Source: an uncultured Clostridia bacterium
Lineage (GTDB): Bacteria > Bacillota > Clostridia > Christensenellales > UBA1242
Length of the DNA stretch: 64,000 nt
Assembly: GCA_934757845.1 (NCBI GenBank)
Contig: CAKVLQ010000003.1
Span: 43,657 to 107,656 of the forward strand
Direction: 5' to 3'
A model generated the notes under the pieces. That model ran no database searches, had not been told where the DNA came from, and saw only the letters and a program-made list of their open reading frames with translations. The position numbers were made by a program, and so were the translations under genes. Positions 1 through 64,000 of the stretch are shown here, piece after piece (position 1 is the first letter of the stretch; each line of letters begins with the position of its first letter).

Positions 1-1899
1 AAACAAACTTATGGCGAAAATTTAACAAAACTTAATGGTGTTTCTAATGACAATTTGAATTTTACATATTTTATTGACAACTTTATTGATAAATCAAGCA
101 AGGTTGTTGATATTTCAATAAACCCAAACGCAAATTCCGACACAAAAGATGTTACAAGTTTAATTCACAACATGGCAGAGCCTCATTGCAAACTTCTTGC
201 CATGAACAAAATCTTTTATGAAATTAAAAAGAAATATGGCGTAAGTCAAGCCCAAAAATGGCTTAAAAGTGAATGGATTGGCGAAACTTATCTTCACGAT
301 TTTCCAACTGCAACATTTATTCCTTATTGCTATGCAGTTGACCTTGATGCTTTAAGTGAAAAAGGATTGTTTTTTATTAACAAATTCAAAACTGAACCAG
401 CAAAACATTTGACTACTTTTAATGACCATTGTTTGGAATATATTGGCTGGCTTTCTAACAGGCAATCTGGGGCTGTGGGGCTTCCGTCTTATTTGGTTTA
501 TTCATATTATTTTTGGAAAAACGATGTTGAAAATGGGTTCTATTTGAAAGACCCTGAATATTATCGAAGGCAATGCTTTCAAAAGTTTGTTTATGACTTA
601 AATCAACCATATTTGCGTGTTATTCAAAGTGCTTTCACTAACATAACTATTATGGATAGAAATTATTTGGAAGAGTTGTTTGGTGGCAGGCTTTATCCAA
701 ATGGTGAATGTGTGATTGACAATATTGACGGAATTTTGGAGCATCAAAAAGTGTTTATGGACGTTGTTAAAGAAATTAGGCACAGCATGATGGCAACTTT
801 TCCAGTTATCACTTATTCACTGTTGTTTAAGAACGGCAAGTTTGTTGATGAAGAATTTGCAAAATGGGCTTGCAAAGAAAACATGGAATGGTGTGATGGA
901 AATTTCTATCTTGGAAGTGATGTTACAAGTTTAAGTTCATGTTGCAGGCTTGTTAATAACCTTAATGATGTTCACAAAAAGAAAGACCTTGGATTTATTA
1001 ACTCTATTGGCGGAACAAGTTTAAGCATTGGTTCGGTTAAAGTTAACACAATAAATTTAAGAAGAGTGGCACTTGACAGCAAAGGCGACAAAAACAAATT
1101 TTTTGAACTTTTGAATGACAGGGTAGACACAGTGGTTAAAACTTTGGATATTGTAAGACACATAATAAAAAGAAACATTGAAAAGGGGCTACTTCCAAAT
1201 TATAGTTATGGGTTGTTAAAACTTGAAAATCAATATAACACAATAGGAATAACCGCAATGTTTGAAGCGGTGCGTGAATTTGGTGGGATTGACACTGACG
1301 AATTTGGAAATGTTAGTTATAACGATTTTGGGCTTGAATTTGCAAAAAAAATATTAGATGAAATTAACAAACAAAAAGAAGAATATAATTTTGATTATTC
1401 AATTAATGTTGAAGCAATTCCAGCAGAAAGTGCAAATGTTAAATTAAGAAAAAAAGATGATATGTTTTATCCAAATTGTCATCATGAAAATATTTATTCC
1501 AACCAATGGATTCCACTTCAAGAAAAGTGCAGTATTAATGAAAAAGTTAAACTTGGAGCGATATTAGACAGCAAATGTGGTGGCGGACAAATTTCTCATA
1601 TAAATGTTGAAGGAGATTTTAACAACTTTGAACAGGCGTGGAAAATTTTAAATTATCTTGGCAAAAGCGGAGTTATTTATAGTTGTTTTAACAAAAAAAT
1701 TTCGGTTTGTGAAAGTGAGCACGCATATATTGGCAATGGTTGTTGTCCAAAATGCGGAAAGCCCAAATATGACGAGTTTACAAGAATTGTTGGGTTTTTG
1801 ACGCCGTCAAAATCATATTCAAAAGAACGATTTGAAGAATTTAACAACCGAAAATGGTATAATGTTGGAGAAATTGAAAATGAGAGTGCTAGAGATTAA
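1..1899 (+). CDS. nrdD: anaerobic ribonucleoside-triphosphate reductase (class III RNR), 5' end off window
   Basis: Frame 1 is open from nt 1, so the track start at 55 is an internal TTG. C-terminal Cys cluster CESEH...CCPKCG is followed by a glycyl-radical-type RIVGFL motif. An activase gene follows. Confidence 0.85.
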   Translation, partial: KQTYGENLTKLNGVSNDNLNFTYFIDNFIDKSSKVVDISINPNANSDTKDVTSLIHNMAEPHCKLLAMNKIFYEIKKKYGVSQAQKWLKSEWIGETYLHDFPTATFIPYCYAVDLDALSEKGLFFINKFKTEPAKHLTTFNDHCLEYIGWLSNRQSGAVGLPSYLVYSYYFWKNDVENGFYLKDPEYYRRQCFQKFVYDLNQPYLRVIQSAFTNITIMDRNYLEELFGGRLYPNGECVIDNIDGILEHQKVFMDVVKEIRHSMMATFPVITYSLLFKNGKFVDEEFAKWACKENMEWCDGNFYLGSDVTSLSSCCRLVNNLNDVHKKKDLGFINSIGGTSLSIGSVKVNTINLRRVALDSKGDKNKFFELLNDRVDTVVKTLDIVRHIIKRNIEKGLLPNYSYGLLKLENQYNTIGITAMFEAVREFGGIDTDEFGNVSYNDFGLEFAKKILDEINKQKEEYNFDYSINVEAIPAESANVKLRKKDDMFYPNCHHENIYSNQWIPLQEKCSINEKVKLGAILDSKCGGGQISHINVEGDFNNFEQAWKILNYLGKSGVIYSCFNKKISVCESEHAYIGNGCCPKCGKPKYDEFTRIVGFLTPSKSYSKERFEEFNNRKWYNVGEIENESARD

Positions 1900-2356
1900 A
1901 GATGAAGATTGCATAAACTTTAAAGAGATTTCAATGTTTATTGCTACTCCATTTTGCAGTGGAAAATGCTATAAAGAACTTGGTTTAGATTCTTCAATTT
2001 GTCAAAATGATAAGTTAAGAAATTCACCCATAACCACTATGAATAACGAAACAATTATTAAAAGATATTTGCAAAATCCATTAACAAAAGCAATAGTTTT
2101 TGGTGGATTAGAACCCCTTGACAGTTTTGCTGAACTAATCCAGTTTTTAAAAGAGTTTAGAAAAAATTGTGATGATACTATTGTTATTTACACGGGCTAT
2201 AAAGAAAATGAAATTGAAGACAAAATAAGCCTTCTAAAACAAATTGGAAATGTGATTTTGAAAGTTGGAAGATATATTCCAAATCAAAAAAACATTTTTG
2301 ACCAAAACTTGGGTGTTTATCTTGCAAGTAACAATCAATATTCAATAAAATTGTAG
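1880..2356 (+). CDS. nrdG: NrdG-like anaerobic RNR activating protein (small form)
   Basis: ATG 1880 has a GGAG RBS and overlaps the nrdD stop. GGLEPL motif typical of radical-SAM activases. Cys motif is C-x3-C-x10-C rather than the canonical CxxxCxxC. Confidence 0.6.
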   Translation: MRVLEIKDEDCINFKEISMFIATPFCSGKCYKELGLDSSICQNDKLRNSPITTMNNETIIKRYLQNPLTKAIVFGGLEPLDSFAELIQFLKEFRKNCDDTIVIYTGYKENEIEDKISLLKQIGNVILKVGRYIPNQKNIFDQNLGVYLASNNQYSIKL

Positions 2357-2365
2357 GAGAAAATT

Positions 2366-2878
2366 ATGAGAAAATGTGCAAAATTTGAAAAGGTTAGTTT
2401 AAAACAATTTAGTCAAGATTTTAAAGAGATTTTTCCACTTGATGATGAAAGAATTAAAAAAATTTATGACGAAATTAAACTCCCAAAAAGGGCAACAAAA
2501 TCAAGTGCGGGATATGACTTTTATCTTCCACTTGGCATCACGCTTGAACCCAAACAAACAATAAAAATTCCAACTGGAATAAGATGCTATATGGAAGACG
2601 ATGTGGTTTTAAGTTTATATCCACGAAGTAGCCTTGGATTTAAGTTTAAAATGCAACTTAATAATACTGTTGGAATAATTGACGCCGATTATTATAACGC
2701 CATGAATGAGGGGCACATTCAAATAAAAATAACAAATGATAACAACGAAAACAAAACAATTTGCCTAAAATCGGGCGATGCGTTTGCACAAGGTGTGTTT
2801 ACTGAATTTTTGATAACATTTGATGATGAAACCACTGGGCAAAGAACTGGCGGATTTGGTTCTACTAACAAAAATTAA
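2366..2878 (+). CDS. dut: dUTP diphosphatase (trimeric dUTPase)
   Basis: Motifs SSAGYDF, PRSSLG, GIIDADYY and RTGGFGSTN are present. Confidence 0.85.
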   Translation: MRKCAKFEKVSLKQFSQDFKEIFPLDDERIKKIYDEIKLPKRATKSSAGYDFYLPLGITLEPKQTIKIPTGIRCYMEDDVVLSLYPRSSLGFKFKMQLNNTVGIIDADYYNAMNEGHIQIKITNDNNENKTICLKSGDAFAQGVFTEFLITFDDETTGQRTGGFGSTNKN

Positions 2879-3120
2879 AGTTGAAGATGATTATTAAAAA
2901 CAAAAAAAGTTTTACTTTGTTATGCTAAAATTAACTTTTATTAGATATGAAATATTGTTTAAAATAAAGATTAAAATTTTGTTTTTTGAAAAAATTAAAA
3001 AAACACTTTACATTTGTAATTAAAAGTGATAATATAATCATGTCCGTTGCAAGGTTTGGCGATAAAATACCCTTACGCTATGCTTTGTTATTGGAGAAAT
3101 TTTGAAAGGGGAGAAATAAT

Positions 3121-3375
3121 ATGATTGATAAAAAAGAAATTATGTCTAAATATCAATTAAAAGACGGCGACACTGGTTCAACAGAAGTTCAAATTGCTCT
3201 TTTATCTGCAAGAATCAACCACATTACAGAACATCTTAAATCAAACAAACAAGACAATTCTGCAAAACGTGGTCTATTGATGCTTATCGGAAAAAGAAAT
3301 GGTCTTTTAAAATATTTGGAAAAGAAAGATATTAACAAATATCGTGAACTTAAAAAATCACTAGGAATTAGATAG
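3121..3375 (+). CDS. rpsO: 30S ribosomal protein S15
   Basis: 84 aa. DTGSTEVQIALLS...HLK...D..AKRGLL.LIGKR..LLKYL signature; strong GGGGAG RBS. Confidence 0.9.
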   Translation: MIDKKEIMSKYQLKDGDTGSTEVQIALLSARINHITEHLKSNKQDNSAKRGLLMLIGKRNGLLKYLEKKDINKYRELKKSLGIR

Positions 3376-3397
3376 TGCTTCGGCTCTATCTTTTTTT
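3370..3397 (+). terminator. rho-independent terminator after rpsO
   Basis: AGATAG...CTATCT stem followed by a T7 run. Confidence 0.55.
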
Positions 3398-3458
3398 ATA
3401 TTTTTTTATTAATTGCTGTTTAAAAATTTTAAATAGCATTTTTTATAAATTAAACAAC

Positions 3459-3486
3459 TTGACAAATATATTTTTTGTGATATAAT
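3459..3486 (+). promoter_or_regulatory. sigma-A-type promoter (TTGACA, 16 nt, TGaTATAAT)
   Basis: TTGACA 3459-3464 and extended -10 TGATATAAT 3478-3486. The -10 ends only 6 nt before ATG 3493. Confidence 0.5.
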
Positions 3487-3492
3487 AAAAAT

Positions 3493-3801
3493 ATGATTAT
3501 AAAAATAAATATTTTTTCACCAAGTGATGTTTGCAACCTTTATCTTGATGAAAGCAAAAACTTTGTTGAATATAACGGCATGGAAAAAACAATGGATATT
3601 AAAAATTATGTTCAAAAATTTGTGCAAATTTTTTCTTCTTGGTCTGAAAATTATAACGAGCCACTTGTTTTTGACATGGAAAATTTTAAGGTTGAAGTTG
3701 TTGGAAACAACAAATCAAAACAAATTTACGGTAGTGGCAATTACCCAAAAAACTATCATGAATTTAAAAGTTTAATAGGGGAGATTATCAGTTGTTTTTA
3801 G
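3493..3801 (+). CDS. hypothetical protein (possibly leaderless)
   Basis: 102-aa ORF with no RBS; its start is 7 nt after the -10. Its end overlaps the next gene by 10 nt. Confidence 0.4.
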   Translation: MIIKINIFSPSDVCNLYLDESKNFVEYNGMEKTMDIKNYVQKFVQIFSSWSENYNEPLVFDMENFKVEVVGNNKSKQIYGSGNYPKNYHEFKSLIGEIISCF

Positions 3802-3905
3802 ACGAAATAGAGAAAGACGAAATTGGTTATGTAGAATATTGCAAAAACAAAGTTAAAGAATATTTTGTTAACTTTTTTGATAAAAAATATGAAAAACAAA
3901 TTGAA
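3792..3905 (+). repeat. 114-nt direct repeat, copy 1 (5' end of paralog 1)
   Basis: Identical to 4860-4973 except for one substitution (gaa/gag). Confidence 0.9.
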
Positions 3906-4829
3906 CATAAAATTAACAGAGTTCATTTGATTTTTCTTGATAAATGTGCTTCAAAAATGCCTGCTGAGAACAGTTTCGCTCAAAACAAATATATTTCAAA
4001 GTTTTATAACAAATTATATAAAGTTTTTCAAAGAACTATTTTCAAAGATTATTCAAAATTTGTTTCAAAATTTTGCATAGCGGGAACTTTTCAAAAAATA
4101 GGTTCTGTTGATAATGAAAAAGATTCTGTTGAATATATTATTTATGAATATATAACAAGTGTAACACAATCAACTTTTGTGCACGAATTGTTGCACTGTA
4201 TAAGTGAGCAAGCTTTCCCTCATGAGCACAGAATATATAGAACCAATGAAGATATAGAGCGTGCATGTAAAAGCGGATTAGAAATTAATTTTATAACAAA
4301 GAATAAAAATATAATTATTAAAAACAAACTTTTAAATGAAGTTTTTACCGACTATGTGGCTATAAATATTACAGACCAAATGTGCAAAGATAATCTTGAG
4401 TTGTTTAGCAAAAAAATTGATGATTCAACATATTCTTATTGTTTTGTTTTAATTAAGCCTTTATTTGACAAATATTTTGACGCATTTAAAGATTTCTATT
4501 TGAATGACGACGAAACAAAACTTGATAATTTTTTTGGAAAAGAAAATATTAATGAACTTGATGATATTCTTAACAATTTTTTGGGCTACTCAGAAAGTTT
4601 AGACCGAAAAGGAGTTTTGAACCGTCTAGATTGCAACACTTTTAAGGACGGATTGAATAAAAGAAAAACAACAAATGATAAAGAAATTAATATTGTTTTA
4701 AAAAAATATTATAACAGTTTTGTTCAAATGAAAAATTTGATGGAAAAAATTGATACCCATGTTGAAAAAAATAAAATTGATTGGATAATGCAATTATCGA
4801 AGAATATGATTAATGTTTTTAAAAGATAA
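3792..4829 (+). CDS. HExxHC-motif protein, putative zinc metallopeptidase (paralog 1)
   Basis: TTG start after a GGGGAG RBS. Contains TFVHELLHC. First 38 aa are identical to the next gene. Confidence 0.6.
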   Translation: MFLDEIEKDEIGYVEYCKNKVKEYFVNFFDKKYEKQIEHKINRVHLIFLDKCASKMPAENSFAQNKYISKFYNKLYKVFQRTIFKDYSKFVSKFCIAGTFQKIGSVDNEKDSVEYIIYEYITSVTQSTFVHELLHCISEQAFPHEHRIYRTNEDIERACKSGLEINFITKNKNIIIKNKLLNEVFTDYVAINITDQMCKDNLELFSKKIDDSTYSYCFVLIKPLFDKYFDAFKDFYLNDDETKLDNFFGKENINELDDILNNFLGYSESLDRKGVLNRLDCNTFKDGLNKRKTTNDKEINIVLKKYYNSFVQMKNLMEKIDTHVEKNKIDWIMQLSKNMINVFKR

Positions 4830-4859
4830 AGCGTAAGAAATTTAATTGGAGAAATAAAA

Positions 4860-4973
4860 TTGTTTTTAGACGAGATAGAGAAAGACGAAATTGGTTATGT
4901 AGAATATTGCAAAAACAAAGTTAAAGAATATTTTGTTAACTTTTTTGATAAAAAATATGAAAAACAAATTGAA
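4860..4973 (+). repeat. 114-nt direct repeat, copy 2 (5' end of paralog 2)
   Basis: Identical to 3792-3905 except for one substitution. Confidence 0.9.
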
Positions 4974-6185
4974 AGAAGGATGGACGACACTCCATTAATT
5001 TTTGTTGAAGCAAAATATCAACCCCATCTTGCAAATATTGGCATATATAAACTTAAAAATGAAATGAAAACATTATATCAAAATTGGTTTAGCAAAAGTT
5101 TTTATAACGCCAAAATAAAAAATTGCAATGTTAATTTGATTTGTGAGTTTGAAGAATTGTTGTTTGATGGTGAAACTTCAAATGATGAGATTAAAAAAAT
5201 CTTTTTTAAACTAACAAATTGTCAAATTGTTGATGAAGATATTGAAAACGCACGAAAAATTTTTGAAAACGAATTTGAAAACGATATAAACAAACTTACA
5301 TTAACACAATATTCCTTTTTAAAAGGAAAGGGTGTGAATGTTGACGAAATTAACCTTGAAGATTTAAAACAAAACAAACATATTGCACAATTTTTTAACA
5401 AATTAACAACATTTTACAAACAAACATTGTTAGAAGATTTCCAATATTTTTCAAAAAGATTTGATTGTCAGGGGTCTTTTATTACACATTCAACATTAAG
5501 TGAAAATTGTGAACAATGTCAATATATTATCTATCAAGACGCCAAAGTTTTGTGTCAACAAACTTTTGTTCATGAACTTTTGCATTGTGTTAGCACAAAA
5601 GAAAGTTTTGTAAAAAATAATAATTCACTACGCATAAATCACAAATCGGGGGTTTACTTTGCTTTTGATATGCTAGAAGTCGATGAAAACAACAAACGAA
5701 CGCAAGAACATTTTAATGGTTTGTTTAACGAAATTTTCACTGACTATCTTGCAAACATCATAACAAATCAAATGTTTGCAAATGGTGACGAAATTTTTTT
5801 AAAACATGATAGTAAATCATCATATTCACAAAACATTGTTTTGCTTGAACCTTTGTTTAAAAAATATGACAAACAACTTGTTGAGTGTTATATGTGTTCA
5901 GAGCCTAACACACTTGAAAATTTGTTTGGCAAACAAAACCTTGATAGCCTAAATGAACTTATTCAAGGTTTTTCAGGTTACGCACAAACATTAATTTCAA
6001 AAGATGTGTCACTTTGCAAAACTTTTGAAGAAGGATTAAGTGCTTCAAAATTGCCAGAAAGTCCTTTTGTTCTTCCTGTTATAAACAAATATAACGCTTG
6101 TTTTGGAAAGATGGATAAAATTATGAAAAACATTGAAAATTTTGTTAATAATAGAAACAACGAAGTTTTGAACAAATTGTTTTAA
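4860..6185 (+). CDS. HExxHC-motif protein, putative zinc metallopeptidase (paralog 2)
   Basis: TTG start after a GGAG RBS. Contains TFVHELLHC and a shared NE(V/I)FTDY(V/L)A motif. Confidence 0.6.
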   Translation: MFLDEIEKDEIGYVEYCKNKVKEYFVNFFDKKYEKQIERRMDDTPLIFVEAKYQPHLANIGIYKLKNEMKTLYQNWFSKSFYNAKIKNCNVNLICEFEELLFDGETSNDEIKKIFFKLTNCQIVDEDIENARKIFENEFENDINKLTLTQYSFLKGKGVNVDEINLEDLKQNKHIAQFFNKLTTFYKQTLLEDFQYFSKRFDCQGSFITHSTLSENCEQCQYIIYQDAKVLCQQTFVHELLHCVSTKESFVKNNNSLRINHKSGVYFAFDMLEVDENNKRTQEHFNGLFNEIFTDYLANIITNQMFANGDEIFLKHDSKSSYSQNIVLLEPLFKKYDKQLVECYMCSEPNTLENLFGKQNLDSLNELIQGFSGYAQTLISKDVSLCKTFEEGLSASKLPESPFVLPVINKYNACFGKMDKIMKNIENFVNNRNNEVLNKLF

Positions 6186-6255
6186 AAAACTTTTTGTAAA
6201 CATTTGAAATTTTTTTTCATAAGTAATATAATTAAAAGGTTTTTAAGGAGAGATT

Positions 6256-6828
6256 ATGAAAAGATTTAAAGGTGATTATATTGTCTATTTAATTGTAAGC
6301 GTGCTTTTGATTGCTCTTGGCATAGTTATGATTGTAAACAATTATGAAATTGGTCTTAAGATTTTGAACATTGCTTTGGCTCTTATGATTGTTGCTTATC
6401 TTGCTCTTGTTTTGTTTCCACTTATTAAGCACAAAAGGGGAACAATTCAAATTTTAACCATTATTGAATTTGTGCTTGTTTGCATAATTGCTGTAGGTCT
6501 TGTGCTTCAACAATTTAAAGTTTTCAATATTGCAGGTGCTTGCAAAATTATTGGTTTAGTAATTTGGTTAAGGGCAGTGGTTGAATTGTTTAGAGCATAT
6601 TTTTATAGAGGAAAAGACTCAAGTTATAATTATGCTGTTTGGTATTTTTGCATAATTCTTGCGTTAATAACTCTTGGAACTTATATGTTTGCAAAACCAT
6701 TCTTCTCTGACACCCAAGTTGTTTTGGTGCTTGCCATTATGTGCTTTGTTGTTGCTATTGCTCTTATCGTTTTGGGAATTGTTTATGCTCCAAAAAACAA
6801 AAAAGCAAAACAAAGCAAAGCAAAATAA
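6256..6828 (+). CDS. integral membrane protein (about 6 TM)
   Basis: Hydrophobic segments throughout, a lysine-rich tail and a GGAG RBS. Confidence 0.6.
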   Translation: MKRFKGDYIVYLIVSVLLIALGIVMIVNNYEIGLKILNIALALMIVAYLALVLFPLIKHKRGTIQILTIIEFVLVCIIAVGLVLQQFKVFNIAGACKIIGLVIWLRAVVELFRAYFYRGKDSSYNYAVWYFCIILALITLGTYMFAKPFFSDTQVVLVLAIMCFVVAIALIVLGIVYAPKNKKAKQSKAK

Positions 6829-6995
6829 TTAATATTTTGAAAAAACAATTATAAAGAAAAAAAACATATTCAAAAACAACGAATATGTTTTTTTATTTGC
6901 AAATAATTAGGATTTATGACAATTTAAAAACAAATTTTAATGAACTTAACTTGATTTTTATTGTTTTTTAGGGTTTTTTATTGTATAATAAAGGT

Positions 6996-7667
6996 ATGTT
7001 AAACTTTTTTAGGGTTTATAGTGGAATAGATTTAATTATTGTTTGCATGGCATTTTTGATTGCCATTTTGTTTGCATTAACAATTCATGAATACAGCCAT
7101 AGTTTGATTGCCACAGTGCAAGGAGATTACACCAGCAGAAATTTTGGCAGGCTTACTCTTAATCCGTTTAAGCATATCGACCCAGTTGGTTTTTTGTGTC
7201 TTATTTTGTTTGGCTTTGGTTGGGCAAAACCTGTGCCAATAAATTCGTATAAATTTAAAAATTATAAAAAAGGGTTGTTTTTAACATCAATCAGTGGAAT
7301 TTGCACAAACTTCGTTGCCAGTTTTGTGTTTGTTGGAATTTTGGTTTTAAGTTTTGGTAATATTGGATTAGAGCAAATTGCATCACTAAATTATTTGGTT
7401 CAATTTTGCTTTTATTTGCTATATTTTTCGGCATCTATAAATTTAGGGCTTGCATTATTTAATGTTATTCCAATTCCGCCACTAGACGGCTTTAATGCGG
7501 TTTGCAGTTTCACAAAAGGAACAAGCAAGTTTACACAATTTTTAAGAACTTATGGATATTTTGTTTTGCTTCTTTTGTTAATATTTAATGTTATTGACAT
7601 GTTATTTACAATTTTGTATAATTTTATATTGCCAGCATTTGCAAGTTTTTGGCAATTTGTGTTTTAG
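6996..7667 (+). CDS. site-2 protease family (M50) membrane metalloprotease
   Basis: HEYSH zinc motif in the first TM region. Multiple TM segments with a PPLDG-type motif. Confidence 0.7.
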   Translation: MLNFFRVYSGIDLIIVCMAFLIAILFALTIHEYSHSLIATVQGDYTSRNFGRLTLNPFKHIDPVGFLCLILFGFGWAKPVPINSYKFKNYKKGLFLTSISGICTNFVASFVFVGILVLSFGNIGLEQIASLNYLVQFCFYLLYFSASINLGLALFNVIPIPPLDGFNAVCSFTKGTSKFTQFLRTYGYFVLLLLLIFNVIDMLFTILYNFILPAFASFWQFVF

Positions 7668-7675
7668 GTTAGGTT

Positions 7676-8488
7676 ATGGAAGAAATTAAAGAAGAAATTA
7701 AGGAAGAAAACAACTATCAAGTTGAAAATATTGACGATTACTCTAATGGCTATAAAGTTAAGTTAGATGTTTTTGAAGGTCCGCTTGACCTTTTGCTTCA
7801 CCTAATTAAAGATGCAAAACTTGACATTCAAACAATAAAATTAAGCGAAATAACAGGGCAATATTTGGAATATATCAACTCTATGGATTTGATAAACATG
7901 GAAAATGCTGCCGAGTTTTTGGAAGTGGCTGCCACATTAATTGAAATTAAAAGCAAAAAACTTCTTCCACGAGAAGAAGAGCCTGTGGAAGATGAAGAAG
8001 ATCCAGAAACACTTTTGAAACGAAGGCTTGAAGAATATAAATTGTTTAAAGACGCAAGCGAAGCCTTGAAAGAAATTGAAGATGTTAACAAGTTTTATAA
8101 AGCCCCAAACAAAGAAGCGGGTGATTATCGAATTGTTCTTAAACAAATGAACATTGAGAACTTGATAAAAGCATTTTCAACCTTGCTTGTTAAAGCCCAG
8201 TCGTCAGACCCAGAAAAAAATGAACGAACCATTGAACGAGATAGGTTTACGGTTGAAGAGAAAATTTTTGAAATTAAAAGTTTGCTTTTAAATGTTGATA
8301 AACTTAACTTTAACAGTTTGGTTAGTGACGATTTTTCAAGAAGTGAAATTATAAATTTGTTTTTGGCACTTTTAGAACTTTTGAAGCGACAATATATAAC
8401 AGTTGAGCAAAATGAAATTTATGGAGATATAGAAATTTTTAGAAACGAAGAAGGAGAAAAACTTGATGAAGAACCAAGAGAAGAATGA
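7676..8488 (+). CDS. scpA: segregation and condensation protein A
   Basis: FEGPLDLLLHLI signature; followed by an overlapping scpB. Confidence 0.85.
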   Translation: MEEIKEEIKEENNYQVENIDDYSNGYKVKLDVFEGPLDLLLHLIKDAKLDIQTIKLSEITGQYLEYINSMDLINMENAAEFLEVAATLIEIKSKKLLPREEEPVEDEEDPETLLKRRLEEYKLFKDASEALKEIEDVNKFYKAPNKEAGDYRIVLKQMNIENLIKAFSTLLVKAQSSDPEKNERTIERDRFTVEEKIFEIKSLLLNVDKLNFNSLVSDDFSRSEIINLFLALLELLKRQYITVEQNEIYGDIEIFRNEEGEKLDEEPREE

Positions 8489-9182
8489 ACTTGAAAACAA
8501 GTTAGAAGCACTTTTGTTTGTTAGTGGTGATAGTGTGGAAATTGCTGATATTATTGAAAAATGGCAAGTTACCGACAAGCAAATTGACAAAGCGGTTGAA
8601 AATTTAAAAGAAAGATTTAATGAAAATTTTGGAATTAAAATTTTGAAATTTAAAAACAAACTTCAACTTTGTTCAAACCCAGAATATGCTGACGAAATTA
8701 GTTTGGTATTAAATCCAATAAGAGAGCGTGCTTTAAGCAAAGCCACACTAGAAACAATAGCCATTGTTGCTTATAAACAACCAGTAACTAGGCTTGATAT
8801 TGAACAAATTAGGGGAGTTAACAGCGACTATGCTATTCAAACTCTTTTAAAGCACAATTTGATTGAAGTCGTTGGAAGAAAAGATGCTGTGGGAAAGCCA
8901 CTTTTGTTTGGAACAACAGATGAATTTTTGAAACGATTTAATTTAGAGAACTTATCAAATTTGCCTTCTTATGACGAACTTTTAAACTCAATTCAAGTTA
9001 TAAACAGCCAGTCTAGCATTTATAATGAATTTGATATTCCGCAAGAAGATGAAAATGAAGCAAGTGAAAATCCTGAAGAAAATTCTTTGAACGATGAGCA
9101 TATTGAAAATAGTCAAGAAGTTGCAGAGATTTTAAGCAATCATCAAAATAGTGGTAATGACGAAATTGTGGGAGAAATATAA
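8466..9182 (+). CDS. scpB: segregation and condensation protein B
   Basis: LEALLFVSG... and IRGV...L..L wHTH repeats; acidic tail. Confidence 0.85.
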   Translation: MKNQEKNELENKLEALLFVSGDSVEIADIIEKWQVTDKQIDKAVENLKERFNENFGIKILKFKNKLQLCSNPEYADEISLVLNPIRERALSKATLETIAIVAYKQPVTRLDIEQIRGVNSDYAIQTLLKHNLIEVVGRKDAVGKPLLFGTTDEFLKRFNLENLSNLPSYDELLNSIQVINSQSSIYNEFDIPQEDENEASENPEENSLNDEHIENSQEVAEILSNHQNSGNDEIVGEI

Positions 9183-9187
9183 AAAAA

Positions 9188-9211
9188 GCAACAAAATTGT
9201 TGCTTTTTTTT
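9188..9211. terminator. bidirectional terminator between convergent genes
   Basis: GCAACA-aaat-TGTTGC stem flanked by an A-run and a T-run. Confidence 0.6.
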
Positions 9212-9233
9212 AATTTTAATTGTTTGTTTATTC

Positions 9234-10040
9234 TTAAAGCACTTTTAGTTTTGAAAAATCAATTTTATATGTTTTTTTGATTTTTTTATCAATTCTTTTT
9301 TCTATTAAATTTGCTCTATAAGTTGTAATTTTATAAATTTTTTTATCTTTATAAATTTCATATTCAAGCAAACTTAAAAAATTTTGATATTCTTCATTAT
9401 TTGGGTTGTTTTGTTTAAAAATATAAATCAAATATAACAGATTAACCCATGCATTTTGATTTGCATCAGTTTCACATTTGTTTGTATAACCTTGACAAAA
9501 AAGTTTTTGATTTAGCATCTTTTTAGGCAAGCCAAATTCTTTGATATTTTCTATAAAATCTTCAAGGCAATCTTTTTGCATAAGAGTTTTAAATTCGTTT
9601 AATCTTTGAACGCAGTGTTCACATTCATGAGCAAAATCGGTAAAAACTCGTTTAAGTTTTATGTTTGAGCCTTTCTTTTGATAGTCTATCACAAAATACT
9701 CTTTGTTTAAGGTTATTGTAAGCATTGGTGTATAATAATCATATTCAGCATAAGCATAACAATCGCCAACTACTTTTTCAATTTCTTTTTGGCTTGTCAT
9801 TTTTATTTTAACATCAAAAAGATTTGGGCTTATGCCATTTGTTTCAAAAAGCCAGTTAATATAATATTTTGCAAAGTTCAAAAATTCATCAGGGCACAGA
9901 CTTTTTGCATAACATGAATTTTTCAAAATTTCGTCCATTTTATCTATGTTTTGCTTGCTAACTTTTGGGCTTATTTTTGAAAGTTTGTAAGCACGGGAAA
10001 GTTTTGTTTTTATTGTTTTCATAATAAAATTATAAAGCAT
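9234..10040 (-). CDS. hypothetical protein with HExxHC motif
   Basis: Contains FAHECEHC, the same HExxHC signature as 3792 and 4860. Start codon is uncertain. Confidence 0.5.
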   Translation of the reverse strand: MLYNFIMKTIKTKLSRAYKLSKISPKVSKQNIDKMDEILKNSCYAKSLCPDEFLNFAKYYINWLFETNGISPNLFDVKIKMTSQKEIEKVVGDCYAYAEYDYYTPMLTITLNKEYFVIDYQKKGSNIKLKRVFTDFAHECEHCVQRLNEFKTLMQKDCLEDFIENIKEFGLPKKMLNQKLFCQGYTNKCETDANQNAWVNLLYLIYIFKQNNPNNEEYQNFLSLLEYEIYKDKKIYKITTYRANLIEKRIDKKIKKTYKIDFSKLKVL

Positions 10041-10140
10041 AACACCAATTTAGTCAATAGTGTTTTTTTATTTTGGCTTTAATTTGAGTTAATTCTTTTG
10101 TTTATAAATAAATAACAAAAAAATAAACAAAACTATAATT

Positions 10141-10710
10141 ATGAGCATTTGGGTTTTTTGTTTAATTTTTGGTTTTTTGTTTTTGTTTATTTTGCCCATA
10201 AAATTAAAGGCAAAGGTTAAATATAACATATTAAAAAACAAAGGCAAAATAAAATTCTATTTTTTTAAATGGAATTTTTTAAGTTTTGATTTTAAAATTA
10301 AACGAAAGTATATTATGCTTACAACCAAGAAAGGAAAAAATGTTGTTGTTCCACTTGAATTTGGTCCTGGTGCAAACCTAGAATTTGTTGACTTAACTTT
10401 TTTGCTTTTTGACAAAACTATAATTAACACTTTAAAAATCAATGTTAATTTAGGGGTTCAAAACAATCCATTTTTATCAGCAATGCTTTATGGTCTTGTT
10501 CAAAGTTTATCTTCAATATTCTTGTGCTTTTTAAAAACAAAAAAACTCTCGGTTATTGTGAGTAATAATATAAATCCAGTATATACTAATGATAGTGGCA
10601 TAATAAGCATAAGTTCATCACTCACAGTGTGTTTGATTGATTATTTATGGGCAATTATGCAATATATTTTTAAATTTAAAAAGGTTGGTAAAAAATATGA
10701 AACAAGATGA
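10141..10710 (+). CDS. membrane protein, YtfI-like by position
   Basis: N-terminal TM segment. Overlaps the ytfJ-like gene by 14 nt; the call rests on synteny only. Confidence 0.45.
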   Translation: MSIWVFCLIFGFLFLFILPIKLKAKVKYNILKNKGKIKFYFFKWNFLSFDFKIKRKYIMLTTKKGKNVVVPLEFGPGANLEFVDLTFLLFDKTIINTLKINVNLGVQNNPFLSAMLYGLVQSLSSIFLCFLKTKKLSVIVSNNINPVYTNDSGIISISSSLTVCLIDYLWAIMQYIFKFKKVGKKYETR

Positions 10711-11080
10711 AACTAAAAACAACAAGGTTGAACAAATTATGACCGAAGCAATGAGCAAACTTAAAAGCGTTATTGATGTTAACACCGTGGTGGGTAACCC
10801 CATAACCACATTTGACGGGACAACCATTATTCCAATAAGCAAAGTGAGTGCAGGGTTTATTGCTGGTGGTGGAGAGTTTAATCAAAACAAAGACATGAAA
10901 AAAAATAAAGACCTAGATTTTCCGTTTGCGGGCGGAAGTGGAACTGGGTTTTCGATTAATCCCATTGGCTTTTTGGTTGAAACAAAAAATGGCATAAAAT
11001 TGATTAATATTGATAACAAATCTAGTTATGAAAATATTTTGGAAATTATAAAAAATGTTACTGACAAAATTAATAAATAG
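10697..11080 (+). CDS. ytfJ: sporulation protein YtfJ (GerW family)
   Basis: Contains VVGNPITT.DGTTIIPISKVS.GF.AGGGEF and FAGGSGTGFSI.P.GFLV. Confidence 0.75.
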   Translation: MKQDETKNNKVEQIMTEAMSKLKSVIDVNTVVGNPITTFDGTTIIPISKVSAGFIAGGGEFNQNKDMKKNKDLDFPFAGGSGTGFSINPIGFLVETKNGIKLINIDNKSSYENILEIIKNVTDKINK

Positions 11081-11087
11081 GTGAAAA

Positions 11088-12224
11088 ATGAAAAAATTTG
11101 TATGTTTAATTTTAATATTATGTTCTTTAATAAGTTTTGGATTTATAAAAACCCCGAAGACCGAAGTTTTTGCCGAAAATTTTTGCAAAGCAAGTGTTGT
11201 GATTGAAAAAAACTCAAAGCGAGTTTTAAGTGAACACAACAAAGACGATAGGCTTGCCATGGCTTCAACCACAAAAATTATGACCGCATTGGTAGTTTTG
11301 GATAATTGCACAAATTTGCAAGAAGAAGTTTTGGTTGATGATAGGGCGGTTGGAATTGAAGGCACAAGTATTTATCTTAAAAAAGGCGAAATATTAACCG
11401 TTGAAGAATTGTTATATGGTTTAATTCTTCCGTCTGGAAATGATGCTGCGATGGCACTAGCATATTATGCTGGCAAAGGAAATTTGCAAACATTTGTTGA
11501 TATGATGAACGCAAAAGCTGATGAACTTAACCTTAAAAACACACATTTTGACAACCCTCATGGGCTTGATAGCGAAACGCATTACACAAGTGCCTATGAC
11601 CTTGCGATAATAACAAGCACTGCAATGCAAAACCAAACATTCCGTGAAATTGTTTCAACAAAAATAAAACAAATTAGGGGAAACAGCGAAGCCGTCCATA
11701 GATTTTTGCGAAACAAACAAAGGTTATTAAAAACTTTAGATGGTTGCAATGGTGTTAAAAGCGGGTTTACTGATAACGCTGGAAGATGTTTGGTAACAAG
11801 TTGCGATAGAGAAGGAATGGAAGTTATTTGCGTTGTTTTGAATTGCCCAAATATGTTTGAAGAAAGTGCAAGATTAACCAACGATGCTTATGACAATTTT
11901 GAACTTGAAACTATTGTTGAACCTTATTATTATATATCTAACATAAAAGTTGAAAATGGAACAAAAGAAGATGTTAAAGTATATTCTATGAAAGGCTTTA
12001 AATATCCGCTTAAAAAAGATGAAAAAACAAAAATAAATATTGAAACTACTCTTGAAGAGATTTTAACAGCGCCTGTTCAAAAAGAACAAATTTGTGGAAA
12101 ACTTAATGTCTATTTTGAAAACAATTTAGTATTTTCAGAAGACATTTACACAATGGAAAGCGTTGAAAGCAAAGACATTACAGACAAAGTTAAAGATATT
12201 ATTGACCAGTGGTTTTATGATTAA
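11088..12224 (+). CDS. D-alanyl-D-alanine carboxypeptidase (PBP5/DacB/DacF-like)
   Basis: Signal peptide, then SxxK (ASTTK), SxN (SGND) and KSG (KSGFT) motifs. Confidence 0.85.
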   Translation: MKKFVCLILILCSLISFGFIKTPKTEVFAENFCKASVVIEKNSKRVLSEHNKDDRLAMASTTKIMTALVVLDNCTNLQEEVLVDDRAVGIEGTSIYLKKGEILTVEELLYGLILPSGNDAAMALAYYAGKGNLQTFVDMMNAKADELNLKNTHFDNPHGLDSETHYTSAYDLAIITSTAMQNQTFREIVSTKIKQIRGNSEAVHRFLRNKQRLLKTLDGCNGVKSGFTDNAGRCLVTSCDREGMEVICVVLNCPNMFEESARLTNDAYDNFELETIVEPYYYISNIKVENGTKEDVKVYSMKGFKYPLKKDEKTKINIETTLEEILTAPVQKEQICGKLNVYFENNLVFSEDIYTMESVESKDITDKVKDIIDQWFYD

Positions 12225-12227
12225 TTG

Positions 12228-12249
12228 AAGGTGCTTTAAGCACCTTTTT
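12228..12249 (+). terminator. rho-independent terminator
   Basis: AAGGTGCT-tta-AGCACCTT stem plus a T-run. Confidence 0.6.
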
Positions 12250-12380
12250 CTTTGAAAAGATAAATAGTTTTAAAACAAATTCTCAAAAAAATATTTATTT
12301 AGTTTTCATTATTATTTAAGTTTTTTTATAATTTGTTTTTTTTATTGCAAAAGTTTTCAAAATAGTGTAAAATAAATTTT

Positions 12381-13082
12381 ATGAGAATAAACAAATATAT
12401 TGCATCAAGCGGAGTTTGTTCAAGGCGAAAGGCTGACGAACTAATTAAACAAGGGAAAGTTAAAGTTAATAACAAAATTGTTATAAATTTGGGCGATGAT
12501 ATATCGCCTAATGACAAAGTTGAAGTTTTGGGAAATGTTATTTCAATAAATCAAAATTTGGTTTATTTTTTGCTTAACAAACCAAAAGGAGTTATTTGTT
12601 CGGCTAGTGATGAAAAGGGCAGAAAAACCGTTCTTGACATTGTTAAAACAAACGAGAGAATATACCCAATAGGCAGGCTTGACTATGATAGTGAAGGTTT
12701 GATTTTGCTAACAAATGACGGAGAACTTTCATATAAACTAACGCACCCAAAAATGCAAATTCCAAAAACTTATGTTGTTAAAATAAAGGGCGACATAAAA
12801 GAAAGCGAACTTGCAGTTTTGCGAAATGGTGTTAAAATTGAAAATGTAAAATATAATAAATGCAAAATTAAGGTTTTGAGCAAAGATGCAACAAATACAA
12901 AACTTGAAATTGTGTTAACCGAAGGCAAAAACCGAGAAATTAGAAAAATGTTTGAGTTTATTGGAAAAGAAATAACGCTTCTTAAACGAACAAAAATTGC
13001 CGACCTTAAACTTGGAAGTTTGGATAGGGGAGAATATAGACCGCTTAAAGATTTTGAAATTGAGTATTTGAAATCACTATAA
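12381..13082 (+). CDS. rluB: pseudouridine synthase, RsuA/RluB family
   Basis: N-terminal S4 domain (RINKYIA..G.CSRR.A..LI) and the catalytic GRLDYDSEGL motif. Confidence 0.8.
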   Translation: MRINKYIASSGVCSRRKADELIKQGKVKVNNKIVINLGDDISPNDKVEVLGNVISINQNLVYFLLNKPKGVICSASDEKGRKTVLDIVKTNERIYPIGRLDYDSEGLILLTNDGELSYKLTHPKMQIPKTYVVKIKGDIKESELAVLRNGVKIENVKYNKCKIKVLSKDATNTKLEIVLTEGKNREIRKMFEFIGKEITLLKRTKIADLKLGSLDRGEYRPLKDFEIEYLKSL

Positions 13083-13258
13083 AAATTAGGAAATTATTTT
13101 TATTTATAAATTATTTAGTCAAATTAAATTTAAAAAAATAGTAATAAAAATAGGGTAAAAATTGATAAAAATAAAAAGATAAAAATTTTTTAAAATATTT
13201 TGAAAAAATCGTTGACAAAGTTTTTAAAATATTATATCATAAATAAGTCAATTAACTT

Positions 13259-13334
13259 CGGGGTGTAGCGCAGTTGGTAGCGCACGTGGTTTGGGACCAT
13301 GGGGCCGGGAGTTCGAGTCTCTTCACCCCGACCA
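13259..13334 (+). tRNA. tRNA-Pro (TGG)
   Basis: Cloverleaf folded by hand; anticodon loop TTTGGGA; CCA encoded. Confidence 0.85.
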
Positions 13335-13362
13335 AAGTTTAATTGATAGCCAACAGCTTCTT

Positions 13363-13439
13363 GGACCTTTAGCTCAGTTGGTTAGAGCAACCGGCTCATA
13401 ACCGGTCGGTCCGCGGTTCAAGTCCGTGAAGGTCCACCA
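13363..13439 (+). tRNA. tRNA with CAT anticodon (elongator Met or lysidine-modified Ile2)
   Basis: Anticodon loop CTCATAA. GGACC... acceptor stem and a GGTTCAAGTCC T-arm resemble ileX-type tRNAs. Identity is unresolved. Confidence 0.75.
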
Positions 13440-13443
13440 ATTT

Positions 13444-13520
13444 GGCTTGGTAGTTCAGCTGGTTAGAACGCCGCCCTGTCACGGCGGAGGTCGTGGGTTC
13501 GAGTCCCATCCGAGTCGCCA
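13444..13520 (+). tRNA. tRNA-Asp (GTC)
   Basis: Anticodon loop CTGTCAC; CCA encoded. Confidence 0.85.
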
Positions 13521-13524
13521 AATT

Positions 13525-13600
<76 letters not shown>

Positions 13601-13610
13601 CATGATTTTA

Positions 13611-13647
13611 TGCAATCCCTTATAAATAAAGGGGTTGCAGTTTTTTT
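13611..13647 (+). terminator. element-encoded terminator replacing the native tRNA-operon terminator
   Basis: TGCAATCCCTT-ataaata-AAGGGGTTGCA stem followed by a T7 run. Confidence 0.6.
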
Positions 13648-13700
13648 ATAATTTTAGAAAAATGACCCAAAAATGGTTAAAATCTAAAATTAGGAAAATT

Positions 13701-13723
13701 TTTGGTATCAATTTTGGTATCAA
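13701..13723 (+). repeat. tandem arm-type repeats TTTGGTATCAA x2 (12-nt period)
   Basis: Copies at 13701-13711 and 13713-13723, between attL and the integrase 3' end. Related to the repeats at 32374-32396. Confidence 0.6.
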
Positions 13724-13750
13724 AAAACTAATGTTTAAATATAATTATAT

Positions 13751-14719
13751 TTAATTTTTTTCAAAATAAAATCCATTATATAATTTTTTTATTTTTTCTT
13801 TATTTGAAGTCTTATCTATATCTGTATATGTGTCCAAAGTGATTTTTATTGAAGAATGGCCCATCCAATCTTGAACAAATTTAGCATTAGTTCCTAAAGT
13901 AAAGTGATTTGTAGCGAATGTATGTCTTAATTTATATAGCAATGGTTTTACATTTATTTCATTGCAAATGTTAGTAAATTCTTTTTTTATATCTTTTACT
14001 TTTTTTATTTTGTGGTTAATAATATATGGTTTTAAATATATAGCAAATTTATTGCTTATTTCAACAACTCTATATTTAGATTTTTCTGTTTTTGTGCCAT
14101 TTATAACTACGAGATTGTTTTTAAAATCAAAATTGTTATTTTGAGGCAATTCATTTGGTCTGCATCCCGTTAGTAAATAAATATAAATTTCATGTTCAAT
14201 ATTTGAACCTTTTATTGCGTTTAATATTTTTTCTTGTTCTTCATAATTGTAGCAATTATTTTTGCATTTTAATTTTGGTTCTTTAACAATAACTTTGAAA
14301 GGGTTTCTTTCGATAAGTCCTAAGTCGAAAGCTTTTTGAAGAAGAGCATTAAAATAGAGTTGTATTTTTTCTTTCCAGCGACTTTTTTGATAAGTATTTA
14401 AAAATTGTTGTATATTTTCAGGTTTTAGTTCTGTTAATAGGACTTTTCCTAATTTGTTATTGATGTTTTTAATGGTTCTTGAACATTCAGAATATGTCTT
14501 TTGTGAAATAAATGGTTTTTTATAAATTTCTAACCATTCTTCATCCCATGCTTGTAAAGTGTAAATTTTCTTTTTTTCTGTATTTAAAATGTTCTTTTTA
14601 ATTTTTGTATAAATTTTTTGTGCTTCTTTTAACGTTTTAGCATATTTTATAGTTCTTATTCCGTTTAAAGTTTTGCGAATAACATATCTGCCATCTTTCC
14701 TTAAAGTTATTCCTTTCAT
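13751..14719 (-). CDS. int: tyrosine recombinase / phage-type integrase
   Basis: C-terminal LRHTFAT...GHSSIKITLDTYTD (R-H-R-Y box II). AAGGAG RBS before ATG 14719; the track start 14851 lies further upstream. Confidence 0.85.
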   Translation of the reverse strand: MKGITLRKDGRYVIRKTLNGIRTIKYAKTLKEAQKIYTKIKKNILNTEKKKIYTLQAWDEEWLEIYKKPFISQKTYSECSRTIKNINNKLGKVLLTELKPENIQQFLNTYQKSRWKEKIQLYFNALLQKAFDLGLIERNPFKVIVKEPKLKCKNNCYNYEEQEKILNAIKGSNIEHEIYIYLLTGCRPNELPQNNNFDFKNNLVVINGTKTEKSKYRVVEISNKFAIYLKPYIINHKIKKVKDIKKEFTNICNEINVKPLLYKLRHTFATNHFTLGTNAKFVQDWMGHSSIKITLDTYTDIDKTSNKEKIKKLYNGFYFEKN

Positions 14720-14989
14720 GTTAATATCTCCTTGTATTAATTTAGGATTAACTTCAGATTTGATATCATTTTGACAGTTTATTAAACTTTCACACAAACT
14801 TTCAACATGGCCAAGATTGTAATATAATTGGCTAATGAAAGCAGTGAACATTGTTTTAGAGTTTTCATCTAAATTGTAATTATTTGAAAAATAGTCCTTT
14901 AGTGTATTAAAATTATTAATTAACGAACCATAGTCTGTTTAAATTTTTTTTATATATTCATTTGTGTAAATCATAATTTAAACTTCCTT

Positions 14990-15661
14990 TTAATTATATT
15001 TTTTTAAACTTCTCATTAAAATATCGTTAATGTTATCAATATCTTTATCATAAATTGTAATTATATTTAATGACTTATTTTTGTAGTCTTTCATTTTGTT
15101 TTTTGAGTGCTCTTGATAGTTTTTATCGTTGAGCCCATAGTATTCAATATAGACTTTTTGTTTTGGTAAGTAAAAGTCTGGTAAATATTCTTTATCATCT
15201 AAAAATAGTGTTCTTTCATATTCATGTTTAACATCGTTTTCATATAACCAATCGTCAATAATTTTTTCGGCTCTTGATCTTACATAATGACCATCATTAC
15301 ATCTAATATTTGCTGGCCATTTTTTTCTTGTGTCGTGATTTAGACATTCAAATAATGTTAATTTTTTTATTAAATTAAATTCTTGAATTATTCTGTCATG
15401 ACTATAGTAATTTTCTTTATTTGTTTGTATATTTCTTGAAAATTCCATCATTGATAATAAATTTAAATAGTCTTGATTGTTATTTGATTTGTTTAATATA
15501 ATATTGTTCTCTAAATTTAAAATCATTTTAAAAATGTTTAATTGTAAATTTTTTTGATTATTTTCTAATTTCTTGATAATGTCTTCTTTTTCATGATTAT
15601 GTTCTTCACACAGTCTGTAATTAGATGAAATTTGTCTATTGCAAATTAAACAATTCATCAT
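14990..15661 (-). CDS. zinc-finger plus PD-(D/E)xK-like nuclease-fold protein
   Basis: N-terminal CLIC...C..H. C-terminal RS.AE..I.DWL......HEYE...PDFYL....VYIEYYG pattern typical of restriction-endonuclease-like folds. Confidence 0.45.
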   Translation of the reverse strand: MMNCLICNRQISSNYRLCEEHNHEKEDIIKKLENNQKNLQLNIFKMILNLENNIILNKSNNNQDYLNLLSMMEFSRNIQTNKENYYSHDRIIQEFNLIKKLTLFECLNHDTRKKWPANIRCNDGHYVRSRAEKIIDDWLYENDVKHEYERTLFLDDKEYLPDFYLPKQKVYIEYYGLNDKNYQEHSKNKMKDYKNKSLNIITIYDKDIDNINDILMRSLKKYN

Positions 15662-15666
15662 TCCTC

Positions 15667-15996
15667 CTAATTAATTTGAATTTTATATTGTTCTTGATAG
15701 CTTTCAAGTTTTGCATACATGTAATAGAAAATTTCTATTGGTAGTTTAAGCAAAATTTGAATAGCTTTTTTTTGGTCTTGCGAAAGTGGTGGCAAGGTTA
15801 ATTGATACGGTGGATTAAAATCGCAAAGATAATCTAAACTTGTTTGATAATAATCAGCAAGTTTTTTTAATGTTTCTATGTCTGGCATATTGGCTTTTTG
15901 TTCATAAGCACTGTAAGTTGTTCTAGCAATTTTTAAATAATTTGCTACATCTTTTTGCGTTTGGTTGTTTTTTTTACGCAATTCTAATAGTTTCAT
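15667..15996 (-). CDS. XRE-family HTH repressor (cI-like)
   Basis: LRKKNNQTQKDVANYLKIARTTYSAYE HTH; divergent from the rightward small-gene operon. Confidence 0.75.
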   Translation of the reverse strand: MKLLELRKKNNQTQKDVANYLKIARTTYSAYEQKANMPDIETLKKLADYYQTSLDYLCDFNPPYQLTLPPLSQDQKKAIQILLKLPIEIFYYMYAKLESYQEQYKIQIN

Positions 15997-16068
15997 TTTT
16001 TATTGACCTCCTTTTCTATAAGATTATAAAAAAAAATAAAAAAAAGTCAAAAAATATGTAATTTTTGC

Positions 16069-16124
16069 TTGACAAAGTCGTATATCATGTAGTATCCTTA
16101 TAAAAATGACATAAATCATGTAGT
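16069..16124 (+). promoter_or_regulatory. rightward early promoter with two ATCATGTAGT repeats (candidate operators)
   Basis: TTGACA 16069-16074. 10-nt direct repeats at 16084-16093 and 16115-16124, 31 nt apart. Confidence 0.45.
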
Positions 16125-16261
16125 TTTAACAAATGTAAAAAGGTGAGGTCTTATGTTAGAAATTGATATTGAAAAGTTAGACAATTTTCAAAAGGAGAAA
16201 ATTAAAAAATCTTGTTAAAAAGAATTATGATTTAATTTCCAAAATTTTAAATTTTTCTTAT

Positions 16262-16537
16262 TTGGATGGAACGATATTAAAATCTAAAGAACATTTGAAT
16301 TTGGATGATGTAAATGTTGCCATAAAGTTATTGCAAGTTTGTGATGTTGATAGTTTTAAAACAAGATTAGAAGTAAAATGCCGACAATATATAGTTTTTA
16401 TGGAATCGTTAAATTATTTTGTTAAATCAATAATCTCAGACAATGAAATTTATGATTTTGATGATAAACTTTTAGATTTAATTTCAAATGATTTGTTAAA
16501 TAAGGGAGGATTAAAAAATGACAAACGAACAAATTAA
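16262..16537 (+). CDS. hypothetical protein
   Basis: ORF with TTG start, first gene of the rightward operon. Confidence 0.4.
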   Translation: MDGTILKSKEHLNLDDVNVAIKLLQVCDVDSFKTRLEVKCRQYIVFMESLNYFVKSIISDNEIYDFDDKLLDLISNDLLNKGGLKNDKRTN

Positions 16538-16865
16538 AAAATATTTAAATCAAAGATATGATGAAAGGGTTGCCGATTTACTTTTTATATATGTAAGTAA
16601 TGATAGTAGATTAACTCCACGAATGTATCAAACGCTAGAAAGTTGTGGCAAGAAATATATTAAAAAAGGAAATTTTGATATTTATCAATTTACTCAAGTG
16701 GCAAAATATGAGATTGATAGAATGTTGAGTGATAGATATTTTAGAAAGGAATACTATGATTTGCCATCAAGAATTGACTTACCGACTAGATATTATGTGG
16801 CATCTAGAATTGCTGAATATGTTGCATACGATTATTTAAATTTGAATGTAAAGTGGGAGGATTAA
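16518..16865 (+). CDS. hypothetical protein
   Basis: GGGAGG RBS; overlaps the upstream ORF. Confidence 0.5.
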   Translation: MTNEQIKKYLNQRYDERVADLLFIYVSNDSRLTPRMYQTLESCGKKYIKKGNFDIYQFTQVAKYEIDRMLSDRYFRKEYYDLPSRIDLPTRYYVASRIAEYVAYDYLNLNVKWED

Positions 16866-16867
16866 AA

Positions 16868-17308
16868 ATGTTAATTGAACAGGTGAAAATTATAGCAGAA
16901 GAGGTTCGTTCTAATTTGCATATTAGAATTGCAAATTATGGATGTAAATATAATTCTGGTGTTTTGGTAATTGATTTTGACCAACCTTATGGTGGTGATA
17001 TTAACACTGTAGATAGATATTTAAAACGAAAAGGTTATAAAACAAAAATTGTATCTTCTAGAAGGATTGAATTTGAAGAAACAGTGTCTCAATATATTCC
17101 TTTATATAAAAAGGGTGATGTATTTTACAAAGATAATTATAAATACAAAATTTTAGGGACTGAAGAATGTATTGCAAATTTTCAAACGGGAAGGAAAGAG
17201 TTAAATTACAGAATTAAAGATAATGTTCGTTCTCAATCTTATACTTTTCCCTGTTGGTATTTAGAAAAGATTAATGAAAAATACGGTTATGTAAAAAAGG
17301 CGAAATAG
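16868..17308 (+). CDS. hypothetical protein
   Basis: GGGAGG RBS then ATG 16868. Confidence 0.5.
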   Translation: MLIEQVKIIAEEVRSNLHIRIANYGCKYNSGVLVIDFDQPYGGDINTVDRYLKRKGYKTKIVSSRRIEFEETVSQYIPLYKKGDVFYKDNYKYKILGTEECIANFQTGRKELNYRIKDNVRSQSYTFPCWYLEKINEKYGYVKKAK

Positions 17309-17310
17309 TT

Positions 17311-17589
17311 ATGAAAAATATTTATCGAGTAGTTATAGAAGAAAAAGAATTAAAACACTTTGAATATCACGAAAGAAATTCAAGTGTTACATATTGGCAG
17401 AAATACGCCAAAAATCAAGAGAATGCAGGGTTTTTTGTTGAGATGCAATTTGAGTATAGCACTGATTCTAAAGAGTTAAGGTTGTTGAAATATGAATCTT
17501 ATAACAGAAAAACTTTCGTTAGAGAAACAGTTTATCTAATAAAGAATAAAGAGCAATTAGCTAGATTAAAAAATAACACTAAAAAATAG
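17311..17589 (+). CDS. small protein, family A copy 1 (HFE..SSV.YWQ motif)
   Basis: Paralogous to 18218-18454 and 19720-20001. Confidence 0.55.
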   Translation: MKNIYRVVIEEKELKHFEYHERNSSVTYWQKYAKNQENAGFFVEMQFEYSTDSKELRLLKYESYNRKTFVRETVYLIKNKEQLARLKNNTKK

Positions 17590-17761
17590 TGTTATCTGTT
17601 AATTTTTCAATTAAGTTTAATTCAAGCATGTCATAAGCTTCTTTGATTTGTTTAATAGCTTCAGTTGAGAGGTGTTCATCTATAAGCCTTTGTTCTAGAA
17701 GGTATTTTAAACTATACTTGCAATCAAACTTGATTATTTCGGTAATTTGCTCATTATTCAT
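17579..17761 (-). CDS. small helical protein, family B copy 1
   Basis: IKF.C..S.KYLLE..L....LS..AI..IK motif shared with 18457-18633. Its 3' end overlaps 17311-17589 by 11 nt. Confidence 0.55.
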   Translation of the reverse strand: MNNEQITEIIKFDCKYSLKYLLEQRLIDEHLSTEAIKQIKEAYDMLELNLIEKLTDNTIF

Positions 17762-17836
17762 AAATTGCTCCTTAAATATTAATTTTTGATTAGTATAGCA
17801 AAATTTTAGAAATAAGGCAAATAAAAGGATAACAAA

Positions 17837-18046
17837 ATGAAATCAAAATCAAATTATGTAGTAATTGTTAATGCATGGAGATACAGCAAAAAATACTATT
17901 TCAAAAATTCAACTTCTGCTTATAACTTTTATTTAAAAAATAAAGAGAAATTTGAATGTTCAATTATTTGTAAAAATGAAATACAAACACATAAGCAGTT
18001 AAGTATGTTTTCAAATGAAATTAAAGAAAGGGAGGAAAAGTCATGA
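17837..18046 (+). CDS. small protein, family C copy 1
   Basis: Loose Y.V....(K/R)YY(F/T)...(S/K)A..(F/Y) pattern shared with 18043 and 19998. Confidence 0.45.
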   Translation: MKSKSNYVVIVNAWRYSKKYYFKNSTSAYNFYLKNKEKFECSIICKNEIQTHKQLSMFSNEIKEREEKS

Positions 18047-18207
18047 TAAGAGATAGTGAAATTTCAGTAGAAAAAACTTATTCAGGTGCAATCGTTATTT
18101 CAATGATTGTAAATGGAGTTTTAGAAACTAGAAGATATTTTTATGTTTCTGTCACCGAGGCAAAAAAACGTTTCAAAAATGAAATGGAAAATTTAATGAA
18201 TAGATAG
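18043..18207 (+). CDS. small protein, family C copy 2 (54 aa, below track cutoff)
   Basis: ATGA overlap with the upstream stop; GGGAGG RBS. Confidence 0.4.
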   Translation: MIRDSEISVEKTYSGAIVISMIVNGVLETRRYFYVSVTEAKKRFKNEMENLMNR

Positions 18208-18217
18208 GTAGGAATTT

Positions 18218-18454
18218 ATGAAAAGAGATTATAGATTAGTTTCTTGTATAAAAGGAACAAAACATTTTGAAAAACTTCATTATGGTTCTTCAGTAGAGTG
18301 TTGGCAAGAAAAAGTAAAAAAAGATGAAGCAGATGGCTGTGTTGTGAGAGTTAATTATGAATATAACGAAATTTTCAGAGAAGTTGTTATGACAAAATAT
18401 TATAGTTTTAATCCAAAAACAAAAATATCCGTTCTAATAACTTTACAAAAATAA
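18218..18454 (+). CDS. small protein, family A copy 2
   Basis: Contains KHFEKLHYGSSVECWQEK; GGTAGG RBS. Confidence 0.55.
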   Translation: MKRDYRLVSCIKGTKHFEKLHYGSSVECWQEKVKKDEADGCVVRVNYEYNEIFREVVMTKYYSFNPKTKISVLITLQK

Positions 18455-18456
18455 CG

Positions 18457-18633
18457 CTAATTAGCGTTATTAATTGAAGAAATCAAATTTTGTTTTAGGT
18501 TTTGAAAACTATCTTTAATGGTTTGGATGGCTTTTTGTGATAAGTTTTCATTTTGCAAGTGAAGTTCTAAAAGATATTTTTCACTTTCATCACAATGAAA
18601 TTTGATTTGATTAATAAGGTCTTGTTTATTCAT
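18457..18633 (-). CDS. small helical protein, family B copy 2 (58 aa, below track cutoff)
   Basis: Translated by hand: MNKQDLINQIKFHCDESEKYLLELHLQNENLSQKAIQTIKDSF... GGAG RBS. Stop lies inside the palindrome AACGCTAATTAGCGTT shared with 18218-18454. Confidence 0.5.
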   Translation of the reverse strand: MNKQDLINQIKFHCDESEKYLLELHLQNENLSQKAIQTIKDSFQNLKQNLISSINNAN

Positions 18634-18712
18634 TATATATACTCCTTAATTAATTTTTTAGTAGTATATCAAAAAATAAATAAAAAAACAAACAAAAAAA
18701 GGAAGGTAAAAA

Positions 18713-18940
18713 ATGAAAATAAATTCAAAAGAGTTAGGTAAAACAGAAGAAGGCTGGGATATAAAAGTTGTTACAAATGAAGATAACGGAAAGGTTACAT
18801 ATATTGGATATTTTGAAATAGGTCCAACAAAACCACCTGTAATGTTTTATTCTGAGCATTTAGAAGAATTAAAAGAAAAGATTAGTAAGTCAAAACATAA
18901 TATTAAAAACAAAAAAATGTTGTTTAGTTTTGCGAGGTAA
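18713..18940 (+). CDS. hypothetical protein
   Basis: AGGAAGG RBS. Confidence 0.45.
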   Translation: MKINSKELGKTEEGWDIKVVTNEDNGKVTYIGYFEIGPTKPPVMFYSEHLEELKEKISKSKHNIKNKKMLFSFAR

Positions 18941-18942
18941 AG

Positions 18943-19269
18943 ATGAAGCTTAAAAGTTTTATAACATCAATAATTACATCAATATTATCAATTGTGGGTT
19001 GTATTATTGTTAATTCGTTTAATGCTGGTCTTATTCCACTAGAGGGTGTTGAGTTGGCTCTTGCAAAAACGACATTAATAGTATTTTATATTTTAACAAT
19101 GATAATTACAATTCCATCAACAATAACTACATTAATTGCTTCAATTAGAGCTTGTTTTAGTGATAGTAAAACGATAAAAATAATTTCAATTGTTTTGTTA
19201 ATTTTGTCTCTTGGTTTGTGTGTTTTTTGCGGTTATGTAACTTATGTGGCTTATACAATGTATTTTTAA
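18943..19269 (+). CDS. small multi-TM membrane protein
   Basis: Three to four hydrophobic segments. Confidence 0.5.
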   Translation: MKLKSFITSIITSILSIVGCIIVNSFNAGLIPLEGVELALAKTTLIVFYILTMIITIPSTITTLIASIRACFSDSKTIKIISIVLLILSLGLCVFCGYVTYVAYTMYF

Positions 19270-19286
19270 AAAAGGAAGGTAAAAAG

Positions 19287-19406
19287 ATGTTAAATATAGC
19301 ATTAAAAATGAATGATAGCAAATATATCAATTACTTATGTTATTGTATTGAGAATAATTTGCATCCTGGCAAAATTGAAAGTTTAGACGCATTTCGTAAT
19401 AAATAA
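19287..19406 (+). CDS. hypothetical 39-aa protein
   Basis: AGGAAGG RBS before ATG 19287; the track start 19218 lacks an RBS. Confidence 0.3.
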   Translation: MLNIALKMNDSKYINYLCYCIENNLHPGKIESLDAFRNK

Positions 19407-19416
19407 AAAAGCGCTT

Positions 19417-19644
19417 TTAAAGCACTTTTTCAAGAGTGAAACATTGTAATTCTTTTGGTAGTTCAGTGTGGAAAATGAGTTGAAAGTTTTGTTTACATAG
19501 TTCATTGTTTAATTTTTCAAGTCCATATCTTTCAATTTGTTTAAATTCCTCATCAAATTGTGCGATTGACATTTTAATGGGTTTGTTGTCTTCTTGTTTA
19601 ATTTCGTTAAAATTTTTAATCAATTTTTCAATTAAATTGTTCAT
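19417..19644 (-). CDS. small protein in B position (copy 3, divergent)
   Basis: Same placement and same conserved upstream region as the B copies; sequence similarity is weak. Confidence 0.45.
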   Translation of the reverse strand: MNNLIEKLIKNFNEIKQEDNKPIKMSIAQFDEEFKQIERYGLEKLNNELCKQNFQLIFHTELPKELQCFTLEKVL

Positions 19645-19719
19645 ACATAACTCCTTAAATAATTTTTTAATAGTCTAGCAAATTTAAGATAAAAAATCAA
19701 ATAAAAGGTAGGTAAATTT

Positions 19720-20001
19720 ATGGTTCAAAGGAAATATCACAATATTACGATAGATAAAAGTGGACAAAAACGATTTTATGAAGGGTTTTATCGCAATAGT
19801 TCAATTAATTATTGGCAAAGATATAGACAAAGTTTTTTAAAAAATAATCCAACAGCAAGATTTAGTATTTTTACATCAAAATTTGATGCCACATTGGTTG
19901 ACAAAGTAATAATATTAAATTCTCAAAATGAGCAATACATAATTATTTCGGATAGCACTCTAAAACGAGAATATCCAGAATTTGTTAATAGGTGTATATG
20001 A
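19720..20001 (+). CDS. small protein, family A copy 3
   Basis: Contains KRFYEGFYRNSSINYWQRY. Confidence 0.55.
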   Translation: MVQRKYHNITIDKSGQKRFYEGFYRNSSINYWQRYRQSFLKNNPTARFSIFTSKFDATLVDKVIILNSQNEQYIIISDSTLKREYPEFVNRCI

Positions 20002-20168
20002 TTAAAACAATATATAAAGTCTACTGCGGGAAAAACGGCAAGTATTATACATATTTAGACTATAAAAAAGCCGAGAAACTATATTTTACACTTATGCTTC
20101 AAAACTACCACACCGCATTAGATGAAATAACAGACGGAAAAACAAAAAGATTATTAGAGCATAAGTAA
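19998..20168 (+). CDS. small protein, family C copy 3 (56 aa, below track cutoff)
   Basis: ATGA overlap with the upstream stop. Contains KVYCGKNGKYYTYLDYKKAEKLYF. Confidence 0.4.
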   Translation: MIKTIYKVYCGKNGKYYTYLDYKKAEKLYFTLMLQNYHTALDEITDGKTKRLLEHK

Positions 20169-20178
20169 GGGAGGAAAA

Positions 20179-21369
20179 ATGAATAAGCCATTAAAGATTA
20201 TATTAATAACAGTCTTAACAATATTAATGTTAGCATCATTTGCATCATGTTGTTTATACGGCTACATTAAACTATTTGCACCTGACAAAAGTGTTAGTTA
20301 CACAGTTAAAGGCGGAGTTTTAGACGGTGTGGAAGATGAAGATTTAAAGTTTATTTTCAACATTAGGCGTTATGACGATTTATTTGAAATAAGATTAAAT
20401 TCTTTTATTGACGAAACAAAAGAAGAAGTTTACGGCACAGGTATTCAATTTTTTAACCCTACTTTTGGCGAGAACATAACTCAAACTCAAAACTTTGTTT
20501 ACACAAAAGAATATTTTGCACTTCCGTTTTATGTGTATAACACATATCAAGATAATTCTTACACTGTTGAAAATTTTTCACCAGCAGAAACAACCGTTGA
20601 AGAAGCAGTAAGCAAATCACGAAATTTATACAAAAATGCATACTTCACAATCACTTTGGATAGTGATGTATACAAATTTACCTTTAAAGACGAAAATGTG
20701 GTAACCGAAACAAAACGGGGCTTTATAGGCTTATATTATGACACATATCAATATCACAATAACTTTATGAAACTTTGTTATGATTTATATCAATCTTCAA
20801 AATCGTTTAAAGAAGGAATAAACCAAGTATATTTGTTTAACTTTACCGATTATTTAGACTTTGCAAAATATGACGAAGCGTCAAAACAATATATCAAAAT
20901 AGTAAATGAAAAGTCTGACGAATATGCACATGTAACAAAACACATGAAAAGATTTTTTGGAGTTAAAGTTGACTGCTACAAAAGAAATGTTGAAAAAGCA
21001 AGTGAAAGTTTGTTTAATAGCGTTGCGGGAATGTATTCATATAACATAGGCAAAAACACCATGGCGTCTGATTATTTTGTTGGAGAAAGCCGAATTTGCT
21101 TAACCGAAAATGCTTTTGAATATAAATTTGACGAAAGAATGGGACATTTTCCAGTTCTAAAAGAAAGTGTTAAAGTCGAACTGCTAAAATATGAAAACAT
21201 CTCTATTGATATTGATTTTAACATGACAATTTTAAAAAATAATAAAATTAAAATGTTAACTATTGATAAAACGAAAATGAATTTAGGAAACTTGAAAATT
21301 CACAAAATCACAAAAACAACTTACACGGACGCAGGAGAAATTGAAAGTTCGGAGGTGGTAAATGTATAA
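20179..21369 (+). CDS. membrane-anchored extracellular protein
   Basis: N-terminal TM/signal anchor (LASFASCC) and a GGGAGG RBS. The KGG motif after the TM is shared with the next gene. Confidence 0.55.
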   Translation: MNKPLKIILITVLTILMLASFASCCLYGYIKLFAPDKSVSYTVKGGVLDGVEDEDLKFIFNIRRYDDLFEIRLNSFIDETKEEVYGTGIQFFNPTFGENITQTQNFVYTKEYFALPFYVYNTYQDNSYTVENFSPAETTVEEAVSKSRNLYKNAYFTITLDSDVYKFTFKDENVVTETKRGFIGLYYDTYQYHNNFMKLCYDLYQSSKSFKEGINQVYLFNFTDYLDFAKYDEASKQYIKIVNEKSDEYAHVTKHMKRFFGVKVDCYKRNVEKASESLFNSVAGMYSYNIGKNTMASDYFVGESRICLTENAFEYKFDERMGHFPVLKESVKVELLKYENISIDIDFNMTILKNNKIKMLTIDKTKMNLGNLKIHKITKTTYTDAGEIESSEVVNV

Positions 21370-22726
21370 TTTATTAGGAATTTTTAGCAGTTTAAAAGAA
21401 TTTATCACTTTGCTTATTATCCTTATAGTTGCGATAACTATATTTACAATATTATTCAAATTTAAAAATGGTAAATGGTTTTTGTTAGGTTTGTGTGGTT
21501 TGGCACTGCTTGTTTGTGGAGTATTTACGGCTTATGCCAATTATGAATACTTTACAATTAAGGGTGGAACGATAGGGTCATTTGGCGATATATTCGAAAA
21601 CAAAAACAAATTGATGCAAAACGAATTGAAATTTGATTTTGAAAATTTTGTTTTAATTGCATCGGGTAACAATGACAACGAATTTTCTGCAAGACTTGCG
21701 ATTGATGCCGTAAACCAAAAAATGACGGATAAAACTATATTTGTTAACGATATACCAACAAAAACTATAAATCGTGGCGATAACTATATATTTTCGGAAT
21801 ATAACTATACATTTTACGATGAGAACTTAAAAGAAAAATGCTCGGACACATTAACAATAAAATTTGTGTTTAATTCAAAAAGTTCAGAGTGTATTCTAAC
21901 AACGCAAGGTGGAATTGATAAAGTTGCCCATTGGAACTACTTTTTAAAGAAAAACAATTTTATTGTTGAAATAAAAAAATATGATTATATCCAAGACACC
22001 GAATTGAAAGTTGACGATGAGATAAATCATACTTTAACATTATATTTTCAAGACGAATTAATTGATATAATCAAGTTTAACATAACAAGCCCCGCAACCC
22101 TACCAACAACTTATAACGGTTTTGCAATAACTGCATGGAAAGATGCGGACGGGAATGTTTACACGCAATCAAATTTGCCAAATCAAGATTTGACTTTGTA
22201 TGCAACTATAAGTCAAACTAAAACATTTTTTGAAATAAATTCAACGAATTTAGTGAGAACCTTTATAACAGATGAGAGTTCCAAACGATATACTTGTAAA
22301 TTTGTTGGAGCATCATATACTCCAAAAATATATGACGATTTTTATGACTTACTTTATCAAAATCCAAACAATCATTTTAATGTAAAATTAAATTTATATG
22401 ATTTTTTGGGAGAAAATTTATCTTTCAACTCAAATGATAAAGGTAATTATGGTTCGCTCAATTCTTCACAACCCATTTCATTTTTTGATTATTTGGTTTC
22501 AACAGATAAAACGGAATATTATGAGGGGTCAAATGAGTTTTATTATAAATTCACTTTTGGTATAGAGCGTAGAAAAATAAATTCAGATTATATATTTACG
22601 CCTTATATTGATGTTGAAATAGTTTGTGCGACTGGTGATTGGAGTGATAGATATAATTTTGTGAAAAAAGATACAGCAAATAATACAATGAGTTTTTCAG
22701 TAACCTGTGAAATAAACAGAGTTTAG
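21362..22726 (+). CDS. membrane-anchored protein with a Listeria-Bacteroides (Flg_new-like) repeat
   Basis: Two N-terminal TM segments. Contains YNGFAITAWKDADGNVYTQ....DLTLYA. Overlaps the upstream gene by 8 nt. Confidence 0.55.
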   Translation: MYNLLGIFSSLKEFITLLIILIVAITIFTILFKFKNGKWFLLGLCGLALLVCGVFTAYANYEYFTIKGGTIGSFGDIFENKNKLMQNELKFDFENFVLIASGNNDNEFSARLAIDAVNQKMTDKTIFVNDIPTKTINRGDNYIFSEYNYTFYDENLKEKCSDTLTIKFVFNSKSSECILTTQGGIDKVAHWNYFLKKNNFIVEIKKYDYIQDTELKVDDEINHTLTLYFQDELIDIIKFNITSPATLPTTYNGFAITAWKDADGNVYTQSNLPNQDLTLYATISQTKTFFEINSTNLVRTFITDESSKRYTCKFVGASYTPKIYDDFYDLLYQNPNNHFNVKLNLYDFLGENLSFNSNDKGNYGSLNSSQPISFFDYLVSTDKTEYYEGSNEFYYKFTFGIERRKINSDYIFTPYIDVEIVCATGDWSDRYNFVKKDTANNTMSFSVTCEINRV

Positions 22727-22827
22727 TTAAAGCAAAATGAAATTTTTATATAAACTTCAAAAAAAAAGGTGGTGGTAATCAAATAAAATTTTAAAAAACA
22801 AAAATTTAAAAATATAGGAGGAAAATT

Positions 22828-23046
22828 ATGAAAACTTTAAAAAACATTTTGATATTTATTCTTGGAGCAGCACTTGCTGCGGGAGTTGTTCTTTTAGTTG
22901 TGTATAGAGATAAAATTTTTAAGAAAAACGACCAAAACCAAGAAGAAACACAAATTGAAGAAAAAACCGACACTAAAACCGATGAAATAGCAAAAACTGC
23001 ATCAATTACAATTTTAAGTGACGGTTCAACAAGATTAAACAAATAA
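22828..23046 (+). CDS. small single-TM protein
   Basis: 72 aa with an N-terminal TM segment and an acidic tail; GGAGG RBS. Confidence 0.5.
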   Translation: MKTLKNILIFILGAALAAGVVLLVVYRDKIFKKNDQNQEETQIEEKTDTKTDEIAKTASITILSDGSTRLNK

Positions 23047-23056
23047 AGGAGAAAAA

Positions 23057-24367
23057 ATGAGCAAAGTAGGAAAAACAATTTTAGGCACAACTCTTGCCAT
23101 ATTACTTGGCGGTGGCGGTGCTTATACGGGTTATGTCGCTATTCAAAAAACTAAACTAGAAAATGATAACAAAAATTTAACTGAAATCGTTGCAGTAAGA
23201 GATAAGGAAAAAGAAGACTTAACAAATAGGTTAACAATATCACTTTCAAATCAAAAACAAACTAGCGGATTAATAACAGGAATTTTTATTGCCGCAATTG
23301 CGAAAGATGTTGCTTCAACTGGTGATGTTCTCACAAATGAAGAATATCAAATCACCGAGAACGAATTTTATATGGTTGATGGTGACGAGGTATTTGCTTT
23401 TCCAATAACCGACATTGGTAATAACCAATTTGAAGTGAGATATGAAAATACACTTATGTTTACGCTAACGCCTCTTTATGACGAGAATTGTTATTGGATG
23501 CAAACAAGCGAAAATGTTATGCCTGCTAATGTGAGGATGTTGCTAGTAAAACAAACAGGTCCTGCTGATATGGTTCATGATGCTGCATTAAAACAATTTG
23601 AAAAAGACAGATTGGAATTAAACTCTTTGCGTGCTCAAATAACCACATTGACACAGGAAAAACAAGACCTACAAGAGCAATTAAGAATAAAAACCGAAGA
23701 ATATAACGAACAATTAGAAAAAGCAAATTCATGCGCAAGTGAAAATCAAACACTAATTGAACAAATCAATCAAAAACAAACAGAGATTGATGCACTTAAC
23801 ACACAAATAACAAACTTGCAAGAACAAATAACACAGTTGAAAGCCCAACTAGAAAGCGGAAAAACGGAAGAACCAACAACATTGTCAGCAGGGCTATATG
23901 AAACAGGGACTACAACACTAACAAAGTCATGGGAGCAATTAATTGCTGACGGAGATATATCAACCGCAGACGGACATTTGCAAGTTACAAATAAAAACCT
24001 TGCAGGCGACTTATTTTGCGAAAGTGTTGATGGTTTAACTTCTTTGAATAGTGCTTTTGAAGATTGTGAAAAATTAACTTTAATAGATTTGTCAAACCTT
24101 GATACGTCTAATGTTACAACAATGGAATGCTTGTTTTTCGGTTGCAATACATTAAGAACAATAAAATTAGGGCGATTTGATATTTCAAAAGTTATCGTGA
24201 GTGCTTCTGGTTTGATGTATTATGGTAATGCATTTTCTTGTAGTGTTTCAGATATATTTTATGCAGGAACAAAAGAAGAGTGGCAAGCAAAAAACTTTTC
24301 AGATGATGCTCAACTTCAACTAGGCGTAACCATTCATTGCACCGATGGCGATTTAGTTACGGAATAA
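23057..24367 (+). CDS. TM-anchored coiled-coil protein with C-terminal BspA-type LRR (26-residue surface repeat)
   Basis: N-terminal TM and a Q/E-rich coiled coil. Contains LTSLNSAFEDCEKLTLIDLSNLDTSNVTTMECLFFGC. Confidence 0.6.
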   Translation: MSKVGKTILGTTLAILLGGGGAYTGYVAIQKTKLENDNKNLTEIVAVRDKEKEDLTNRLTISLSNQKQTSGLITGIFIAAIAKDVASTGDVLTNEEYQITENEFYMVDGDEVFAFPITDIGNNQFEVRYENTLMFTLTPLYDENCYWMQTSENVMPANVRMLLVKQTGPADMVHDAALKQFEKDRLELNSLRAQITTLTQEKQDLQEQLRIKTEEYNEQLEKANSCASENQTLIEQINQKQTEIDALNTQITNLQEQITQLKAQLESGKTEEPTTLSAGLYETGTTTLTKSWEQLIADGDISTADGHLQVTNKNLAGDLFCESVDGLTSLNSAFEDCEKLTLIDLSNLDTSNVTTMECLFFGCNTLRTIKLGRFDISKVIVSASGLMYYGNAFSCSVSDIFYAGTKEEWQAKNFSDDAQLQLGVTIHCTDGDLVTE

Positions 24368-24381
24368 TTTTTATAAAATAA

Positions 24382-24404
24382 AAGAAGTAATATTTACTTC
24401 TTTT
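24382..24404 (+). terminator. rho-independent terminator
   Basis: AAGAAGTAA-tat-TTACTTCTT stem plus Ts. Confidence 0.6.
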
Positions 24405-24504
24405 GTGAACTTTTAGTTTAAAAGGTAAAACTATTAGGTTTTTTTTGGAAATTTTATTATTTTGCGGATAAAAATTTCATTTTGATGACTTCCTTCCTAA
24501 TAAT

Positions 24505-24532
24505 CACAGTTCAAGTCTGTGAAAGTTCACCA
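24505..24532 (+). other. orphan tRNA 3' fragment (T-arm, acceptor 3' strand, ACCA)
   Basis: CACAG-TTCAAGT-CTGTG then AAAGTTC-A-CCA. No D-arm or anticodon arm lies upstream. Differs from tRNA-Phe. Confidence 0.5.
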
Positions 24533-24608
24533 ATGTCTTACAGTGCGCAATGTAAGATTAAAAAGTTATAGTTCTTCTAAAAACTAAATTTAATTAAAGG
24601 AGAAAATT

Positions 24609-24896
24609 ATGGCGAAAGGACAGAGAGCTTATTTTAATAAACAAACAATGGGTCATCCAAAAACTACGAAAAATGGCAAGAAATTCACACTTTTGAATCC
24701 TCATGAAAAAGGCTGTAAAGCAGCTGTTGAATTGCGAACAGGTAGAAATGTCTATACTGGTGAATTTTTAAACGAAAGACAAAGAGCGTATCGTAGTGGT
24801 TATCTTGCTGCTCAAAATGACAGTGCAAGATGTTATAATGCAAAGAATAAGAAAAATGCAAATGGTTTTACTTATTCTGATGTTGAGGAGGTTTAA
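24609..24896 (+). CDS. basic hypothetical protein
   Basis: AGGAG RBS; lysine/arginine-rich, 95 aa. Confidence 0.5.
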   Translation: MAKGQRAYFNKQTMGHPKTTKNGKKFTLLNPHEKGCKAAVELRTGRNVYTGEFLNERQRAYRSGYLAAQNDSARCYNAKNKKNANGFTYSDVEEV

Positions 24897-24898
24897 TT

Positions 24899-25093
24899 TT
24901 GAATTTGACAAAAAAACAAATTGAAATTATACAGCGATATACTCCGGAAGAATTAAAGGGCAAACAAATTCGTTTATATGCAACATTGGGGTCTTTTCGA
25001 CCATCTATGGCAAATTGGTCGTATATTGTTGGTTATGTGTTGTATAAAGGCGTTTATGTTTTGGTTGTAACATGTTTCGGAGAAATACTTTAA
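24899..25093 (+). CDS. hypothetical protein with hydrophobic C-terminus
   Basis: TTG start after GGAGG. Confidence 0.35.
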   Translation: MNLTKKQIEIIQRYTPEELKGKQIRLYATLGSFRPSMANWSYIVGYVLYKGVYVLVVTCFGEIL

Positions 25094-25186
25094 AAAGCAA
25101 TTAAAAAAGTGTAAGACTAAACTACGGTTTAGCAATGTTAAATTACTTTAATATTTAATAATTTAAATTATATTTAGGAGATAATT

Positions 25187-25504
25187 ATGAAAGGAATTAA
25201 AAAAATAGAATTAGTAGATAAAAAAAGTTCAAAAGGTAAAGAATATTCTGTTATTGAGGTAACGATGAGTAATGATAAATCTTTTGATTTATTCTTGGAT
25301 TCTGCTACAAAAGATTTAATTGATGTGGTTGGAAAAGAAGATGTAAATTTAAATTATGTTGAAAAAGAAAGTAAAGAAGGCAAAAAATTTAATGCTATTG
25401 AACTTAAGTTGAATAGTGATGATAATTACACAAAACTTTATTTTATTGATAAAGCGTATGAATTAATTATTAAAAAATTAAGTGAAAAAGTTGCTATAAA
25501 ATAA
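25187..25504 (+). CDS. hypothetical protein with internal two-fold repeat
   Basis: KKSSKGKEYSVIEVTM... and KESKEGKKFNAIELKL... repeats; AGGAG RBS. Confidence 0.5.
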   Translation: MKGIKKIELVDKKSSKGKEYSVIEVTMSNDKSFDLFLDSATKDLIDVVGKEDVNLNYVEKESKEGKKFNAIELKLNSDDNYTKLYFIDKAYELIIKKLSEKVAIK

Positions 25505-25508
25505 TGAT

Positions 25509-25581
25509 AAATAACGAAAAACGAGGCATATTTTGCCTTGTTTTCACTAACTAGGCAAGTATGTTAGTGCTGATGAGTTTT
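25509..25581 (+). ncRNA. hammerhead ribozyme motif, type II topology, copy 1
   Basis: C25515-GAA, stem III 25519-28/25534-43, H17 U25544, stem I 25545-51/25563-69 (7 bp perfect), CUGAUGA 25570-76 and G25577. Stem II is AU-rich and weak. Confidence 0.65.
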
Positions 25582-25592
25582 CTTGCGTTCCA

Positions 25593-25656
25593 ATCGAAAC
25601 TAGGCTATGAAAATGGCCTAGTCTATTAAATTTGACTAATTTAATACTGATGAGAT
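25593..25656 (+). ncRNA. hammerhead ribozyme motif, type II topology, copy 2
   Basis: C25595-GAA, stem III 25599-606/25615-22, GUC with C25623, stem I 25624-32/25638-46 (9 bp perfect), CUGAUGA 25647-53 and G25654. Stem II has only 3-4 bp. Confidence 0.65.
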
Positions 25657-25679
25657 AAGTCAAAAAAAAAGGAGGCTAA

Positions 25680-26000
25680 ATGGAATACCAAAATCGTTCT
25701 GTTGGGGATAAAATACGATATTATAGTTCGTTATCTAAAAAGGGCTCAAGGGATAAGAACGGAAAGTTGTTAAGTGATTTTAAACGTGGAGAATGCCTAG
25801 GAAAATCGTTAATGCTTAGTTATTGCGCAAGAAATATAAAAAAGGTTAAACAGCGAATTCAAAAAGAATTTTTTGCGGAATTGAAAAAATGTAAGCCAAA
25901 TTTGAATGAGAGAAGATATACAGATGCGGATTTAAATGCGCTTTTTGATAATTTGAAAGAAGTTGATATTTTTACTAATTCAATGGATGATATAGTTTGA
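25680..26000 (+). CDS. hypothetical protein
   Basis: GGAGG RBS; overlaps the next gene by 4 nt. Confidence 0.5.
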   Translation: MEYQNRSVGDKIRYYSSLSKKGSRDKNGKLLSDFKRGECLGKSLMLSYCARNIKKVKQRIQKEFFAELKKCKPNLNERRYTDADLNALFDNLKEVDIFTNSMDDIV

Positions 26001-26815
26001 TAACTGTTATTTCAGCGCTTCCAGGTTTTGGTAAAACCTTGTTATTTTCGTATCTAATGGCACAAAAAACTTGCATAGAAGGTTATGATTTATATCGCAA
26101 TAGTTGTAAGTTGATAGAAAAATATAATAATAATGGGTTTAAATTTAGTTATCCAAAGCAAAAACATGTTACATATTTTAATGGACATGCTCGTATTAGC
26201 GTTATGGGTAGACCAGTTAAAATTCCTTATGTATTAAACCCTTGGTATTTGGGACTTCCAACAAAAGAAAGTGAAGTCGATTTAGTTCTTCCAGGTTCTG
26301 TATTGTTTATAGATGAGGCTCAAAGATATTATAATTCAAGAATGTCTTATTATTTCCCCGATTATGTATCTAGATTTTATGAAATGCATAGGCATTATAG
26401 ATTAACAATTTATTTGATTGCTCAAAGAGCAGGGCTTATTGATAAAAATATAAGAAGTATTGCACAAGAATTTATTTATATTGATAGGCTTGAAAAAGAA
26501 GAAGATTCTCTTGGGAATTTAATTCAAGCAAAATGGTATATACATAGATTTAATTGTTATAGTGATTTAGAAAAATATGAAGAAGGTAATAAGGAATTAG
26601 GCACGGAAGATATAATTGTTTGTAATGAGAATTTGTATAAGTTTTTTGATACACATTTCTTTGAATTTTTATATCTTAATGGAAATCAGGATTTTTCGCA
26701 AGAATGGTTAAGACCATACAGATTAATGCCTGATATATGTGAAAAATTAAAAGAAGTTTGGTCAGCAACTCCACCACCAACTTTTTTTGGCGATAAAAGG
26801 GTTGCAGAAGCATAA
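25997..26815 (+). CDS. Zot-like / filamentous-phage pI-like P-loop ATPase
   Basis: Walker A at the extreme N-terminus (MITVISALPGFGKT) and Walker B VLFIDEAQRYY. No TM segment seen. Confidence 0.5.
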   Translation: MITVISALPGFGKTLLFSYLMAQKTCIEGYDLYRNSCKLIEKYNNNGFKFSYPKQKHVTYFNGHARISVMGRPVKIPYVLNPWYLGLPTKESEVDLVLPGSVLFIDEAQRYYNSRMSYYFPDYVSRFYEMHRHYRLTIYLIAQRAGLIDKNIRSIAQEFIYIDRLEKEEDSLGNLIQAKWYIHRFNCYSDLEKYEEGNKELGTEDIIVCNENLYKFFDTHFFEFLYLNGNQDFSQEWLRPYRLMPDICEKLKEVWSATPPPTFFGDKRVAEA

Positions 26816-26829
26816 AAAGGGAGAATATT

Positions 26830-27438
26830 ATGGGTAAAGAAAAAGAAGTTGTTACAATTAAAAAAGTAAAGAAAAATAAGAGAAATAAGACTAAAAAATA
26901 TAGCATTATAAATGTTTTAGACGTTTTGCAAGAGCGATATTTTGGCTTATATGATACTTTATCTCAACATACAGAAGGTTGTTTGTCTGGTGATATGTAT
27001 GGCAAGATGGATGCAATGATGACTGACGATTATAATAATTCTATTAACAATTTAGAGTTTTTAAGTAAAAAAGGAATGAAATATCTTAAAAAGAAAGACT
27101 GTAAAGAACGTAGTAAAATTTTTTGGTATAAATTTCGCAGGTTTTTTGGGTGCAAAATTAATGATGAAATAGAGCAATTAATTTTAAAACGAGAAAAATT
27201 TAATTATGAAATGGCTAAATTATTTGAAGACCCTATTTCGTCAAGTATAAGAAAGCAAATCGAAGAGCCTGAACTTATAGAAGAACCGATAGATGAAGAG
27301 CCTGACTATGTTACGGACTCTGAAGATTTAATAGCGGGTCAAAAAGCGGAGCGGATAATTCAACCAGAAATAGTAGAACAAGAACAATTAGAAGCTCAAA
27401 AACAAAACTCAATAGAGTATAAAGCAGATAATAATTAA
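26830..27438 (+). CDS. hypothetical protein, basic N-terminus and acidic C-terminus
   Basis: GGGAG RBS. Confidence 0.5.
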   Translation: MGKEKEVVTIKKVKKNKRNKTKKYSIINVLDVLQERYFGLYDTLSQHTEGCLSGDMYGKMDAMMTDDYNNSINNLEFLSKKGMKYLKKKDCKERSKIFWYKFRRFFGCKINDEIEQLILKREKFNYEMAKLFEDPISSSIRKQIEEPELIEEPIDEEPDYVTDSEDLIAGQKAERIIQPEIVEQEQLEAQKQNSIEYKADNN

Positions 27439-27453
27439 TTTTTAGCTTACCTG

Positions 27454-27521
27454 TGAGTATTTTTAACCAAAGGTTATGAGTATGGAGAAAAAAAATGAGT
27501 ATTATTGCAAAGCATGAGTAT
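27454..27521 (+). repeat. four direct (A/G)TGAGTAT repeats
   Basis: TGAGTAT at 27454, 27477, 27496 and 27515, with 19-23 nt spacing, upstream of the origin hairpin. Confidence 0.5.
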
Positions 27522-27567
27522 CTTTATAGCAAATTTGCTTGCAAATTTGTGCCCCGCAGGGGCAATT

Positions 27568-27607
27568 CGCAGTTGCTAAAGGTTAGTATTACCCTTTAGC
27601 AACTGCG
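27568..27607 (+). promoter_or_regulatory. rolling-circle origin stem-loop with TAGTATTAC nonanucleotide
   Basis: Perfect 15-bp stem CGCAGTTGCTAAAGG / CCTTTAGCAACTGCG. The 10-nt loop TTAGTATTAC has TAGTATTAC at 27584-27592. Confidence 0.75.
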
Positions 27608-27709
27608 TAACATCGTAACATAACATTTTGAAACCCTTATAAATAAAGGGATTGATAAGTTTTTAACTGCGTAACATATTGGCGTTTTGACTGTGTAACT
27701 GCGTAACAT
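27601..27709 (+). repeat. three perfect 13-nt iterons AACTGCGTAACAT
   Basis: Copies at 27601-13 (overlapping the right arm of the stem), 27665-77 and 27697-709. An extra CGTAACAT half-copy lies at 27614-21. Confidence 0.7.
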
Positions 27710-27742
27710 ACATATTATTTTTTTGATTGGAGCAAATGAGAT

Positions 27743-28684
27743 ATGTCAGAAACAATGAAAAGACGGTGGTGTCTCACTATGAATAATGAGCCACGGTCTT
27801 TGGAAGAACTTAGCGAGTATATAAAAAATTTAGAGCACTTTAAGTATGCAATCTTTCAAAGAGAAGTTGGAGAGCAGAAAGGAACTCCGCATATACAGGC
27901 TTTTATAATATTTTCAGTTGGAAAACGATTTTCTACTATGAAAAACTATTTTCCAGAAGCACATATTGAAGAAGCAAAGGGAACGAATGTTCAGGCTAGA
28001 GATTATTGTTCAAAGAAGGAAACTCGAGTTGAAGGTCCTGTTGAAATTGGGGCATTTGCAGAAGAAAGAGCAAGAACCGATATAAGTAATTTTATGGAGT
28101 TAGTAAAATTAAACACATCTAACGAGGAACTTGAAAAGTTATATCCTAAACTTTATTTAAACAATATTAATAAAATTGAAAGTATTAAAGAACGTGCAAG
28201 ATATGATGAATTTCGGGTTAAGTTGCGAGATATAAATGTTACTTATATTTATGGCAAGCCTGGTATAGGTAAAACGAGTTATATAATAAGTAAGCACCCG
28301 TTAGGAACTTATTATGATGTGCCGTTTTATGGAAATGGAAATTTTGATAATTATAATGGCGAAGATATTATTGTATTTGATGAGTTTACTGGAAAAATAG
28401 ATATTACTTTAATGAATAAACTTCTTGATAGGTATCCAATGCAGTTACCTTCACGGTATTCAAACAAAATTGCTTGTTATACAAAAGTTTATATTGTTTC
28501 AAATTTGCCAATTAGTGAACTTTATAAAAATGATAGAGAAAATGGATTGTTTTATGCATTTTTAAGAAGAATACATACGATTATTAGAATAGATGAAAAA
28601 GGTTTTCACTATGAAAAAAGAACAGTGAATAATATGGCTATTGAATTAATAGAAGAAGGTGGTGAAAATTATGAAAAAAAATAA
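27743..28684 (+). CDS. rep: HUH endonuclease plus SF3 helicase replication initiator (CRESS-DNA-virus / pCRESS-plasmid type Rep)
   Basis: Motif I WCLTMNN, motif II PHIQAFI, motif III DYCSKK, Walker A GKPGIGKT, Walker B IIVFDEF and motif C YIVSN. 313 aa. Confidence 0.8.
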   Translation: MSETMKRRWCLTMNNEPRSLEELSEYIKNLEHFKYAIFQREVGEQKGTPHIQAFIIFSVGKRFSTMKNYFPEAHIEEAKGTNVQARDYCSKKETRVEGPVEIGAFAEERARTDISNFMELVKLNTSNEELEKLYPKLYLNNINKIESIKERARYDEFRVKLRDINVTYIYGKPGIGKTSYIISKHPLGTYYDVPFYGNGNFDNYNGEDIIVFDEFTGKIDITLMNKLLDRYPMQLPSRYSNKIACYTKVYIVSNLPISELYKNDRENGLFYAFLRRIHTIIRIDEKGFHYEKRTVNNMAIELIEEGGENYEKK

Positions 28685-28750
28685 CTGTAAAAAAGAAACT
28701 TAAACAAAAGGGTAAGATTAAATATCAAAAAGAAATAAAGGGAGAAAATT

Positions 28751-29173
28751 ATGAAAGAAAAAGAGAGATATGAAATAGCGGATTTTGAACTTGGAGAGCC
28801 ATCAGTAATGTTTGATAACAAAACACAACAAATAATTTTAACTCTTGAAAATTATTGTTATAATGAAATTTATAAATTAGTTGATTTACTCAACCAGCAA
28901 GACGAAGAAATTAAAGAATTAAAACAACATTCATTAAATGATAAAGAATGGCAAGATTATTGTATTTATAAGAGAATAGAACCACAAATTAAAGGTTGTT
29001 TGGATAGAGAAAATAAACTAATAAAAGAAAACCAACAACTTAAACAATCACAAAAAGAACTTGCTATTAGTGAATCGGATAAGTTGTTTTATAATTTACA
29101 AGGAATGAAACACACCACAAATTTGACAATCATAAGGAGCCTATACGAGTGTATAAAAGGTGGCAAGTGTTAG
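28751..29173 (+). CDS. coiled-coil hypothetical protein (paralog 1)
   Basis: Shares LLNQQDEEIKE and ENQQLKQSQKELAI with the next gene. Confidence 0.5.
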   Translation: MKEKERYEIADFELGEPSVMFDNKTQQIILTLENYCYNEIYKLVDLLNQQDEEIKELKQHSLNDKEWQDYCIYKRIEPQIKGCLDRENKLIKENQQLKQSQKELAISESDKLFYNLQGMKHTTNLTIIRSLYECIKGGKC

Positions 29174-29215
29174 AGTGTATTAATAATCAAATCAAAGAAT
29201 TAAAGGGAGAAAAAT

Positions 29216-29599
29216 ATGGAAAAAAAAGAAAGATATAAATTAATTTATAATGATGAAGAACTGGGCAAGGCAATTATTGATACAGAAGAAGACCTAAGTG
29301 ATGACATTCATAGTTGGAATATTCTGTGTGATTTACTCAACCAGCAAGATAAAGAGATTAAATATTTTCAGAAATTAAATATAGAAATTATCATGCAAAA
29401 TAAGAACATTATAAAAGATGCAGAAATTATAAATCAAGAAAACCAACAACTCAAACAATCACAAAAAGAACTTGCTATAAATGAACTTGAAAAAGCAAAA
29501 AATTTGGCATGTAATGTCATAATAGACCTTGGTTATACAGCTAGACAAATTAACAATTTTCTAGACAATCAAATCAAAAGAATAAAAGAAGGTAAATAA
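29216..29599 (+). CDS. coiled-coil hypothetical protein (paralog 2)
   Basis: 41-nt near-identical block 29438-29478 versus 29025-29065. Confidence 0.5.
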   Translation: MEKKERYKLIYNDEELGKAIIDTEEDLSDDIHSWNILCDLLNQQDKEIKYFQKLNIEIIMQNKNIIKDAEIINQENQQLKQSQKELAINELEKAKNLACNVIIDLGYTARQINNFLDNQIKRIKEGK

Positions 29600-29602
29600 A
29601 CT

Positions 29603-30487
29603 ATGGATATAAACGAAATAATGATAAAAGAAGAAAAAGAATTAACAGAAAGTCAAGCAAAGTTTGTATTGATACATAACAACATTTTAAACGCTGGGGC
29701 AATGATAACTAATAGTGTCATATCATTATCTAAAAATTTAAAAGTTATGAGAGATGAAAAATTGTATTTAGAAGCCGATTGTGAAACTTTTGAAGATTAT
29801 GCAGAAAAAATATGTGGATTAAAACGAAGACAAGCATATAAATACATTCAAGTGTTAGAACAATTAGGTGAAGATTTTGTGCACTCGAGTGCACAAATAG
29901 GTATTACAAAATTATCAATGCTTTCATCACTTCCTGAAGAAGAAAGACAAGCAGTAATTGAAACAGTCGATATAGAAGATTCTAGTGTAACAGAATTAAA
30001 ATCTGAAATTGAAAAATTAACTAAAAAGAATACTGAGTTTGAGAATAAATTTAAAGACAAAGAGGATAAATATAAATACTCTATTGCGGAACTGGAAAAA
30101 GAATTGACTAAACTAAAAGATGAGTTGTCTAAAAAATCTACTCAAATGGAAAAGATAGAAGATGATAAAAAAGTTTCTTCGAATGTCCAAAATGAAGAAT
30201 TAGAAAAGTTGAAAGAAAAAATTAAAAAACTAGAAGGAGAAAAATTATCACAGGAAAATATTTCAAAAATGCATGAGCGGTCTTTGACAAAAATTCAAAA
30301 CAAATGTGAGAGCCTTCAAAAACAATTGGAGATAAATAATTCAACAGCGTTAGTGGAATTCAAATTTAGGTTTGAAGAATTACAGCAAAATATTTATGCA
30401 ATAAATAATTTGATTTCTCGTGTTCCTGAAGATAAAAGAGAAAATTGTAAATTAGCGTTAAAGAAGGTGGTGGAAACATTATGTTAA
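29603..30487 (+). CDS. putative DNA-binding protein (HTH) with long coiled coil
   Basis: FEDYAEKICGLKRRQAYKYIQV HTH-like segment, then a K/E-rich coiled coil. Confidence 0.45.
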   Translation: MDINEIMIKEEKELTESQAKFVLIHNNILNAGAMITNSVISLSKNLKVMRDEKLYLEADCETFEDYAEKICGLKRRQAYKYIQVLEQLGEDFVHSSAQIGITKLSMLSSLPEEERQAVIETVDIEDSSVTELKSEIEKLTKKNTEFENKFKDKEDKYKYSIAELEKELTKLKDELSKKSTQMEKIEDDKKVSSNVQNEELEKLKEKIKKLEGEKLSQENISKMHERSLTKIQNKCESLQKQLEINNSTALVEFKFRFEELQQNIYAINNLISRVPEDKRENCKLALKKVVETLC

Positions 30488-30807
30488 AAAAAGAATTTAT
30501 TTTAATGCAAAGACAGGATTTGGAAACAAGCAATAATTTAGTTTTTAAACAGTTATTAAATGCCGTAGAAGAAGTTTTAGAAGATTATCCGGATTATATA
30601 GATTTTAATTCTAATTTAACTATAGAAGATTGCTATGAAAAAATGAGAACTAGAGCAAAACAAAAAGCAGTTAATAATTGTTACTGTTTTACACCAAAAG
30701 AAACAAAAGAGTTTATTATAGAATATTTAAGTTTAAAAGATATTAAACAAAAAGATTCTATAAATACTACAAAAACAAATTTTATAAATTTAGAAGATTT
30801 TATATAG
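30481..30807 (+). CDS. PcfK-like protein (tentative)
   Basis: About 108 aa, immediately upstream of a PcfJ-like gene as in enterococcal conjugative plasmids. Called from position and size only. Confidence 0.3.
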   Translation: MLKKEFILMQRQDLETSNNLVFKQLLNAVEEVLEDYPDYIDFNSNLTIEDCYEKMRTRAKQKAVNNCYCFTPKETKEFIIEYLSLKDIKQKDSINTTKTNFINLEDFI

Positions 30808-30815
30808 GTGGTAAT

Positions 30816-32312
30816 ATGGCATATATAAAAGTTGAAGATAGAAAATTATTAAAAGAAGTTTGTGATTGTTGTAATAGAGATAATTTACCAAAAGATATTG
30901 ATATTTGGCTTGATAAAACGGTTTTTAAAGAACATAGGTATTTGTTTTATAAAAAAACTGAAAATAATGTTTTAGGTTATTGCCAAAATTGTAAATGCGA
31001 AAATATGGTTATCAAAAAAGATAAATCACAAAGATTTATATATTGTCTTAATTGCCATGGGAAGATGAAATTAAAAAATATTAAATTTAAAGAATGTTGC
31101 GATAGAGATTATTTTCAATATGTAACAAAATTGTCTGATGAAACTTTTATTTTAAGAACATTTAGGGTTGAACGAATTACACATTATTTAAGCATTAAAT
31201 ATGTTTATTTTGAAATGCAAAGACTGTTGTTTAAAATTGATTTTTTTAATAGTAATGTTTATTTTCATCGATATTATAGGGAATATAATTCTGATTGGAC
31301 TTTGGGTTATTATAAAAATATGGCGTATACTTTGCCAGATTGTTTATATGTATATAATAAAAACTTAATGATGTTTAATATTGGCCATTTAAAATATTTG
31401 CCTTTAAATAAATTTTGTTTGAATACTAAAATAGATTTATATAGTTTTTTTAAATCTTACTACAAATTTCCGCAATATGAATATTTGATTAAGTTAAAGT
31501 TGTATAATTTAGTATCAGATTTTGTAGATAGAGATTACTTGTCTTATAAAAATTATGATGCTAAAGAAAATAATATAATTAAGTTTTTAAAACTTGAGAA
31601 GCCATATTTTAAATATTTAATTAATCATAATTTAGATTCCTTTGATTTTAATAGTTTACAGTATTTACAAAAATATAATATTAAACCTAGTAAAAAAGAT
31701 TTAGAATTTATGCATGTGTTTAAATCGGCGTTTAATTCTGATGATGTTTTTAAAACAATTAGTTATACTTCGTTAAAAAAATATTATTTTAAAACTTTAA
31801 AAGATTATAATAATTTAAGGGATTATGGAGATTATTTAGAAAATGCAAAAATATTGAAATATGATTTATCAGATACGAAATATTTAAAACCTAAAGATTT
31901 TAAAATAGCTCATGATATGGCTTATATGAAAGTGGAGTCAATAAAAAATAAATCGTTATATGATGCGGTTCAATCAAAATGTAAAAAATATCAAAAATTA
32001 AAATATGAGAGTAAAAAATATTCCATAGTTGTGCCAAAAAGGGCCGAGGATATTATTCAAGAAGGAATTGATAATCATAACTGTGTAGGTTCATATTTAG
32101 GTCGTGTTAAAGACGGTAATTCAATTATTTGTTTTGTTCGACATAGTGATAGTTTAAATAAAAGTTTTTATACATTGGAGCTTAACCCAAAAACTTTGAA
32201 GGTTGAGCAGTGTCGAGGGTATTCAAACGGGACAACACCAGAAGAAACAGCTGTTCAAAAATTTGTAACTGCTTGGCGAAAAAATATAGTATTAAAGAAA
32301 ATGAAGATATAA
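30816..32312 (+). CDS. PcfJ-like protein
   Basis: N-terminal Cys-rich fingers. C-terminal EGIDNHNCVGSYLGRV..G.SIICFVR....FYTLEL......QCRGYSN recalled as the PcfJ signature. Confidence 0.5.
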   Translation: MAYIKVEDRKLLKEVCDCCNRDNLPKDIDIWLDKTVFKEHRYLFYKKTENNVLGYCQNCKCENMVIKKDKSQRFIYCLNCHGKMKLKNIKFKECCDRDYFQYVTKLSDETFILRTFRVERITHYLSIKYVYFEMQRLLFKIDFFNSNVYFHRYYREYNSDWTLGYYKNMAYTLPDCLYVYNKNLMMFNIGHLKYLPLNKFCLNTKIDLYSFFKSYYKFPQYEYLIKLKLYNLVSDFVDRDYLSYKNYDAKENNIIKFLKLEKPYFKYLINHNLDSFDFNSLQYLQKYNIKPSKKDLEFMHVFKSAFNSDDVFKTISYTSLKKYYFKTLKDYNNLRDYGDYLENAKILKYDLSDTKYLKPKDFKIAHDMAYMKVESIKNKSLYDAVQSKCKKYQKLKYESKKYSIVVPKRAEDIIQEGIDNHNCVGSYLGRVKDGNSIICFVRHSDSLNKSFYTLELNPKTLKVEQCRGYSNGTTPEETAVQKFVTAWRKNIVLKKMKI

Positions 32313-32314
32313 AA

Positions 32315-32344
32315 ACAGAGGATATAAAATCCTCTGTTTTTTTT
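32315..32344 (+). terminator. rho-independent terminator at the right end of the element
   Basis: ACAGAGGA-tataaaa-TCCTCTGT stem plus a T8 run. Confidence 0.65.
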
Positions 32345-32373
32345 AATAAAATAAAGACTAAAATTAACTTAAA

Positions 32374-32396
32374 ACTTGTATCAAAACTTGTATCAA
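32374..32396 (+). repeat. tandem arm-type repeats ACTTGTATCAA x2 (12-nt period)
   Basis: Copies at 32374-32384 and 32386-32396, about 50 nt inside attR. They share T(G/T)GTATCAA with the left-arm repeats, in the same orientation. Confidence 0.6.
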
Positions 32397-32445
32397 TGTG
32401 AAGCAATCCCTTTATTTGTCGAATGTTTATTGCTATTTTGTCCTC

Positions 32446-32491
32446 ACTGAAAATCCTCGTGTCGGTGGTTCGATTCCGCCTCGAGGCACCA
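32446..32491 (+). repeat. attR core (orphan copy of the tRNA-Phe 3' part)
   Basis: 46/46 identity with 13555-13600. No tRNA 5' half lies upstream. Confidence 0.9.
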
Positions 32492-32503
32492 GTAAAGCAA
32501 TTA

Positions 32504-32529
32504 AGTCTTTCATTTGAAAGGCTTTTTTT
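32504..32529 (+). terminator. native terminator of the tRNA operon, displaced beyond attR
   Basis: AGTCTTTCA-tt-TGAAAGGCT stem plus a T-run, 12 nt after the orphan tRNA-Phe 3' end. Confidence 0.65.
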
Positions 32530-32740
32530 ATTATTTTAAAAGCATATTATAAAATCTAAATTTTTAAAATCAAATATAAAATTCAAATGTAAAGGTAAAA
32601 AATAAACAAAATTTTTTAATTGTGTTTAAAAACTTTTAGAATTGAAAAAAATTATTAAAAATTTATATAATTTATTTTACTTTTTTGTTGAATTTTGCTA
32701 TTCTTTTTGTGGAAAAATAATTTTAAAGGATTTATATATA

Positions 32741-33637
32741 ATGATTAATACTTTTGCAATTTCAACCGATTCTACTTCTGATTTCTATGCTGACGAAATA
32801 GAAAAACTTGGTTTGTTTGTTGGAAAACTAAATTACACAATGGAAGAAAAAGGAAGTATCACCGAATATCTTGATGATTTTAAATGCTATGACGATTATG
32901 TTAATTTTTATCAAGCACTAAAAAGAGGAGTTATTGCTCGAACTTCAATTTTGAATTTTGATGCCCATGTTGAACTTTTCACAAAAATGGCAAAAAGCGG
33001 AATTAAAAATGCTTTGCATATCAGTCAAGGAAAGGGTTTAAGCCCAACTATTGACCGTGCTAATGAAGCGATTTGTGAAGTTAAAAAACAATTTCCAGAC
33101 ATTAACTATATTGCTATTGAAAGCAACACAACAACTGTTAGTGAAGGAAATTTGGTTAGAACGGCTTTGAAACTTCGTGAAGAAGGCAAAAGTTTAAGTG
33201 AAACAGTTGAAATAATTGAAAAATTAAAACCTTTAACCCAACATTTTATTGCCGTAAACGACCTTATGCATTTAAAACGGGGCGGAAGAATTAGTGGCAC
33301 TGCCGCAACAATAGGAACAATACTTCAACTTAAACCAATTATAGAATTTACAAAAGAAGGCAAACTTTCAGTTGTTAGAAAAGAAAACGGAATTAAAAAA
33401 GCATTCAAATCTATTGTTAATGAAGTAAAACAAAACTATACTTTTAACAAAGAATTTTGTTTCCCAAAGGTTGTTCACACCGATAATATTGAAGGAGCAA
33501 AATTGCTTGCCGACATGATTAAGCAAGAGTTTAATATAGAGCCAGAAATTAGAATTATGGGTCCAATTATTGGTGCTCATGTTGGTCCTGGTGCTGTTGC
33601 TTTCACATTTGTTTCAAATGAAGAAAGAAAATATTAA
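32741..33637 (+). CDS. DegV family fatty-acid-binding protein
   Basis: FAISTDSTSD N-terminus and HLKRGGRISG motif. ATG 32741 is preferred over the TTG track start. Confidence 0.8.
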   Translation: MINTFAISTDSTSDFYADEIEKLGLFVGKLNYTMEEKGSITEYLDDFKCYDDYVNFYQALKRGVIARTSILNFDAHVELFTKMAKSGIKNALHISQGKGLSPTIDRANEAICEVKKQFPDINYIAIESNTTTVSEGNLVRTALKLREEGKSLSETVEIIEKLKPLTQHFIAVNDLMHLKRGGRISGTAATIGTILQLKPIIEFTKEGKLSVVRKENGIKKAFKSIVNEVKQNYTFNKEFCFPKVVHTDNIEGAKLLADMIKQEFNIEPEIRIMGPIIGAHVGPGAVAFTFVSNEERKY

Positions 33638-33739
33638 AATTTTAGTCTAAACTTTTTGTTTAGGCTTTTTTATTTTACAAATAATATATGTTAAATTAAA
33701 AACGAACAAAAATAAAAAGTGAAAAATTTTTTAAAATTG

Positions 33740-33768
33740 TTGACATTGCAGTTTTTTTGGGGTAATAT
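33740..33768 (+). promoter_or_regulatory. sigma-A-type promoter of the ABC-F leader
   Basis: TTGACA 33740-45, 17-nt spacer, TAATAT 33763-68. Confidence 0.5.
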
Positions 33769-33789
33769 AATAATATAAGGAGAGAAGAA

Positions 33790-33816
33790 ATGAATAAAAA
33801 AATAAACAAAAACTAA
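33790..33816 (+). CDS. 8-codon leader peptide MNKKINKN
   Basis: AAGGAG RBS 33777-82. Followed by alternative hairpins and a terminator upstream of the ABC-F gene. Confidence 0.45.
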   Translation: MNKKINKN

Positions 33817-33905
33817 ATAATCACATAAAGCATAATTCGGTTTTATGTGAAAAGCGCATAAGACTGATAGATTTATTAGTTGGTTTATTTTTATATATCA
33901 ATTTG

Positions 33906-33932
33906 AAATTTGCAGTGATGCAAATTTTTTTT
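33906..33932 (+). terminator. attenuator terminator in the ABC-F leader
   Basis: AAATTTGCA-gtga-TGCAAATTT stem plus a T-run, 40 nt before the ABC-F start. Confidence 0.6.
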
Positions 33933-33974
33933 ATTAGTTCTTATGTTAAATTTGACGCATAAGGGGGAATTGAT

Positions 33975-35474
33975 ATGATTATTCTTAATAACATTAGCAA
34001 AGAATTTGCAGATAAAAAACTTTTTGAAAACTTGAATTTAACAATTTATGACGGAGAAAAAATTGGCATTGTTGGTGCAAATGGCTCTGGCAAAAGCACT
34101 CTTATGAATATAATATCAAAAGATTTGTTGCCAGAGTGCGGGCAAGTGAATTTGATTGGAAACATTGAATATGTTAAACAATCAACTGATTTTGACAATA
34201 ACAAAACTATTGACGAAAACATTGAATTTAAAAAACTATGCCAAGAAATTGAACTAAACAAAAACTTTGAAGAATTGAATGGCAACACACAAAATTTTTC
34301 AGGCGGAGAAAAAACAAAACTTGCTTTAATAAAAGCCTTTAACAACACTAGTGCCAGCATAATCTTGCTTGACGAGCCAACTAATCATCTTGACGAAAAT
34401 GGGATTTTGTGGCTTATTGAAAAAATCAAAAATTTTGAGGGCACTATTGTTGCAATATCGCATGACCGATTTTTTTTGAACCAAATTGCAAACAAAATTA
34501 TTGAAATTGAAAATGGGCAAGTTTTTGAATATTATGGAAATTATGACGATTATTATTTGCAAAAAACAGAAAAAATTGAATTTGAAAAAAAGCAATATGC
34601 TTTTCAAAAATCTTTGAACCAAAAAATTGAAAATCAAATTGCCAAACTAAAACAAAAAGCCCATGAACTTGACAAAAATTCTAGGCGTGATGGTTCGTCA
34701 GACAAACGGAGCAAAGGCTTTAAGGGTGGAATGGCAGTTAAAGCGTCAAAATTAAGCAAACAAGCAAAAGCCAAAGAAACACGACTTGTTCAAGAAAAAC
34801 AAAAAATGATTGAAAGACCAGTTGAAGCAAAAGAAATTTTTTATAAATTAAATGCTCAAAACATTGGTTCAAAAGTTTTGATTAAAGCCGAAAATATTAG
34901 CAAATCATTTGGAACAAACACTCTTTTTGAAAACGCAAATTTTGTGATTGAAAATGGCGAAAAAGTTGCTCTTTGCGGACTTAATGGCTGTGGAAAAACC
35001 ACGCTTTTAAAAATGATTTTGGAAAAAGAACCATTTAATGGGCATATTTGGTTATCCAGTGCTGTTAAAATTGCTTATTTGTCGCAAGATGTTTTTGACC
35101 TTAAAAATAACTCAACAATTATTGATTTTGCAAGCCAAAATGGTTATGAATATAAAACTAAATTTTTAACAAATCTTGCAAATATGGGGCTTGACAAACA
35201 ACTTTTTAACAAAAAAATTAACACTTTGTCGCTTGGGGAAAGAATGAAAATAAAAATCAATGAAATAATTTTAAGCGACTATAATTTGCTGATATTAGAT
35301 GAGCCCGCAAATCATTTGGACATTAATAATAAAATATTTTTGGAAAATGTGCTTAAAAATTTTGATGGCTCGCTGATTATTGTTAGTCATGACAAAAGTT
35401 TTGTTAAAAATGTGTGCAATAAAATTTTGAAAATAGAAAACAAAACTATTTCAAAACAAGATATATATAATTAA
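33975..35474 (+). CDS. ABC-F family ATPase, probable ribosomal-protection (ARE-type) protein
   Basis: Two ABC cassettes (GANGSGKST / GLNGCGKTT, with LSGGE-type signatures), no TM domain, and a basic interdomain linker of about 80 aa. Confidence 0.75.
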   Translation: MIILNNISKEFADKKLFENLNLTIYDGEKIGIVGANGSGKSTLMNIISKDLLPECGQVNLIGNIEYVKQSTDFDNNKTIDENIEFKKLCQEIELNKNFEELNGNTQNFSGGEKTKLALIKAFNNTSASIILLDEPTNHLDENGILWLIEKIKNFEGTIVAISHDRFFLNQIANKIIEIENGQVFEYYGNYDDYYLQKTEKIEFEKKQYAFQKSLNQKIENQIAKLKQKAHELDKNSRRDGSSDKRSKGFKGGMAVKASKLSKQAKAKETRLVQEKQKMIERPVEAKEIFYKLNAQNIGSKVLIKAENISKSFGTNTLFENANFVIENGEKVALCGLNGCGKTTLLKMILEKEPFNGHIWLSSAVKIAYLSQDVFDLKNNSTIIDFASQNGYEYKTKFLTNLANMGLDKQLFNKKINTLSLGERMKIKINEIILSDYNLLILDEPANHLDINNKIFLENVLKNFDGSLIIVSHDKSFVKNVCNKILKIENKTISKQDIYN

Positions 35475-35587
35475 AAATTCATTGTTTAAAAATTTTAGGC
35501 AAGATATTACAAATTTTTATATGTGAATATTTGAATATTAAAATCAAGGTCAAAATTGTTACAATTTTTTACAAGTTTAAACAAAAA

Positions 35588-35615
35588 AATCTCAAAATAA
35601 AGTGAGATTTTTTTT
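35588..35615. terminator. bidirectional terminator
   Basis: AATCTCA-aaataaag-TGAGATT stem flanked by A- and T-runs, between convergent genes. Confidence 0.55.
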
Positions 35616-36222
35616 ATAGTGTATTTTTGGATAAATCCAACAAATCTTGATTTTTCGTTTCAATTTCAGTTTCGGTTTTTGTTTTTATATTTTGTTTTTT
35701 CAAATTTTTTAGACTTTTAATTAATCCAATAAGCCCAAACACAAAAGTTATACTTTGCGAAATTCCGCCAAGAATAGAACCTATTAGGAAAAGATAGACA
35801 ATAATTAAACTTGCATAAATTAAAGCCCCAAATTTATAAAATATTACATTTTTGAAACTTAAAGTTATATTAACCACAACAGTGGCAATTAAAGGAAGCA
35901 AGCAATAAATTCCGTCCCAAGTGAAAATTGCACAAACAATGCTTAACAAACTAAAAAGCACGCAAGCAAAAATTCGAATTATTGGTTTGTTAAACTTTTC
36001 TTTTTTGTCTAATAAGAAAAAAACTAATAGTCTTATTGTTTCTAGCACCGCAACAAAGCCCGCCAAATTTGCTTTTAGCAAAAAATAGTGGGAGATATAG
36101 AAAACACTTGAAATCATTTGAAGAGCAAGCATTTTTTGCTTGGTTTTTAAAATCAAACTTATTGAATAAATGCAAGCCGAAATACAAATGAACACTTGTG
36201 ATAATATAAATTCAATCGTCAT
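35614..36222 (-). CDS. integral membrane protein
   Basis: Six hydrophobic segments. AAGGAAG RBS before ATG 36222. Confidence 0.55.
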   Translation of the reverse strand: MTIEFILSQVFICISACIYSISLILKTKQKMLALQMISSVFYISHYFLLKANLAGFVAVLETIRLLVFFLLDKKEKFNKPIIRIFACVLFSLLSIVCAIFTWDGIYCLLPLIATVVVNITLSFKNVIFYKFGALIYASLIIVYLFLIGSILGGISQSITFVFGLIGLIKSLKNLKKQNIKTKTETEIETKNQDLLDLSKNTL

Positions 36223-36361
36223 AAAAACTTCCTTTTTATTAATGCTAACACAAAAGGTCTTAATTGTCAATATTCATGCGACAAAATTAGACCATTAAAA
36301 CAATTTTGTTTCATTTTTTGCACAAATTTTTTTGCTAAAATTTTGTTACAGGAGTGAAAAA

Positions 36362-36670
36362 ATGGAAATAAAAACTAGGGTATACAAAAATGTGCTTTAT
36401 GTTTCGCTTGTTGGCGAACTTGACGAACATAGTGCAGTTTACACACGAGAAACTCTTGACAATATTTTGGATAGCGAAAAATTTGGTCAAGTTATTGTTG
36501 ATTTAACTGAACTCGACTTTATGGACTCAACGGGAATTGGCGTAATGATTGGGCGTTACAAACGGCTTAAATCAAACGATATACCGCTTTATCTTACAAA
36601 TCCAAACAAACACATAGATAAAATATTTGATATGACTGGACTATATAAAATTATGCCAAAATTGGTTTAG
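36362..36670 (+). CDS. spoIIAA: anti-sigma-F factor antagonist (STAS)
   Basis: DL..L.FMDSTGIGV motif with the phosphorylatable Ser. First gene of the spoIIA operon. Confidence 0.85.
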   Translation: MEIKTRVYKNVLYVSLVGELDEHSAVYTRETLDNILDSEKFGQVIVDLTELDFMDSTGIGVMIGRYKRLKSNDIPLYLTNPNKHIDKIFDMTGLYKIMPKLV

Positions 36671-36679
36671 GAGTGAAAA

Positions 36680-37129
36680 ATGAAATTATTAAATGAAATG
36701 AAATTAACAATTAAAGCAATAAGCGAAAATGAAAGTTTTGCACGAAGCACGGTTGCTGCGTTTTGCGTGCCACTTAATTTGAATTTAGACGAACTTACTG
36801 AAATTAAAACTTCGGTTAGTGAAGCAGTTACTAACTGCGTTGTGCACGCCTATCCAAACAAAGATGGAGATATTAAAATTGTTGTAAAACTTTTTGAAGA
36901 CAAAATTTACATATCAATTTCTGACGAAGGAGTTGGTATTGAAAATTTTGAAAAAGCCAGAGAACCCTTTTTTACAACAAAACCCGAAGAAGAACGCTCG
37001 GGAATGGGTTTTACGGTTATGGAGAGTTTTATGGACAAAGTTGATGTTAAAAAAAATGGAAAGTGTGGTGTTACTGTTGTTATGGAGAAGTTTATTAAAA
37101 ACGAAAAATTTAATGCGATTGGTGTTTAA
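36680..37129 (+). CDS. spoIIAB: anti-sigma F factor (serine kinase)
   Basis: HATPase N-box (EAVTNCVVHAY) and G-boxes (DEGVGI, SGMGF). Confidence 0.85.
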   Translation: MKLLNEMKLTIKAISENESFARSTVAAFCVPLNLNLDELTEIKTSVSEAVTNCVVHAYPNKDGDIKIVVKLFEDKIYISISDEGVGIENFEKAREPFFTTKPEEERSGMGFTVMESFMDKVDVKKNGKCGVTVVMEKFIKNEKFNAIGV

Positions 37130-37854
37130 TGCTTGGTCAAGAAGAAACATTAAAACTTATTGCCAGTGCTCAAAATGGAGATGAAAATGCAAAAGAAGAA
37201 TTAATTAACAATAATTCACCATTAATAAAAAGCATCATAAAATTTTATAAAAACAAAGGCGTTGAATATGAAGATTTATATCAACTTGGAAGTTTAGGCT
37301 TTGTTAAAGCAATTTTAAATTTTAAGCCCGAATTTGGCGTTAAATTTTCTACTTATGCTGTTCCTATGGTTGCAGGAGAGGTTAAACGATTTTTGCGTGA
37401 TGACGGGGCGGTAAAAGTTTCAAGAGCGTTAAAAACACAATATATTCAAATTAACAAATATATAAACAAATATAAAAACGAATTTGGCGAAAGCCCTAGC
37501 ATTCAGGCAATTTCAAAAGAGTTTGGCATTGAAGAAAGCGAAGTTATGTTTGCTCTTGACAGTTCAAGGGCGGTGTTAAGTTTGAACGAACAAATTGATG
37601 ACACAAGCGGGAAAAGCCGAACACTTGTTGAAACTATTGAAGATGACGAAAGCCAAGAAAAAATGATTGACAAAATTGTTTTAAAAAGCATTATTAAAAA
37701 TTTGAGCGACAGGGATAAACAAATAATATATTTAAGATATTATCTTGACAAAACGCAAAGCGAAGTTGCAAAAAAACTTAATGTTAGCCAAGTGCAAGTT
37801 TCAAGGCTTGAACTTAAAATTTTGGAGAAAATTAAGCAAAGATATAAAGAATAA
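37129..37854 (+). CDS. sigF: RNA polymerase sporulation sigma factor F
   Basis: Sigma-70 regions 2-4 (YAVPMVAGEVKRFLRDD; SQVQVSRLE). Operon position after spoIIAB. Confidence 0.85.
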   Translation: MLGQEETLKLIASAQNGDENAKEELINNNSPLIKSIIKFYKNKGVEYEDLYQLGSLGFVKAILNFKPEFGVKFSTYAVPMVAGEVKRFLRDDGAVKVSRALKTQYIQINKYINKYKNEFGESPSIQAISKEFGIEESEVMFALDSSRAVLSLNEQIDDTSGKSRTLVETIEDDESQEKMIDKIVLKSIIKNLSDRDKQIIYLRYYLDKTQSEVAKKLNVSQVQVSRLELKILEKIKQRYKE

Positions 37855-37948
37855 ATTTAATAAAAAAAAGTTCTATTTTAAAGAATTTATTTAACAAATT
37901 TTTAACCTATATTATATTAAAAACATCAAAAAATCCACTATAAAAATC

Positions 37949-37968
37949 AATCGCCCAGTGGGGCGATT
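37949..37968. terminator. GC-rich hairpin between convergent sigF and the lipoprotein gene
   Basis: AATCGCCC-agtg-GGGCGATT, nested inside AAAAAATCCAC...GTGGATTTTTT. Confidence 0.55.
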
Positions 37969-37992
37969 GCATAATAATTGTGGATTTTTTGG

Positions 37993-39843
37993 TTAAAATG
38001 ATGCTTGTTTTATGTTATCATTTTCAATTTCTTTTTGGTTATCAAAATTTATTATTTCATTTTTGTTTTTGGGGTTGTCATCTTGAACACCATTATCATT
38101 TATATTATCATTTATATTGTTTTGATTGTCAATGTTTGATTGATTATTTTCAGCGTTATTTTCATCATTATTATTAGAAATTATTTCACCGTTATTTTGA
38201 TTTTCATTTTCCAAAATTTCATTATTTTCTTTTGCTCTTTGTTCAATTTCTTTGTTGTTTTCAATTAAAAGTTCTTTTTCATTATCATTTATTTGTGAAT
38301 TTATATTATTTTCATCAATATTCAAATTTTGATTTGTTTGATTATCATTATTTTCAATTTTGCTATCATTTTCAATAATATTATTTTGGTTGTTATCTAA
38401 ATTATTTTCGTTTTGATTGTTATTTTTATCATCAAAATTTGGAACTAAAAAATGACCTTCAAGTGTTGTAAAATCTCTGTTTCCATTTTCAAGTTTTTCA
38501 ATTTTGTTTTCTTGATTGTTGTTATCATTTTCAATCATAGTATTATTATCTTTGCCCGCAAAATTAGAATTGTTATATCCATAATTTTCTCCATAAGGAA
38601 GATTGTTTTTGTAGGTGTCGATATTTCTATAACCATTTGCATAAGAGTTTACATTATTAGGTGTTTGATTGTAATAATTGTTATATCCATTATTGTGAAA
38701 TCCATTATAAAAATTGTTTGAATTATATCCGTTATATCCAAAATTTTGACCATTAAAATTGTTGTTTGGGTTAAAGTTTGGGTTAACATAATTTGGGTTA
38801 TTTGAACCATTTTGATTTTGAGGATATTTGTTTGGGTTTTCTTTAATATCTTTTGTTAAAGGGTTTGTGTTTTTAAAATCATCTTCAATTTGATTGTTTT
38901 GGTCTTTTTCAAATTGAGTTTGATTGTTTGTGTTTTGATTGATATTGTTTAAGTCATAATTTTTATAGCCATTATTATTTGTATTATTTGTGTTGTTACA
39001 GTTATAACAATTTTTTAAAAGGCTATTACAATTATTAACACATTCTAATGCGCCGTTATAGCAGTTTAAACGGTTTTCTAACGAGCCTAATAGGTTTAGG
39101 TAATTACTAACCAAGGTTTCGCTGTTTGAGCCAAAATAGCCTTTTAAAGCCTTTAAAGTGTCAACATAATTATTACATTTACCTTTGCAGTCTTTAATTT
39201 GGTCGCAATATGAATTTATTTGGTCGCAATATGTTCCACAGAGTTTAAGTTCGTCTTCGGAAAGTTTAATTTCACCATTTTCAAGTTTAGAGCACAAAGT
39301 TTTGCATTCTGAAATTGAAGTTTTAAGTTGATTTTGGCAAGATAAGCATTGATTGTTAACTATTGAACAATCTTGACAAGCGTTATACAAACTTTCAATT
39401 TTGCCTTTAAAAATATCTAGGTTATTAACTGAATTATTAGAGTAGTCGGTGTTGTTTATATATCTTGAGTTATAAACAAATCGATTTCCATAATTTGTGT
39501 TTTTATTGCTATCTTGGTTTGTGTTGTCAACAAATTCTGGTGTATGTTTTTGAGTAATATCTTTAATATTTGCTGTGTTTCGTTTAAAAATTTGTTTGAT
39601 TTTGCTAACCTTTGAAGTTTGATATGGATTTTTAATTGCAGCGTTTTGACTTTGATAAATTCCTTCAAACTCATTAATTGCAATGTCGCTTTGAGTAACT
39701 TGTTCAAGGTTATTAATAGCATTCAACAAATTTGTTGTGTTTTTTGATATTCTTCGTGCCAAAGCAACTTCGTTTGATTCGCCACAGCCAACCAAGCAAA
39801 AAATTACAAGCACGGCAAGAAGAGAACATAAAATTTTTTTCAT
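37993..39843 (-). CDS. Asn/Gln-rich low-complexity lipoprotein
   Basis: Signal peptide with lipobox LVGC after ATG 39843 (GGAGG RBS). A Cys-rich middle region is followed by long N-rich tracts. Confidence 0.65.
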   Translation of the reverse strand: MKKILCSLLAVLVIFCLVGCGESNEVALARRISKNTTNLLNAINNLEQVTQSDIAINEFEGIYQSQNAAIKNPYQTSKVSKIKQIFKRNTANIKDITQKHTPEFVDNTNQDSNKNTNYGNRFVYNSRYINNTDYSNNSVNNLDIFKGKIESLYNACQDCSIVNNQCLSCQNQLKTSISECKTLCSKLENGEIKLSEDELKLCGTYCDQINSYCDQIKDCKGKCNNYVDTLKALKGYFGSNSETLVSNYLNLLGSLENRLNCYNGALECVNNCNSLLKNCYNCNNTNNTNNNGYKNYDLNNINQNTNNQTQFEKDQNNQIEDDFKNTNPLTKDIKENPNKYPQNQNGSNNPNYVNPNFNPNNNFNGQNFGYNGYNSNNFYNGFHNNGYNNYYNQTPNNVNSYANGYRNIDTYKNNLPYGENYGYNNSNFAGKDNNTMIENDNNNQENKIEKLENGNRDFTTLEGHFLVPNFDDKNNNQNENNLDNNQNNIIENDSKIENNDNQTNQNLNIDENNINSQINDNEKELLIENNKEIEQRAKENNEILENENQNNGEIISNNNDENNAENNQSNIDNQNNINDNINDNGVQDDNPKNKNEIINFDNQKEIENDNIKQASF

Positions 39844-39956
39844 AAGATTTCCTCCAATTTTTGTTAGTGTGTGCAAATCTTGAATTTTTATTTATAAGGT
39901 TTAAAAAATTTTTTTGCGTTAAATATTAATATAAACTAAATTTTGAAGGGAAGTTT

Positions 39957-40403
39957 ATGAATATTACTGAAAGAAACAAAAAATATAATGAATATGTTAG
40001 CAAGAAATCACCACAAAGCAAAAAATTTCCATCGCTTTTTAATGCTTTTTGGGTGGGCGGGCTTATTTGCTGTATAGGTCAAGGATTTTATGACTTGCTT
40101 GCATATATCAATCCAACTTTAACAGATATGCAACTAACAACCTATATGCTTGTTATTTTGATATTTCTGTCAACATTTTTAACTGCTCTTGGCGTTTATG
40201 ACAACATTGGAACATTCGCTGGTGCTGGAAGTATTATTCCAATTACTGGTTTTGCCAACTCTATTGCAAGCCCTGCACTTGAATATAAAAAAGAAGGGCT
40301 AATTTTGGGGCTTTGCGTAAAGATGTTTACGGTGGCTGGTCCAGTTATTGTTATGGGGACAGTCAGTTCAATTATTGTGGGAATAATATATTTCTTTATT
40401 TAG
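39957..40403 (+). CDS. spoVAC: stage V sporulation protein AC
   Basis: 148 aa, 4 TM, GAGSIIPITGFANS motif; followed by spoVAD. Confidence 0.8.
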   Translation: MNITERNKKYNEYVSKKSPQSKKFPSLFNAFWVGGLICCIGQGFYDLLAYINPTLTDMQLTTYMLVILIFLSTFLTALGVYDNIGTFAGAGSIIPITGFANSIASPALEYKKEGLILGLCVKMFTVAGPVIVMGTVSSIIVGIIYFFI

Positions 40404-40410
40404 GAGTTTT

Positions 40411-41130
40411 ATGGTAAAAGATTATAAATCACAGCAAACAATATTTTTTAAAAACAAGCCAAAAATAAAGGCTTGTTACGCTTTGGTTGGCAAAAAAGAA
40501 GGCGAAGGAAACTTTAAAAACTATTTTGACCACATTTTGAAAGATGATTTGTTTGGGGAAAAAAGTTATGAAAAAGCCGAAAGAAAAATGCTTGAAACCA
40601 CAATTTATGGGGCAATAAATAAGGCTAAATTAAAGGCTAATCAAATTGACGCTCTTATTGCGGGCGACCTTATGAACCAAATAATTTCATCAAGTTTTTC
40701 GGCTCGTGACCTAGACTCGGGCTTTTTGGGGCTTTATGGGGCTTGTTCAACCATGGCAGAAAGTTTAATTATTGGCGGACTTTTGATTGATGGAAAATAT
40801 CTTAATAATGTGGCTTGTGCAACTGGAAGCCATTTTTCTTCAGTTGAAAAACAATATCGCTATCCGCTTGAACTTGGAAACCAACGCCCACCAGTAAGCC
40901 AATGGACAGTTACTGGCAGTGGTTGCACAATTTTGTCAAGAACGGGAAGCGATGTTTGCTTAACTTCGGCAACGCTAGGAAAGGTTACAGACTATGGAAT
41001 TACTGACGCAAATAACATGGGAGCCGCCATGGCGCCTGCCATTGATATAATAGGACTATGTGGAATGATACTGCCACGAATATCTAATACAAAAATCTAT
41101 ATAAAGGAGGAATTGAAAGTATCAGCATAG
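40411..41130 (+). pseudogene. spoVAD: stage V sporulation protein AD, 3'-truncated by insertion
   Basis: Thiolase-like SpoVAD homology (LYGACSTMAES, NNMGAAMAPA) runs to about codon 210, then unrelated sequence to a stop at 239 aa. Full-length SpoVAD is about 335-340 aa from memory. No spoVAE follows. Confidence 0.7.
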
Positions 41131-41225
41131 AGAGGGTTTGCAATGTTCAAACTCTTTTTTGTTTTATTGATTGAAATCCATATATTTTCCATAAAGGTAT
41201 GTTATAATAGAAAGGGAGTAAGTAA

Positions 41226-42497
41226 ATGGAGAACAGCAAACAAAGAGTATATTTTGTTATAGATATGAAATCCTTTTTTGCTTCTGTTGAATGTGCAGAG
41301 AGAGAACTAGACCCTATGACAACAAAACTTGTAGTGGCTGATGAAAGTAGAACAGATAAGACAATTTGTTTGGCTGTTTCGCCAGCACTAAAAGCATTAG
41401 GAATAAAAAATAGGTGCAGACTTTTTGAAATACCTAAAACAATAGATTTTATAATTGCGCCACCTAGAATGAAAAAATATATCGAATACGCTGCTAACAT
41501 ATATGGACTTTATTTGAAGTATATGTCAAAAGATGATATTCACGTTTATTCGATTGATGAATGTATATTAGATGTAACTGATTATTTAAAGATGTATAAA
41601 ACAAGGGCAAAGGATTTTGCTCAAAAATTGATGAAAGAAATTTATGATAACTTTCATATTCCGTCAAGTGCTGGAATTGGAACAAATATGTATTTGGCTA
41701 AAATTGCTCTTGACATTACAGCAAAACACGCACCAGATAGAATAGGTTGGCTTGATGAAAATAAGTATATAAAAACACTTTGGAACCATAAACCATTATC
41801 TGACTTTTGGCAAATATCAACTGGAACCATTGATAGACTAGCAAAATATGGAATTCACGATATGGAAGGAATTGCCAAATTTAATGAGGATTATTTGTAT
41901 AAAGAGTTTGGTGTTAATGCTGAACTATTGATTGACCATGCTTGGGGTAGAGAACCTTGTTTGATGTCTGATATAAAATCTTACAAAACAAAATCAAGGT
42001 CAATTTCATCTTCTCAAATATTGCCTTGCAATTATATCTATAAGGACGCAAAGATTGTTATGAGAGAGATGGTTCAAAATGGTTGCTATGATTTAGCAAG
42101 ACAACATTATTCGACAAATTTAATTCATTTATTTGTTGGTTATGGTGATGATAAGTCAGTTGCCAAAGGAACTACAAGAATGAATGTAACAACTAATCTA
42201 TATACAATTATAGGGGAATACACTGATAAGTTGTTTGATAAGATAGTTGATAAACAAAAACCAATTAGAAAAATAGGATATGATTTTGCTGAACTTGTAT
42301 CTGATGAAAAGGAACAATATGATTTCTTTACAGATTTTGATAAAGTAGCAAAAGAGAAAAAACTGGTTGATAGTGTGCTAAATCTTCAAGATAGGTATGG
42401 GAAAAATTCAATATTGAAAGGTATTGACCTAAATGAAAAGGCTACACAAATCGAAAGAAATAAGTCAATAGGAGGTCATAAGAGTGGAGAGAACTAA
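41226..42497 (+). CDS. Y-family DNA polymerase (UmuC/ImpB/UvrX-like)
   Basis: VIDMKSFFASVEC N-terminal palm motif, YSIDE.ILDVT, and about 420 aa. Confidence 0.8.
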   Translation: MENSKQRVYFVIDMKSFFASVECAERELDPMTTKLVVADESRTDKTICLAVSPALKALGIKNRCRLFEIPKTIDFIIAPPRMKKYIEYAANIYGLYLKYMSKDDIHVYSIDECILDVTDYLKMYKTRAKDFAQKLMKEIYDNFHIPSSAGIGTNMYLAKIALDITAKHAPDRIGWLDENKYIKTLWNHKPLSDFWQISTGTIDRLAKYGIHDMEGIAKFNEDYLYKEFGVNAELLIDHAWGREPCLMSDIKSYKTKSRSISSSQILPCNYIYKDAKIVMREMVQNGCYDLARQHYSTNLIHLFVGYGDDKSVAKGTTRMNVTTNLYTIIGEYTDKLFDKIVDKQKPIRKIGYDFAELVSDEKEQYDFFTDFDKVAKEKKLVDSVLNLQDRYGKNSILKGIDLNEKATQIERNKSIGGHKSGEN

Positions 42498-42498
42498 A

Positions 42499-42810
42499 AT
42501 GCCGAGAGGTGATAGAGCAAGACAGTTTGCACCTTTTGACGCTTTGAAAGGCTTGCAACAAGCTTTGAGATTGAAGGAATACGAACACGATAGAATTGAA
42601 AAAGGCGACATAACAGAAGAAAAAATAGAAGAAATATCCAAAACGCTTAATGACTTAGAAAAAGGTGATAGTGTTGAAGTAACTTTCTTTTGTGATGGAT
42701 ATTATAAAACAATGAAAGGCAAGTCAAAAGTTGATGTCTATGAACAAAAACTACTTGTGGATAATAATGTCATAATGTTTGATGATATAACTGAACTTAA
42801 AAAATTGTAA
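42499..42810 (+). CDS. YolD-like protein
   Basis: RQFAPFDALKG motif. Directly follows the Y-family polymerase, as in SPbeta-type pairs. Confidence 0.65.
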   Translation: MPRGDRARQFAPFDALKGLQQALRLKEYEHDRIEKGDITEEKIEEISKTLNDLEKGDSVEVTFFCDGYYKTMKGKSKVDVYEQKLLVDNNVIMFDDITELKKL

Positions 42811-42816
42811 TAAAAA

Positions 42817-42846
42817 AGATTGAGTGTGGTTGCTCAATCTTTTTTT
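42817..42846. terminator. bidirectional terminator
   Basis: AGATTGAG-tgtggttg-CTCAATCT stem with A- and T-runs. Confidence 0.6.
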
Positions 42847-43084
42847 AATCATCTAAATCATTGTTTTTAAACAAATCATCATTAAAGAAGTCATATAATG
42901 TAATTTCTAATCCGTCGCAAATTGCTTTTAGTGTTACAATTCCCGGATTTTTGCTTTTTCCGTAAAATATACTTGTTATTGTGCTAGGCTCAACGCCAGC
43001 GATTGTTCCTAATTTATTTGGTGTTATATTTCGTTCATCACAAAGATTTAGTATTCTTTTAGTTATTGCTTCCGTAGTTTTCAT
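42845..43084 (-). CDS. XRE-family HTH regulator
   Basis: ITPNKLGTIAGVEPSTITSI HTH. The ATG 7 nt after a GGAGAG RBS was chosen as start. Confidence 0.7.
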   Translation of the reverse strand: MKTTEAITKRILNLCDERNITPNKLGTIAGVEPSTITSIFYGKSKNPGIVTLKAICDGLEITLYDFFNDDLFKNNDLDD

Positions 43085-43100
43085 AATCATACTCTCCAAC

Positions 43101-43200
43101 GATATATCCTTTATTTATTTTACCATTTAGTATTCTCAAATCTCTGGGATATATCCTTGACTTTTATGTTTGAATATGTGATAATAAACGATATATCCTT
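43101..43200. promoter_or_regulatory. three GATATATCCTT repeats in a divergent promoter region (candidate operators)
   Basis: Copies at 43101-11, 43148-58 and 43190-200. The middle copy is part of the palindrome GGATATATCC. Confidence 0.5.
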
Positions 43201-43222
43201 GATTGATATATTGGAGAGTGAA

Positions 43223-43723
43223 ATGGAAAAAGGTCAGACAGCTTGTTTTACTGGGCATAGAAGTCAGAAACTGCCTTGGAAGTTCAATGAAGAAGATGAA
43301 AGATGTCTTAAAATGAAGCAAGCTCTAAAAGAAAAATTGATAAGTGCGATTGAAAGGGGATATGAAACATTTATTTCTGGAATGGCACTTGGTTTTGATA
43401 TGATTAGTGTCGAAGCATTGCTTGAACTAAAAAAGAAATATAACAACATAAAAATAATTGGTGCATTACCTTGTAGAAATCAATACGCCAAATGGCCGGA
43501 AAGCCAAGTAAAAAGATATAAAAAATTGTTAGAACAGTTAGATGATGTTCATTGTGAAAATGAAGAATATACTGGTCCACAATGTATGTTGGATAGAAAC
43601 AAATTTATGGTTAACAACTCATCTCTGTTGATTGCTTTATTTAATGGTTTGCCGGGCGGAACAAAATCTACAATAGATTATGCTAAAAAATGTGGTTTAG
43701 AGGTTGAAATAATAAAACCTTAA
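43223..43723 (+). CDS. SLOG-superfamily DUF1273 (YpsA-like) protein
   Basis: Contains CFTGHRSQKLPW...F.SGMALGFD... Confidence 0.6.
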   Translation: MEKGQTACFTGHRSQKLPWKFNEEDERCLKMKQALKEKLISAIERGYETFISGMALGFDMISVEALLELKKKYNNIKIIGALPCRNQYAKWPESQVKRYKKLLEQLDDVHCENEEYTGPQCMLDRNKFMVNNSSLLIALFNGLPGGTKSTIDYAKKCGLEVEIIKP

Positions 43724-43739
43724 TAAACACCAAAAAATT

Positions 43740-43770
43740 GGGTTTCGCTTTGTCGAAATCCTTTTTTTTT
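43740..43770 (+). terminator. rho-independent terminator
   Basis: GGGTTTCG-ctttgt-CGAAATCC stem plus a T9 run. Confidence 0.6.
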
Positions 43771-43823
43771 GGATTGCTAGTATGCTATACTATCTTTGAA
43801 ATTAAAATAGTGAGGTATAACAG

Positions 43824-44819
43824 ATGAGTTTAGCAAGCGACAAAAAAATAATAATTTTTCATATTTTAGACATCTTAACAAGATACACAGATGAACAGCA
43901 CCCTATGAATTATCCAGCAATTATGGAGAAGTTGAGTTCAATATATGATGAAAGACCAGATATTAAAACAGTCGCTTCTAACATAGGAACACTTATGGAC
44001 GCCGGTTATCAAATTGTAAAGTGTGGAAATTATGGTGTTTTTCTTGCTGAAAGAGATTTTGAAGATGGCGAACTAATGTATTTAGTTGACGCCGTTAATT
44101 CATCTAACTCTATACCAGCAAAGCAGGTTAGGGAGTTAATTGAAAAACTAACAAAATCATGTAGCAAATATCAAAAGACAAAGTATAAGGCTACAAATAA
44201 GATAGATGTTGTTTCAAAATCAAAAAACAAAGAAATGTTTTACATTATTGAAGTCTTAAATGAAGCCATAGAAAAAGGCAAGAAAGTTTCATTTTGTTAC
44301 AATGAATACAAAGTGTCAAAGGAACAAACACCAAGATTTAAAGGAAAAGAGTTCAAGATAAATCCATATTTTCTTGTTAATTCTCGTGGCAAATACTATT
44401 TGGTTTGCAATTATGACAAATATAATAACTTGTCAAATTATAAGATTGATTGTATTTCAAACATTAAATTGCTTGATGAACCAATTAAACCAATGAAAGA
44501 GCTTGATGATATGGAAGGATTTTCAAAGGATAAATATATCAAAGAACATATCTATATGACCTTTGGAAATTCAGTATCTGCCACTTTGAAATTAGATGAA
44601 GCAAAGTATCTCGGAGATATAATTGACTGGTTTGGTGATAGTGTATCAGTATCTGAAAACAAAGATAATACACTATGCGTAAAGTTGAATGTAAATGAAC
44701 AAGCATTGATTTACTGGGCTATGCAATATGGTAAACATATCGAGGTTATTAGTCCGAAGGAAACAAGAGAAAAAATAAAGAACACTTTAAGTGAAGTTTT
44801 GAAAAAGTATGAGGTGTAA
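43824..44819 (+). CDS. brxR: WYL-domain transcriptional regulator (BrxR-like)
   Basis: N-terminal wHTH and a central WYL-type beta segment (INPYFLVNSRGKYYLVCNYD). About 330 aa, upstream of BREX. Confidence 0.65.
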   Translation: MSLASDKKIIIFHILDILTRYTDEQHPMNYPAIMEKLSSIYDERPDIKTVASNIGTLMDAGYQIVKCGNYGVFLAERDFEDGELMYLVDAVNSSNSIPAKQVRELIEKLTKSCSKYQKTKYKATNKIDVVSKSKNKEMFYIIEVLNEAIEKGKKVSFCYNEYKVSKEQTPRFKGKEFKINPYFLVNSRGKYYLVCNYDKYNNLSNYKIDCISNIKLLDEPIKPMKELDDMEGFSKDKYIKEHIYMTFGNSVSATLKLDEAKYLGDIIDWFGDSVSVSENKDNTLCVKLNVNEQALIYWAMQYGKHIEVISPKETREKIKNTLSEVLKKYEV

Positions 44820-44821
44820 GT

Positions 44822-45055
44822 ATGGGATTGCTAGATGATGGAAAATTTGACCCATTAAACTATTTAGATTTAATGATGATGGAAGAATTGTTAGATGAAG
44901 ATGATGTCGTAAAAACAACAACAAAAAAGAAAAAACAACAGGAAATTGATAACTTTGAGTTGGACGAAGAAGATGAAGATTTAGAAGAAGATGATGAATA
45001 CGACGAAGATTTCGACTATGATGAATGGGAAGAAGATGAAGGAGATGATTATTAG
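44822..45055 (+). CDS. 77-aa extremely acidic protein
   Basis: Starts 3 nt after the brxR stop. The C-terminal 40 aa are almost entirely D/E with interspersed aromatics. Confidence 0.5.
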   Translation: MGLLDDGKFDPLNYLDLMMMEELLDEDDVVKTTTKKKKQQEIDNFELDEEDEDLEEDDEYDEDFDYDEWEEDEGDDY

Positions 45056-45345
45056 TGAGAAGAAGGAGGGGAAATGATATTGGTGGTGGATTGCTTTTAA
45101 TTTTATTCATAGTTATACTGCCAATTATGTTGATTATTTGGCTATGTGAAAAGATTGGTCAACAAGCCAAAAATGTGCAATATAATAGCAAACCTAGACT
45201 TAATAATAATCCTATAAATAACAACAAAACAAAGAAAAATTCCAATCATTTTAAGTGGGTTGATGGAAAGACAGATGAGCTTGATATTGATGAAATAGAT
45301 GACATTGAAGAACTACTTGAAGATGATGATTTGTTTGATAATTAG
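45055..45345 (+). CDS. 96-aa protein: RRRR, one TM, N-rich linker, acidic tail
   Basis: GTG start overlapping the previous stop by 1 nt. The tail EELLEDDDLFDN is acidic. Confidence 0.45.
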   Translation: MRRRRGNDIGGGLLLILFIVILPIMLIIWLCEKIGQQAKNVQYNSKPRLNNNPINNNKTKKNSNHFKWVDGKTDELDIDEIDDIEELLEDDDLFDN

Positions 45346-45351
45346 TCATAA

Positions 45352-45424
45352 TCCGGTATAAATCCGGTAAATTGTCGGCATTTGTCCGGTATTTATTGTA
45401 AATTCTTATAAAATATGTTATAAT
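45352..45424 (+). promoter_or_regulatory. BREX promoter with three TCCGGTA repeats
   Basis: TCCGGTA at 45352, 45363 and 45385. TTGTAA 45396-401, 17-nt spacer, TATAAT 45419-24 with an upstream TG. Confidence 0.5.
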
Positions 45425-45457
45425 GCCTATAATTAAAGAATTTATGAGGGTTGACAG

Positions 45458-46057
45458 ATGAAAGCAGAGTTAAAATATTCTTCACAAATTAAAGATATGG
45501 GATTGCTTGAAAAAGAAATGAAAATTGCGTGCCAAGAATACCAAAATACGAAGGATTTAGGTGTCATTATTCAGAAATCAATTAGTGATAACATCTTTAT
45601 GGTTAATACTGAAAGACGTAGGAAAGAACTTGCTTATAAGATTATTGCAAGAATGGCTGTTTTAGACGATTATCTAATTGAACAACTTGCTAATAGTCCA
45701 TACAACACAGCAGCTTTGCTTTCTTTGTATGCCTTAATGAAAACCGATAGAATGACATTTGAGTTTATGAATGAAGTTATTAAGGACAAGATTGAACTTA
45801 TGAATTATAGGTTGACAGATATTGAATTAAATCAATTTATCCTTTGCAAAGCACAACAAAGTGAACTTGTTGCAAAGTGGAAGGACAGCAACAAAATTCA
45901 AGTTAAATCAGCATTAAGAAAGATAATCACTGACGCTGGAATAATTAGGGATTTGGGTAGTGTTCTTATGATTATGCCACCAATCCTTGACAAACAAATA
46001 TACAATCACATTGTCGAATTAGGTGATAAAAAATATTTAGAAGCTATGGGAGTGTAA
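45458..46057 (+). CDS. brxA: BREX protein BrxA (DUF1819-type)
   Basis: About 200 aa, first gene of the canonical type I BREX order; called by synteny. Confidence 0.65.
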   Translation: MKAELKYSSQIKDMGLLEKEMKIACQEYQNTKDLGVIIQKSISDNIFMVNTERRRKELAYKIIARMAVLDDYLIEQLANSPYNTAALLSLYALMKTDRMTFEFMNEVIKDKIELMNYRLTDIELNQFILCKAQQSELVAKWKDSNKIQVKSALRKIITDAGIIRDLGSVLMIMPPILDKQIYNHIVELGDKKYLEAMGV

Positions 46058-46058
46058 A

Positions 46059-46631
46059 ATGACAACAGCAGATAAGTTGAACTTAATAGAAGGTAGGATA
46101 AAGGAACCAGACTTTATTAAAATAAGAAGTTTGGGAAATGAAGTTCCTTTCTATATATTCGATTATAATCCACAAGATGAATTTCAAGTTAGAGAACACT
46201 TGAAGGCTCTTGAACAAAAAATAAACAATGAAAACGGAAATATCAAAATAAAGATTATTGACTTGTTTGATGTTTTGGTTAATTGCTTAAAAGATAAGGG
46301 TTATCTTGATAGAGCAATAGACCTTGAAAAAAGATACGGAAGCGAAAAGTTTATTGACACAATAAAAAATTCACTTGGATTAAAAACTGAAAACAATGTA
46401 TTTGTTAAGAAAATTGTTGAACAGGTTGAACCAAATGAAGTATTGTTTATTACTGGTGTTGGGAAAATCTATCCAATTATGAGGTCGCACAAGTTGTTAA
46501 ACAACTTATTCCCATACATAACACAAAATCCATTAGTTTTATTCTTTCCGGGGTCATACTCAGGTTATGGATTGGATTTATTTGATGAGATTAAGGGCGA
46601 TAACTATTACAGGGCGTTTAAATTATTATAA
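46059..46631 (+). CDS. brxB: BREX protein BrxB (DUF1788-type)
   Basis: 190 aa, starts 1 nt after the brxA stop; called by synteny. Confidence 0.65.
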   Translation: MTTADKLNLIEGRIKEPDFIKIRSLGNEVPFYIFDYNPQDEFQVREHLKALEQKINNENGNIKIKIIDLFDVLVNCLKDKGYLDRAIDLEKRYGSEKFIDTIKNSLGLKTENNVFVKKIVEQVEPNEVLFITGVGKIYPIMRSHKLLNNLFPYITQNPLVLFFPGSYSGYGLDLFDEIKGDNYYRAFKLL

Positions 46632-46643
46632 GGAGCAAATGAA

Positions 46644-49600
46644 ATGATTATTAGAGATATATTTGAAAAACCTATTGATAGACCACTTGAAGGTGTTATT
46701 AAAGTTGGTAAAAACACGGAAGAAGCAGTTTTTGAAGAAGTAAATGAATACGTTGTTACAAAGGAATTAAGAGGCTATTTTTCAACATTCTTTGAGAAAT
46801 ATGCTGACGCTTTGAAAGCAAGAACCAATGATGTTGGTGTTTGGATTTCAGGTTTCTTTGGAAGTGGTAAATCTCACTTCTTGAAGATTTTGTCTTATAT
46901 TTTGGAAAACAGAGAAATTAGAGGTAAAAGAGCATATCAATATTTTGAAGATAAGATTGACGACCCAATGATTGTTGCCAATATGAAAGCTGCTTCTGAC
47001 TATAACAGTGATGTTTTACTTTTCAACATTGATAGTGTATCTGACGCTGACGCTAGAAGTAATAAAGAAGGCCTTGTTAAGGTATTCAATAAGATGTTCA
47101 ACAAAATGCAAGGCTTCTCTGAAAGTATGCCTTGGCTTGCCGAACTTGAAAGACAAATGGTTAAAAATGGCACTTATGAAGAATTTAAAAAGGAATTCCA
47201 AAACATAAGTGGCGATACTTGGGAAAATAGGAGAGATGACTTCTATTTTGAAGAAGATAACATTGTTGAAGCTCTTGCAAAAACAAACAATATTTCAGTT
47301 GAGGCTGCTAGAAATACATATCAAAGAGCAGAAAACAACTTTACTTTAAGTATTGACCAATTTGCTATCAAAGTAAGAGAATACATTGAAAATAAGGGCA
47401 GAAATCATAATGTTATCTTTATGATTGATGAAATGGGACAATACATTGGCAACGACTCTGGTTTAATGTTAAATCTTCAAACTATCGTTGAAAGACTTGG
47501 TGTTGAATGTGGTGGTCGTGCTTGGGTGTTTGTAACAAGCCAAGAAGCCATTGATACAGTTTCTAAAAATGTAAACAATAAAGACTTTTCTAAAATTCAA
47601 GGTAGATTTAGCATTAGAATTTCTCTTTCTTCTTCAAATGCTGATGAAGTTATCAAAAAGAGAATACTTGAAAAAACTGACCTTGCGAATGAAAGTTTGA
47701 AAGAACTTTATGGTAGAAAGAGTGCAGTTATCAAAAACCTTGTTTCATTTAGCGCTAACACACCAGATATTAAAGCATTTAAGGCAGATAAAGATTTCAC
47801 TGAAATTTATCCTTTCTTGCCATATCAATTTAACTTATTGCAATCTGCTTACAACAGCATAAGAAATCGTGGTGCGAGTGGTAAACACCTTTCAGAAGGT
47901 GAACGTTCATTACTTTCTGCATTTAAAGAAAGTGCCATGAGCAACGAAAACAAAGAGATTGGAGCAATCGTTCCATTTAGTGATTTCTATAACTCAATCG
48001 AAACATTCCTTGACCACGAAATTAGAAATGTAATGACAAGGGCAGAGAATAATGAAAACCTTGTAATGCCACAAGATTTGAGCCTTTTAAAGACATTATT
48101 CTTAATCAAAGACCTTGATGATAAAATGCCAGCAAATGTAGAGAACTTAACTACATTATCTTTAACAGGCATTGATGATGATAAAATTGCACTAAGAAAA
48201 CAAATCGAAGAAAGTATCAAGAGATTGTATTCTCAAAACTTAATTCAAAGAGATGGTGATAACTATATCTTCTTGACTAATGATGAACAAGATGTAAATC
48301 GTGAGATTTCTTCTATCAATTTGGACCCAAGCGAAATCATTAAGTTTATTGGTGATGAAATCTTCAATAGTGTTTGTGATATGAAATACAAATACAACAA
48401 TAATGTTTCGCCATTTGCATTTAACCAAATTATTGATGAAAATCCAAGAGGACAACAGGTTAGTGAACTTGGCCTTGCTATTTACACACCTTACTATGGA
48501 AACATTAGTGATGAAGATATTAAGTTAAAGACACAAATGAACCATTGGGTTGTAATCAGAATGGCAGACAATTCTTTGCTTACTGATGAAATCGAAGGTT
48601 ATTTGAAACTTGAAAAGTATATCAGAACAAGAAATACAAGAACATCATCTTCAAATATTCAGAAGATTATGACTTTGAAGGCTGATGAATTGAGAAGAAA
48701 GCAAGAAAGAGCCCTTAATTTAATCCTTGAAGGAATTGAAAAGGCTGACATCTTTGCTAATACATCTAAACTTGAAATTAAACAAAAAACACCAAAAGAA
48801 AGAATAAATGAAGCATTTAGAATTTTGGTTGAAAGCACATACACAAAACTTAACTACATTACTAAATATTACGATAAATCAAGCGATTTGCTTGCACTTG
48901 TATCAAGCACAAGACAAATGAGCATTGATGGCATTGTGCCAAACAATTTGGCTATTGCAGAGATGAAAAAATATGTTGAAATGCAATATGAAAGACGTAT
49001 GCCTATTACTTTGCGTAGTTTGAATGATAGGTTCCAAAAAATACCTTATGGTTGGAATGAACTTGATATTGCAGGCGTTGTAATATCTCTTATGAAAACT
49101 GATGACATCAAACTTGAACTTGCTGGCCAACCAATCGTAATTAGTGATAGTAAACTTGTAGATTACTTAACAAAGAGAGATTACAAAGAAAGAGTTGCAG
49201 TTAAATTAAAGATAAGAACAAGTGATGAAATCGTTGATAGCATTAAGAGAATATTCAAAAATGTCTTTGTTCAATCTGTTGGTTATACCAATGATGAAGA
49301 ACTTAAACAGATGATTACAAGAACTTGTGAATATGAAAAAGACCATTTGCAAGCTTTCTTGGGATTATATCCACAAAGTGGTTATTACAGAACTTATGAT
49401 TATCAATTAACATACATCAACGATATTCCTTATCATAACACATTCAAATATCCGGGCTATGACCTTGTAAATAAGAGTTATGAGTTATTTACTCAACTTG
49501 GCAAAATCAATGACGCTAGCACATTATTTAGCAAGTTTATTGATAGCGAAAACGAGTTGATGGAATACAAGAAGAACTTTGATGTTATCAAGAACTTCTT

Positions 49601-50237
49601 TGAAAACCAAAGAGCAATTTTTGAAAGAGGTTGCAATAGAATTGACATCTATGAACAAAACAAATCATTTATCCTTAATGATAATGCAAAGGGTATTGTT
49701 GATGAACTTCAAAGCATTGTAACACTTGAAAGTCCATATTCTGAAATACACCGTATTCCAGACCTTTGCCAAAGATTTGATAACATCTTAATCCATGTAT
49801 TGGAAAAGGAATCTGAACCAATTTGCAAGGAAATTGACGAAATGCAAAAAGATGTAATTGACGCCTATAATAGATACGAAATTACAATTCAAGCATTAGA
49901 TGTTCAATTCAAAATGCTTAAAGACAAAGCAACACAATCACAAATTGTTTCAACTATCAGAAATGTTAGGGAAGAAGCAATTAGACTTCGTGATGATTTG
50001 ATTAACAGAGCAACTGAAATTTACAAAGAAAGAATTAAAGAAGAACAAAAGAAAAACCCAAATGTTAAGATTGAAGTTAAGAAAATTAAGAAAAACATTT
50101 CATTGTCAGTAACTGAAATTCTTGGCAAATCAAATATTAAGTTAAGTTCTGAAAGCGATATTGACAACTTTGTAAATGACCTTAAATCAAAACTTAAAGA
50201 AAGACTTAATGATGATATTGTTATCAATATTAAGTAG
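46644..50237 (+). CDS. brxC: BREX P-loop ATPase BrxC/PglY
   Basis: 1197 aa with Walker A GFFGSGKSHFLK near residue 70 and Walker B IFMIDEMG. Confidence 0.8.
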   Translation: MIIRDIFEKPIDRPLEGVIKVGKNTEEAVFEEVNEYVVTKELRGYFSTFFEKYADALKARTNDVGVWISGFFGSGKSHFLKILSYILENREIRGKRAYQYFEDKIDDPMIVANMKAASDYNSDVLLFNIDSVSDADARSNKEGLVKVFNKMFNKMQGFSESMPWLAELERQMVKNGTYEEFKKEFQNISGDTWENRRDDFYFEEDNIVEALAKTNNISVEAARNTYQRAENNFTLSIDQFAIKVREYIENKGRNHNVIFMIDEMGQYIGNDSGLMLNLQTIVERLGVECGGRAWVFVTSQEAIDTVSKNVNNKDFSKIQGRFSIRISLSSSNADEVIKKRILEKTDLANESLKELYGRKSAVIKNLVSFSANTPDIKAFKADKDFTEIYPFLPYQFNLLQSAYNSIRNRGASGKHLSEGERSLLSAFKESAMSNENKEIGAIVPFSDFYNSIETFLDHEIRNVMTRAENNENLVMPQDLSLLKTLFLIKDLDDKMPANVENLTTLSLTGIDDDKIALRKQIEESIKRLYSQNLIQRDGDNYIFLTNDEQDVNREISSINLDPSEIIKFIGDEIFNSVCDMKYKYNNNVSPFAFNQIIDENPRGQQVSELGLAIYTPYYGNISDEDIKLKTQMNHWVVIRMADNSLLTDEIEGYLKLEKYIRTRNTRTSSSNIQKIMTLKADELRRKQERALNLILEGIEKADIFANTSKLEIKQKTPKERINEAFRILVESTYTKLNYITKYYDKSSDLLALVSSTRQMSIDGIVPNNLAIAEMKKYVEMQYERRMPITLRSLNDRFQKIPYGWNELDIAGVVISLMKTDDIKLELAGQPIVISDSKLVDYLTKRDYKERVAVKLKIRTSDEIVDSIKRIFKNVFVQSVGYTNDEELKQMITRTCEYEKDHLQAFLGLYPQSGYYRTYDYQLTYINDIPYHNTFKYPGYDLVNKSYELFTQLGKINDASTLFSKFIDSENELMEYKKNFDVIKNFFENQRAIFERGCNRIDIYEQNKSFILNDNAKGIVDELQSIVTLESPYSEIHRIPDLCQRFDNILIHVLEKESEPICKEIDEMQKDVIDAYNRYEITIQALDVQFKMLKDKATQSQIVSTIRNVREEAIRLRDDLINRATEIYKERIKEEQKKNPNVKIEVKKIKKNISLSVTEILGKSNIKLSSESDIDNFVNDLKSKLKERLNDDIVINIK

Positions 50238-50278
50238 CAAATAAAAAACAAAGAAAAAATATAAATGTGAGGGCACTG

Positions 50279-53200
50279 ATGAATAAATCTGCATTAAGAA
50301 ATTTCGCTGTTTGGGCGAGAAGGGATTTAATTAAAAGAATATCCGACCGAGCAAACTTGCTTGGTGTTTATGAAGATAAACCTACAAAGGAAATACAAGC
50401 AACAACTGAAAAGGGTTTTGTTGTTAATGGTGTTACTTTTAATTATAAAAAAGATATTAGAGACGCTTTTGTAAAAAGAGTGCAAGAACTTGGCTATCAA
50501 GACGCTATTGAAGAAATAGCTTATACTTGGTTTAACCGTATTGTTGCGCTTCGTTTTATGGAAGTTAATGGTTATCTTACAAATGGTAAAAATGGTGAGA
50601 AAATTTATGTGATTGGCTCTACTGTTGATGGTAAAAATGAACCAGATGCCCTTACTAATGCAGATAAACTTTCATTTGTAGATAAATTCACAGTTTATGA
50701 CTATCAAGACGCTAACGACAATAATGGCCTTTATAGATACATTCTTACAAAGCAATGTAATGATTTGAATAAAGCAATGCCATTGATGTTTGAAGAAATT
50801 GAAGATTATGCTGAACTCCTATTACCAGACCACTTGCTTGATAAAGGTGCAATCATTGACCACTTAGTTAATGATATTTCTGCAAAAGATTTCAATATAA
50901 CAGTTAAAGATGATGATGGTGAAAATTCCAGTCAAGTTGAAATAGTAGGGTGGTTATACCAATTCTATATTTCAGAAAAGAAAGATGAGGTTTTTGCTAG
51001 CAAAGACCAAATAAATAAAGGAACATTGCCAGCGGTTACTCAATTATTTACACCAGATTGGGTAGTAAAATATATGACAGATAACTCACTAGGCAAGATG
51101 TGGGTTGATGGGCATAAAAATTCAAAATTAAAACAAAGTCTTAAATATTTTGTTAAAGAAGCAGAGCAATCTGATGATGTAAAAGAAAAACTTGCTGAAA
51201 TTAACAAACAATATGCAGAAAAAAGAGTAACTGATATAACTTTTATTGACCCTTGTTGTGGTAGTGGTCATATTCTTGTTTACGCATTTGATTTATTCTA
51301 TAAGATGTATTTGGAAAGTGGCTATGTTTCAAATGAAATTCCAAGTATGATACTTAAAAATAATATCTTTGGTATAGATATTGATAAACGTGCTGTTCAA
51401 CTAACTTCTTTTGCATTGACTATGAAAGCATTGTCTTATGATAAAGATTTCTTGACAAAACAAATTTATCCTAATGTTATTGATATTAAGGAAAGTAATT
51501 CGCTTAATGTAAATGACATTAAAGAATTTTTCGATGTTGCAAGGCTTTCAAATAATGATGAAGAAGTTATTGAAGAAATTGTTGAAAAATTCAGGGACGC
51601 TGAGCTTTATGGTTCCTTAATTAAGGATTTTAGATACACACCAGAGAGATATGATGTAGTTTTGAAATATATTCAAAACAATGTTGACCCAGACGCCATA
51701 TTTAATCTTGTTGATAGAGTTGCTATAATTAACACAAAGCCTTTGATTTGTGATTTACTACGTCAGGCATTTATTTTGGGTTCAATGTATGACATTGTGG
51801 CAACTAACCCACCATATATGCCTACAACAAATAATGAAAAATTGAGTGAATTTGCAAAATTATACTATCCAGATAGTAAAACTGACCTTTTTGCCATGTT
51901 TATGGAAAATAATCTGGTAAAGAAGAATGGCCTGTTAGCAATGATAAATATGAATGCTTGGATGTTTTTAAGTAGTTATGCAGAATTGAGAAGTAAAATA
52001 ATAAATTCAATGGATATTTTATCCATGCTACACTTGGGGCCAAGAGCATTTGAAGAAATAGGTGGAGAAGTTGTTCAAACAACAACTTTTGTGATGAGAA
52101 GTCAAAGCGGCGTAAAAGGAAATTTTTATCGTTTAGTTAATTATAAAAATCCACTTGAAAAGGAAAAACAATTTTTGAATAACAAAAATTCTTTTTATAT
52201 CAAATCGACAAAAGAATTTGAAGTTATACCGGGAAAACCTATTGTTTACTGGATTTCAGATAATTTTATAAATTTGTTTAATAATGAATGTGTTGGGAAA
52301 AAATGCAAAACATTGAGAGGTTATGCAACAGCCAGCGGTGATGGATATGTCAGAGATTGGGTTGAAGTTGATTTTAAAAATATAAATTTTAATGCAAGTT
52401 CAAACGAAGAAGCTTATTTATCAAATTTAAAATGGTTTTTGTATAATAAAGGTGGTCAATATCGTAAATGGTATGGCAACAATTATAAAGTAGTTGACTA
52501 CTATAAAAATGGAGAACAATACAAAGAAATAAAGGGCTTTTGTTTTAGTAATCAAAGGGATTATTTTAAAGAAGGGATTACTTGGTCTAAAATATCAAGT
52601 GGGCATTCGAGTTTTAGATACAATGAAAAAGGTTATATTTTTGGTGATGCCGGTCCTGCTTTACAGACCACAACTAATTTAAAATATTATATGGCTTTGT
52701 TAAACTCCAATCTTGCAAACACTATACAATCTTTTATAAATCCTACACTAAATACAACAAATGAAACTGTAAATGCAATTCCAGTTTTGTTTAATGAAAG
52801 ATTTATTGATATAATTAAGAAGATAGTTAATCAAAATATTGTAAATTCAAAACTTGATTGGGACCAATATGAAACAAGTTGGGATTTCATCAAAAATCCA
52901 CTCTTGCCAAGTTATTTTGGTATAAATGCAAACTGGAATTTAGGTTCACAGTATGTGTCATATAAAAGTGTAATAAACCAACGTTTTGATGTCTTAAAAC
53001 AAAACGAAGAAGAACTTAATAAAATATTTATTGAAATTTATGGCCTTAATGATGAACTATTGCCAGATGTCGCTGACAAAGATATAACAGTTGCAAGAAT
53101 TTACGACACAAAAAATAAAATTCCAGATGAAATGAAAAATAATATTTATGTTAAAACAAAGCAAGATGTTGTAAAAGATTTGATTTCTTATATTGTTGGT

Positions 53201-53968
53201 TGTGCATTTGGGCGATATAGTCCATACAAAGAAGGATTGATTTTTGCTGGTGGAAAATTTAACTATGACCAATATATGGATATTACAAAAAGCTTAGAGC
53301 AACCACTTGTTCAAAATGGTTTGCAGAACTATGTTAAGTCATTTATGCCAAGTGAAGAAAATTGTATTTTACTTACAGATAATGACTATGGTGATAACAA
53401 AATGATTGATTTTGTAGTTAAATTTGTGAGACTTGTTTATGGTTCAGCAACTTTGGAAGAAAACTTGAAATTTATTGCAAATGCACTAGATGAGAAATCG
53501 ACAGATACACCACGCAATGTGATTAGAGAATATCTCGCAAATGATTTCTTTAAAGACCATTGTAAAAAATATCAAAATAGACCAATTTATTGGCAATTTG
53601 ACAGTGGAAAAAATGGTGGTTTTAGAGCTTTAATGTATATTCATAGATATGATGAAAATACAATACCAACTGCAAGATTGTCTTATTTACACGACATTCA
53701 ATGGAAATATGAGCAAGAAAAAGATAGACTTGAAAAATTGATAGAGAACTCTACAATCACAAGTGAAAAGGCGAAAGCACGTAAAGAACTTGACCTAATT
53801 GATAAACAAATTCTTGAATGTAAAGCCTATGATGAAGTGTTAAATCACGCTGCTAATATGAGAATATCAATCGACCTTGATGATGGTGTTAAAGTGAACT
53901 ATCAAAAATTCCAAAAACTAGATGGTGATAAAGATAAAAATATCTTATCAACTTACTTAAAATTTTAA
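50279..53968 (+). CDS. pglX: BREX N6-adenine DNA methyltransferase PglX
   Basis: N-terminus MNKSALRNFAVWAR, SAM motif FIDPCCGSGHIL and catalytic NPPY (VATNPPYMP). About 1230 aa. Confidence 0.85.
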   Translation: MNKSALRNFAVWARRDLIKRISDRANLLGVYEDKPTKEIQATTEKGFVVNGVTFNYKKDIRDAFVKRVQELGYQDAIEEIAYTWFNRIVALRFMEVNGYLTNGKNGEKIYVIGSTVDGKNEPDALTNADKLSFVDKFTVYDYQDANDNNGLYRYILTKQCNDLNKAMPLMFEEIEDYAELLLPDHLLDKGAIIDHLVNDISAKDFNITVKDDDGENSSQVEIVGWLYQFYISEKKDEVFASKDQINKGTLPAVTQLFTPDWVVKYMTDNSLGKMWVDGHKNSKLKQSLKYFVKEAEQSDDVKEKLAEINKQYAEKRVTDITFIDPCCGSGHILVYAFDLFYKMYLESGYVSNEIPSMILKNNIFGIDIDKRAVQLTSFALTMKALSYDKDFLTKQIYPNVIDIKESNSLNVNDIKEFFDVARLSNNDEEVIEEIVEKFRDAELYGSLIKDFRYTPERYDVVLKYIQNNVDPDAIFNLVDRVAIINTKPLICDLLRQAFILGSMYDIVATNPPYMPTTNNEKLSEFAKLYYPDSKTDLFAMFMENNLVKKNGLLAMINMNAWMFLSSYAELRSKIINSMDILSMLHLGPRAFEEIGGEVVQTTTFVMRSQSGVKGNFYRLVNYKNPLEKEKQFLNNKNSFYIKSTKEFEVIPGKPIVYWISDNFINLFNNECVGKKCKTLRGYATASGDGYVRDWVEVDFKNINFNASSNEEAYLSNLKWFLYNKGGQYRKWYGNNYKVVDYYKNGEQYKEIKGFCFSNQRDYFKEGITWSKISSGHSSFRYNEKGYIFGDAGPALQTTTNLKYYMALLNSNLANTIQSFINPTLNTTNETVNAIPVLFNERFIDIIKKIVNQNIVNSKLDWDQYETSWDFIKNPLLPSYFGINANWNLGSQYVSYKSVINQRFDVLKQNEEELNKIFIEIYGLNDELLPDVADKDITVARIYDTKNKIPDEMKNNIYVKTKQDVVKDLISYIVGCAFGRYSPYKEGLIFAGGKFNYDQYMDITKSLEQPLVQNGLQNYVKSFMPSEENCILLTDNDYGDNKMIDFVVKFVRLVYGSATLEENLKFIANALDEKSTDTPRNVIREYLANDFFKDHCKKYQNRPIYWQFDSGKNGGFRALMYIHRYDENTIPTARLSYLHDIQWKYEQEKDRLEKLIENSTITSEKAKARKELDLIDKQILECKAYDEVLNHAANMRISIDLDDGVKVNYQKFQKLDGDKDKNILSTYLKF

Positions 53969-53978
53969 GGAGGAATGA

Positions 53979-54839
53979 ATGAATAGATTAGTTAGTATTG
54001 ATTTTTCAAAAAAGGATAGTCAAGTTATTCCAATTACAGTAATAGGTGATGTAGATAAAATATATCCGGGATTTATTGATGATTTTGATAACATTACAAC
54101 GATAAAGAAAATAATACATCTTATAGATGAGCAACAGGTTACATTTTATGAACTTAAAAAAGATATTGAAGATTACTCAAAAAGAGAACCTATGTATTTC
54201 CCAAAATCAACACTTATCAAAATCAACAACGGATTGAAATCATTTTTAGGTAATATATTACCATTTTTGAATAACATTGAACCTTACTATGGAAAAGATG
54301 TATTTGACAAAATTAGACATTCATTTTACGACAATTATTTAGGTTATAGATTTACATACGAATTAAGAAATATTATGCAACATGGAAAATTAAATTTATC
54401 AGTAAATGAAGATAGTAACCATAATGTAGAAATTATTGCTGATAGAGACGATTTGATTGAAAAAGGAAAAGTAGTTAAAAATAAAGTATTAGAGTGGTTT
54501 AATAAGTTACCAGAAAAAATATCAGTGTTGCCACATATAAATTGCTTTTATAATGTCATGATAGAAATGGTAGAAGCTTTACTATCAAAAACATTTTCAA
54601 TGGATAAACATATTAGATTTATGACAAATATGCGAAAATATTTTAAACCTAATTGCGAATTATGTATTGAAATGAACATTAAAGAAGAAACAAAAGATGG
54701 TGTAACACAACGAAATATGACATTTGACTATATTCAACCACAGGTTATTCTGCAAAATATAGACCATTGCTTTAAGGCTAAATGTATTCAAAGAAGTGTT
54801 GGGAAAATATCTATAAATATAGATTATTTTAAAAGTTAG
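53979..54839 (+). CDS. unknown 286-aa protein embedded in the BREX operon, with Rx4H (HEPN-like) motif
   Basis: AGGAGG RBS, 10 nt after pglX and 9 nt before pglZ. ELRNIMQHG places R130 and H135 at nt 54366-54383. Confidence 0.6.
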   Translation: MNRLVSIDFSKKDSQVIPITVIGDVDKIYPGFIDDFDNITTIKKIIHLIDEQQVTFYELKKDIEDYSKREPMYFPKSTLIKINNGLKSFLGNILPFLNNIEPYYGKDVFDKIRHSFYDNYLGYRFTYELRNIMQHGKLNLSVNEDSNHNVEIIADRDDLIEKGKVVKNKVLEWFNKLPEKISVLPHINCFYNVMIEMVEALLSKTFSMDKHIRFMTNMRKYFKPNCELCIEMNIKEETKDGVTQRNMTFDYIQPQVILQNIDHCFKAKCIQRSVGKISINIDYFKS

Positions 54840-54848
54840 GAGAAAATA

Positions 54849-57395
54849 ATGAGCAAATTAGATTTTAAGGAAGTATCAAAAGAGTTGAATATTATGCTTA
54901 ACAAAAGGCCAAGAGATGGTCAAGTGCGTAATATCGTTTTTTGGTATGATGGTGAAGGTGAATTTAAGGATAAATTAGAGGAATTGGATTTGACCAATGC
55001 CAAAGTTTTAACATACACCGGAAGCAACTATTTTGAGATTAAATATACTTTGGAAGTGGTTGATTTAACATCAAATTACTTGATTTATTCGCCAACATAT
55101 AGACCAGCACCAGAATATAACTATTTGCTTGATATGTGTCTTTATAGCCAAGAATTTGAAGCCGATATAACAACAATCTATATGAGAGAATTTGGTATAG
55201 ATAATTCAGCTCTTGCGAATGTTGTTAAGAAATATAAGGATTTCTTGGGTAACAAAGATAGAAGAAATAAATTGAAGTCTTATGACATTAAAAAGTGGAG
55301 TGAAAACACAATTCATATTGCTGTTTTGTGTGCTGTTTGTAAACTTGATGTTATTGATTTTGAACAAGCATTGATGACAATCCTTGCAGATTATGCTTAT
55401 GGTGGAACATTGCTTGATGATGTAAAAAAATATTGCGATATGGAAACATTGGACAAGTTCATTGAAAACAAATTTGGTATTGTAAATGGCTTTGAAGATG
55501 TTGACAATATGATGACAAATATCTTGTTATTACATACATCTCTTTACTTAAAAGGAACATTGCCAGCAAGTTGGAAAACAAATTTGCCAGACACAAACAA
55601 TTTTGCTATCAAAAACAACGCATACATCTTTGTAGATAGATTTATGAAAAGTGATTTATCGGAAGCATATATCTTGCTTTCAGATAGGGTAGCAGAGAAA
55701 ATAAACTTTGAAAGAGTAACCAAAGATTGGGACATTGAAAGCTATGAAGATGTTGATACATTCGTTGGTTATGATAAACATATCATTGAAAGATTAAAAT
55801 CATCTTTAATTGATGGTGTAAATGAATTTGAGAGATATTTAAGTATTATCAAACAAAGAAGAAAATCTTTCTGGAATGATACATTGAAATTTGAATATCA
55901 AGCATTACATCATGCAACAAAATTCCTTTCAAAAGTTGAAGAAGAAAAGAAAGGCTTTGCACAAGGAACACCAGATATGTTGCTTGAAAAGTATGCTAAA
56001 AATTATTTTAAGTTTGACCAATATTATAGAGAATTTATCACTGCCTATGACAAAATTGAAGATAATGATTTCTCTGAATTGTTTAATAAAGTCGAAAATA
56101 CCTATACAAATTGGTATTTGAATGAATTATCGACTAAATGGTCAAATGAACTAAAACTAATCCCATACGAGAGTTTAAACACCTTGAAGCAATGGGATTT
56201 CTATAACAAATTCGTTAGAAATTCTAGTGAAAAAATTGCGGTTATTATTTCGGACGCATTGCGCTATGAATGTGGAGAAGAACTTAACAAAAGAATATCT
56301 AACACATTTAAAGCAAAAACAACATTATTCTCTGGAATCTCTAGCTTGCCAAGTTACACAGCACTTGGAATGGCTTGTTTGTTGCCACATAACAAAATTG
56401 AATATGTTGGCTCTGATGTCGTTGTTGATGGTATAAGTTCTGCAAGTTCAGAAAATCGTGAAAAGATTTTAAATAGCTTTACAGACGGTAAAGTTTACAA
56501 GTATGATGAATTTATCAAACCACAGAATTTCACACGAATAAAGGCCGAAACAAACGGAAAAAGAGTTATTTATATCTATCATAACTCAATAGACGCTGCT
56601 GGTGATAACATTTCAACTGAAAGCAAGGTGTTCAATGCAACAGAAGATTGCTTCAATGAAATACTTGCAATCGTTAAGAAATTGCAAAATATGTCAATTT
56701 CAAATGTTGTAATCACTGCTGACCATGGCTTCATTTACAAGAGAAATGATATTGCTGAAATGGATAAAACACCTAACGAAGTCAAAGATACAATCGTTTC
56801 AAAGAGAAGATTTGTTCTTGCGAGAAATTCAGAAGAACCAGAAATGGCAAGAAAATTATCTCTTGATTACTTAATGCCAAATACTGACATTGATGTAGTT
56901 GTTCCTTACGGTGTAAACCTATTTAAGAAACAAGGTGAAAGTAAGAAGTATGTTCATGGAGGAGATAGTTTACAAGAAATTGTAATTCCTATTATCCAAA
57001 TTGATAATAAGCGTTCTCAAAGAGAAAGATATGCTGCTAAAAATGTTACAATTAGTTGTGTATCATTGTCTAACAAAGTTACATCTCTTATCACATTCTT
57101 GGAATTCTTCCAAAATGAAAAGGTTACAGATAAATTGTTGCCTAGAAATTATGAGATTTACTTTGAAGATGAAGAAGGAAAGAGAATTTCTAACTCTGCT
57201 GTCGTTAGTGCTGATAGCAAGAGTGAAGAAGTTAAAGACCGTATGTATAAAGAGAAATTCACTTTGAGAAATCAAAAATACGACAAAAATAAACAATATT
57301 ATCTTGTTATTGCTGATTATGATGATAATTACGCGGAAAGGACAAAATTGCCATTTACAATAGATATTTTGATTGAAAATGACTTTGATTTATAG
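54849..57395 (+). CDS. pglZ: BREX alkaline-phosphatase-superfamily protein PglZ
   Basis: 848 aa with IISDALRYE and ITADHGF motifs. Confidence 0.85.
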   Translation: MSKLDFKEVSKELNIMLNKRPRDGQVRNIVFWYDGEGEFKDKLEELDLTNAKVLTYTGSNYFEIKYTLEVVDLTSNYLIYSPTYRPAPEYNYLLDMCLYSQEFEADITTIYMREFGIDNSALANVVKKYKDFLGNKDRRNKLKSYDIKKWSENTIHIAVLCAVCKLDVIDFEQALMTILADYAYGGTLLDDVKKYCDMETLDKFIENKFGIVNGFEDVDNMMTNILLLHTSLYLKGTLPASWKTNLPDTNNFAIKNNAYIFVDRFMKSDLSEAYILLSDRVAEKINFERVTKDWDIESYEDVDTFVGYDKHIIERLKSSLIDGVNEFERYLSIIKQRRKSFWNDTLKFEYQALHHATKFLSKVEEEKKGFAQGTPDMLLEKYAKNYFKFDQYYREFITAYDKIEDNDFSELFNKVENTYTNWYLNELSTKWSNELKLIPYESLNTLKQWDFYNKFVRNSSEKIAVIISDALRYECGEELNKRISNTFKAKTTLFSGISSLPSYTALGMACLLPHNKIEYVGSDVVVDGISSASSENREKILNSFTDGKVYKYDEFIKPQNFTRIKAETNGKRVIYIYHNSIDAAGDNISTESKVFNATEDCFNEILAIVKKLQNMSISNVVITADHGFIYKRNDIAEMDKTPNEVKDTIVSKRRFVLARNSEEPEMARKLSLDYLMPNTDIDVVVPYGVNLFKKQGESKKYVHGGDSLQEIVIPIIQIDNKRSQRERYAAKNVTISCVSLSNKVTSLITFLEFFQNEKVTDKLLPRNYEIYFEDEEGKRISNSAVVSADSKSEEVKDRMYKEKFTLRNQKYDKNKQYYLVIADYDDNYAERTKLPFTIDILIENDFDL

Positions 57396-57405
57396 GAGAT
57401 GAAAG

Positions 57406-59484
57406 ATGAACGAATTTGATAAAAAATTGAATGAAGTTTTTGCCGGCAGAGTTGTTAGAAAAGACTTATCAAAGAAGATAAAAGAAGGAATAAATGTTCC
57501 TATCTATGTTTTGGAATATTTACTTGGAATGTATTGCTCAACTGATGACGAAGATAGCATTAAAGAAGGTGTTAAACAAGTAAAGAAAATACTTGCTGAA
57601 AACTATGTCAGACCAGATGAAGCAGAAAAAGTAAAGTTCAAAATTACTGAAAAAGGCTCTTATACAGTCATTGATAGAGTTGAAGTTACAGTTGATGTTG
57701 AAAAAGGCATTTGCTTTGCTAGTCTTATGAATTTAGGACTAACTAGAATTCCAATCCACGCAGATTACGTAAAGAAATTTGAGAAATTACTTGCAGGTGG
57801 AATTTGGTGTATTGTTAAACTTGGCTACTTTGATGAAGAAGAAAATGCAGACCTTGAACAAGCCGCCAAAGAAGTAAAGAAAAAAGACAAAGAAAAAGAT
57901 TTGGGTGGGGTATTGGTAGTTGATAATATCAAGCCTATCCAAATGCCAAATCTTGATATTCAAGAGATTTTTAACGGTAGAAAACAATTTACAGTTGAAG
58001 AATGGAAAGACATTATTTTAAGGTCTATCGGTATGGAGCCAACACAACTTAAACCAAGAGAGAAAATGCACTTGATTGAAAGATTGGTTCCACTCGTTGA
58101 AAACAACTACAATATGTGCGAATTAGGACCACGTTCAACTGGTAAATCTCACGTATATAAAGAAATTTCGCCAAACTCAATCTTGATTTCAGGTGGTCAA
58201 ACTACTGTTGCAAACTTGTTTTACAATATGGGCAGACGCCAAATTGGACTTGTAGGTCATTGGGATTGCGTTGCATTTGATGAAGTTGCTGGTATCCAAT
58301 TCAAGGAAAAAGATGGAATTCAAATAATGAAGGACTATATGAACTCCGGTTCTTTTGCTCGTGGTAAAGACCAAATCACAGCAAGTGCTTCTATGGTGTT
58401 CGTAGGTAATATCAATTTGAGTGTTGATGTTCTTTTAAAGACATCTAACTTATTCCAACCATTCCCAGAAGTTATGGCTAATGACACAGCTTTCTTTGAC
58501 CGTATGCACTATTATTTGCCGGGTTGGGAAGTTCCAAAGTTTGCTCCAAAGTATTTTACTGATGAGTATGGCTTTGTTACTGATTATGTATCTGAATTTT
58601 TCAGAACAATGAGAAAATACAACTATTCAGACGCATTTGATAAATACTTTAAGCTTGGTTCGACATTAAACCAAAGAGATACAGTTGCTGTTAGAAAAAC
58701 CGTATCTGGCCTTGTAAAAATCCTTTATCCAAATGGCGAATACACCAAAGAGGATATTGAAGAACTTTTGAGATACGCTTTGGAAGGTAGAAGAAGGGTA
58801 AAAGAGCAATTAAAGAGAATTGGTGGTATGGAATTCTATGCAGTTAATTTCTCTTATATTGACAATGAAACATTTGAGGAAAAATATGTTGGTGTTCCAG
58901 AACAAGGAAATGACAAACTTATTCCAGAAGGTCAAAACAAACCGGGCACAGTTTATTGTGTTCAAAGGTCTGACACAGGAGTTTTTGGTGTTTATCGTAT
59001 TGAAAACGAATGTATTTCTGGTAGTGGAAAGTTCACTAGAACTGGTGTATCTTCACAAGAATGTAAAGATAGCATAAATAATGCAATCAACTACTTTAAG
59101 GCAAATAAACAACACATTAGTGCAAATATTAGCACAACAACATCTGATTACTTGATGGATTATAGAGATTTGCAAGGCGTAGGAAATGCTACTGACTTAT
59201 CATTGCCAACACTTGTATCTCTTGCTTCTGCTGCTTTGAAAAAAGATGTTCTACCAAGACTTGTTGTTCTTGGAAGTATAAGCATAAGTGGTTCAATCAA
59301 TAGACTTGAAGAACTTGCAAATGTTTTACAAGTTGTTCACGACGCTGGTGCTACAAAGGTTTTATTGCCAAATAACGCCAAGAAACAGGTCGTAGATGTT
59401 CCAGATGACTTACTTAACTCATTAACTCTATTGTTCTATAATTCGCCAGAGGACGCCGTATTTAAGGCACTTGGAGTGGAGTAG
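57406..59484 (+). CDS. brxL: BREX Lon-like protease BrxL
   Basis: N-terminal F.GRVVRKDL....VP.YVLEYLLG.YC, AAA+ Walker A GPRSTGKSH, and a C-terminal Lon-protease-like domain. Confidence 0.85.
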   Translation: MNEFDKKLNEVFAGRVVRKDLSKKIKEGINVPIYVLEYLLGMYCSTDDEDSIKEGVKQVKKILAENYVRPDEAEKVKFKITEKGSYTVIDRVEVTVDVEKGICFASLMNLGLTRIPIHADYVKKFEKLLAGGIWCIVKLGYFDEEENADLEQAAKEVKKKDKEKDLGGVLVVDNIKPIQMPNLDIQEIFNGRKQFTVEEWKDIILRSIGMEPTQLKPREKMHLIERLVPLVENNYNMCELGPRSTGKSHVYKEISPNSILISGGQTTVANLFYNMGRRQIGLVGHWDCVAFDEVAGIQFKEKDGIQIMKDYMNSGSFARGKDQITASASMVFVGNINLSVDVLLKTSNLFQPFPEVMANDTAFFDRMHYYLPGWEVPKFAPKYFTDEYGFVTDYVSEFFRTMRKYNYSDAFDKYFKLGSTLNQRDTVAVRKTVSGLVKILYPNGEYTKEDIEELLRYALEGRRRVKEQLKRIGGMEFYAVNFSYIDNETFEEKYVGVPEQGNDKLIPEGQNKPGTVYCVQRSDTGVFGVYRIENECISGSGKFTRTGVSSQECKDSINNAINYFKANKQHISANISTTTSDYLMDYRDLQGVGNATDLSLPTLVSLASAALKKDVLPRLVVLGSISISGSINRLEELANVLQVVHDAGATKVLLPNNAKKQVVDVPDDLLNSLTLLFYNSPEDAVFKALGVE

Positions 59485-59485
59485 A

Positions 59486-60088
59486 ATGGGATTTTCAGAA
59501 AAAATTAGAAGGCAAGCATTGGTTGCTTGTAGAAGAAGATGTGTGATGTGTGGCAAATTTAAAGGAATAAAGATAGAAGTTCATCATCTAATTCCAGTAG
59601 CAATGGGTGGAAGTAACGATTTTGATAATGCAATACCATTATGTTTTGATTGTCATGCAGATATTGGTCAAAAGTTTTACAGAGAACATGCAAAGGGAAC
59701 GAAATATAGTGTTCCAGAGTTAAAGCAACAAAGAGATAAATTCTATAAAATGATAGAAAATAATCCAAAATCGGAAATTTCAGTAGAAGCAGCAGAAAAA
59801 TTAGAGATTATTAAACTGATTTTTGATTGTCTATTCAAAAGAGAAGAAGATGTTATTGGGTTTAATAATCACTATAATGCGATGAATTGGTCTTATGAAA
59901 TGGTATATCAATCACTTAACAATGCTATTTCTTTTGAGTGCTTTAATGAGTTGATTTGTCTTTTACGAAAAAAAGGTTATGTAAAAACGGATAATTTAAG
60001 AAAAACAAAAAATAATACGATAGATGGATTGATTTGTGGAACAAAAATTGGATTGATTTTTTATGTTGAAAATTTTTTAGAGGCTTAA
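59486..60088 (+). CDS. HNH endonuclease-domain protein appended to the BREX operon
   Basis: ATG 1 nt after the brxL stop. HNH motif C..C...HHLIPVAMGGSNDFDNAIPLCFDCH. The C-terminal 110 aa or so are unassigned. Confidence 0.65.
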   Translation: MGFSEKIRRQALVACRRRCVMCGKFKGIKIEVHHLIPVAMGGSNDFDNAIPLCFDCHADIGQKFYREHAKGTKYSVPELKQQRDKFYKMIENNPKSEISVEAAEKLEIIKLIFDCLFKREEDVIGFNNHYNAMNWSYEMVYQSLNNAISFECFNELICLLRKKGYVKTDNLRKTKNNTIDGLICGTKIGLIFYVENFLEA

Positions 60089-60259
60089 AGAAAAAAGGCA
60101 CCAAAAAAGAAATTTTTTGATAAATATTATATCTAACAAGAAAGAATAGGTGGGTGGTTAGGCTAGTTCTTACTACTAATATATAATACTTTTTTACTTG
60201 TAAGATATTTATATTATAATGTGGTCCAGTATATAAATTTAATTGGAATACAAAAAAAC

Positions 60260-60286
60260 GGATTTCAGCAATGAGGTCCTTTTTTT
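60260..60286. terminator. rho-independent terminator with GCAA tetraloop
   Basis: GGATTTCA-gcaa-TGAGGTCC stem plus T7, with an A7 run upstream. Confidence 0.5.
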
Positions 60287-60300
60287 CTTGTCAGAAATAC

Positions 60301-60361
60301 TTGCTTATATCAAACAAATGTTCTATAATACAATCATAAATGGAACGGGGTGTTCCATTTT
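60301..60361 (+). promoter_or_regulatory. lexA promoter with candidate SOS boxes
   Basis: TTGCTT 60301-06, 17-nt spacer, TATAAT 60324-29. AAACAAATGTTC 60312-23 is one mismatch from GAAC-N4-GTTC. Palindrome AAATGGAAC-ggggt-GTTCCATTT lies at 60339-61. Confidence 0.45.
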
Positions 60362-60376
60362 GAGAAGGAGGTTCTT

Positions 60377-60976
60377 ATGAAAGCTGCTATTCAAGAAAAA
60401 GTGCTTGATGATATGGTTGAGTTCATTGATAAGTATCAACACGAATATGGTAAATCGCCTTCGTATCGTGTAATTATGAAAACAATGAAGTTCAATGGAA
60501 TTGCAACCGTATTTAGGTATGTGGCAAAGTTAGAAGCACAAGGTAGATTAAGAAAAACTCATCTCGGTGGAATTGAAATACCACAAAGCCTAAATCCAAG
60601 CAAAACCATTATCGCCCCGTTGGTAGGCTCGGTTGCTTGCGGAATTCCAATCCTTGCCACAGAAAACATTGAAGGCACATATTCCTTGCCATCTGATTTA
60701 TTTGGAACTGGACCAACATTTTTATTACAAGCCAAAGGTGAAAGTATGTTAAATGCTGGAATTCACGACAAAGACATTCTAGTTGTTAGGAAATGCTCAT
60801 GTGCTGATGATGGTGAAATAGTCGTAGCTTTACTTGGTGATGAAGCCACCGTCAAAAGATTATATCGAAAGAATAACAAAATTATCTTACACCCAGAGAA
60901 TGAAAGATTTAAGGACATCATAGTAGATAATGTTGAAATTCTAGGGAAGGTAATTAGTTCTATTCATCAATTCTAA
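60377..60976 (+). CDS. lexA: LexA-type repressor (S24 peptidase)
   Basis: N-terminal wHTH, cleavage-site-like VACG, catalytic Ser (AKGESM) and Lys (VKRL). GAAGGAGG RBS. Confidence 0.75.
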   Translation: MKAAIQEKVLDDMVEFIDKYQHEYGKSPSYRVIMKTMKFNGIATVFRYVAKLEAQGRLRKTHLGGIEIPQSLNPSKTIIAPLVGSVACGIPILATENIEGTYSLPSDLFGTGPTFLLQAKGESMLNAGIHDKDILVVRKCSCADDGEIVVALLGDEATVKRLYRKNNKIILHPENERFKDIIVDNVEILGKVISSIHQF

Positions 60977-61000
60977 CAAACTGGGAGGTTGATTAAAGAA

Positions 61001-61189
61001 ATGTATGATGTTGAACTACTTTGCCCACATTGTAAAAAGGTCGTGGGTAAATCTTATGCAAGTGATAATACTGGTTATATTAAGGCCCTAAAATCAGAGC
61101 CAAAAGATGTAAAAGCGAAAGAAAGAACATTCCAATGCAAATGTAAATGCGGAAAACTCATTTATATTGTAATGGGATTTAAAGATTAA
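61001..61189 (+). CDS. small zinc-ribbon protein
   Basis: Contains CPHC...CKCKCG; GGGAGG RBS. Confidence 0.45.
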   Translation: MYDVELLCPHCKKVVGKSYASDNTGYIKALKSEPKDVKAKERTFQCKCKCGKLIYIVMGFKD

Positions 61190-61467
61190 AATTTAATATT
61201 TTTTAGAGGCCATTAGAGCCCATAGATACCTGCGTGTATCAATTATTATGGAAGCTAACTAATGGTCTTTTTATTTTCGACAAAGTTAGTAAATGTTTGA
61301 CAATATATGTTGAAATATTCTCATACAATACCCGAATGGGTATTGTAAAATTATAGTGTAATCTTGAAGTGCTATGCGAATACATAAAAGGGAGAGATTG
61401 CCTATGAGATTGTTTTTATACTGGAAACGACCTAAACTATATATTGTAAATAACAAAATAATAATTG

Positions 61468-61523
61468 AAACCCTAGTTTCTTTGCGGTGCTATATGCGCT
61501 AAAAACGGAACTAGGGTTTTTTT
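61468..61523 (+). terminator. long-stem terminator in a 450-nt non-coding region
   Basis: AAACCCTAGTTTC...GGAACTAGGGTTT stem followed by Ts. Confidence 0.55.
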
Positions 61524-61637
61524 ATCAAAAATTTTCAAAAAAAATTAAAAAACTTTTCCCGTTGCACACAACGGGTGTGTATCGACATTGTTAAGATGAT
61601 GGTGTCAAAAACGAAAAGAAAGGAGGTGAGATAACGA

Positions 61638-62021
61638 ATGGATTTGAAAAAATCAAGCATTACTGCTGATATTTTGAATATTTTATCTGATTGCAAAATT
61701 CATACAATGCAAGAAATTGCAGATGAAATAGAAGTTCATAGAAATACAGTAGCAAAGCATATACAATCACTTTCATATCGTTATCCAATCCAATCTATTC
61801 GTGGTGGCATAAATCGTGGTGGGGTATGTTTAGATAAAGATTACATACATCAAGGAAAAGTATTAACCAATGATGAACTGCAAGTCATCAACAAAGCTCT
61901 CACATTGTTGCAGAAGTGTGGAAGCGAAGATGTTAATCCAGAATTGATTGCTAATCTATTATCAAGATTTTCTCAACCACAACAAGAGGAGCAAGATAAT
62001 GGAGAAAGAAAACTTGGTTAA
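61638..62021 (+). CDS. wHTH DNA-binding protein
   Basis: HTMQEIADEIEVHRNTVAKHIQSL; AGGAGG RBS. Confidence 0.55.
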   Translation: MDLKKSSITADILNILSDCKIHTMQEIADEIEVHRNTVAKHIQSLSYRYPIQSIRGGINRGGVCLDKDYIHQGKVLTNDELQVINKALTLLQKCGSEDVNPELIANLLSRFSQPQQEEQDNGERKLG

Positions 62022-62517
62022 TGAACCAGAAAGAGATGATAGCAAAGACATAGTTACTATTGATTACTATGACAGAATAAACAAAAGATGGATAAAACTT
62101 GATGTTACAAAAGAAGTTGCAAGATTATTGCACACTGAAAATGAAAGAACTCGTAGAGCAAATAATCGTTATAATCATCACAACTTATCATTTGATGAAG
62201 TATTTGACAGTAACAAAGATGATAATCCTAAAAATGAATATCTGATTGATGAAAACGCAAGTCCAGATGTCATTATGGAGAAAAAAGAACAAGCAAAAAT
62301 AGATGCAATGATGAGAGATGAACAAAGAACACTTGTAGAAAATGCTTTGCCTAGTTTAACACCAACTCAAAGAGCAACATTGAAAATGGCTTTTTATAAA
62401 AATATGAGTTATCGAGATATAGCAATAAAACGAAATGTTACAAAGGCTGCTGTTGCAAAAACAATTAAGAAAGCACAAAAAAACATTAGGAATTTTATTG
62501 AAAATCCAGAAAATTAA
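61999..62517 (+). CDS. sigma-70 region-4-like HTH protein
   Basis: LTPTQRATLKMAFYKNMSYRDIAIKRNVTKAAVAKTIKKA. ATG 61999 follows GAGGAG. Confidence 0.6.
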   Translation: MEKENLVNEPERDDSKDIVTIDYYDRINKRWIKLDVTKEVARLLHTENERTRRANNRYNHHNLSFDEVFDSNKDDNPKNEYLIDENASPDVIMEKKEQAKIDAMMRDEQRTLVENALPSLTPTQRATLKMAFYKNMSYRDIAIKRNVTKAAVAKTIKKAQKNIRNFIENPEN

Positions 62518-62680
62518 AAAATTTTTAAACTTTTTTTCAAAAAATGGGCAAAAGGGGGTTAACGATTTGAAACTTCGTGTGGTTAACATTATGAGGGGAC
62601 ATAAAAGTTTTATGAATTTTGATACTCGTTGGAACCCGAGCTCATTCCAAAAAAAATTCAAATTAAACAAGGAGTATAAA

Positions 62681-63136
62681 ATGCAAGAACAATTTACAGT
62701 TAGAATTTATGATTTGAAACTTGTAAACAAAATAAAAAGTTTACAAAAACAACTCAGTGGTATTTATCAATCAAAACTAAATCCATTTTTGGTTGACTGT
62801 ATCATCAAAGGTATGGAAGTTATAGAAAGAGAAAGATTGGGAGTGAGAACACCACAAAATGTTTCTGAACTTTATGAAGAAGTGCAAGTTACTATTGAGA
62901 AACTTACAAAACTTATCAAGATGTGTGAAACAAACGCAAAAGAAATTATGGCAAATCTCACAATCAATCAAAAGCTCTTAACAAATAACTACAATATGCT
63001 TTTGGGTATTTCAGAAAATGCTCCTATTGATAGAGAGGGCATTGAAGAAGGTTCTTATGATGAACTGCCAAGCAGATTTGAAGAAGAACTTGAAAGCATT
63101 TTGGAAGATGTGTTAAAGGTTGTTCTTAAAAAGTAA
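62681..63136 (+). CDS. hypothetical protein upstream of the relaxase (possible relaxosome accessory factor)
   Basis: AAGGAG RBS before ATG 62681; function inferred from position only. Confidence 0.4.
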   Translation: MQEQFTVRIYDLKLVNKIKSLQKQLSGIYQSKLNPFLVDCIIKGMEVIERERLGVRTPQNVSELYEEVQVTIEKLTKLIKMCETNAKEIMANLTINQKLLTNNYNMLLGISENAPIDREGIEEGSYDELPSRFEEELESILEDVLKVVLKK

Positions 63137-63140
63137 ATAG

Positions 63141-64000
63141 ATGTCAAATGTTCCAAATGTTAATTTTTTTATCGGATATGCTAAACCACAATCTAGAAAA
63201 GACGTAAGGAAAGGTGAAAATGTTGGAACTGAAAGGGATTTTTATAGTAGTAACCAAACAAGAGATTATGTTGAATATGTGAACAGCGGAAGCAAAGAGA
63301 AGATTGATTTTGTTGAGTATTCCGGTAACAAAGAGAAAAGTCATGGCATTTTCAATGCTGATGGACTTATGGAAAAAAGTGAAATAAAGGAATTACGAAA
63401 TGAACTCAAACAAACAAAAAGTGTCATTTGGCATGGGGTTATCTCTTTCACAGAAGAATTTGGTAACACATATTGCGACACAACCGAAAAGGCGATTGCT
63501 ATGATGAAAGTTGAAATGCCAAAGTTTTTTAGAAATGCAGGTTTTACACCAGAAAACATAAAATGGTTTGCTGGGTTACACGAAAATACGGATAATAAAC
63601 ACATACATTTCTCATTCTTTGAGAAGTCCCCGCAAAGAATTAAAATTGGCAGAACAACACCAATCTTTTCAGATGGTAACATACCTTTAAGAGCAATAAA
63701 TGATGTGAAATCTTCGATAGAAATTCGACTTTTGAAATTAGTAGATGATGTTTATTCAAATAGAAATCTTTTAACACATCAAATCAAAGAAAAAACACTG
63801 TTAGGAGACTATATGAAGCACATTAAATTACTTGTGGGTGTCGTTCCTATTAAAGGGAGGATTTCCTACGATAGCGAAAATATGAGAGTTTATCAACCAC
63901 AAATAAATAAAATCATAAGAGCAATCATCAAGTCTGATAAGGGAGTATATGAGAAATATCAAGAATTTGATAGGATACTGACCAAAAGAGATAATGAGTT
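63141..64000 (+). CDS. MOBP/MOBQ-type relaxase, 3' end off window (absent from ORF track)
   Basis: Translated by hand and open to the window end. LHENTDNKHIHFSF matches the relaxase histidine-triad motif (compare HTDTDNLHIH). The three minus-strand track ORFs here are antisense artefacts. Confidence 0.6.
   Translation, partial: MSNVPNVNFFIGYAKPQSRKDVRKGENVGTERDFYSSNQTRDYVEYVNSGSKEKIDFVEYSGNKEKSHGIFNADGLMEKSEIKELRNELKQTKSVIWHGVISFTEEFGNTYCDTTEKAIAMMKVEMPKFFRNAGFTPENIKWFAGLHENTDNKHIHFSFFEKSPQRIKIGRTTPIFSDGNIPLRAINDVKSSIEIRLLKLVDDVYSNRNLLTHQIKEKTLLGDYMKHIKLLVGVVPIKGRISYDSENMRVYQPQINKIIRAIIKSDKGVYEKYQEFDRILTKRDNE

Follow-up and report, generated by a model that had tools for sequence, protein, structure and literature searches.

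In the window studied here (the whole stretch of 64,000 nucleotides that was analysed), the sporulation gene spoVAD is split by a mobile element. We consider it probable that a 45.7-kb integrative conjugative element (ICE) has integrated in spoVAD by means of its own large serine recombinase or recombinases, and that it is an ordinary excising element which uses a conserved, vegetatively silent gene as its landing site. The affected open reading frame (40411–41130, + strand) encodes 239 aa, which follow SpoVAD up to residue ~210 and then continue for 28 unrelated codons to the stop. Alignment to Pfam SpoVAD (PF07451) paired residues 8–211 with profile positions 2–205 of 329, and alignment to NCBIfam TIGR02845 paired residues 8–210 with positions 1–203 of 327, below the full-length cut-offs (a TIGR02845 score of 271 against a cut-off of 411.8). 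The protein covers only profile positions 1–205 of a thiolase-like family whose full-length members have ~330 aa and score above the cut-off. At the DNA level, an uninterrupted allele from the same species (L004) matches the window through ATGGCGCC, the last base of which is 41036, and differs from 41037 onward. The first-pass annotation had read the gene in the same way, as about 210 SpoVAD codons that run into unrelated sequence of a mobile element and stop at 239 aa; its start at 40411 was right, but its end at 41230 lies within the start of the polymerase gene, the ORF ending at 41130.

The host DNA up to the crossover (40411..41036, +) comprises codons 1–208 and the CC of the Pro209 codon, and residues 1–210 are 98.6% identical in amino acids to P0001. 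Positions 41037..41130 (+) make up the element's left end, which is the P' arm of attL and is translated as the 28-codon tail IDIIGLCGMILPRISNTKIYIKEELKVSA; this assignment is based on the same tail in other SpoVAD proteins and on a dyad with the right end of the element. Upstream, spoVAC (39957..40403, +), the first gene of the spoVAC-AD-AE operon, is intact (Pfam SpoVAC_SpoVAEB, 2.4e-39; TIGR02838 at the cut-off), and no convincing sigma-G motif was seen upstream of it when the region was inspected by eye. As had been noted earlier, spoVAE does not follow the truncated gene; it was not found within the window, and a second SpoVAD match was absent from the 64 kb as well (tblastn).

The remainder of the gene was found on the same metagenome scaffold. 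The window corresponds to ENA scaffold_11 (0 mismatches in 12,363 nt), and the 3' part of spoVAD lies on this 553-kb scaffold 45,697 bp downstream, in a region (L036) that was reached via an identical SpoVAE protein. The order at the right junction is a DUF6870 gene, two tandem large serine recombinase genes, spoVAD codons 207–339, spoVAE and yunB, which fits the junction predicted in the first-pass annotation (the missing 3' part with spoVAE, beside a serine or tyrosine recombinase). When the two halves were joined in silico at the CC of the Pro209 codon, an intact ORF of 1020 nt (339 aa) was obtained. The rebuilt spoVAD is 98.4% identical in nucleotides (16–17 differences) to the empty-site alleles L004, L038 and L039, which are from the same species in three other metagenomes. 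On the basis of this in silico joining, precise excision would reconstitute an intact spoVAD.

The truncated ORF could also be an artefact of a chimeric scaffold or a normal short SpoVAD of 239 aa, given that the source is a metagenome assembly and that SpoVAD-like proteins of 215–267 aa are common in the database. Both are very improbable. Logan ERR7738630, which was assembled independently, has the identical left and right junctions (L001 and L037, respectively), and the same junction occurs in many species, which rules out a chimera. The tails of the short forms in relatives are encoded by the element: their DNA is 95–96% identical between hosts, with only 60–68% identity in the SpoVAD parts, and matching 3' fragments exist beside recombinase genes. 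Neither a natural short variant nor the lack of any 3' fragment, the two outcomes that had been named in the first-pass annotation as speaking against an insertion, was encountered. A split gene with separately expressed halves was considered as well and rejected; the in-frame ATG at attR lacks a ribosome-binding site upstream, and divergent elements have TCTTCC or TTTTCC in its place.

The insertion recurs at the same position in other hosts. The element-encoded tail is present in 32 of the 120 closest SpoVAD protein cluster representatives. Thirteen genome loci matched the recombinase, one of which (L026) was set apart because it and L032 are the two sides of a single contig break within one MAG; all 12 independent loci adjoin a 3' spoVAD fragment that starts at aa 207/208, and the same-codon junction persists down to 37% recombinase identity. 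The left-end DNA of the element is 95–96% identical between hosts, with only 80% identity for the BREX cargo of a related element (L002), and the right end is invariant. In every host examined, the reading frames of both spoVAD halves are fully open, and the spo genes next to them are intact; at the carrier locus these are spoIIAA, spoIIAB, sigF, spoVAC, spoVAE and yunB. Judged from these comparisons, related elements occupy the same spoVAD codon in many gut Clostridia. In surveys of sporulation genes, a split spoVAD will be mis-scored as absent or as 'cargo'.

Comparison of the junctions places the crossover at a CC dinucleotide, which is the putative core of attL at 41035..41036 (+) and lies at 9606–9607 of L036 in attR. 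In five host species, the host sequence left of the CC varies at synonymous sites and the element is constant from the T after it. The attR of divergent elements reads TTGACA-N6-CC, where N6 differs from the host ATGGCN. From these patterns we infer strand exchange at the CC of the Pro209 codon. The predicted attP is ~50 bp long (TATGGTCCATAGTTGACAATGGCA-CC-TGCCATTGATATAATAGGACTATG) and would recombine with an attB formed by the DNA that codes for the invariant SpoVAD motif NNMGAAMAPA; the attB junction sequence is GCCGCCATGGCGCCAAGTGCCC, and the predicted attP junction is GTTGACAATGGCACCTGCCATTGATA. Within the attP arms, the inner 8 bp form a perfect dyad, and the left and right ends of the element are dyad-symmetric. 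An occasional secondary site outside spoVAD joins at ...GGACC|TGCC, which shows that targeting is driven by sequence. Because attB is nearly universal in endospore-forming Clostridia, the recombinase and its att pair could serve as a ready-made integration system in these organisms.

The window holds the left 22,964 bp of the 45,697-bp element (41037..64000, +), which runs on to scaffold position 130,366, as follows from the identity with scaffold_11 and from attR in L036. The mobile cargo listed in the first-pass annotation (a Y-family polymerase with a YolD-like gene, BREX, a LexA-like repressor and a relaxase) was recovered with Pfam. The Y-family (IMS) DNA polymerase (41226–42497, +; Pfam IMS, 1.1e-32, and IMS_C) is followed by the YolD-like gene (42484–42810, +; Pfam YolD), and the gene map of L002 lacks both (41226..42810). 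Next is a conserved left-end module (42845..44819), with an HTH_26 regulator (42845–43099, minus strand), a YpsA/SLOG protein (43157–43723) and a WYL-WCX regulator (43824–44819), all assigned by Pfam. L002 and L044 both have the HTH_26 regulator and YpsA, arranged in the order of the window; WYL-WCX is found in L002 and not in L044. A BREX type 1 system occupies 45458..59484 (+), in the order brxA, brxB, brxC, pglX, a gene for a 286-aa unknown protein, pglZ and brxL; all six Pfam signatures (BrxA, BrxB and BrxC domains, MmeI_Mtase/Eco57I, PglZ, and BrxL_N/ATPase/Lon_C) are present, in order and in one cluster. Across the spoVAD-targeting elements, the defence cargo consists of BREX, type I R-M, GmrSD or reverse transcriptases.

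The segment 59471..62517 (+) is likely a regulatory module of the element. It encodes an HNH nuclease, an S24/LexA-like repressor (60350–60976, +), an HTH_11 protein (61638–62021, +) and a small protein that contains sigma-70 region 4, with Pfam families taken from the loci L034 and L033. L033 is 99.6% identical to the window from 61527 to the window end, and its cargo upstream differs. The 5' part of a MobL-family relaxase gene (PF18555; 63141..64000, +) was assigned from the gene table of L034 and the translation of the frame. Beyond the window, L034 shows that MobL is followed by a VirD4/TraG coupling protein (T4SS-DNA_transf/TrwB_AAD_bind/TraG-D_C), a 1487-aa protein and a T4SS-pilin-like gene. 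As to a complete type IV secretion apparatus with a VirB4-type ATPase, a gene survey that covered the element apart from 5.1 kb (scaffold 115,656–120,760) showed only the pilin-like gene and large unannotated proteins. By its predicted content the insert would qualify as an ICE, both for the relaxase with a type IV coupling protein and for the integrase with defined att sites at the two ends. Neither element-end sequence matched the viral contigs of IMG/VR, so a prophage finds no support there.

The two serine recombinases (566 and 554 aa) are encoded at 6138–9512 of L036, with 88 nt between their end and the 3' part of spoVAD. Their domains are Resolvase, Recombinase, Zn_ribbon and DUF4368 (precomputed Pfam PF00239, PF07508 and PF13408, and a weak PF14287); hmmscan of the relative L009 yielded the same four families, and by this domain composition both proteins are large serine recombinases. 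The closest solved structure is that of SPbeta SprA (9dxh, E 4e-27), and the N-terminal domain of TnpX also matches (2mhc, 1.7e-23). In 7 of 12 loci, a perfect extended −10 motif (TGnTATAAT) is located upstream of the recombinase; a conserved inverted repeat surrounds the −10. No sigma F, G, E or K consensus was detected in any of the 12 regions upstream of DUF6870 and the recombinase, with a regular expression of low sensitivity and with clostridial sporulation promoters being poorly defined. The recombinase appears, from these motifs, to be expressed from a housekeeping-type promoter. The small DUF6870 gene always precedes the recombinase.

Known sporulation-gene intervening elements (skin, SPbeta, vfbin, vrin and gin) sit in mother-cell genes (PMC4191935, PMC5595907), as the first-pass annotation had stated. 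Like these, the spoVAD element is inserted inside the coding sequence of a sporulation gene and has its own site-specific recombinase beside the junction. Its target does not appear to be a mother-cell gene: spoVAD would belong to the sigma-G regulon by homology, since the forespore sigma-G control of spoVA, stated for Bacillus in the first-pass annotation, is documented for C. difficile (PMC3789822), and the window gene is by the same homology presumably forespore-expressed. Nor do the 12 loci, with no sigma E, K, F or G motif upstream of DUF6870 or the recombinase, point to excision programmed in the mother cell. This would make it the first gene-splitting element family seen in a gene of the forespore instead of the mother cell. 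The sporulation-gene splitters described so far occupy mother-cell genes, where irreversible excision costs the element nothing, and a recombinase clade dedicated to spoVAD breaks this rule. No published description of a spoVAD insertion was found in a literature search, and the supplementary files of a large recombinase survey (PMC10083194) do not mention SpoVAD.

Several known systems share part of the architecture. The gin element in gerE of Bacillus cereus ATCC 10987 (PMC5595907) is likewise non-phage with several tandem serine recombinase genes; unlike the spoVAD element, it measures 28.6 kb, sits in a mother-cell regulator gene and has a sporulation-specific rearrangement that was shown experimentally. 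Skin, with SpoIVCA, in sigK of B. subtilis and C. difficile resembles the spoVAD element in its insertion in a coding sequence, in the large serine recombinase at one end and in precise excision that rebuilds the ORF (for spoVAD in silico), whereas skin, a defective prophage, interrupts a mother-cell gene and leaves the chromosome only in the terminal mother cell (PMC4191935, PMC5025042), and the spoVAD element appears conjugative. SPbeta (SprA/SprB, in spsM) has in common with it a large serine integrase, a seemingly housekeeping-type promoter and an implied separate directionality factor, but it differs in being an active phage that interrupts a mother-cell gene, and SprA is only remotely similar in sequence; in the spoVAD element, nothing like SprB was identified. 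SCCmec, with CcrA/CcrB at rlmH, also combines two tandem large serine recombinases and variable cargo with one conserved chromosomal attB, which is used across recombinase types that share ~50% identity or less. SCC, however, does not inactivate rlmH, at whose 3' end it is inserted, and it is not self-conjugative. Clostridial elements of the Tn4451/Tn5397 type (TnpX/TndX) possess the same recombinase architecture, including the DUF4368 C-terminal region, at different and looser target sites, and to our knowledge they do not target sporulation genes.

In the integrated state, the element cuts the thiolase-like SpoVAD between its two halves, and the SpoVAC/AD/AE importer of dipicolinic acid (DPA) should be non-functional. 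Under the reading that we favour, an ordinary excising ICE, excision would be the first step of transfer, carried out by the recombinase and a directionality factor for which DUF6870 is a candidate; it would be controlled by the repressor circuit of the element (the S24/LexA-like and HTH proteins) rather than by a sporulation sigma factor, and it would be precise and restore spoVAD. The choice of site may reflect that its nucleotide sequence is nearly invariant, that endospore-forming Clostridia have a single copy of it, and that it is silent during growth. Its cost would be paid only at sporulation and could be moderate in clostridia if spores form without DPA. Mutants of C. difficile in spoVAD still make purifiable spores, without DPA (bioRxiv 10.1101/2021.07.28.454260); a C. 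sporogenes spoVAD mutant gave zero heat-resistant colony-forming units (PMC5083711), so the cost of a split spoVAD may not be small. Should the spores of carriers be free of DPA, this would matter for heat resistance and for how gut Clostridia are transmitted, and it could account for differences in sporulation between strains.

Alternatively, excision might be coupled to development in a new way. A directionality factor made in the forespore or predivisional cell would trigger excision, and spoVAD would be rebuilt and expressed under sigma G. The circle, which does not replicate, would be kept in the non-dividing spore until germination; the integrase, expressed constitutively, would then be present alone and reintegrate it. 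Such a reversible excision would solve the germ-line problem of residence in a forespore gene, and a DNA rearrangement timed by development would then take place in the germ line of a bacterium and not in the disposable mother cell. It resembles the 'active lysogeny' of the Listeria phage phi10403S in comK, where reversible excision restores the host gene and the element is kept, although that is a phage in a non-sporulating host. We regard this alternative as possible but rather unlikely. The serine recombinase at the junction and the precise restoration of the ORF are as in known intervening elements, SprA is the nearest solved structure, and a housekeeping-type recombinase promoter, as for sprA, would leave control to a directionality factor. 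That recombinases of 37–50% identity keep a disruptive target and that many species carry the insertion is easier to understand if carriage costs little; a low cost, in turn, would be just as compatible with excision that is coupled to sporulation. Every locus seen has intact gene halves with intact spo genes beside them, but recent horizontal spread would leave the halves intact as well. Moreover, the scan of DUF6870 and recombinase upstream regions gave no sporulation promoter motif in any of the 12 loci, the regulatory and transfer genes of an ICE would explain excision without a developmental link, and every case known so far is confined to the mother cell (PMC4191935, PMC5595907). JGI metagenome contigs contained no match to the predicted attP joint, and so no direct sign of an excised circle.

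Permanent loss of DPA loading or of heat-resistant sporulation, with the spoVAD halves as pseudogenes in the making, is improbable in our estimation. The gene is interrupted with no second copy in the window, the strain that bears the insertion is present in several assemblies and thus persists, and sporulation loss is common among gut Firmicutes. Against a dead end, the open frames of both halves are complete in every host examined, the six sporulation-related genes at the carrier locus listed above have remained intact, both recombinases and att sites are intact, so that excision should be possible, and the empty-site alleles of the same species are only 1.6% different.

The low-GC clostridial DNA of the window (about 30% GC) carries spoIIAA, spoIIAB and sigF (36332-37854, + strand), followed by spoVAC (39957-40403, +) and, directly after it, a 239-codon ORF (40411-41130, +). 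Residues 8-211 of this ORF cover positions 2-205 of the 329 in the Pfam SpoVAD profile; the NCBIfam SpoVAD models cover the same part, with scores far under their full-length cut-offs. The final 28 codons bear no relation to SpoVAD, and neither spoVAE nor a second SpoVAD-like sequence was found in the 64-kb window. The genes that follow encode a Y-family polymerase, a YolD-like protein, an HTH regulator, a YpsA/SLOG protein, a WYL regulator, a complete BREX type 1 cluster, an HNH protein, an S24/LexA-like repressor, two small regulators and a MobL relaxase, whose gene continues past the window end. The unrelated tail on a SpoVAD match, the missing spoVAE and the mobile-type cargo downstream, on which the first-pass annotation had based a spoVAD split by a mobile element, were thus all confirmed. 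The gene between sigF and spoVAC (37993-39876, − strand) encodes a very asparagine-rich 627-aa protein with a lipoprotein-like N-terminus and without a Pfam match; the corresponding place in another species is taken by a 704-aa gene (L002 7294-9408, − strand) that likewise has no Pfam match.

By exact-sequence look-up the window was identified as a section of ENA scaffold MERR22-1_SAMEA4765641-S001_METAG-scaffold_11 (553,348 bp; 0 mismatches over a 12,363-nt overlap; scaffold position = window position p + 43,634). The C-terminal third of an intact close homologue served as query for a database search, and the identical SpoVAE protein was then looked up; this led to locus L036 on the same scaffold. 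Here the missing 3' part of spoVAD and spoVAE lie beside serine recombinases, where the first-pass annotation had suggested searching for them. The gene order is Toprim protein, C5 DNA methylase, DUF6870, two large serine recombinases of 566 and then 554 aa (sharing 43% identity), 3' spoVAD (codons 207-339, beginning 88 nt past the recombinases), spoVAE, yunB, an aminotransferase gene and thiI. From end to end the element measures 45,697 bp. Fusing in silico the left part, up to and including ...ATGGCGCC, with the sequence that follows ATGGCACC on the right yields a 1020-nt ORF of 339 aa. It differs at only 16-17 nt from uninterrupted spoVAD genes that the species has in three further metagenomes (L004, L038, L039), where the site is empty and the order is spoVAC-spoVAD-spoVAE-yunB. 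A chimeric assembly was ruled out as the origin of the split, because both junctions recur in the independent assembly of ERR7738630 (L001, L037).

The recombination site was located by alignment of the junctions. At the left junctions from five host species the host side varies synonymously (ATGGCG, ATGGCA, ATGGCT) and is followed by CC and then by constant TGCCATTGNTATAATAGGAC...; at seven right junctions the sequence is the same up to ...GGTCCATAGTTGACAATGGC, apart from three scattered single-base differences, and host-specific sequence starts after CC. More divergent elements have TCTTCC, TTTTCC or TTGGCC, and not the host ATGGCN, as the six bases that separate a conserved TTGACA from CC, which points to exchange at or directly after these six bases. 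Taken together, the junctions would place strand exchange at the CC of the Pro209 codon, within the DNA for the motif NNMGAAMAPA, whose columns are invariant in the alignment of SpoVAD clusters. The reconstructed attP (the joint of the excised element) contains a perfect 8-bp dyad (CAATGGCA and TGCCATTG) flanking CC, plus another shared block, GTCC, as would be expected for a serine-integrase site. In two human-gut contigs (L042 5642, L043 1814) the left end of the element is joined at ...ATGCCGGACC/TGCC, i.e. ...TTTTTATGCCGGACC/TGCCATTG (the slash marks the joint), outside spoVAD and downstream of a Flg_new-repeat surface-protein gene; the recombinase is thus guided by sequence and is able, now and then, to act at a secondary site.

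The insertion recurs widely. When 185,579 species genomes were scanned with one 554-aa recombinase, 13 loci were obtained (12 independent), in MAGs of Oscillospiraceae, Oscillibacter, Avispirillum, Faecousia, Ruminiclostridium and Eubacterium among others. All 12 independent loci adjoin a 3' spoVAD fragment whose first residue is 207 or 208, and this adjacency holds for single-recombinase elements with 37-49% identity to the query. A DUF6870 gene precedes the recombinase in 12 of the 12 loci with upstream DNA available, the window's own element counted. The element-encoded tail M-A-P-A-I-[A/D]-I-I-G ends 32 of the 120 closest SpoVAD cluster representatives (a ranking somewhat biased, as the query contained the tail), and the SpoVAD parts of these 32 are just 60-77% identical to that of the window. 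An exact start at Met207 was found in 62 among the best 120 matches to the SpoVAD C-terminal third; others start MTISPAA or MTIPPA, the reading of TTGACA-type right ends. Given the constancy of the target codon down to 37-49% recombinase identity, together with DUF6870, the family is not a single recently spread element but a recombinase clade that has long been tied to the Pro209 codon. Many metagenome contigs (L005-L008, L012-L019, L040) stop inside the recombinase genes or 20-90 nt from the spoVAD junction, as expected if several related elements, or filled and empty sites, are present per sample; with such breaks, MAGs will often report spoVAD as partial or missing.

The sequence comparisons establish the split of spoVAD, its two junctions, the recombinases and conjugation genes, the ORF that excision could restore, and the recurrence of the insertion. 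The spoVAC-AD-AE operon is transcribed by sigma G, in the forespore, in C. difficile (PMC3789822), and all described intervening elements reside in mother-cell genes and are excised there only (PMC4191935, PMC5595907). As to how the host copes, we infer that these are probably ordinary excising elements, with an ultra-conserved, single-copy and vegetatively silent sequence as attB. The integrated element would then block import of dipicolinic acid (DPA) until it leaves. Gut Clostridia seem able to bear the cost, because spores that lack DPA but can be purified are still made by C. difficile spoVAD mutants (bioRxiv 10.1101/2021.07.28.454260); the zero heat-resistant colonies of C. sporogenes spoVAD mutants (PMC5083711) count against a low cost. 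The main rival, which we consider unlikely, is excision coupled to sporulation, with the circle staying inside the non-dividing spore until germination, when it reintegrates. The deep recombinase-target association and the intactness of every gene half are compatible with it, but both are also expected from recent horizontal spread. Permanent loss of function in the carriers is given lower weight and seems quite improbable, because there is no damage to the recombination machinery, to either half of spoVAD or to the sporulation genes nearby.

Upstream of the recombinase, a perfect extended -10 (TGnTATAAT) is present in 7 of 12 loci, some of them in elements whose recombinases share about 40% identity; none of the 12 upstream regions matched a simple consensus for sigma F, G, E or K. 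The leader of the recombinase gene is conserved (L036 6058-6142; also L015, L021, L025-L029 and L031), and a 12-bp inverted repeat flanks it together with the extended -10; compensatory changes have preserved this repeat at 6 of its 12 pairs. The 3' arm, moreover, is complementary to the Shine-Dalgarno (ribosome-binding) region, so some form of control is conserved; the repeat could be an operator or an RNA switch dependent on the transcription start. The regulators of the element (S24/LexA-like repressor, HTH/sigma-like proteins) are of types controlling other integrative conjugative elements. Among solved structures, SPbeta SprA comes closest to the recombinase and the TnpX N-terminal domain second.

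Past the window, the element contains the remainder of the MobL relaxase gene and genes for a VirD4/TraG-type coupling protein, a protein of 1487 aa and a T4SS-pilin-like protein; a VirB4-type ATPase was not seen in the inspected part (all but 5.1 kb). Judged by its relaxase, coupling and pilin-like genes, the element is a predicted integrative conjugative element, or at least mobilisable. Cargo varies between relatives: at left junctions, BREX without the polymerase (L002), a reverse transcriptase (L044) or KptA, phosphatase and Macro genes (L045), and in more distant relatives type I R-M, Mrr, an AAA_15 ATPase or an ars-like operon. The backbone of L033, from the Hadza gut, is 99.6% identical over 2.5 kb, but type I R-M and GmrSD (L033 1-8567) stand there in place of BREX (window 45458-59484); whole defence systems are exchanged at one position, upstream of the LexA-like repressor, between near-identical backbones. 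Members of the spoVAD-targeting family carry defence cargo that varies from element to element. A scan of viral contigs with the element end sequences gave no match. The polymerase/YolD pair, missing as a whole from the L002 element, is preceded at 41140-41225 by a near-palindrome GTTTGCAATGTTCAAAC and a promoter TTGAAA...TGTTATAAT, which may serve the LexA-like repressor of the element itself as an SOS-type operator.

A full-text literature search found no description of an element within spoVAD. A catalogue of gut mobile elements assigns 'SpoVAEb, SpoVAD and an HTH gene' to the cargo of GI175, a Roseburia intestinalis L1-82 island (PMC6907783), which could be a mis-delimited spoVAD junction of the same kind, and the spoVAD differences reported alongside differing sporulation outcomes in Anaerostipes hadrus strains (PMC12888040) might be similar insertions. 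The intervening-element build is already known from skin, SPbeta and gin; unlike these, the spoVAD element is predicted to be conjugative, is loaded with defence genes and is sited in a forespore gene, and this combination we rate as new.

An apparent second integrated element of low GC (24-25%) occupies window positions 13751-32312, between a dacF-like carboxypeptidase gene and an rluB-like gene on one side and degV on the other. It encodes a tyrosine integrase (13751-14851, − strand), a Zot-like ATPase (25997-26815), a Viral_Rep-type replication protein (27743-28684) and a PcfJ-like protein (30816-32312); the Zot and Rep genes suggest a filamentous-phage-like or small integrative element.

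Follow-up and report, generated by a model that had tools for sequence, protein, structure and literature searches.

What is the function of a 286-amino-acid protein encoded between pglX and pglZ of a clostridial BREX operon? The gene, here called ORF286, lies in a stretch of 64,000 nucleotides (the window) and is surrounded by a complete type 1 BREX set, comprising brxA, brxB, brxC, pglX, pglZ and brxL. The analysis described below leads to a reading to which we give about an even chance: ORF286 may be a stand-alone HEPN-like endoribonuclease that is expressed with BREX and acts as a back-up effector. Within this reading we infer the RNase chemistry, the auto-inhibition, the trigger and the cooperation with BREX. 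The gene and the members of its operon are located in the window as follows.

43824 to 44819, plus strand: gene for a WYL/WCX (BrxR-like) regulator, upstream of the BREX operon (Pfam WYL 3.6e-10, WCX 1.6e-7).
45458 to 60088, plus strand: transcription unit brxA-brxB-brxC-pglX-ORF286-pglZ-brxL-HNH, assigned from gene identities, a promoter-like site and a terminator-like hairpin.
45458, 46059 and 46644: starts of brxA, brxB and brxC, respectively.
50267 to 53968, plus strand: pglX, the BREX methyltransferase gene and upstream neighbour (PADLOC PglX E=0; Pfam Eco57I).
53967 to 53973, plus strand: AAGGAGG, the ribosome-binding site (RBS) of ORF286, overlapping the pglX stop codon and 5 nt from the ATG.
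53979 to 54839, plus strand: ORF286, ATG start, 286 aa, a putative HEPN-like effector (from the ORF list and translation).
54849 to 57395, plus strand: pglZ, the downstream neighbour (PADLOC PglZ 1.3e-256; Pfam PglZ).
57406 to 59484: brxL.
59486 to 60088, plus strand: HNH endonuclease gene, starting right at the end of brxL (Pfam HNH 7e-12).

An earlier, sequence-only reading of this DNA had described a 286-aa gene with its own RBS, separated by 10 nt from pglX and by 9 nt from pglZ and co-transcribed with the BREX core. The gene, its RBS and both gaps were found as described. A promoter-like site is present ahead of brxA (45396-45424) and no terminator-like hairpin was found from brxA through the HNH gene, the first one being located at 60260-60279; therefore ORF286 is placed inside the BREX transcription unit, in agreement with that reading. 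Judging from the arrangement of the genes, ORF286 also appears to be translationally coupled to its BREX neighbours. No competing ORF longer than 43 aa overlaps ORF286 on either strand, and no supported small partner ORF (at least 30 aa) was found within or beside it. The HNH gene would be the second non-core nuclease gene inside this transcription unit.

On one side (39957-43723) the BREX island is flanked by the sporulation and repair genes spoVAC, spoVAD, a Y-family polymerase gene and YpsA/SLOG, and on the other side (60350-63136) by genes for a LexA-like S24 peptidase, an HTH protein and a sigma-70 region 4 protein. In a matching contig this S24/HTH/sigma-70 block runs on into MobL relaxase and TraG/VirD4-like genes; therefore the BREX island of this clostridial MAG (spore-forming, 29% GC) is located at the edge of a conjugative element.

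Analysis of the ORF286 protein focused on a short motif and on the residues around it, whose codons are listed below.

54279 to 54281, plus strand: codon of E101, an acidic residue two helices upstream of the motif (E in 36 of 42 homologs).
54345 to 54359, plus strand: codons of Y123-R124-F125-T126-Y127, an aromatic/basic patch one helical turn before the motif (from conservation in 42 homologs).
54366 to 54383, plus strand: codons of R130-N-I-M-Q-H135, the Rx4H motif with the candidate catalytic pair R130 and H135 (both invariant, 42 of 42; end of predicted helix 121-135).

The motif ELRNIMQHG, on which the sequence-only reading had built its proposal of an RNase, was found to be the sole Rx4-6H match within the ORF286 protein. 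Shuffling of the protein produced an Rx4H match in 22% of cases and an RNx3H match in 2%, so the motif alone is weak evidence and it is conservation that lifts it above chance. Conservation of R130 and H135 among homologs had been set beforehand as the point at which the proposal could be refuted. Alignments of 18 and of 42 homologs, which share 13-30% identity with ORF286, both revealed exactly three invariant columns, namely Y123, R130 and H135. The near-invariant residues in the 42 homologs are Y127 (41/42), L90 and F109 (40/42 each), R124 (39/42) and F125 (37/42), followed by N83 and E101 (36/42 each) and D118 (35/42). N83, E101, F109, D118, R124 and Y127 are kept in 83-98% of the homologs. 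The residue at position 131 is asparagine or lysine, i.e. polar. The R130/H135 pair is also present in the distant family member encoded on the Bacillus plasmid pBS32, described below. E101 is followed by K106 (an Ex4K arrangement in terms of linear positions only) and belongs to a predicted helix spanning residues 93-104.

Structure prediction with AlphaFold, using the 42-sequence alignment, gave a confident model of ORF286 (pLDDT 89, pTM 0.85); a model from three sequences (pLDDT 38.7) was discarded. The predicted order is two N-terminal strands, a long helix (32-67) and four consecutive helices (76-91, 93-104, 106-119 and 121-135), followed in the C-terminal part by a beta-hairpin (140-155), helices 156-174, 184-205 and 208-221, a long hairpin (226-252) and a final helix. 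All conserved polar residues fall within the four consecutive helices between residues 76 and 135: E101 in the second, D118 at the end of the third, and Y123, R124, Y127 and R130 in the fourth, with H135 as its last residue. These helices are short (12-16 residues). The motif region is thus predicted to be alpha-helical, as had been anticipated, with RNIMQH at the C-terminal end of helix 121-135 and a loop and the hairpin 140-155 after it.

[quoted passage not shown] In the predicted model the linear order of acidic residue, intervening helix, Rx4H at a helix end and loop/hairpin is the HEPN layout. Comparison with known HEPN domains did not yield a match. Foldseek searches of the ORF286 model against PDB and BFVD gave no match below E 0.1, nor indeed below E 0.26, and no HEPN entry occurs among the 50 matches listed per library, so the HEPN fold for which the sequence-only reading had proposed a test was not recognised. 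Translin, syntaxin and designed bundles, which appeared as neighbours, were rejected as generic helical bundles (probabilities at most 0.41). None of the 42 members matched a Pfam HEPN model even at E<=10, and hmmsearch of the family profiles against PDB sequences returned chance matches only (E>0.2). Using hhalign, the ORF286 family aligned with a 60-sequence alignment of Ymh HEPN proteins at 0.3% probability, and the family profile gave nothing significant against single Ymh and HepT sequences. A greedy hhalign alignment with Ymh superposes LRNxxQH on vRNvtAH and E101 on the Ymh glutamate, at the same non-significant probability of 0.3%. The four-helix up-down bundle of known HEPN domains was recognised by neither structure nor profile comparison. 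With no Foldseek, Pfam or hhalign match, membership of the HEPN superfamily is unproven and the assignment rests on motif, conservation and predicted topology. Overall, a HEPN identity is plausible but unproven: of the earlier proposal of a HEPN RNase, the invariance of R130 and H135 was confirmed and the helical region and the position of the motif at a helix end were predicted, while no recognition by Pfam, Foldseek or hhalign was obtained.

The same results bear on a different reading, in which ORF286 is a defence effector with a new, non-HEPN fold whose cluster of Y, R, H, E and D residues would act on DNA, on a nucleotide or NAD-like cofactor or on a signalling molecule, or would sense a phosphate ligand. 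A confident model without a structural neighbour in PDB or BFVD and the missing profile link to HEPN are what such a protein would be expected to show; invariant Y123 and near-invariant R124 and Y127 lie outside the usual HEPN signature, and the defence-island context described below fits this reading as well as it fits an RNase. However, the divergence of HEPN families is notorious, and Foldseek and HMM methods often fail to detect them. Furthermore, an Rx4H motif with a polar residue, placed at a helix end and accompanied by an upstream glutamate, is the very definition of HEPN active sites (PMC3710099). We regard a new-fold effector as somewhat unlikely, though deserving real weight, and keep the HEPN-like endoribonuclease as the working assignment.

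Comparison of BREX loci revealed how ORF286 is placed in other genomes. A 72%-identical ortholog (P0003) is always located 9 nt upstream of pglZ in loci L001-L006, and this spacing is kept despite insertions elsewhere in the operon (a Schlafen/AlbA_2 gene before pglX; a Ymh HEPN gene). A further ortholog (P0002, 75% identity) is known from a 954-nt contig alone. A PglZ scan of representative genomes found an ORF286 homolog in none of 16 related BREX loci. The pglX-pglZ gap is empty in L023, L026, L034 and L038. It contains a KAP-family NTPase gene in L025, genes for YhcG/DUF1016 PD-(D/E)XK nucleases in L029 and L033, an NS-type endonuclease gene in L029, a gene for a 146-aa coiled-coil protein that ends in a hydrophobic segment in L024 (L024:9535-9975) and a gene for an unrelated 286-aa protein in L027 (L027:2891-3751). 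The L027 ORF was considered as an ORF286 ortholog on account of its position upstream of pglZ and was ruled out as unrelated. The 146-aa and 286-aa genes of L024 and L027 are coiled-coil-rich, have a hydrophobic end and match nothing in Pfam, which suggests that they encode small membrane-anchored effectors.

The comparison between L002 and L024 is the most direct. These loci share 99% DNA identity on both sides of the slot (3.2 kb and 3.35 kb) and 99.5% identity in PglZ, while the body of ORF286 (L002 3205-4060) is exactly replaced by the 146-aa gene (L024 9539-9989). Locus L026 precisely lacks ORF286, and its PglZ is 93% identical to that of L001. This exact swap and precise absence lead to the conclusion that the slot is a recombination-exchangeable cargo site. 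Evidently, BREX in this lineage can do without ORF286. Comparison of the window with L001 gives 72% identity for ORF286 and 78-92% for the core proteins; by these values ORF286 has travelled with this operon for some time, evolving somewhat faster than the core. No PADLOC BREX model matches ORF286. ORF286 is an exchangeable add-on and not a BREX component, and the earlier statement that it lies outside canonical BREX was upheld by the PADLOC comparison and by the 16 related loci without a homolog.

The boundaries of the cassette were examined at the nucleotide level.

53951 to 53994, plus strand: 5' cassette junction (end of pglX, RBS and first ORF286 codons), an imperfect direct repeat of the 3' junction.
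54821 to 54864, plus strand: 3' cassette junction (end of ORF286, RBS and first pglZ codons), from junction comparison; the swap boundaries map exactly to both junctions.

The 5' junction consists of the pglX end, the RBS and ATG-..AAATTAG, and the 3' junction of the ORF286 end, the RBS and ATG-AGCAAATTAG. The two junctions are identical at 26 of 44 positions in the window and at 30 of 44 in L001 (9973-10016 vs 10843-10886). They match better than any other pair of gene starts in this operon, for which the median is 18-19; the excess is modest and is partly due to the shared RBS. This likeness suggests that the junction was duplicated, or that a microhomology serves in the exchange. PglZ begins with MSKLDF, and both ORF286 (M-D/N-K/R-L) and the unrelated cargo of L027 (MSKFDY) have similar first codons; this resemblance may be a trace of the entry of cassettes into the slot.

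A bolder claim would combine both lines: ORF286 would found a new-fold, non-HEPN enzyme family, with a Tyr-Arg-His centre whose chemistry is new to phage defence or which senses a phage-made or BREX-made signal, and BREX operons would trade such effectors at the pglX-pglZ junction, a site dedicated to cassette exchange and flanked by junction repeats. We consider this combination quite unlikely.

Other insertions were observed in the same set of loci. In L002 (L002:2-3191), L003 (L003:1-3580) and L024 (L024:5019-9525), pglX is split into ORFs for an 886-aa N-terminal part, which is full length in L024 but truncated in L002 and L003, where the contig ends, and a C-terminal part of 343/347 aa, which ends in ...STYLKF as intact PglX does. 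A supposed 343-aa protein beside Ymh was ruled out as further cargo, being this C-terminal part of split PglX. Between the two parts, all three loci carry a Ymh/TIGR02391 HEPN gene (PF09509, 266 aa), so an established HEPN gene has been inserted inside a methyltransferase gene. In L002 and L003 this gene and the ORF286 ortholog share one operon. In L001 a Schlafen/AlbA_2-domain gene (L001:4957-6033, 358 aa) is present between brxC and pglX, and a 362-aa ORF occupies the same position in L026 (L026:4856-5944); if it is the same gene, this would be a second cargo position.

Beyond BREX, nine distinct neighbourhoods of distant homologs were examined. In one, an AlwI-type methylase/endonuclease pair precedes the homolog, and AbiTii-like and SEC-C proteins follow it. 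In another, on an integrase-bearing element, the homolog comes between type I hsdR on one side and SLATT_4 and SMODS on the other. Further homologs are found after hsdR-Mrr-hsdM-hsdS-GmrSD; after hsdS and an ABC/AAA_15-21 ATPase, near a TIR protein; and directly after a set of helicase, N6/N4 methylase and HNH genes. Of the four remaining homologs, one is located beside HepT/MNT, one is preceded by an Xre-type gene that overlaps it, one belongs to the accessory region of pBS32, a prophage-like plasmid of B. subtilis NCIB 3610, and one stands alone amid housekeeping genes. The pBS32 member (WP_009968507.1, L021:4084-4923) is a 279-aa protein that hhalign joined to the family at 98.9%, YRFLYKLRNLAQH; its gene is flanked by genes for a DNA ligase and a TPR protein and is located upstream of terminase genes, and tblastn matched it to 38 Bacillus plasmid records. 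No tandem paralog or conserved partner was found beside the homologs in the nine contexts. Taken from gene order, these single-gene contexts show the pattern of a self-contained defence or abortive-infection module placed beside restriction-type systems. The proposed survey of homologs for enrichment in defence islands accordingly found them concentrated there (R-M, GmrSD, SMODS/SLATT, TIR and HepT/MNT).

These two sets of contexts together address the possibility that ORF286 is a lineage-specific BREX accessory subunit that works on PglZ or PglX, for example as a modulator of a PglZ nuclease or as an adaptor, and is no independent system. Its constant place 9 nt upstream of pglZ in the window and in L001-L006, even with other cargo elsewhere, its divergence roughly in step with the core (72% vs 78-92%) and the apparent translational coupling are consistent with a subunit. 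Loci L024, L025 and L026, however, are without ORF286 though their PglZ shares 93-99% identity with the PglZ of a locus that has the gene, a homolog was found in 0 of 16 related BREX loci of the genome collection, and the distant homologs occur with type I/II R-M, GmrSD or HNH genes, or alone, and never with PglZ. A subunit is therefore very unlikely, and the suggestion of a new BREX accessory component made in the sequence-only reading is disfavoured for a dedicated part, given near-identical BREX loci without the gene or with another gene in its place.

Similarly improbable, to our judgement, is that ORF286 is the toxin of a TA-like or addiction module which stabilises the BREX island or a mobile element and has no part in phage defence. 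The homolog preceded by an overlapping Xre-type HTH gene, the homolog near HepT/MNT and the conjugative-element genes that border the island of the window would agree with such a module. On the other hand, the window, like most of the other contexts, contains no small gene for a cognate partner, and ORF286 is embedded in, and expressed with, a defence operon.

The family is not annotated in the libraries searched, as the sequence-only reading had expected for this gene. ORF286 has no match in Pfam, NCBIfam or PADLOC (PADLOC-DB v2), and its 42 homologs have no consistent match in these libraries, the PADLOC matches being scattered over single members (best E 7.7e-4). The sole profile match of ORF286 is PHROG 30874 (residues 105-184, E 7.8e-7), which covers the motif-carrying region; as this PHROG is of no known function, the match says nothing about what ORF286 does. 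A weak CheR match (E 0.04, below the cut-off) was treated as noise. A tblastn search against phage genomes gave no match to the family, and all named database copies are called 'hypothetical protein'. Just two close relatives (72-75% identity) were found by word-indexed search of 5.8 billion clusters, 19 proteins at E<=1e-3 by an exhaustive HMMER pass over 1.84 billion representatives, and about 25 further family clusters by profile search. The ORF286 family is rare and very small. Comparison of ORF286 with its 72%-identical ortholog gave a dN of 0.17 and a dS of 1.28 (dN/dS about 0.13), comparable to brxC, pglZ and brxL, and ORF286 is a real gene under purifying selection. The absence of annotation in any library might point to a functionless passenger or a mis-called ORF, but this reading is effectively refuted by the selection and conservation data, namely the low dN/dS, a full-length ORF kept at 72-75% identity, homologs down to 13% identity with an invariant motif, and a confident structure prediction.

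The preferred reading, a HEPN-like back-up effector, can be put together as follows. ORF286 would be a stand-alone defence cassette that sits in a slot for variable cargo, flanked by pglX and pglZ, and translational coupling would allow its expression from the BREX operon. The encoded protein would be a HEPN-like, metal-independent endoribonuclease with R130 and H135 as the catalytic pair, and E101, D118, Y123, R124 and Y127 would complete the putative active site. Until infection, the protein may be kept inactive by the strands and long helix of its N-terminal part and by the hairpin and helix at its C-terminus. Released in infection, it would provide an abortive back-up layer when BREX is bypassed or inhibited. 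The sequence-only reading had likewise proposed a second-line, Abi-type RNase: the accessory-effector part of that proposal fits the slot and the defence islands, while the RNase part we still infer from motif and topology.

This study identifies a new family, which is absent from Pfam, NCBIfam and PADLOC and for which no structural neighbour was found, and identifies the pglX-pglZ junction of this clostridial lineage as a cassette-exchange slot. HEPN and other nucleases in BREX have already been published, so the conceptual gain is modest. ORF286 would add an uncatalogued effector family to the back-up modules inside BREX operons. The slot of BREX loci with 93-99% identical PglZ may be empty or may hold ORF286, a 146-aa membrane-type protein or a KAP NTPase; such loci are natural comparison sets, and these slot variants allow one to ask how embedded effectors complement BREX. 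As pBS32 of B. subtilis NCIB 3610 encodes a member, the family can be studied experimentally in a tractable host.

Among known systems, HEPN-MNT (HepT/MntA) may share with ORF286 the chemistry of an Rx4H RNase toxin. In contrast to that system, no MNT or antitoxin gene adjoins ORF286, whose neighbours are pglX and pglZ; ORF286 is more than twice the size of HepT, and hhalign to a HepT sequence shows nothing. The Ymh/TIGR02391 proteins (PF09509) are closer in setting, being solo genes of similar size (266 aa for Ymh) inserted in the same BREX lineage (L002, L003 and L024), and they possess an RNxxxH motif with a conserved glutamate about 20-30 residues upstream. Unlike ORF286, in which the motif is central (130 of 286), Ymh carries it at about residue 220 of 266, and the alignment between the two reached 0.3% probability. 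Ymh and the ORF286 ortholog coexist in the L002 and L003 operons, so one does not simply take the place of the other.

The occurrence of HEPN genes within R-M and Pgl operons has been known since 2013 (Anantharaman et al., PMC3710099). ORF286 has no detectable sequence or profile similarity (Pfam, PADLOC) to the Abi HEPN proteins (AbiD/AbiF = Abi_2, AbiJ, AbiU2 and AbiV) or to the solo HEPN proteins embedded in R-M systems, and no Foldseek neighbour, and it differs from them in the extra invariant Y123, the near-invariant R124 and Y127 and the beta-hairpin inserts. It resembles them as a single gene for a protein of about 250-350 aa with a helical core, in the R-[polar]-x3-H motif at a helix end with an upstream acidic residue, and in its occurrence in or beside R-M-type operons and on mobile elements.

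A 2026 survey reported HEPN, Schlafen, PIN, HNH, PD-(D/E)XK, HKD and TOPRIM/OLD effectors inside BREX loci and proposed them to be auxiliary or suicide back-ups (PMC12839542), and a Salmonella BREX system with an embedded PARIS system has been described (PMC11341690). By sequence ORF286 belongs to none of the nuclease superfamilies catalogued in the survey (PMC12839542), but it resembles these BREX-embedded nucleases, BrxU/GmrSD on pEFER and the Salmonella PARIS system (PMC11341690) in being a non-core gene inside the operon with a proposed role as a second layer of defence.
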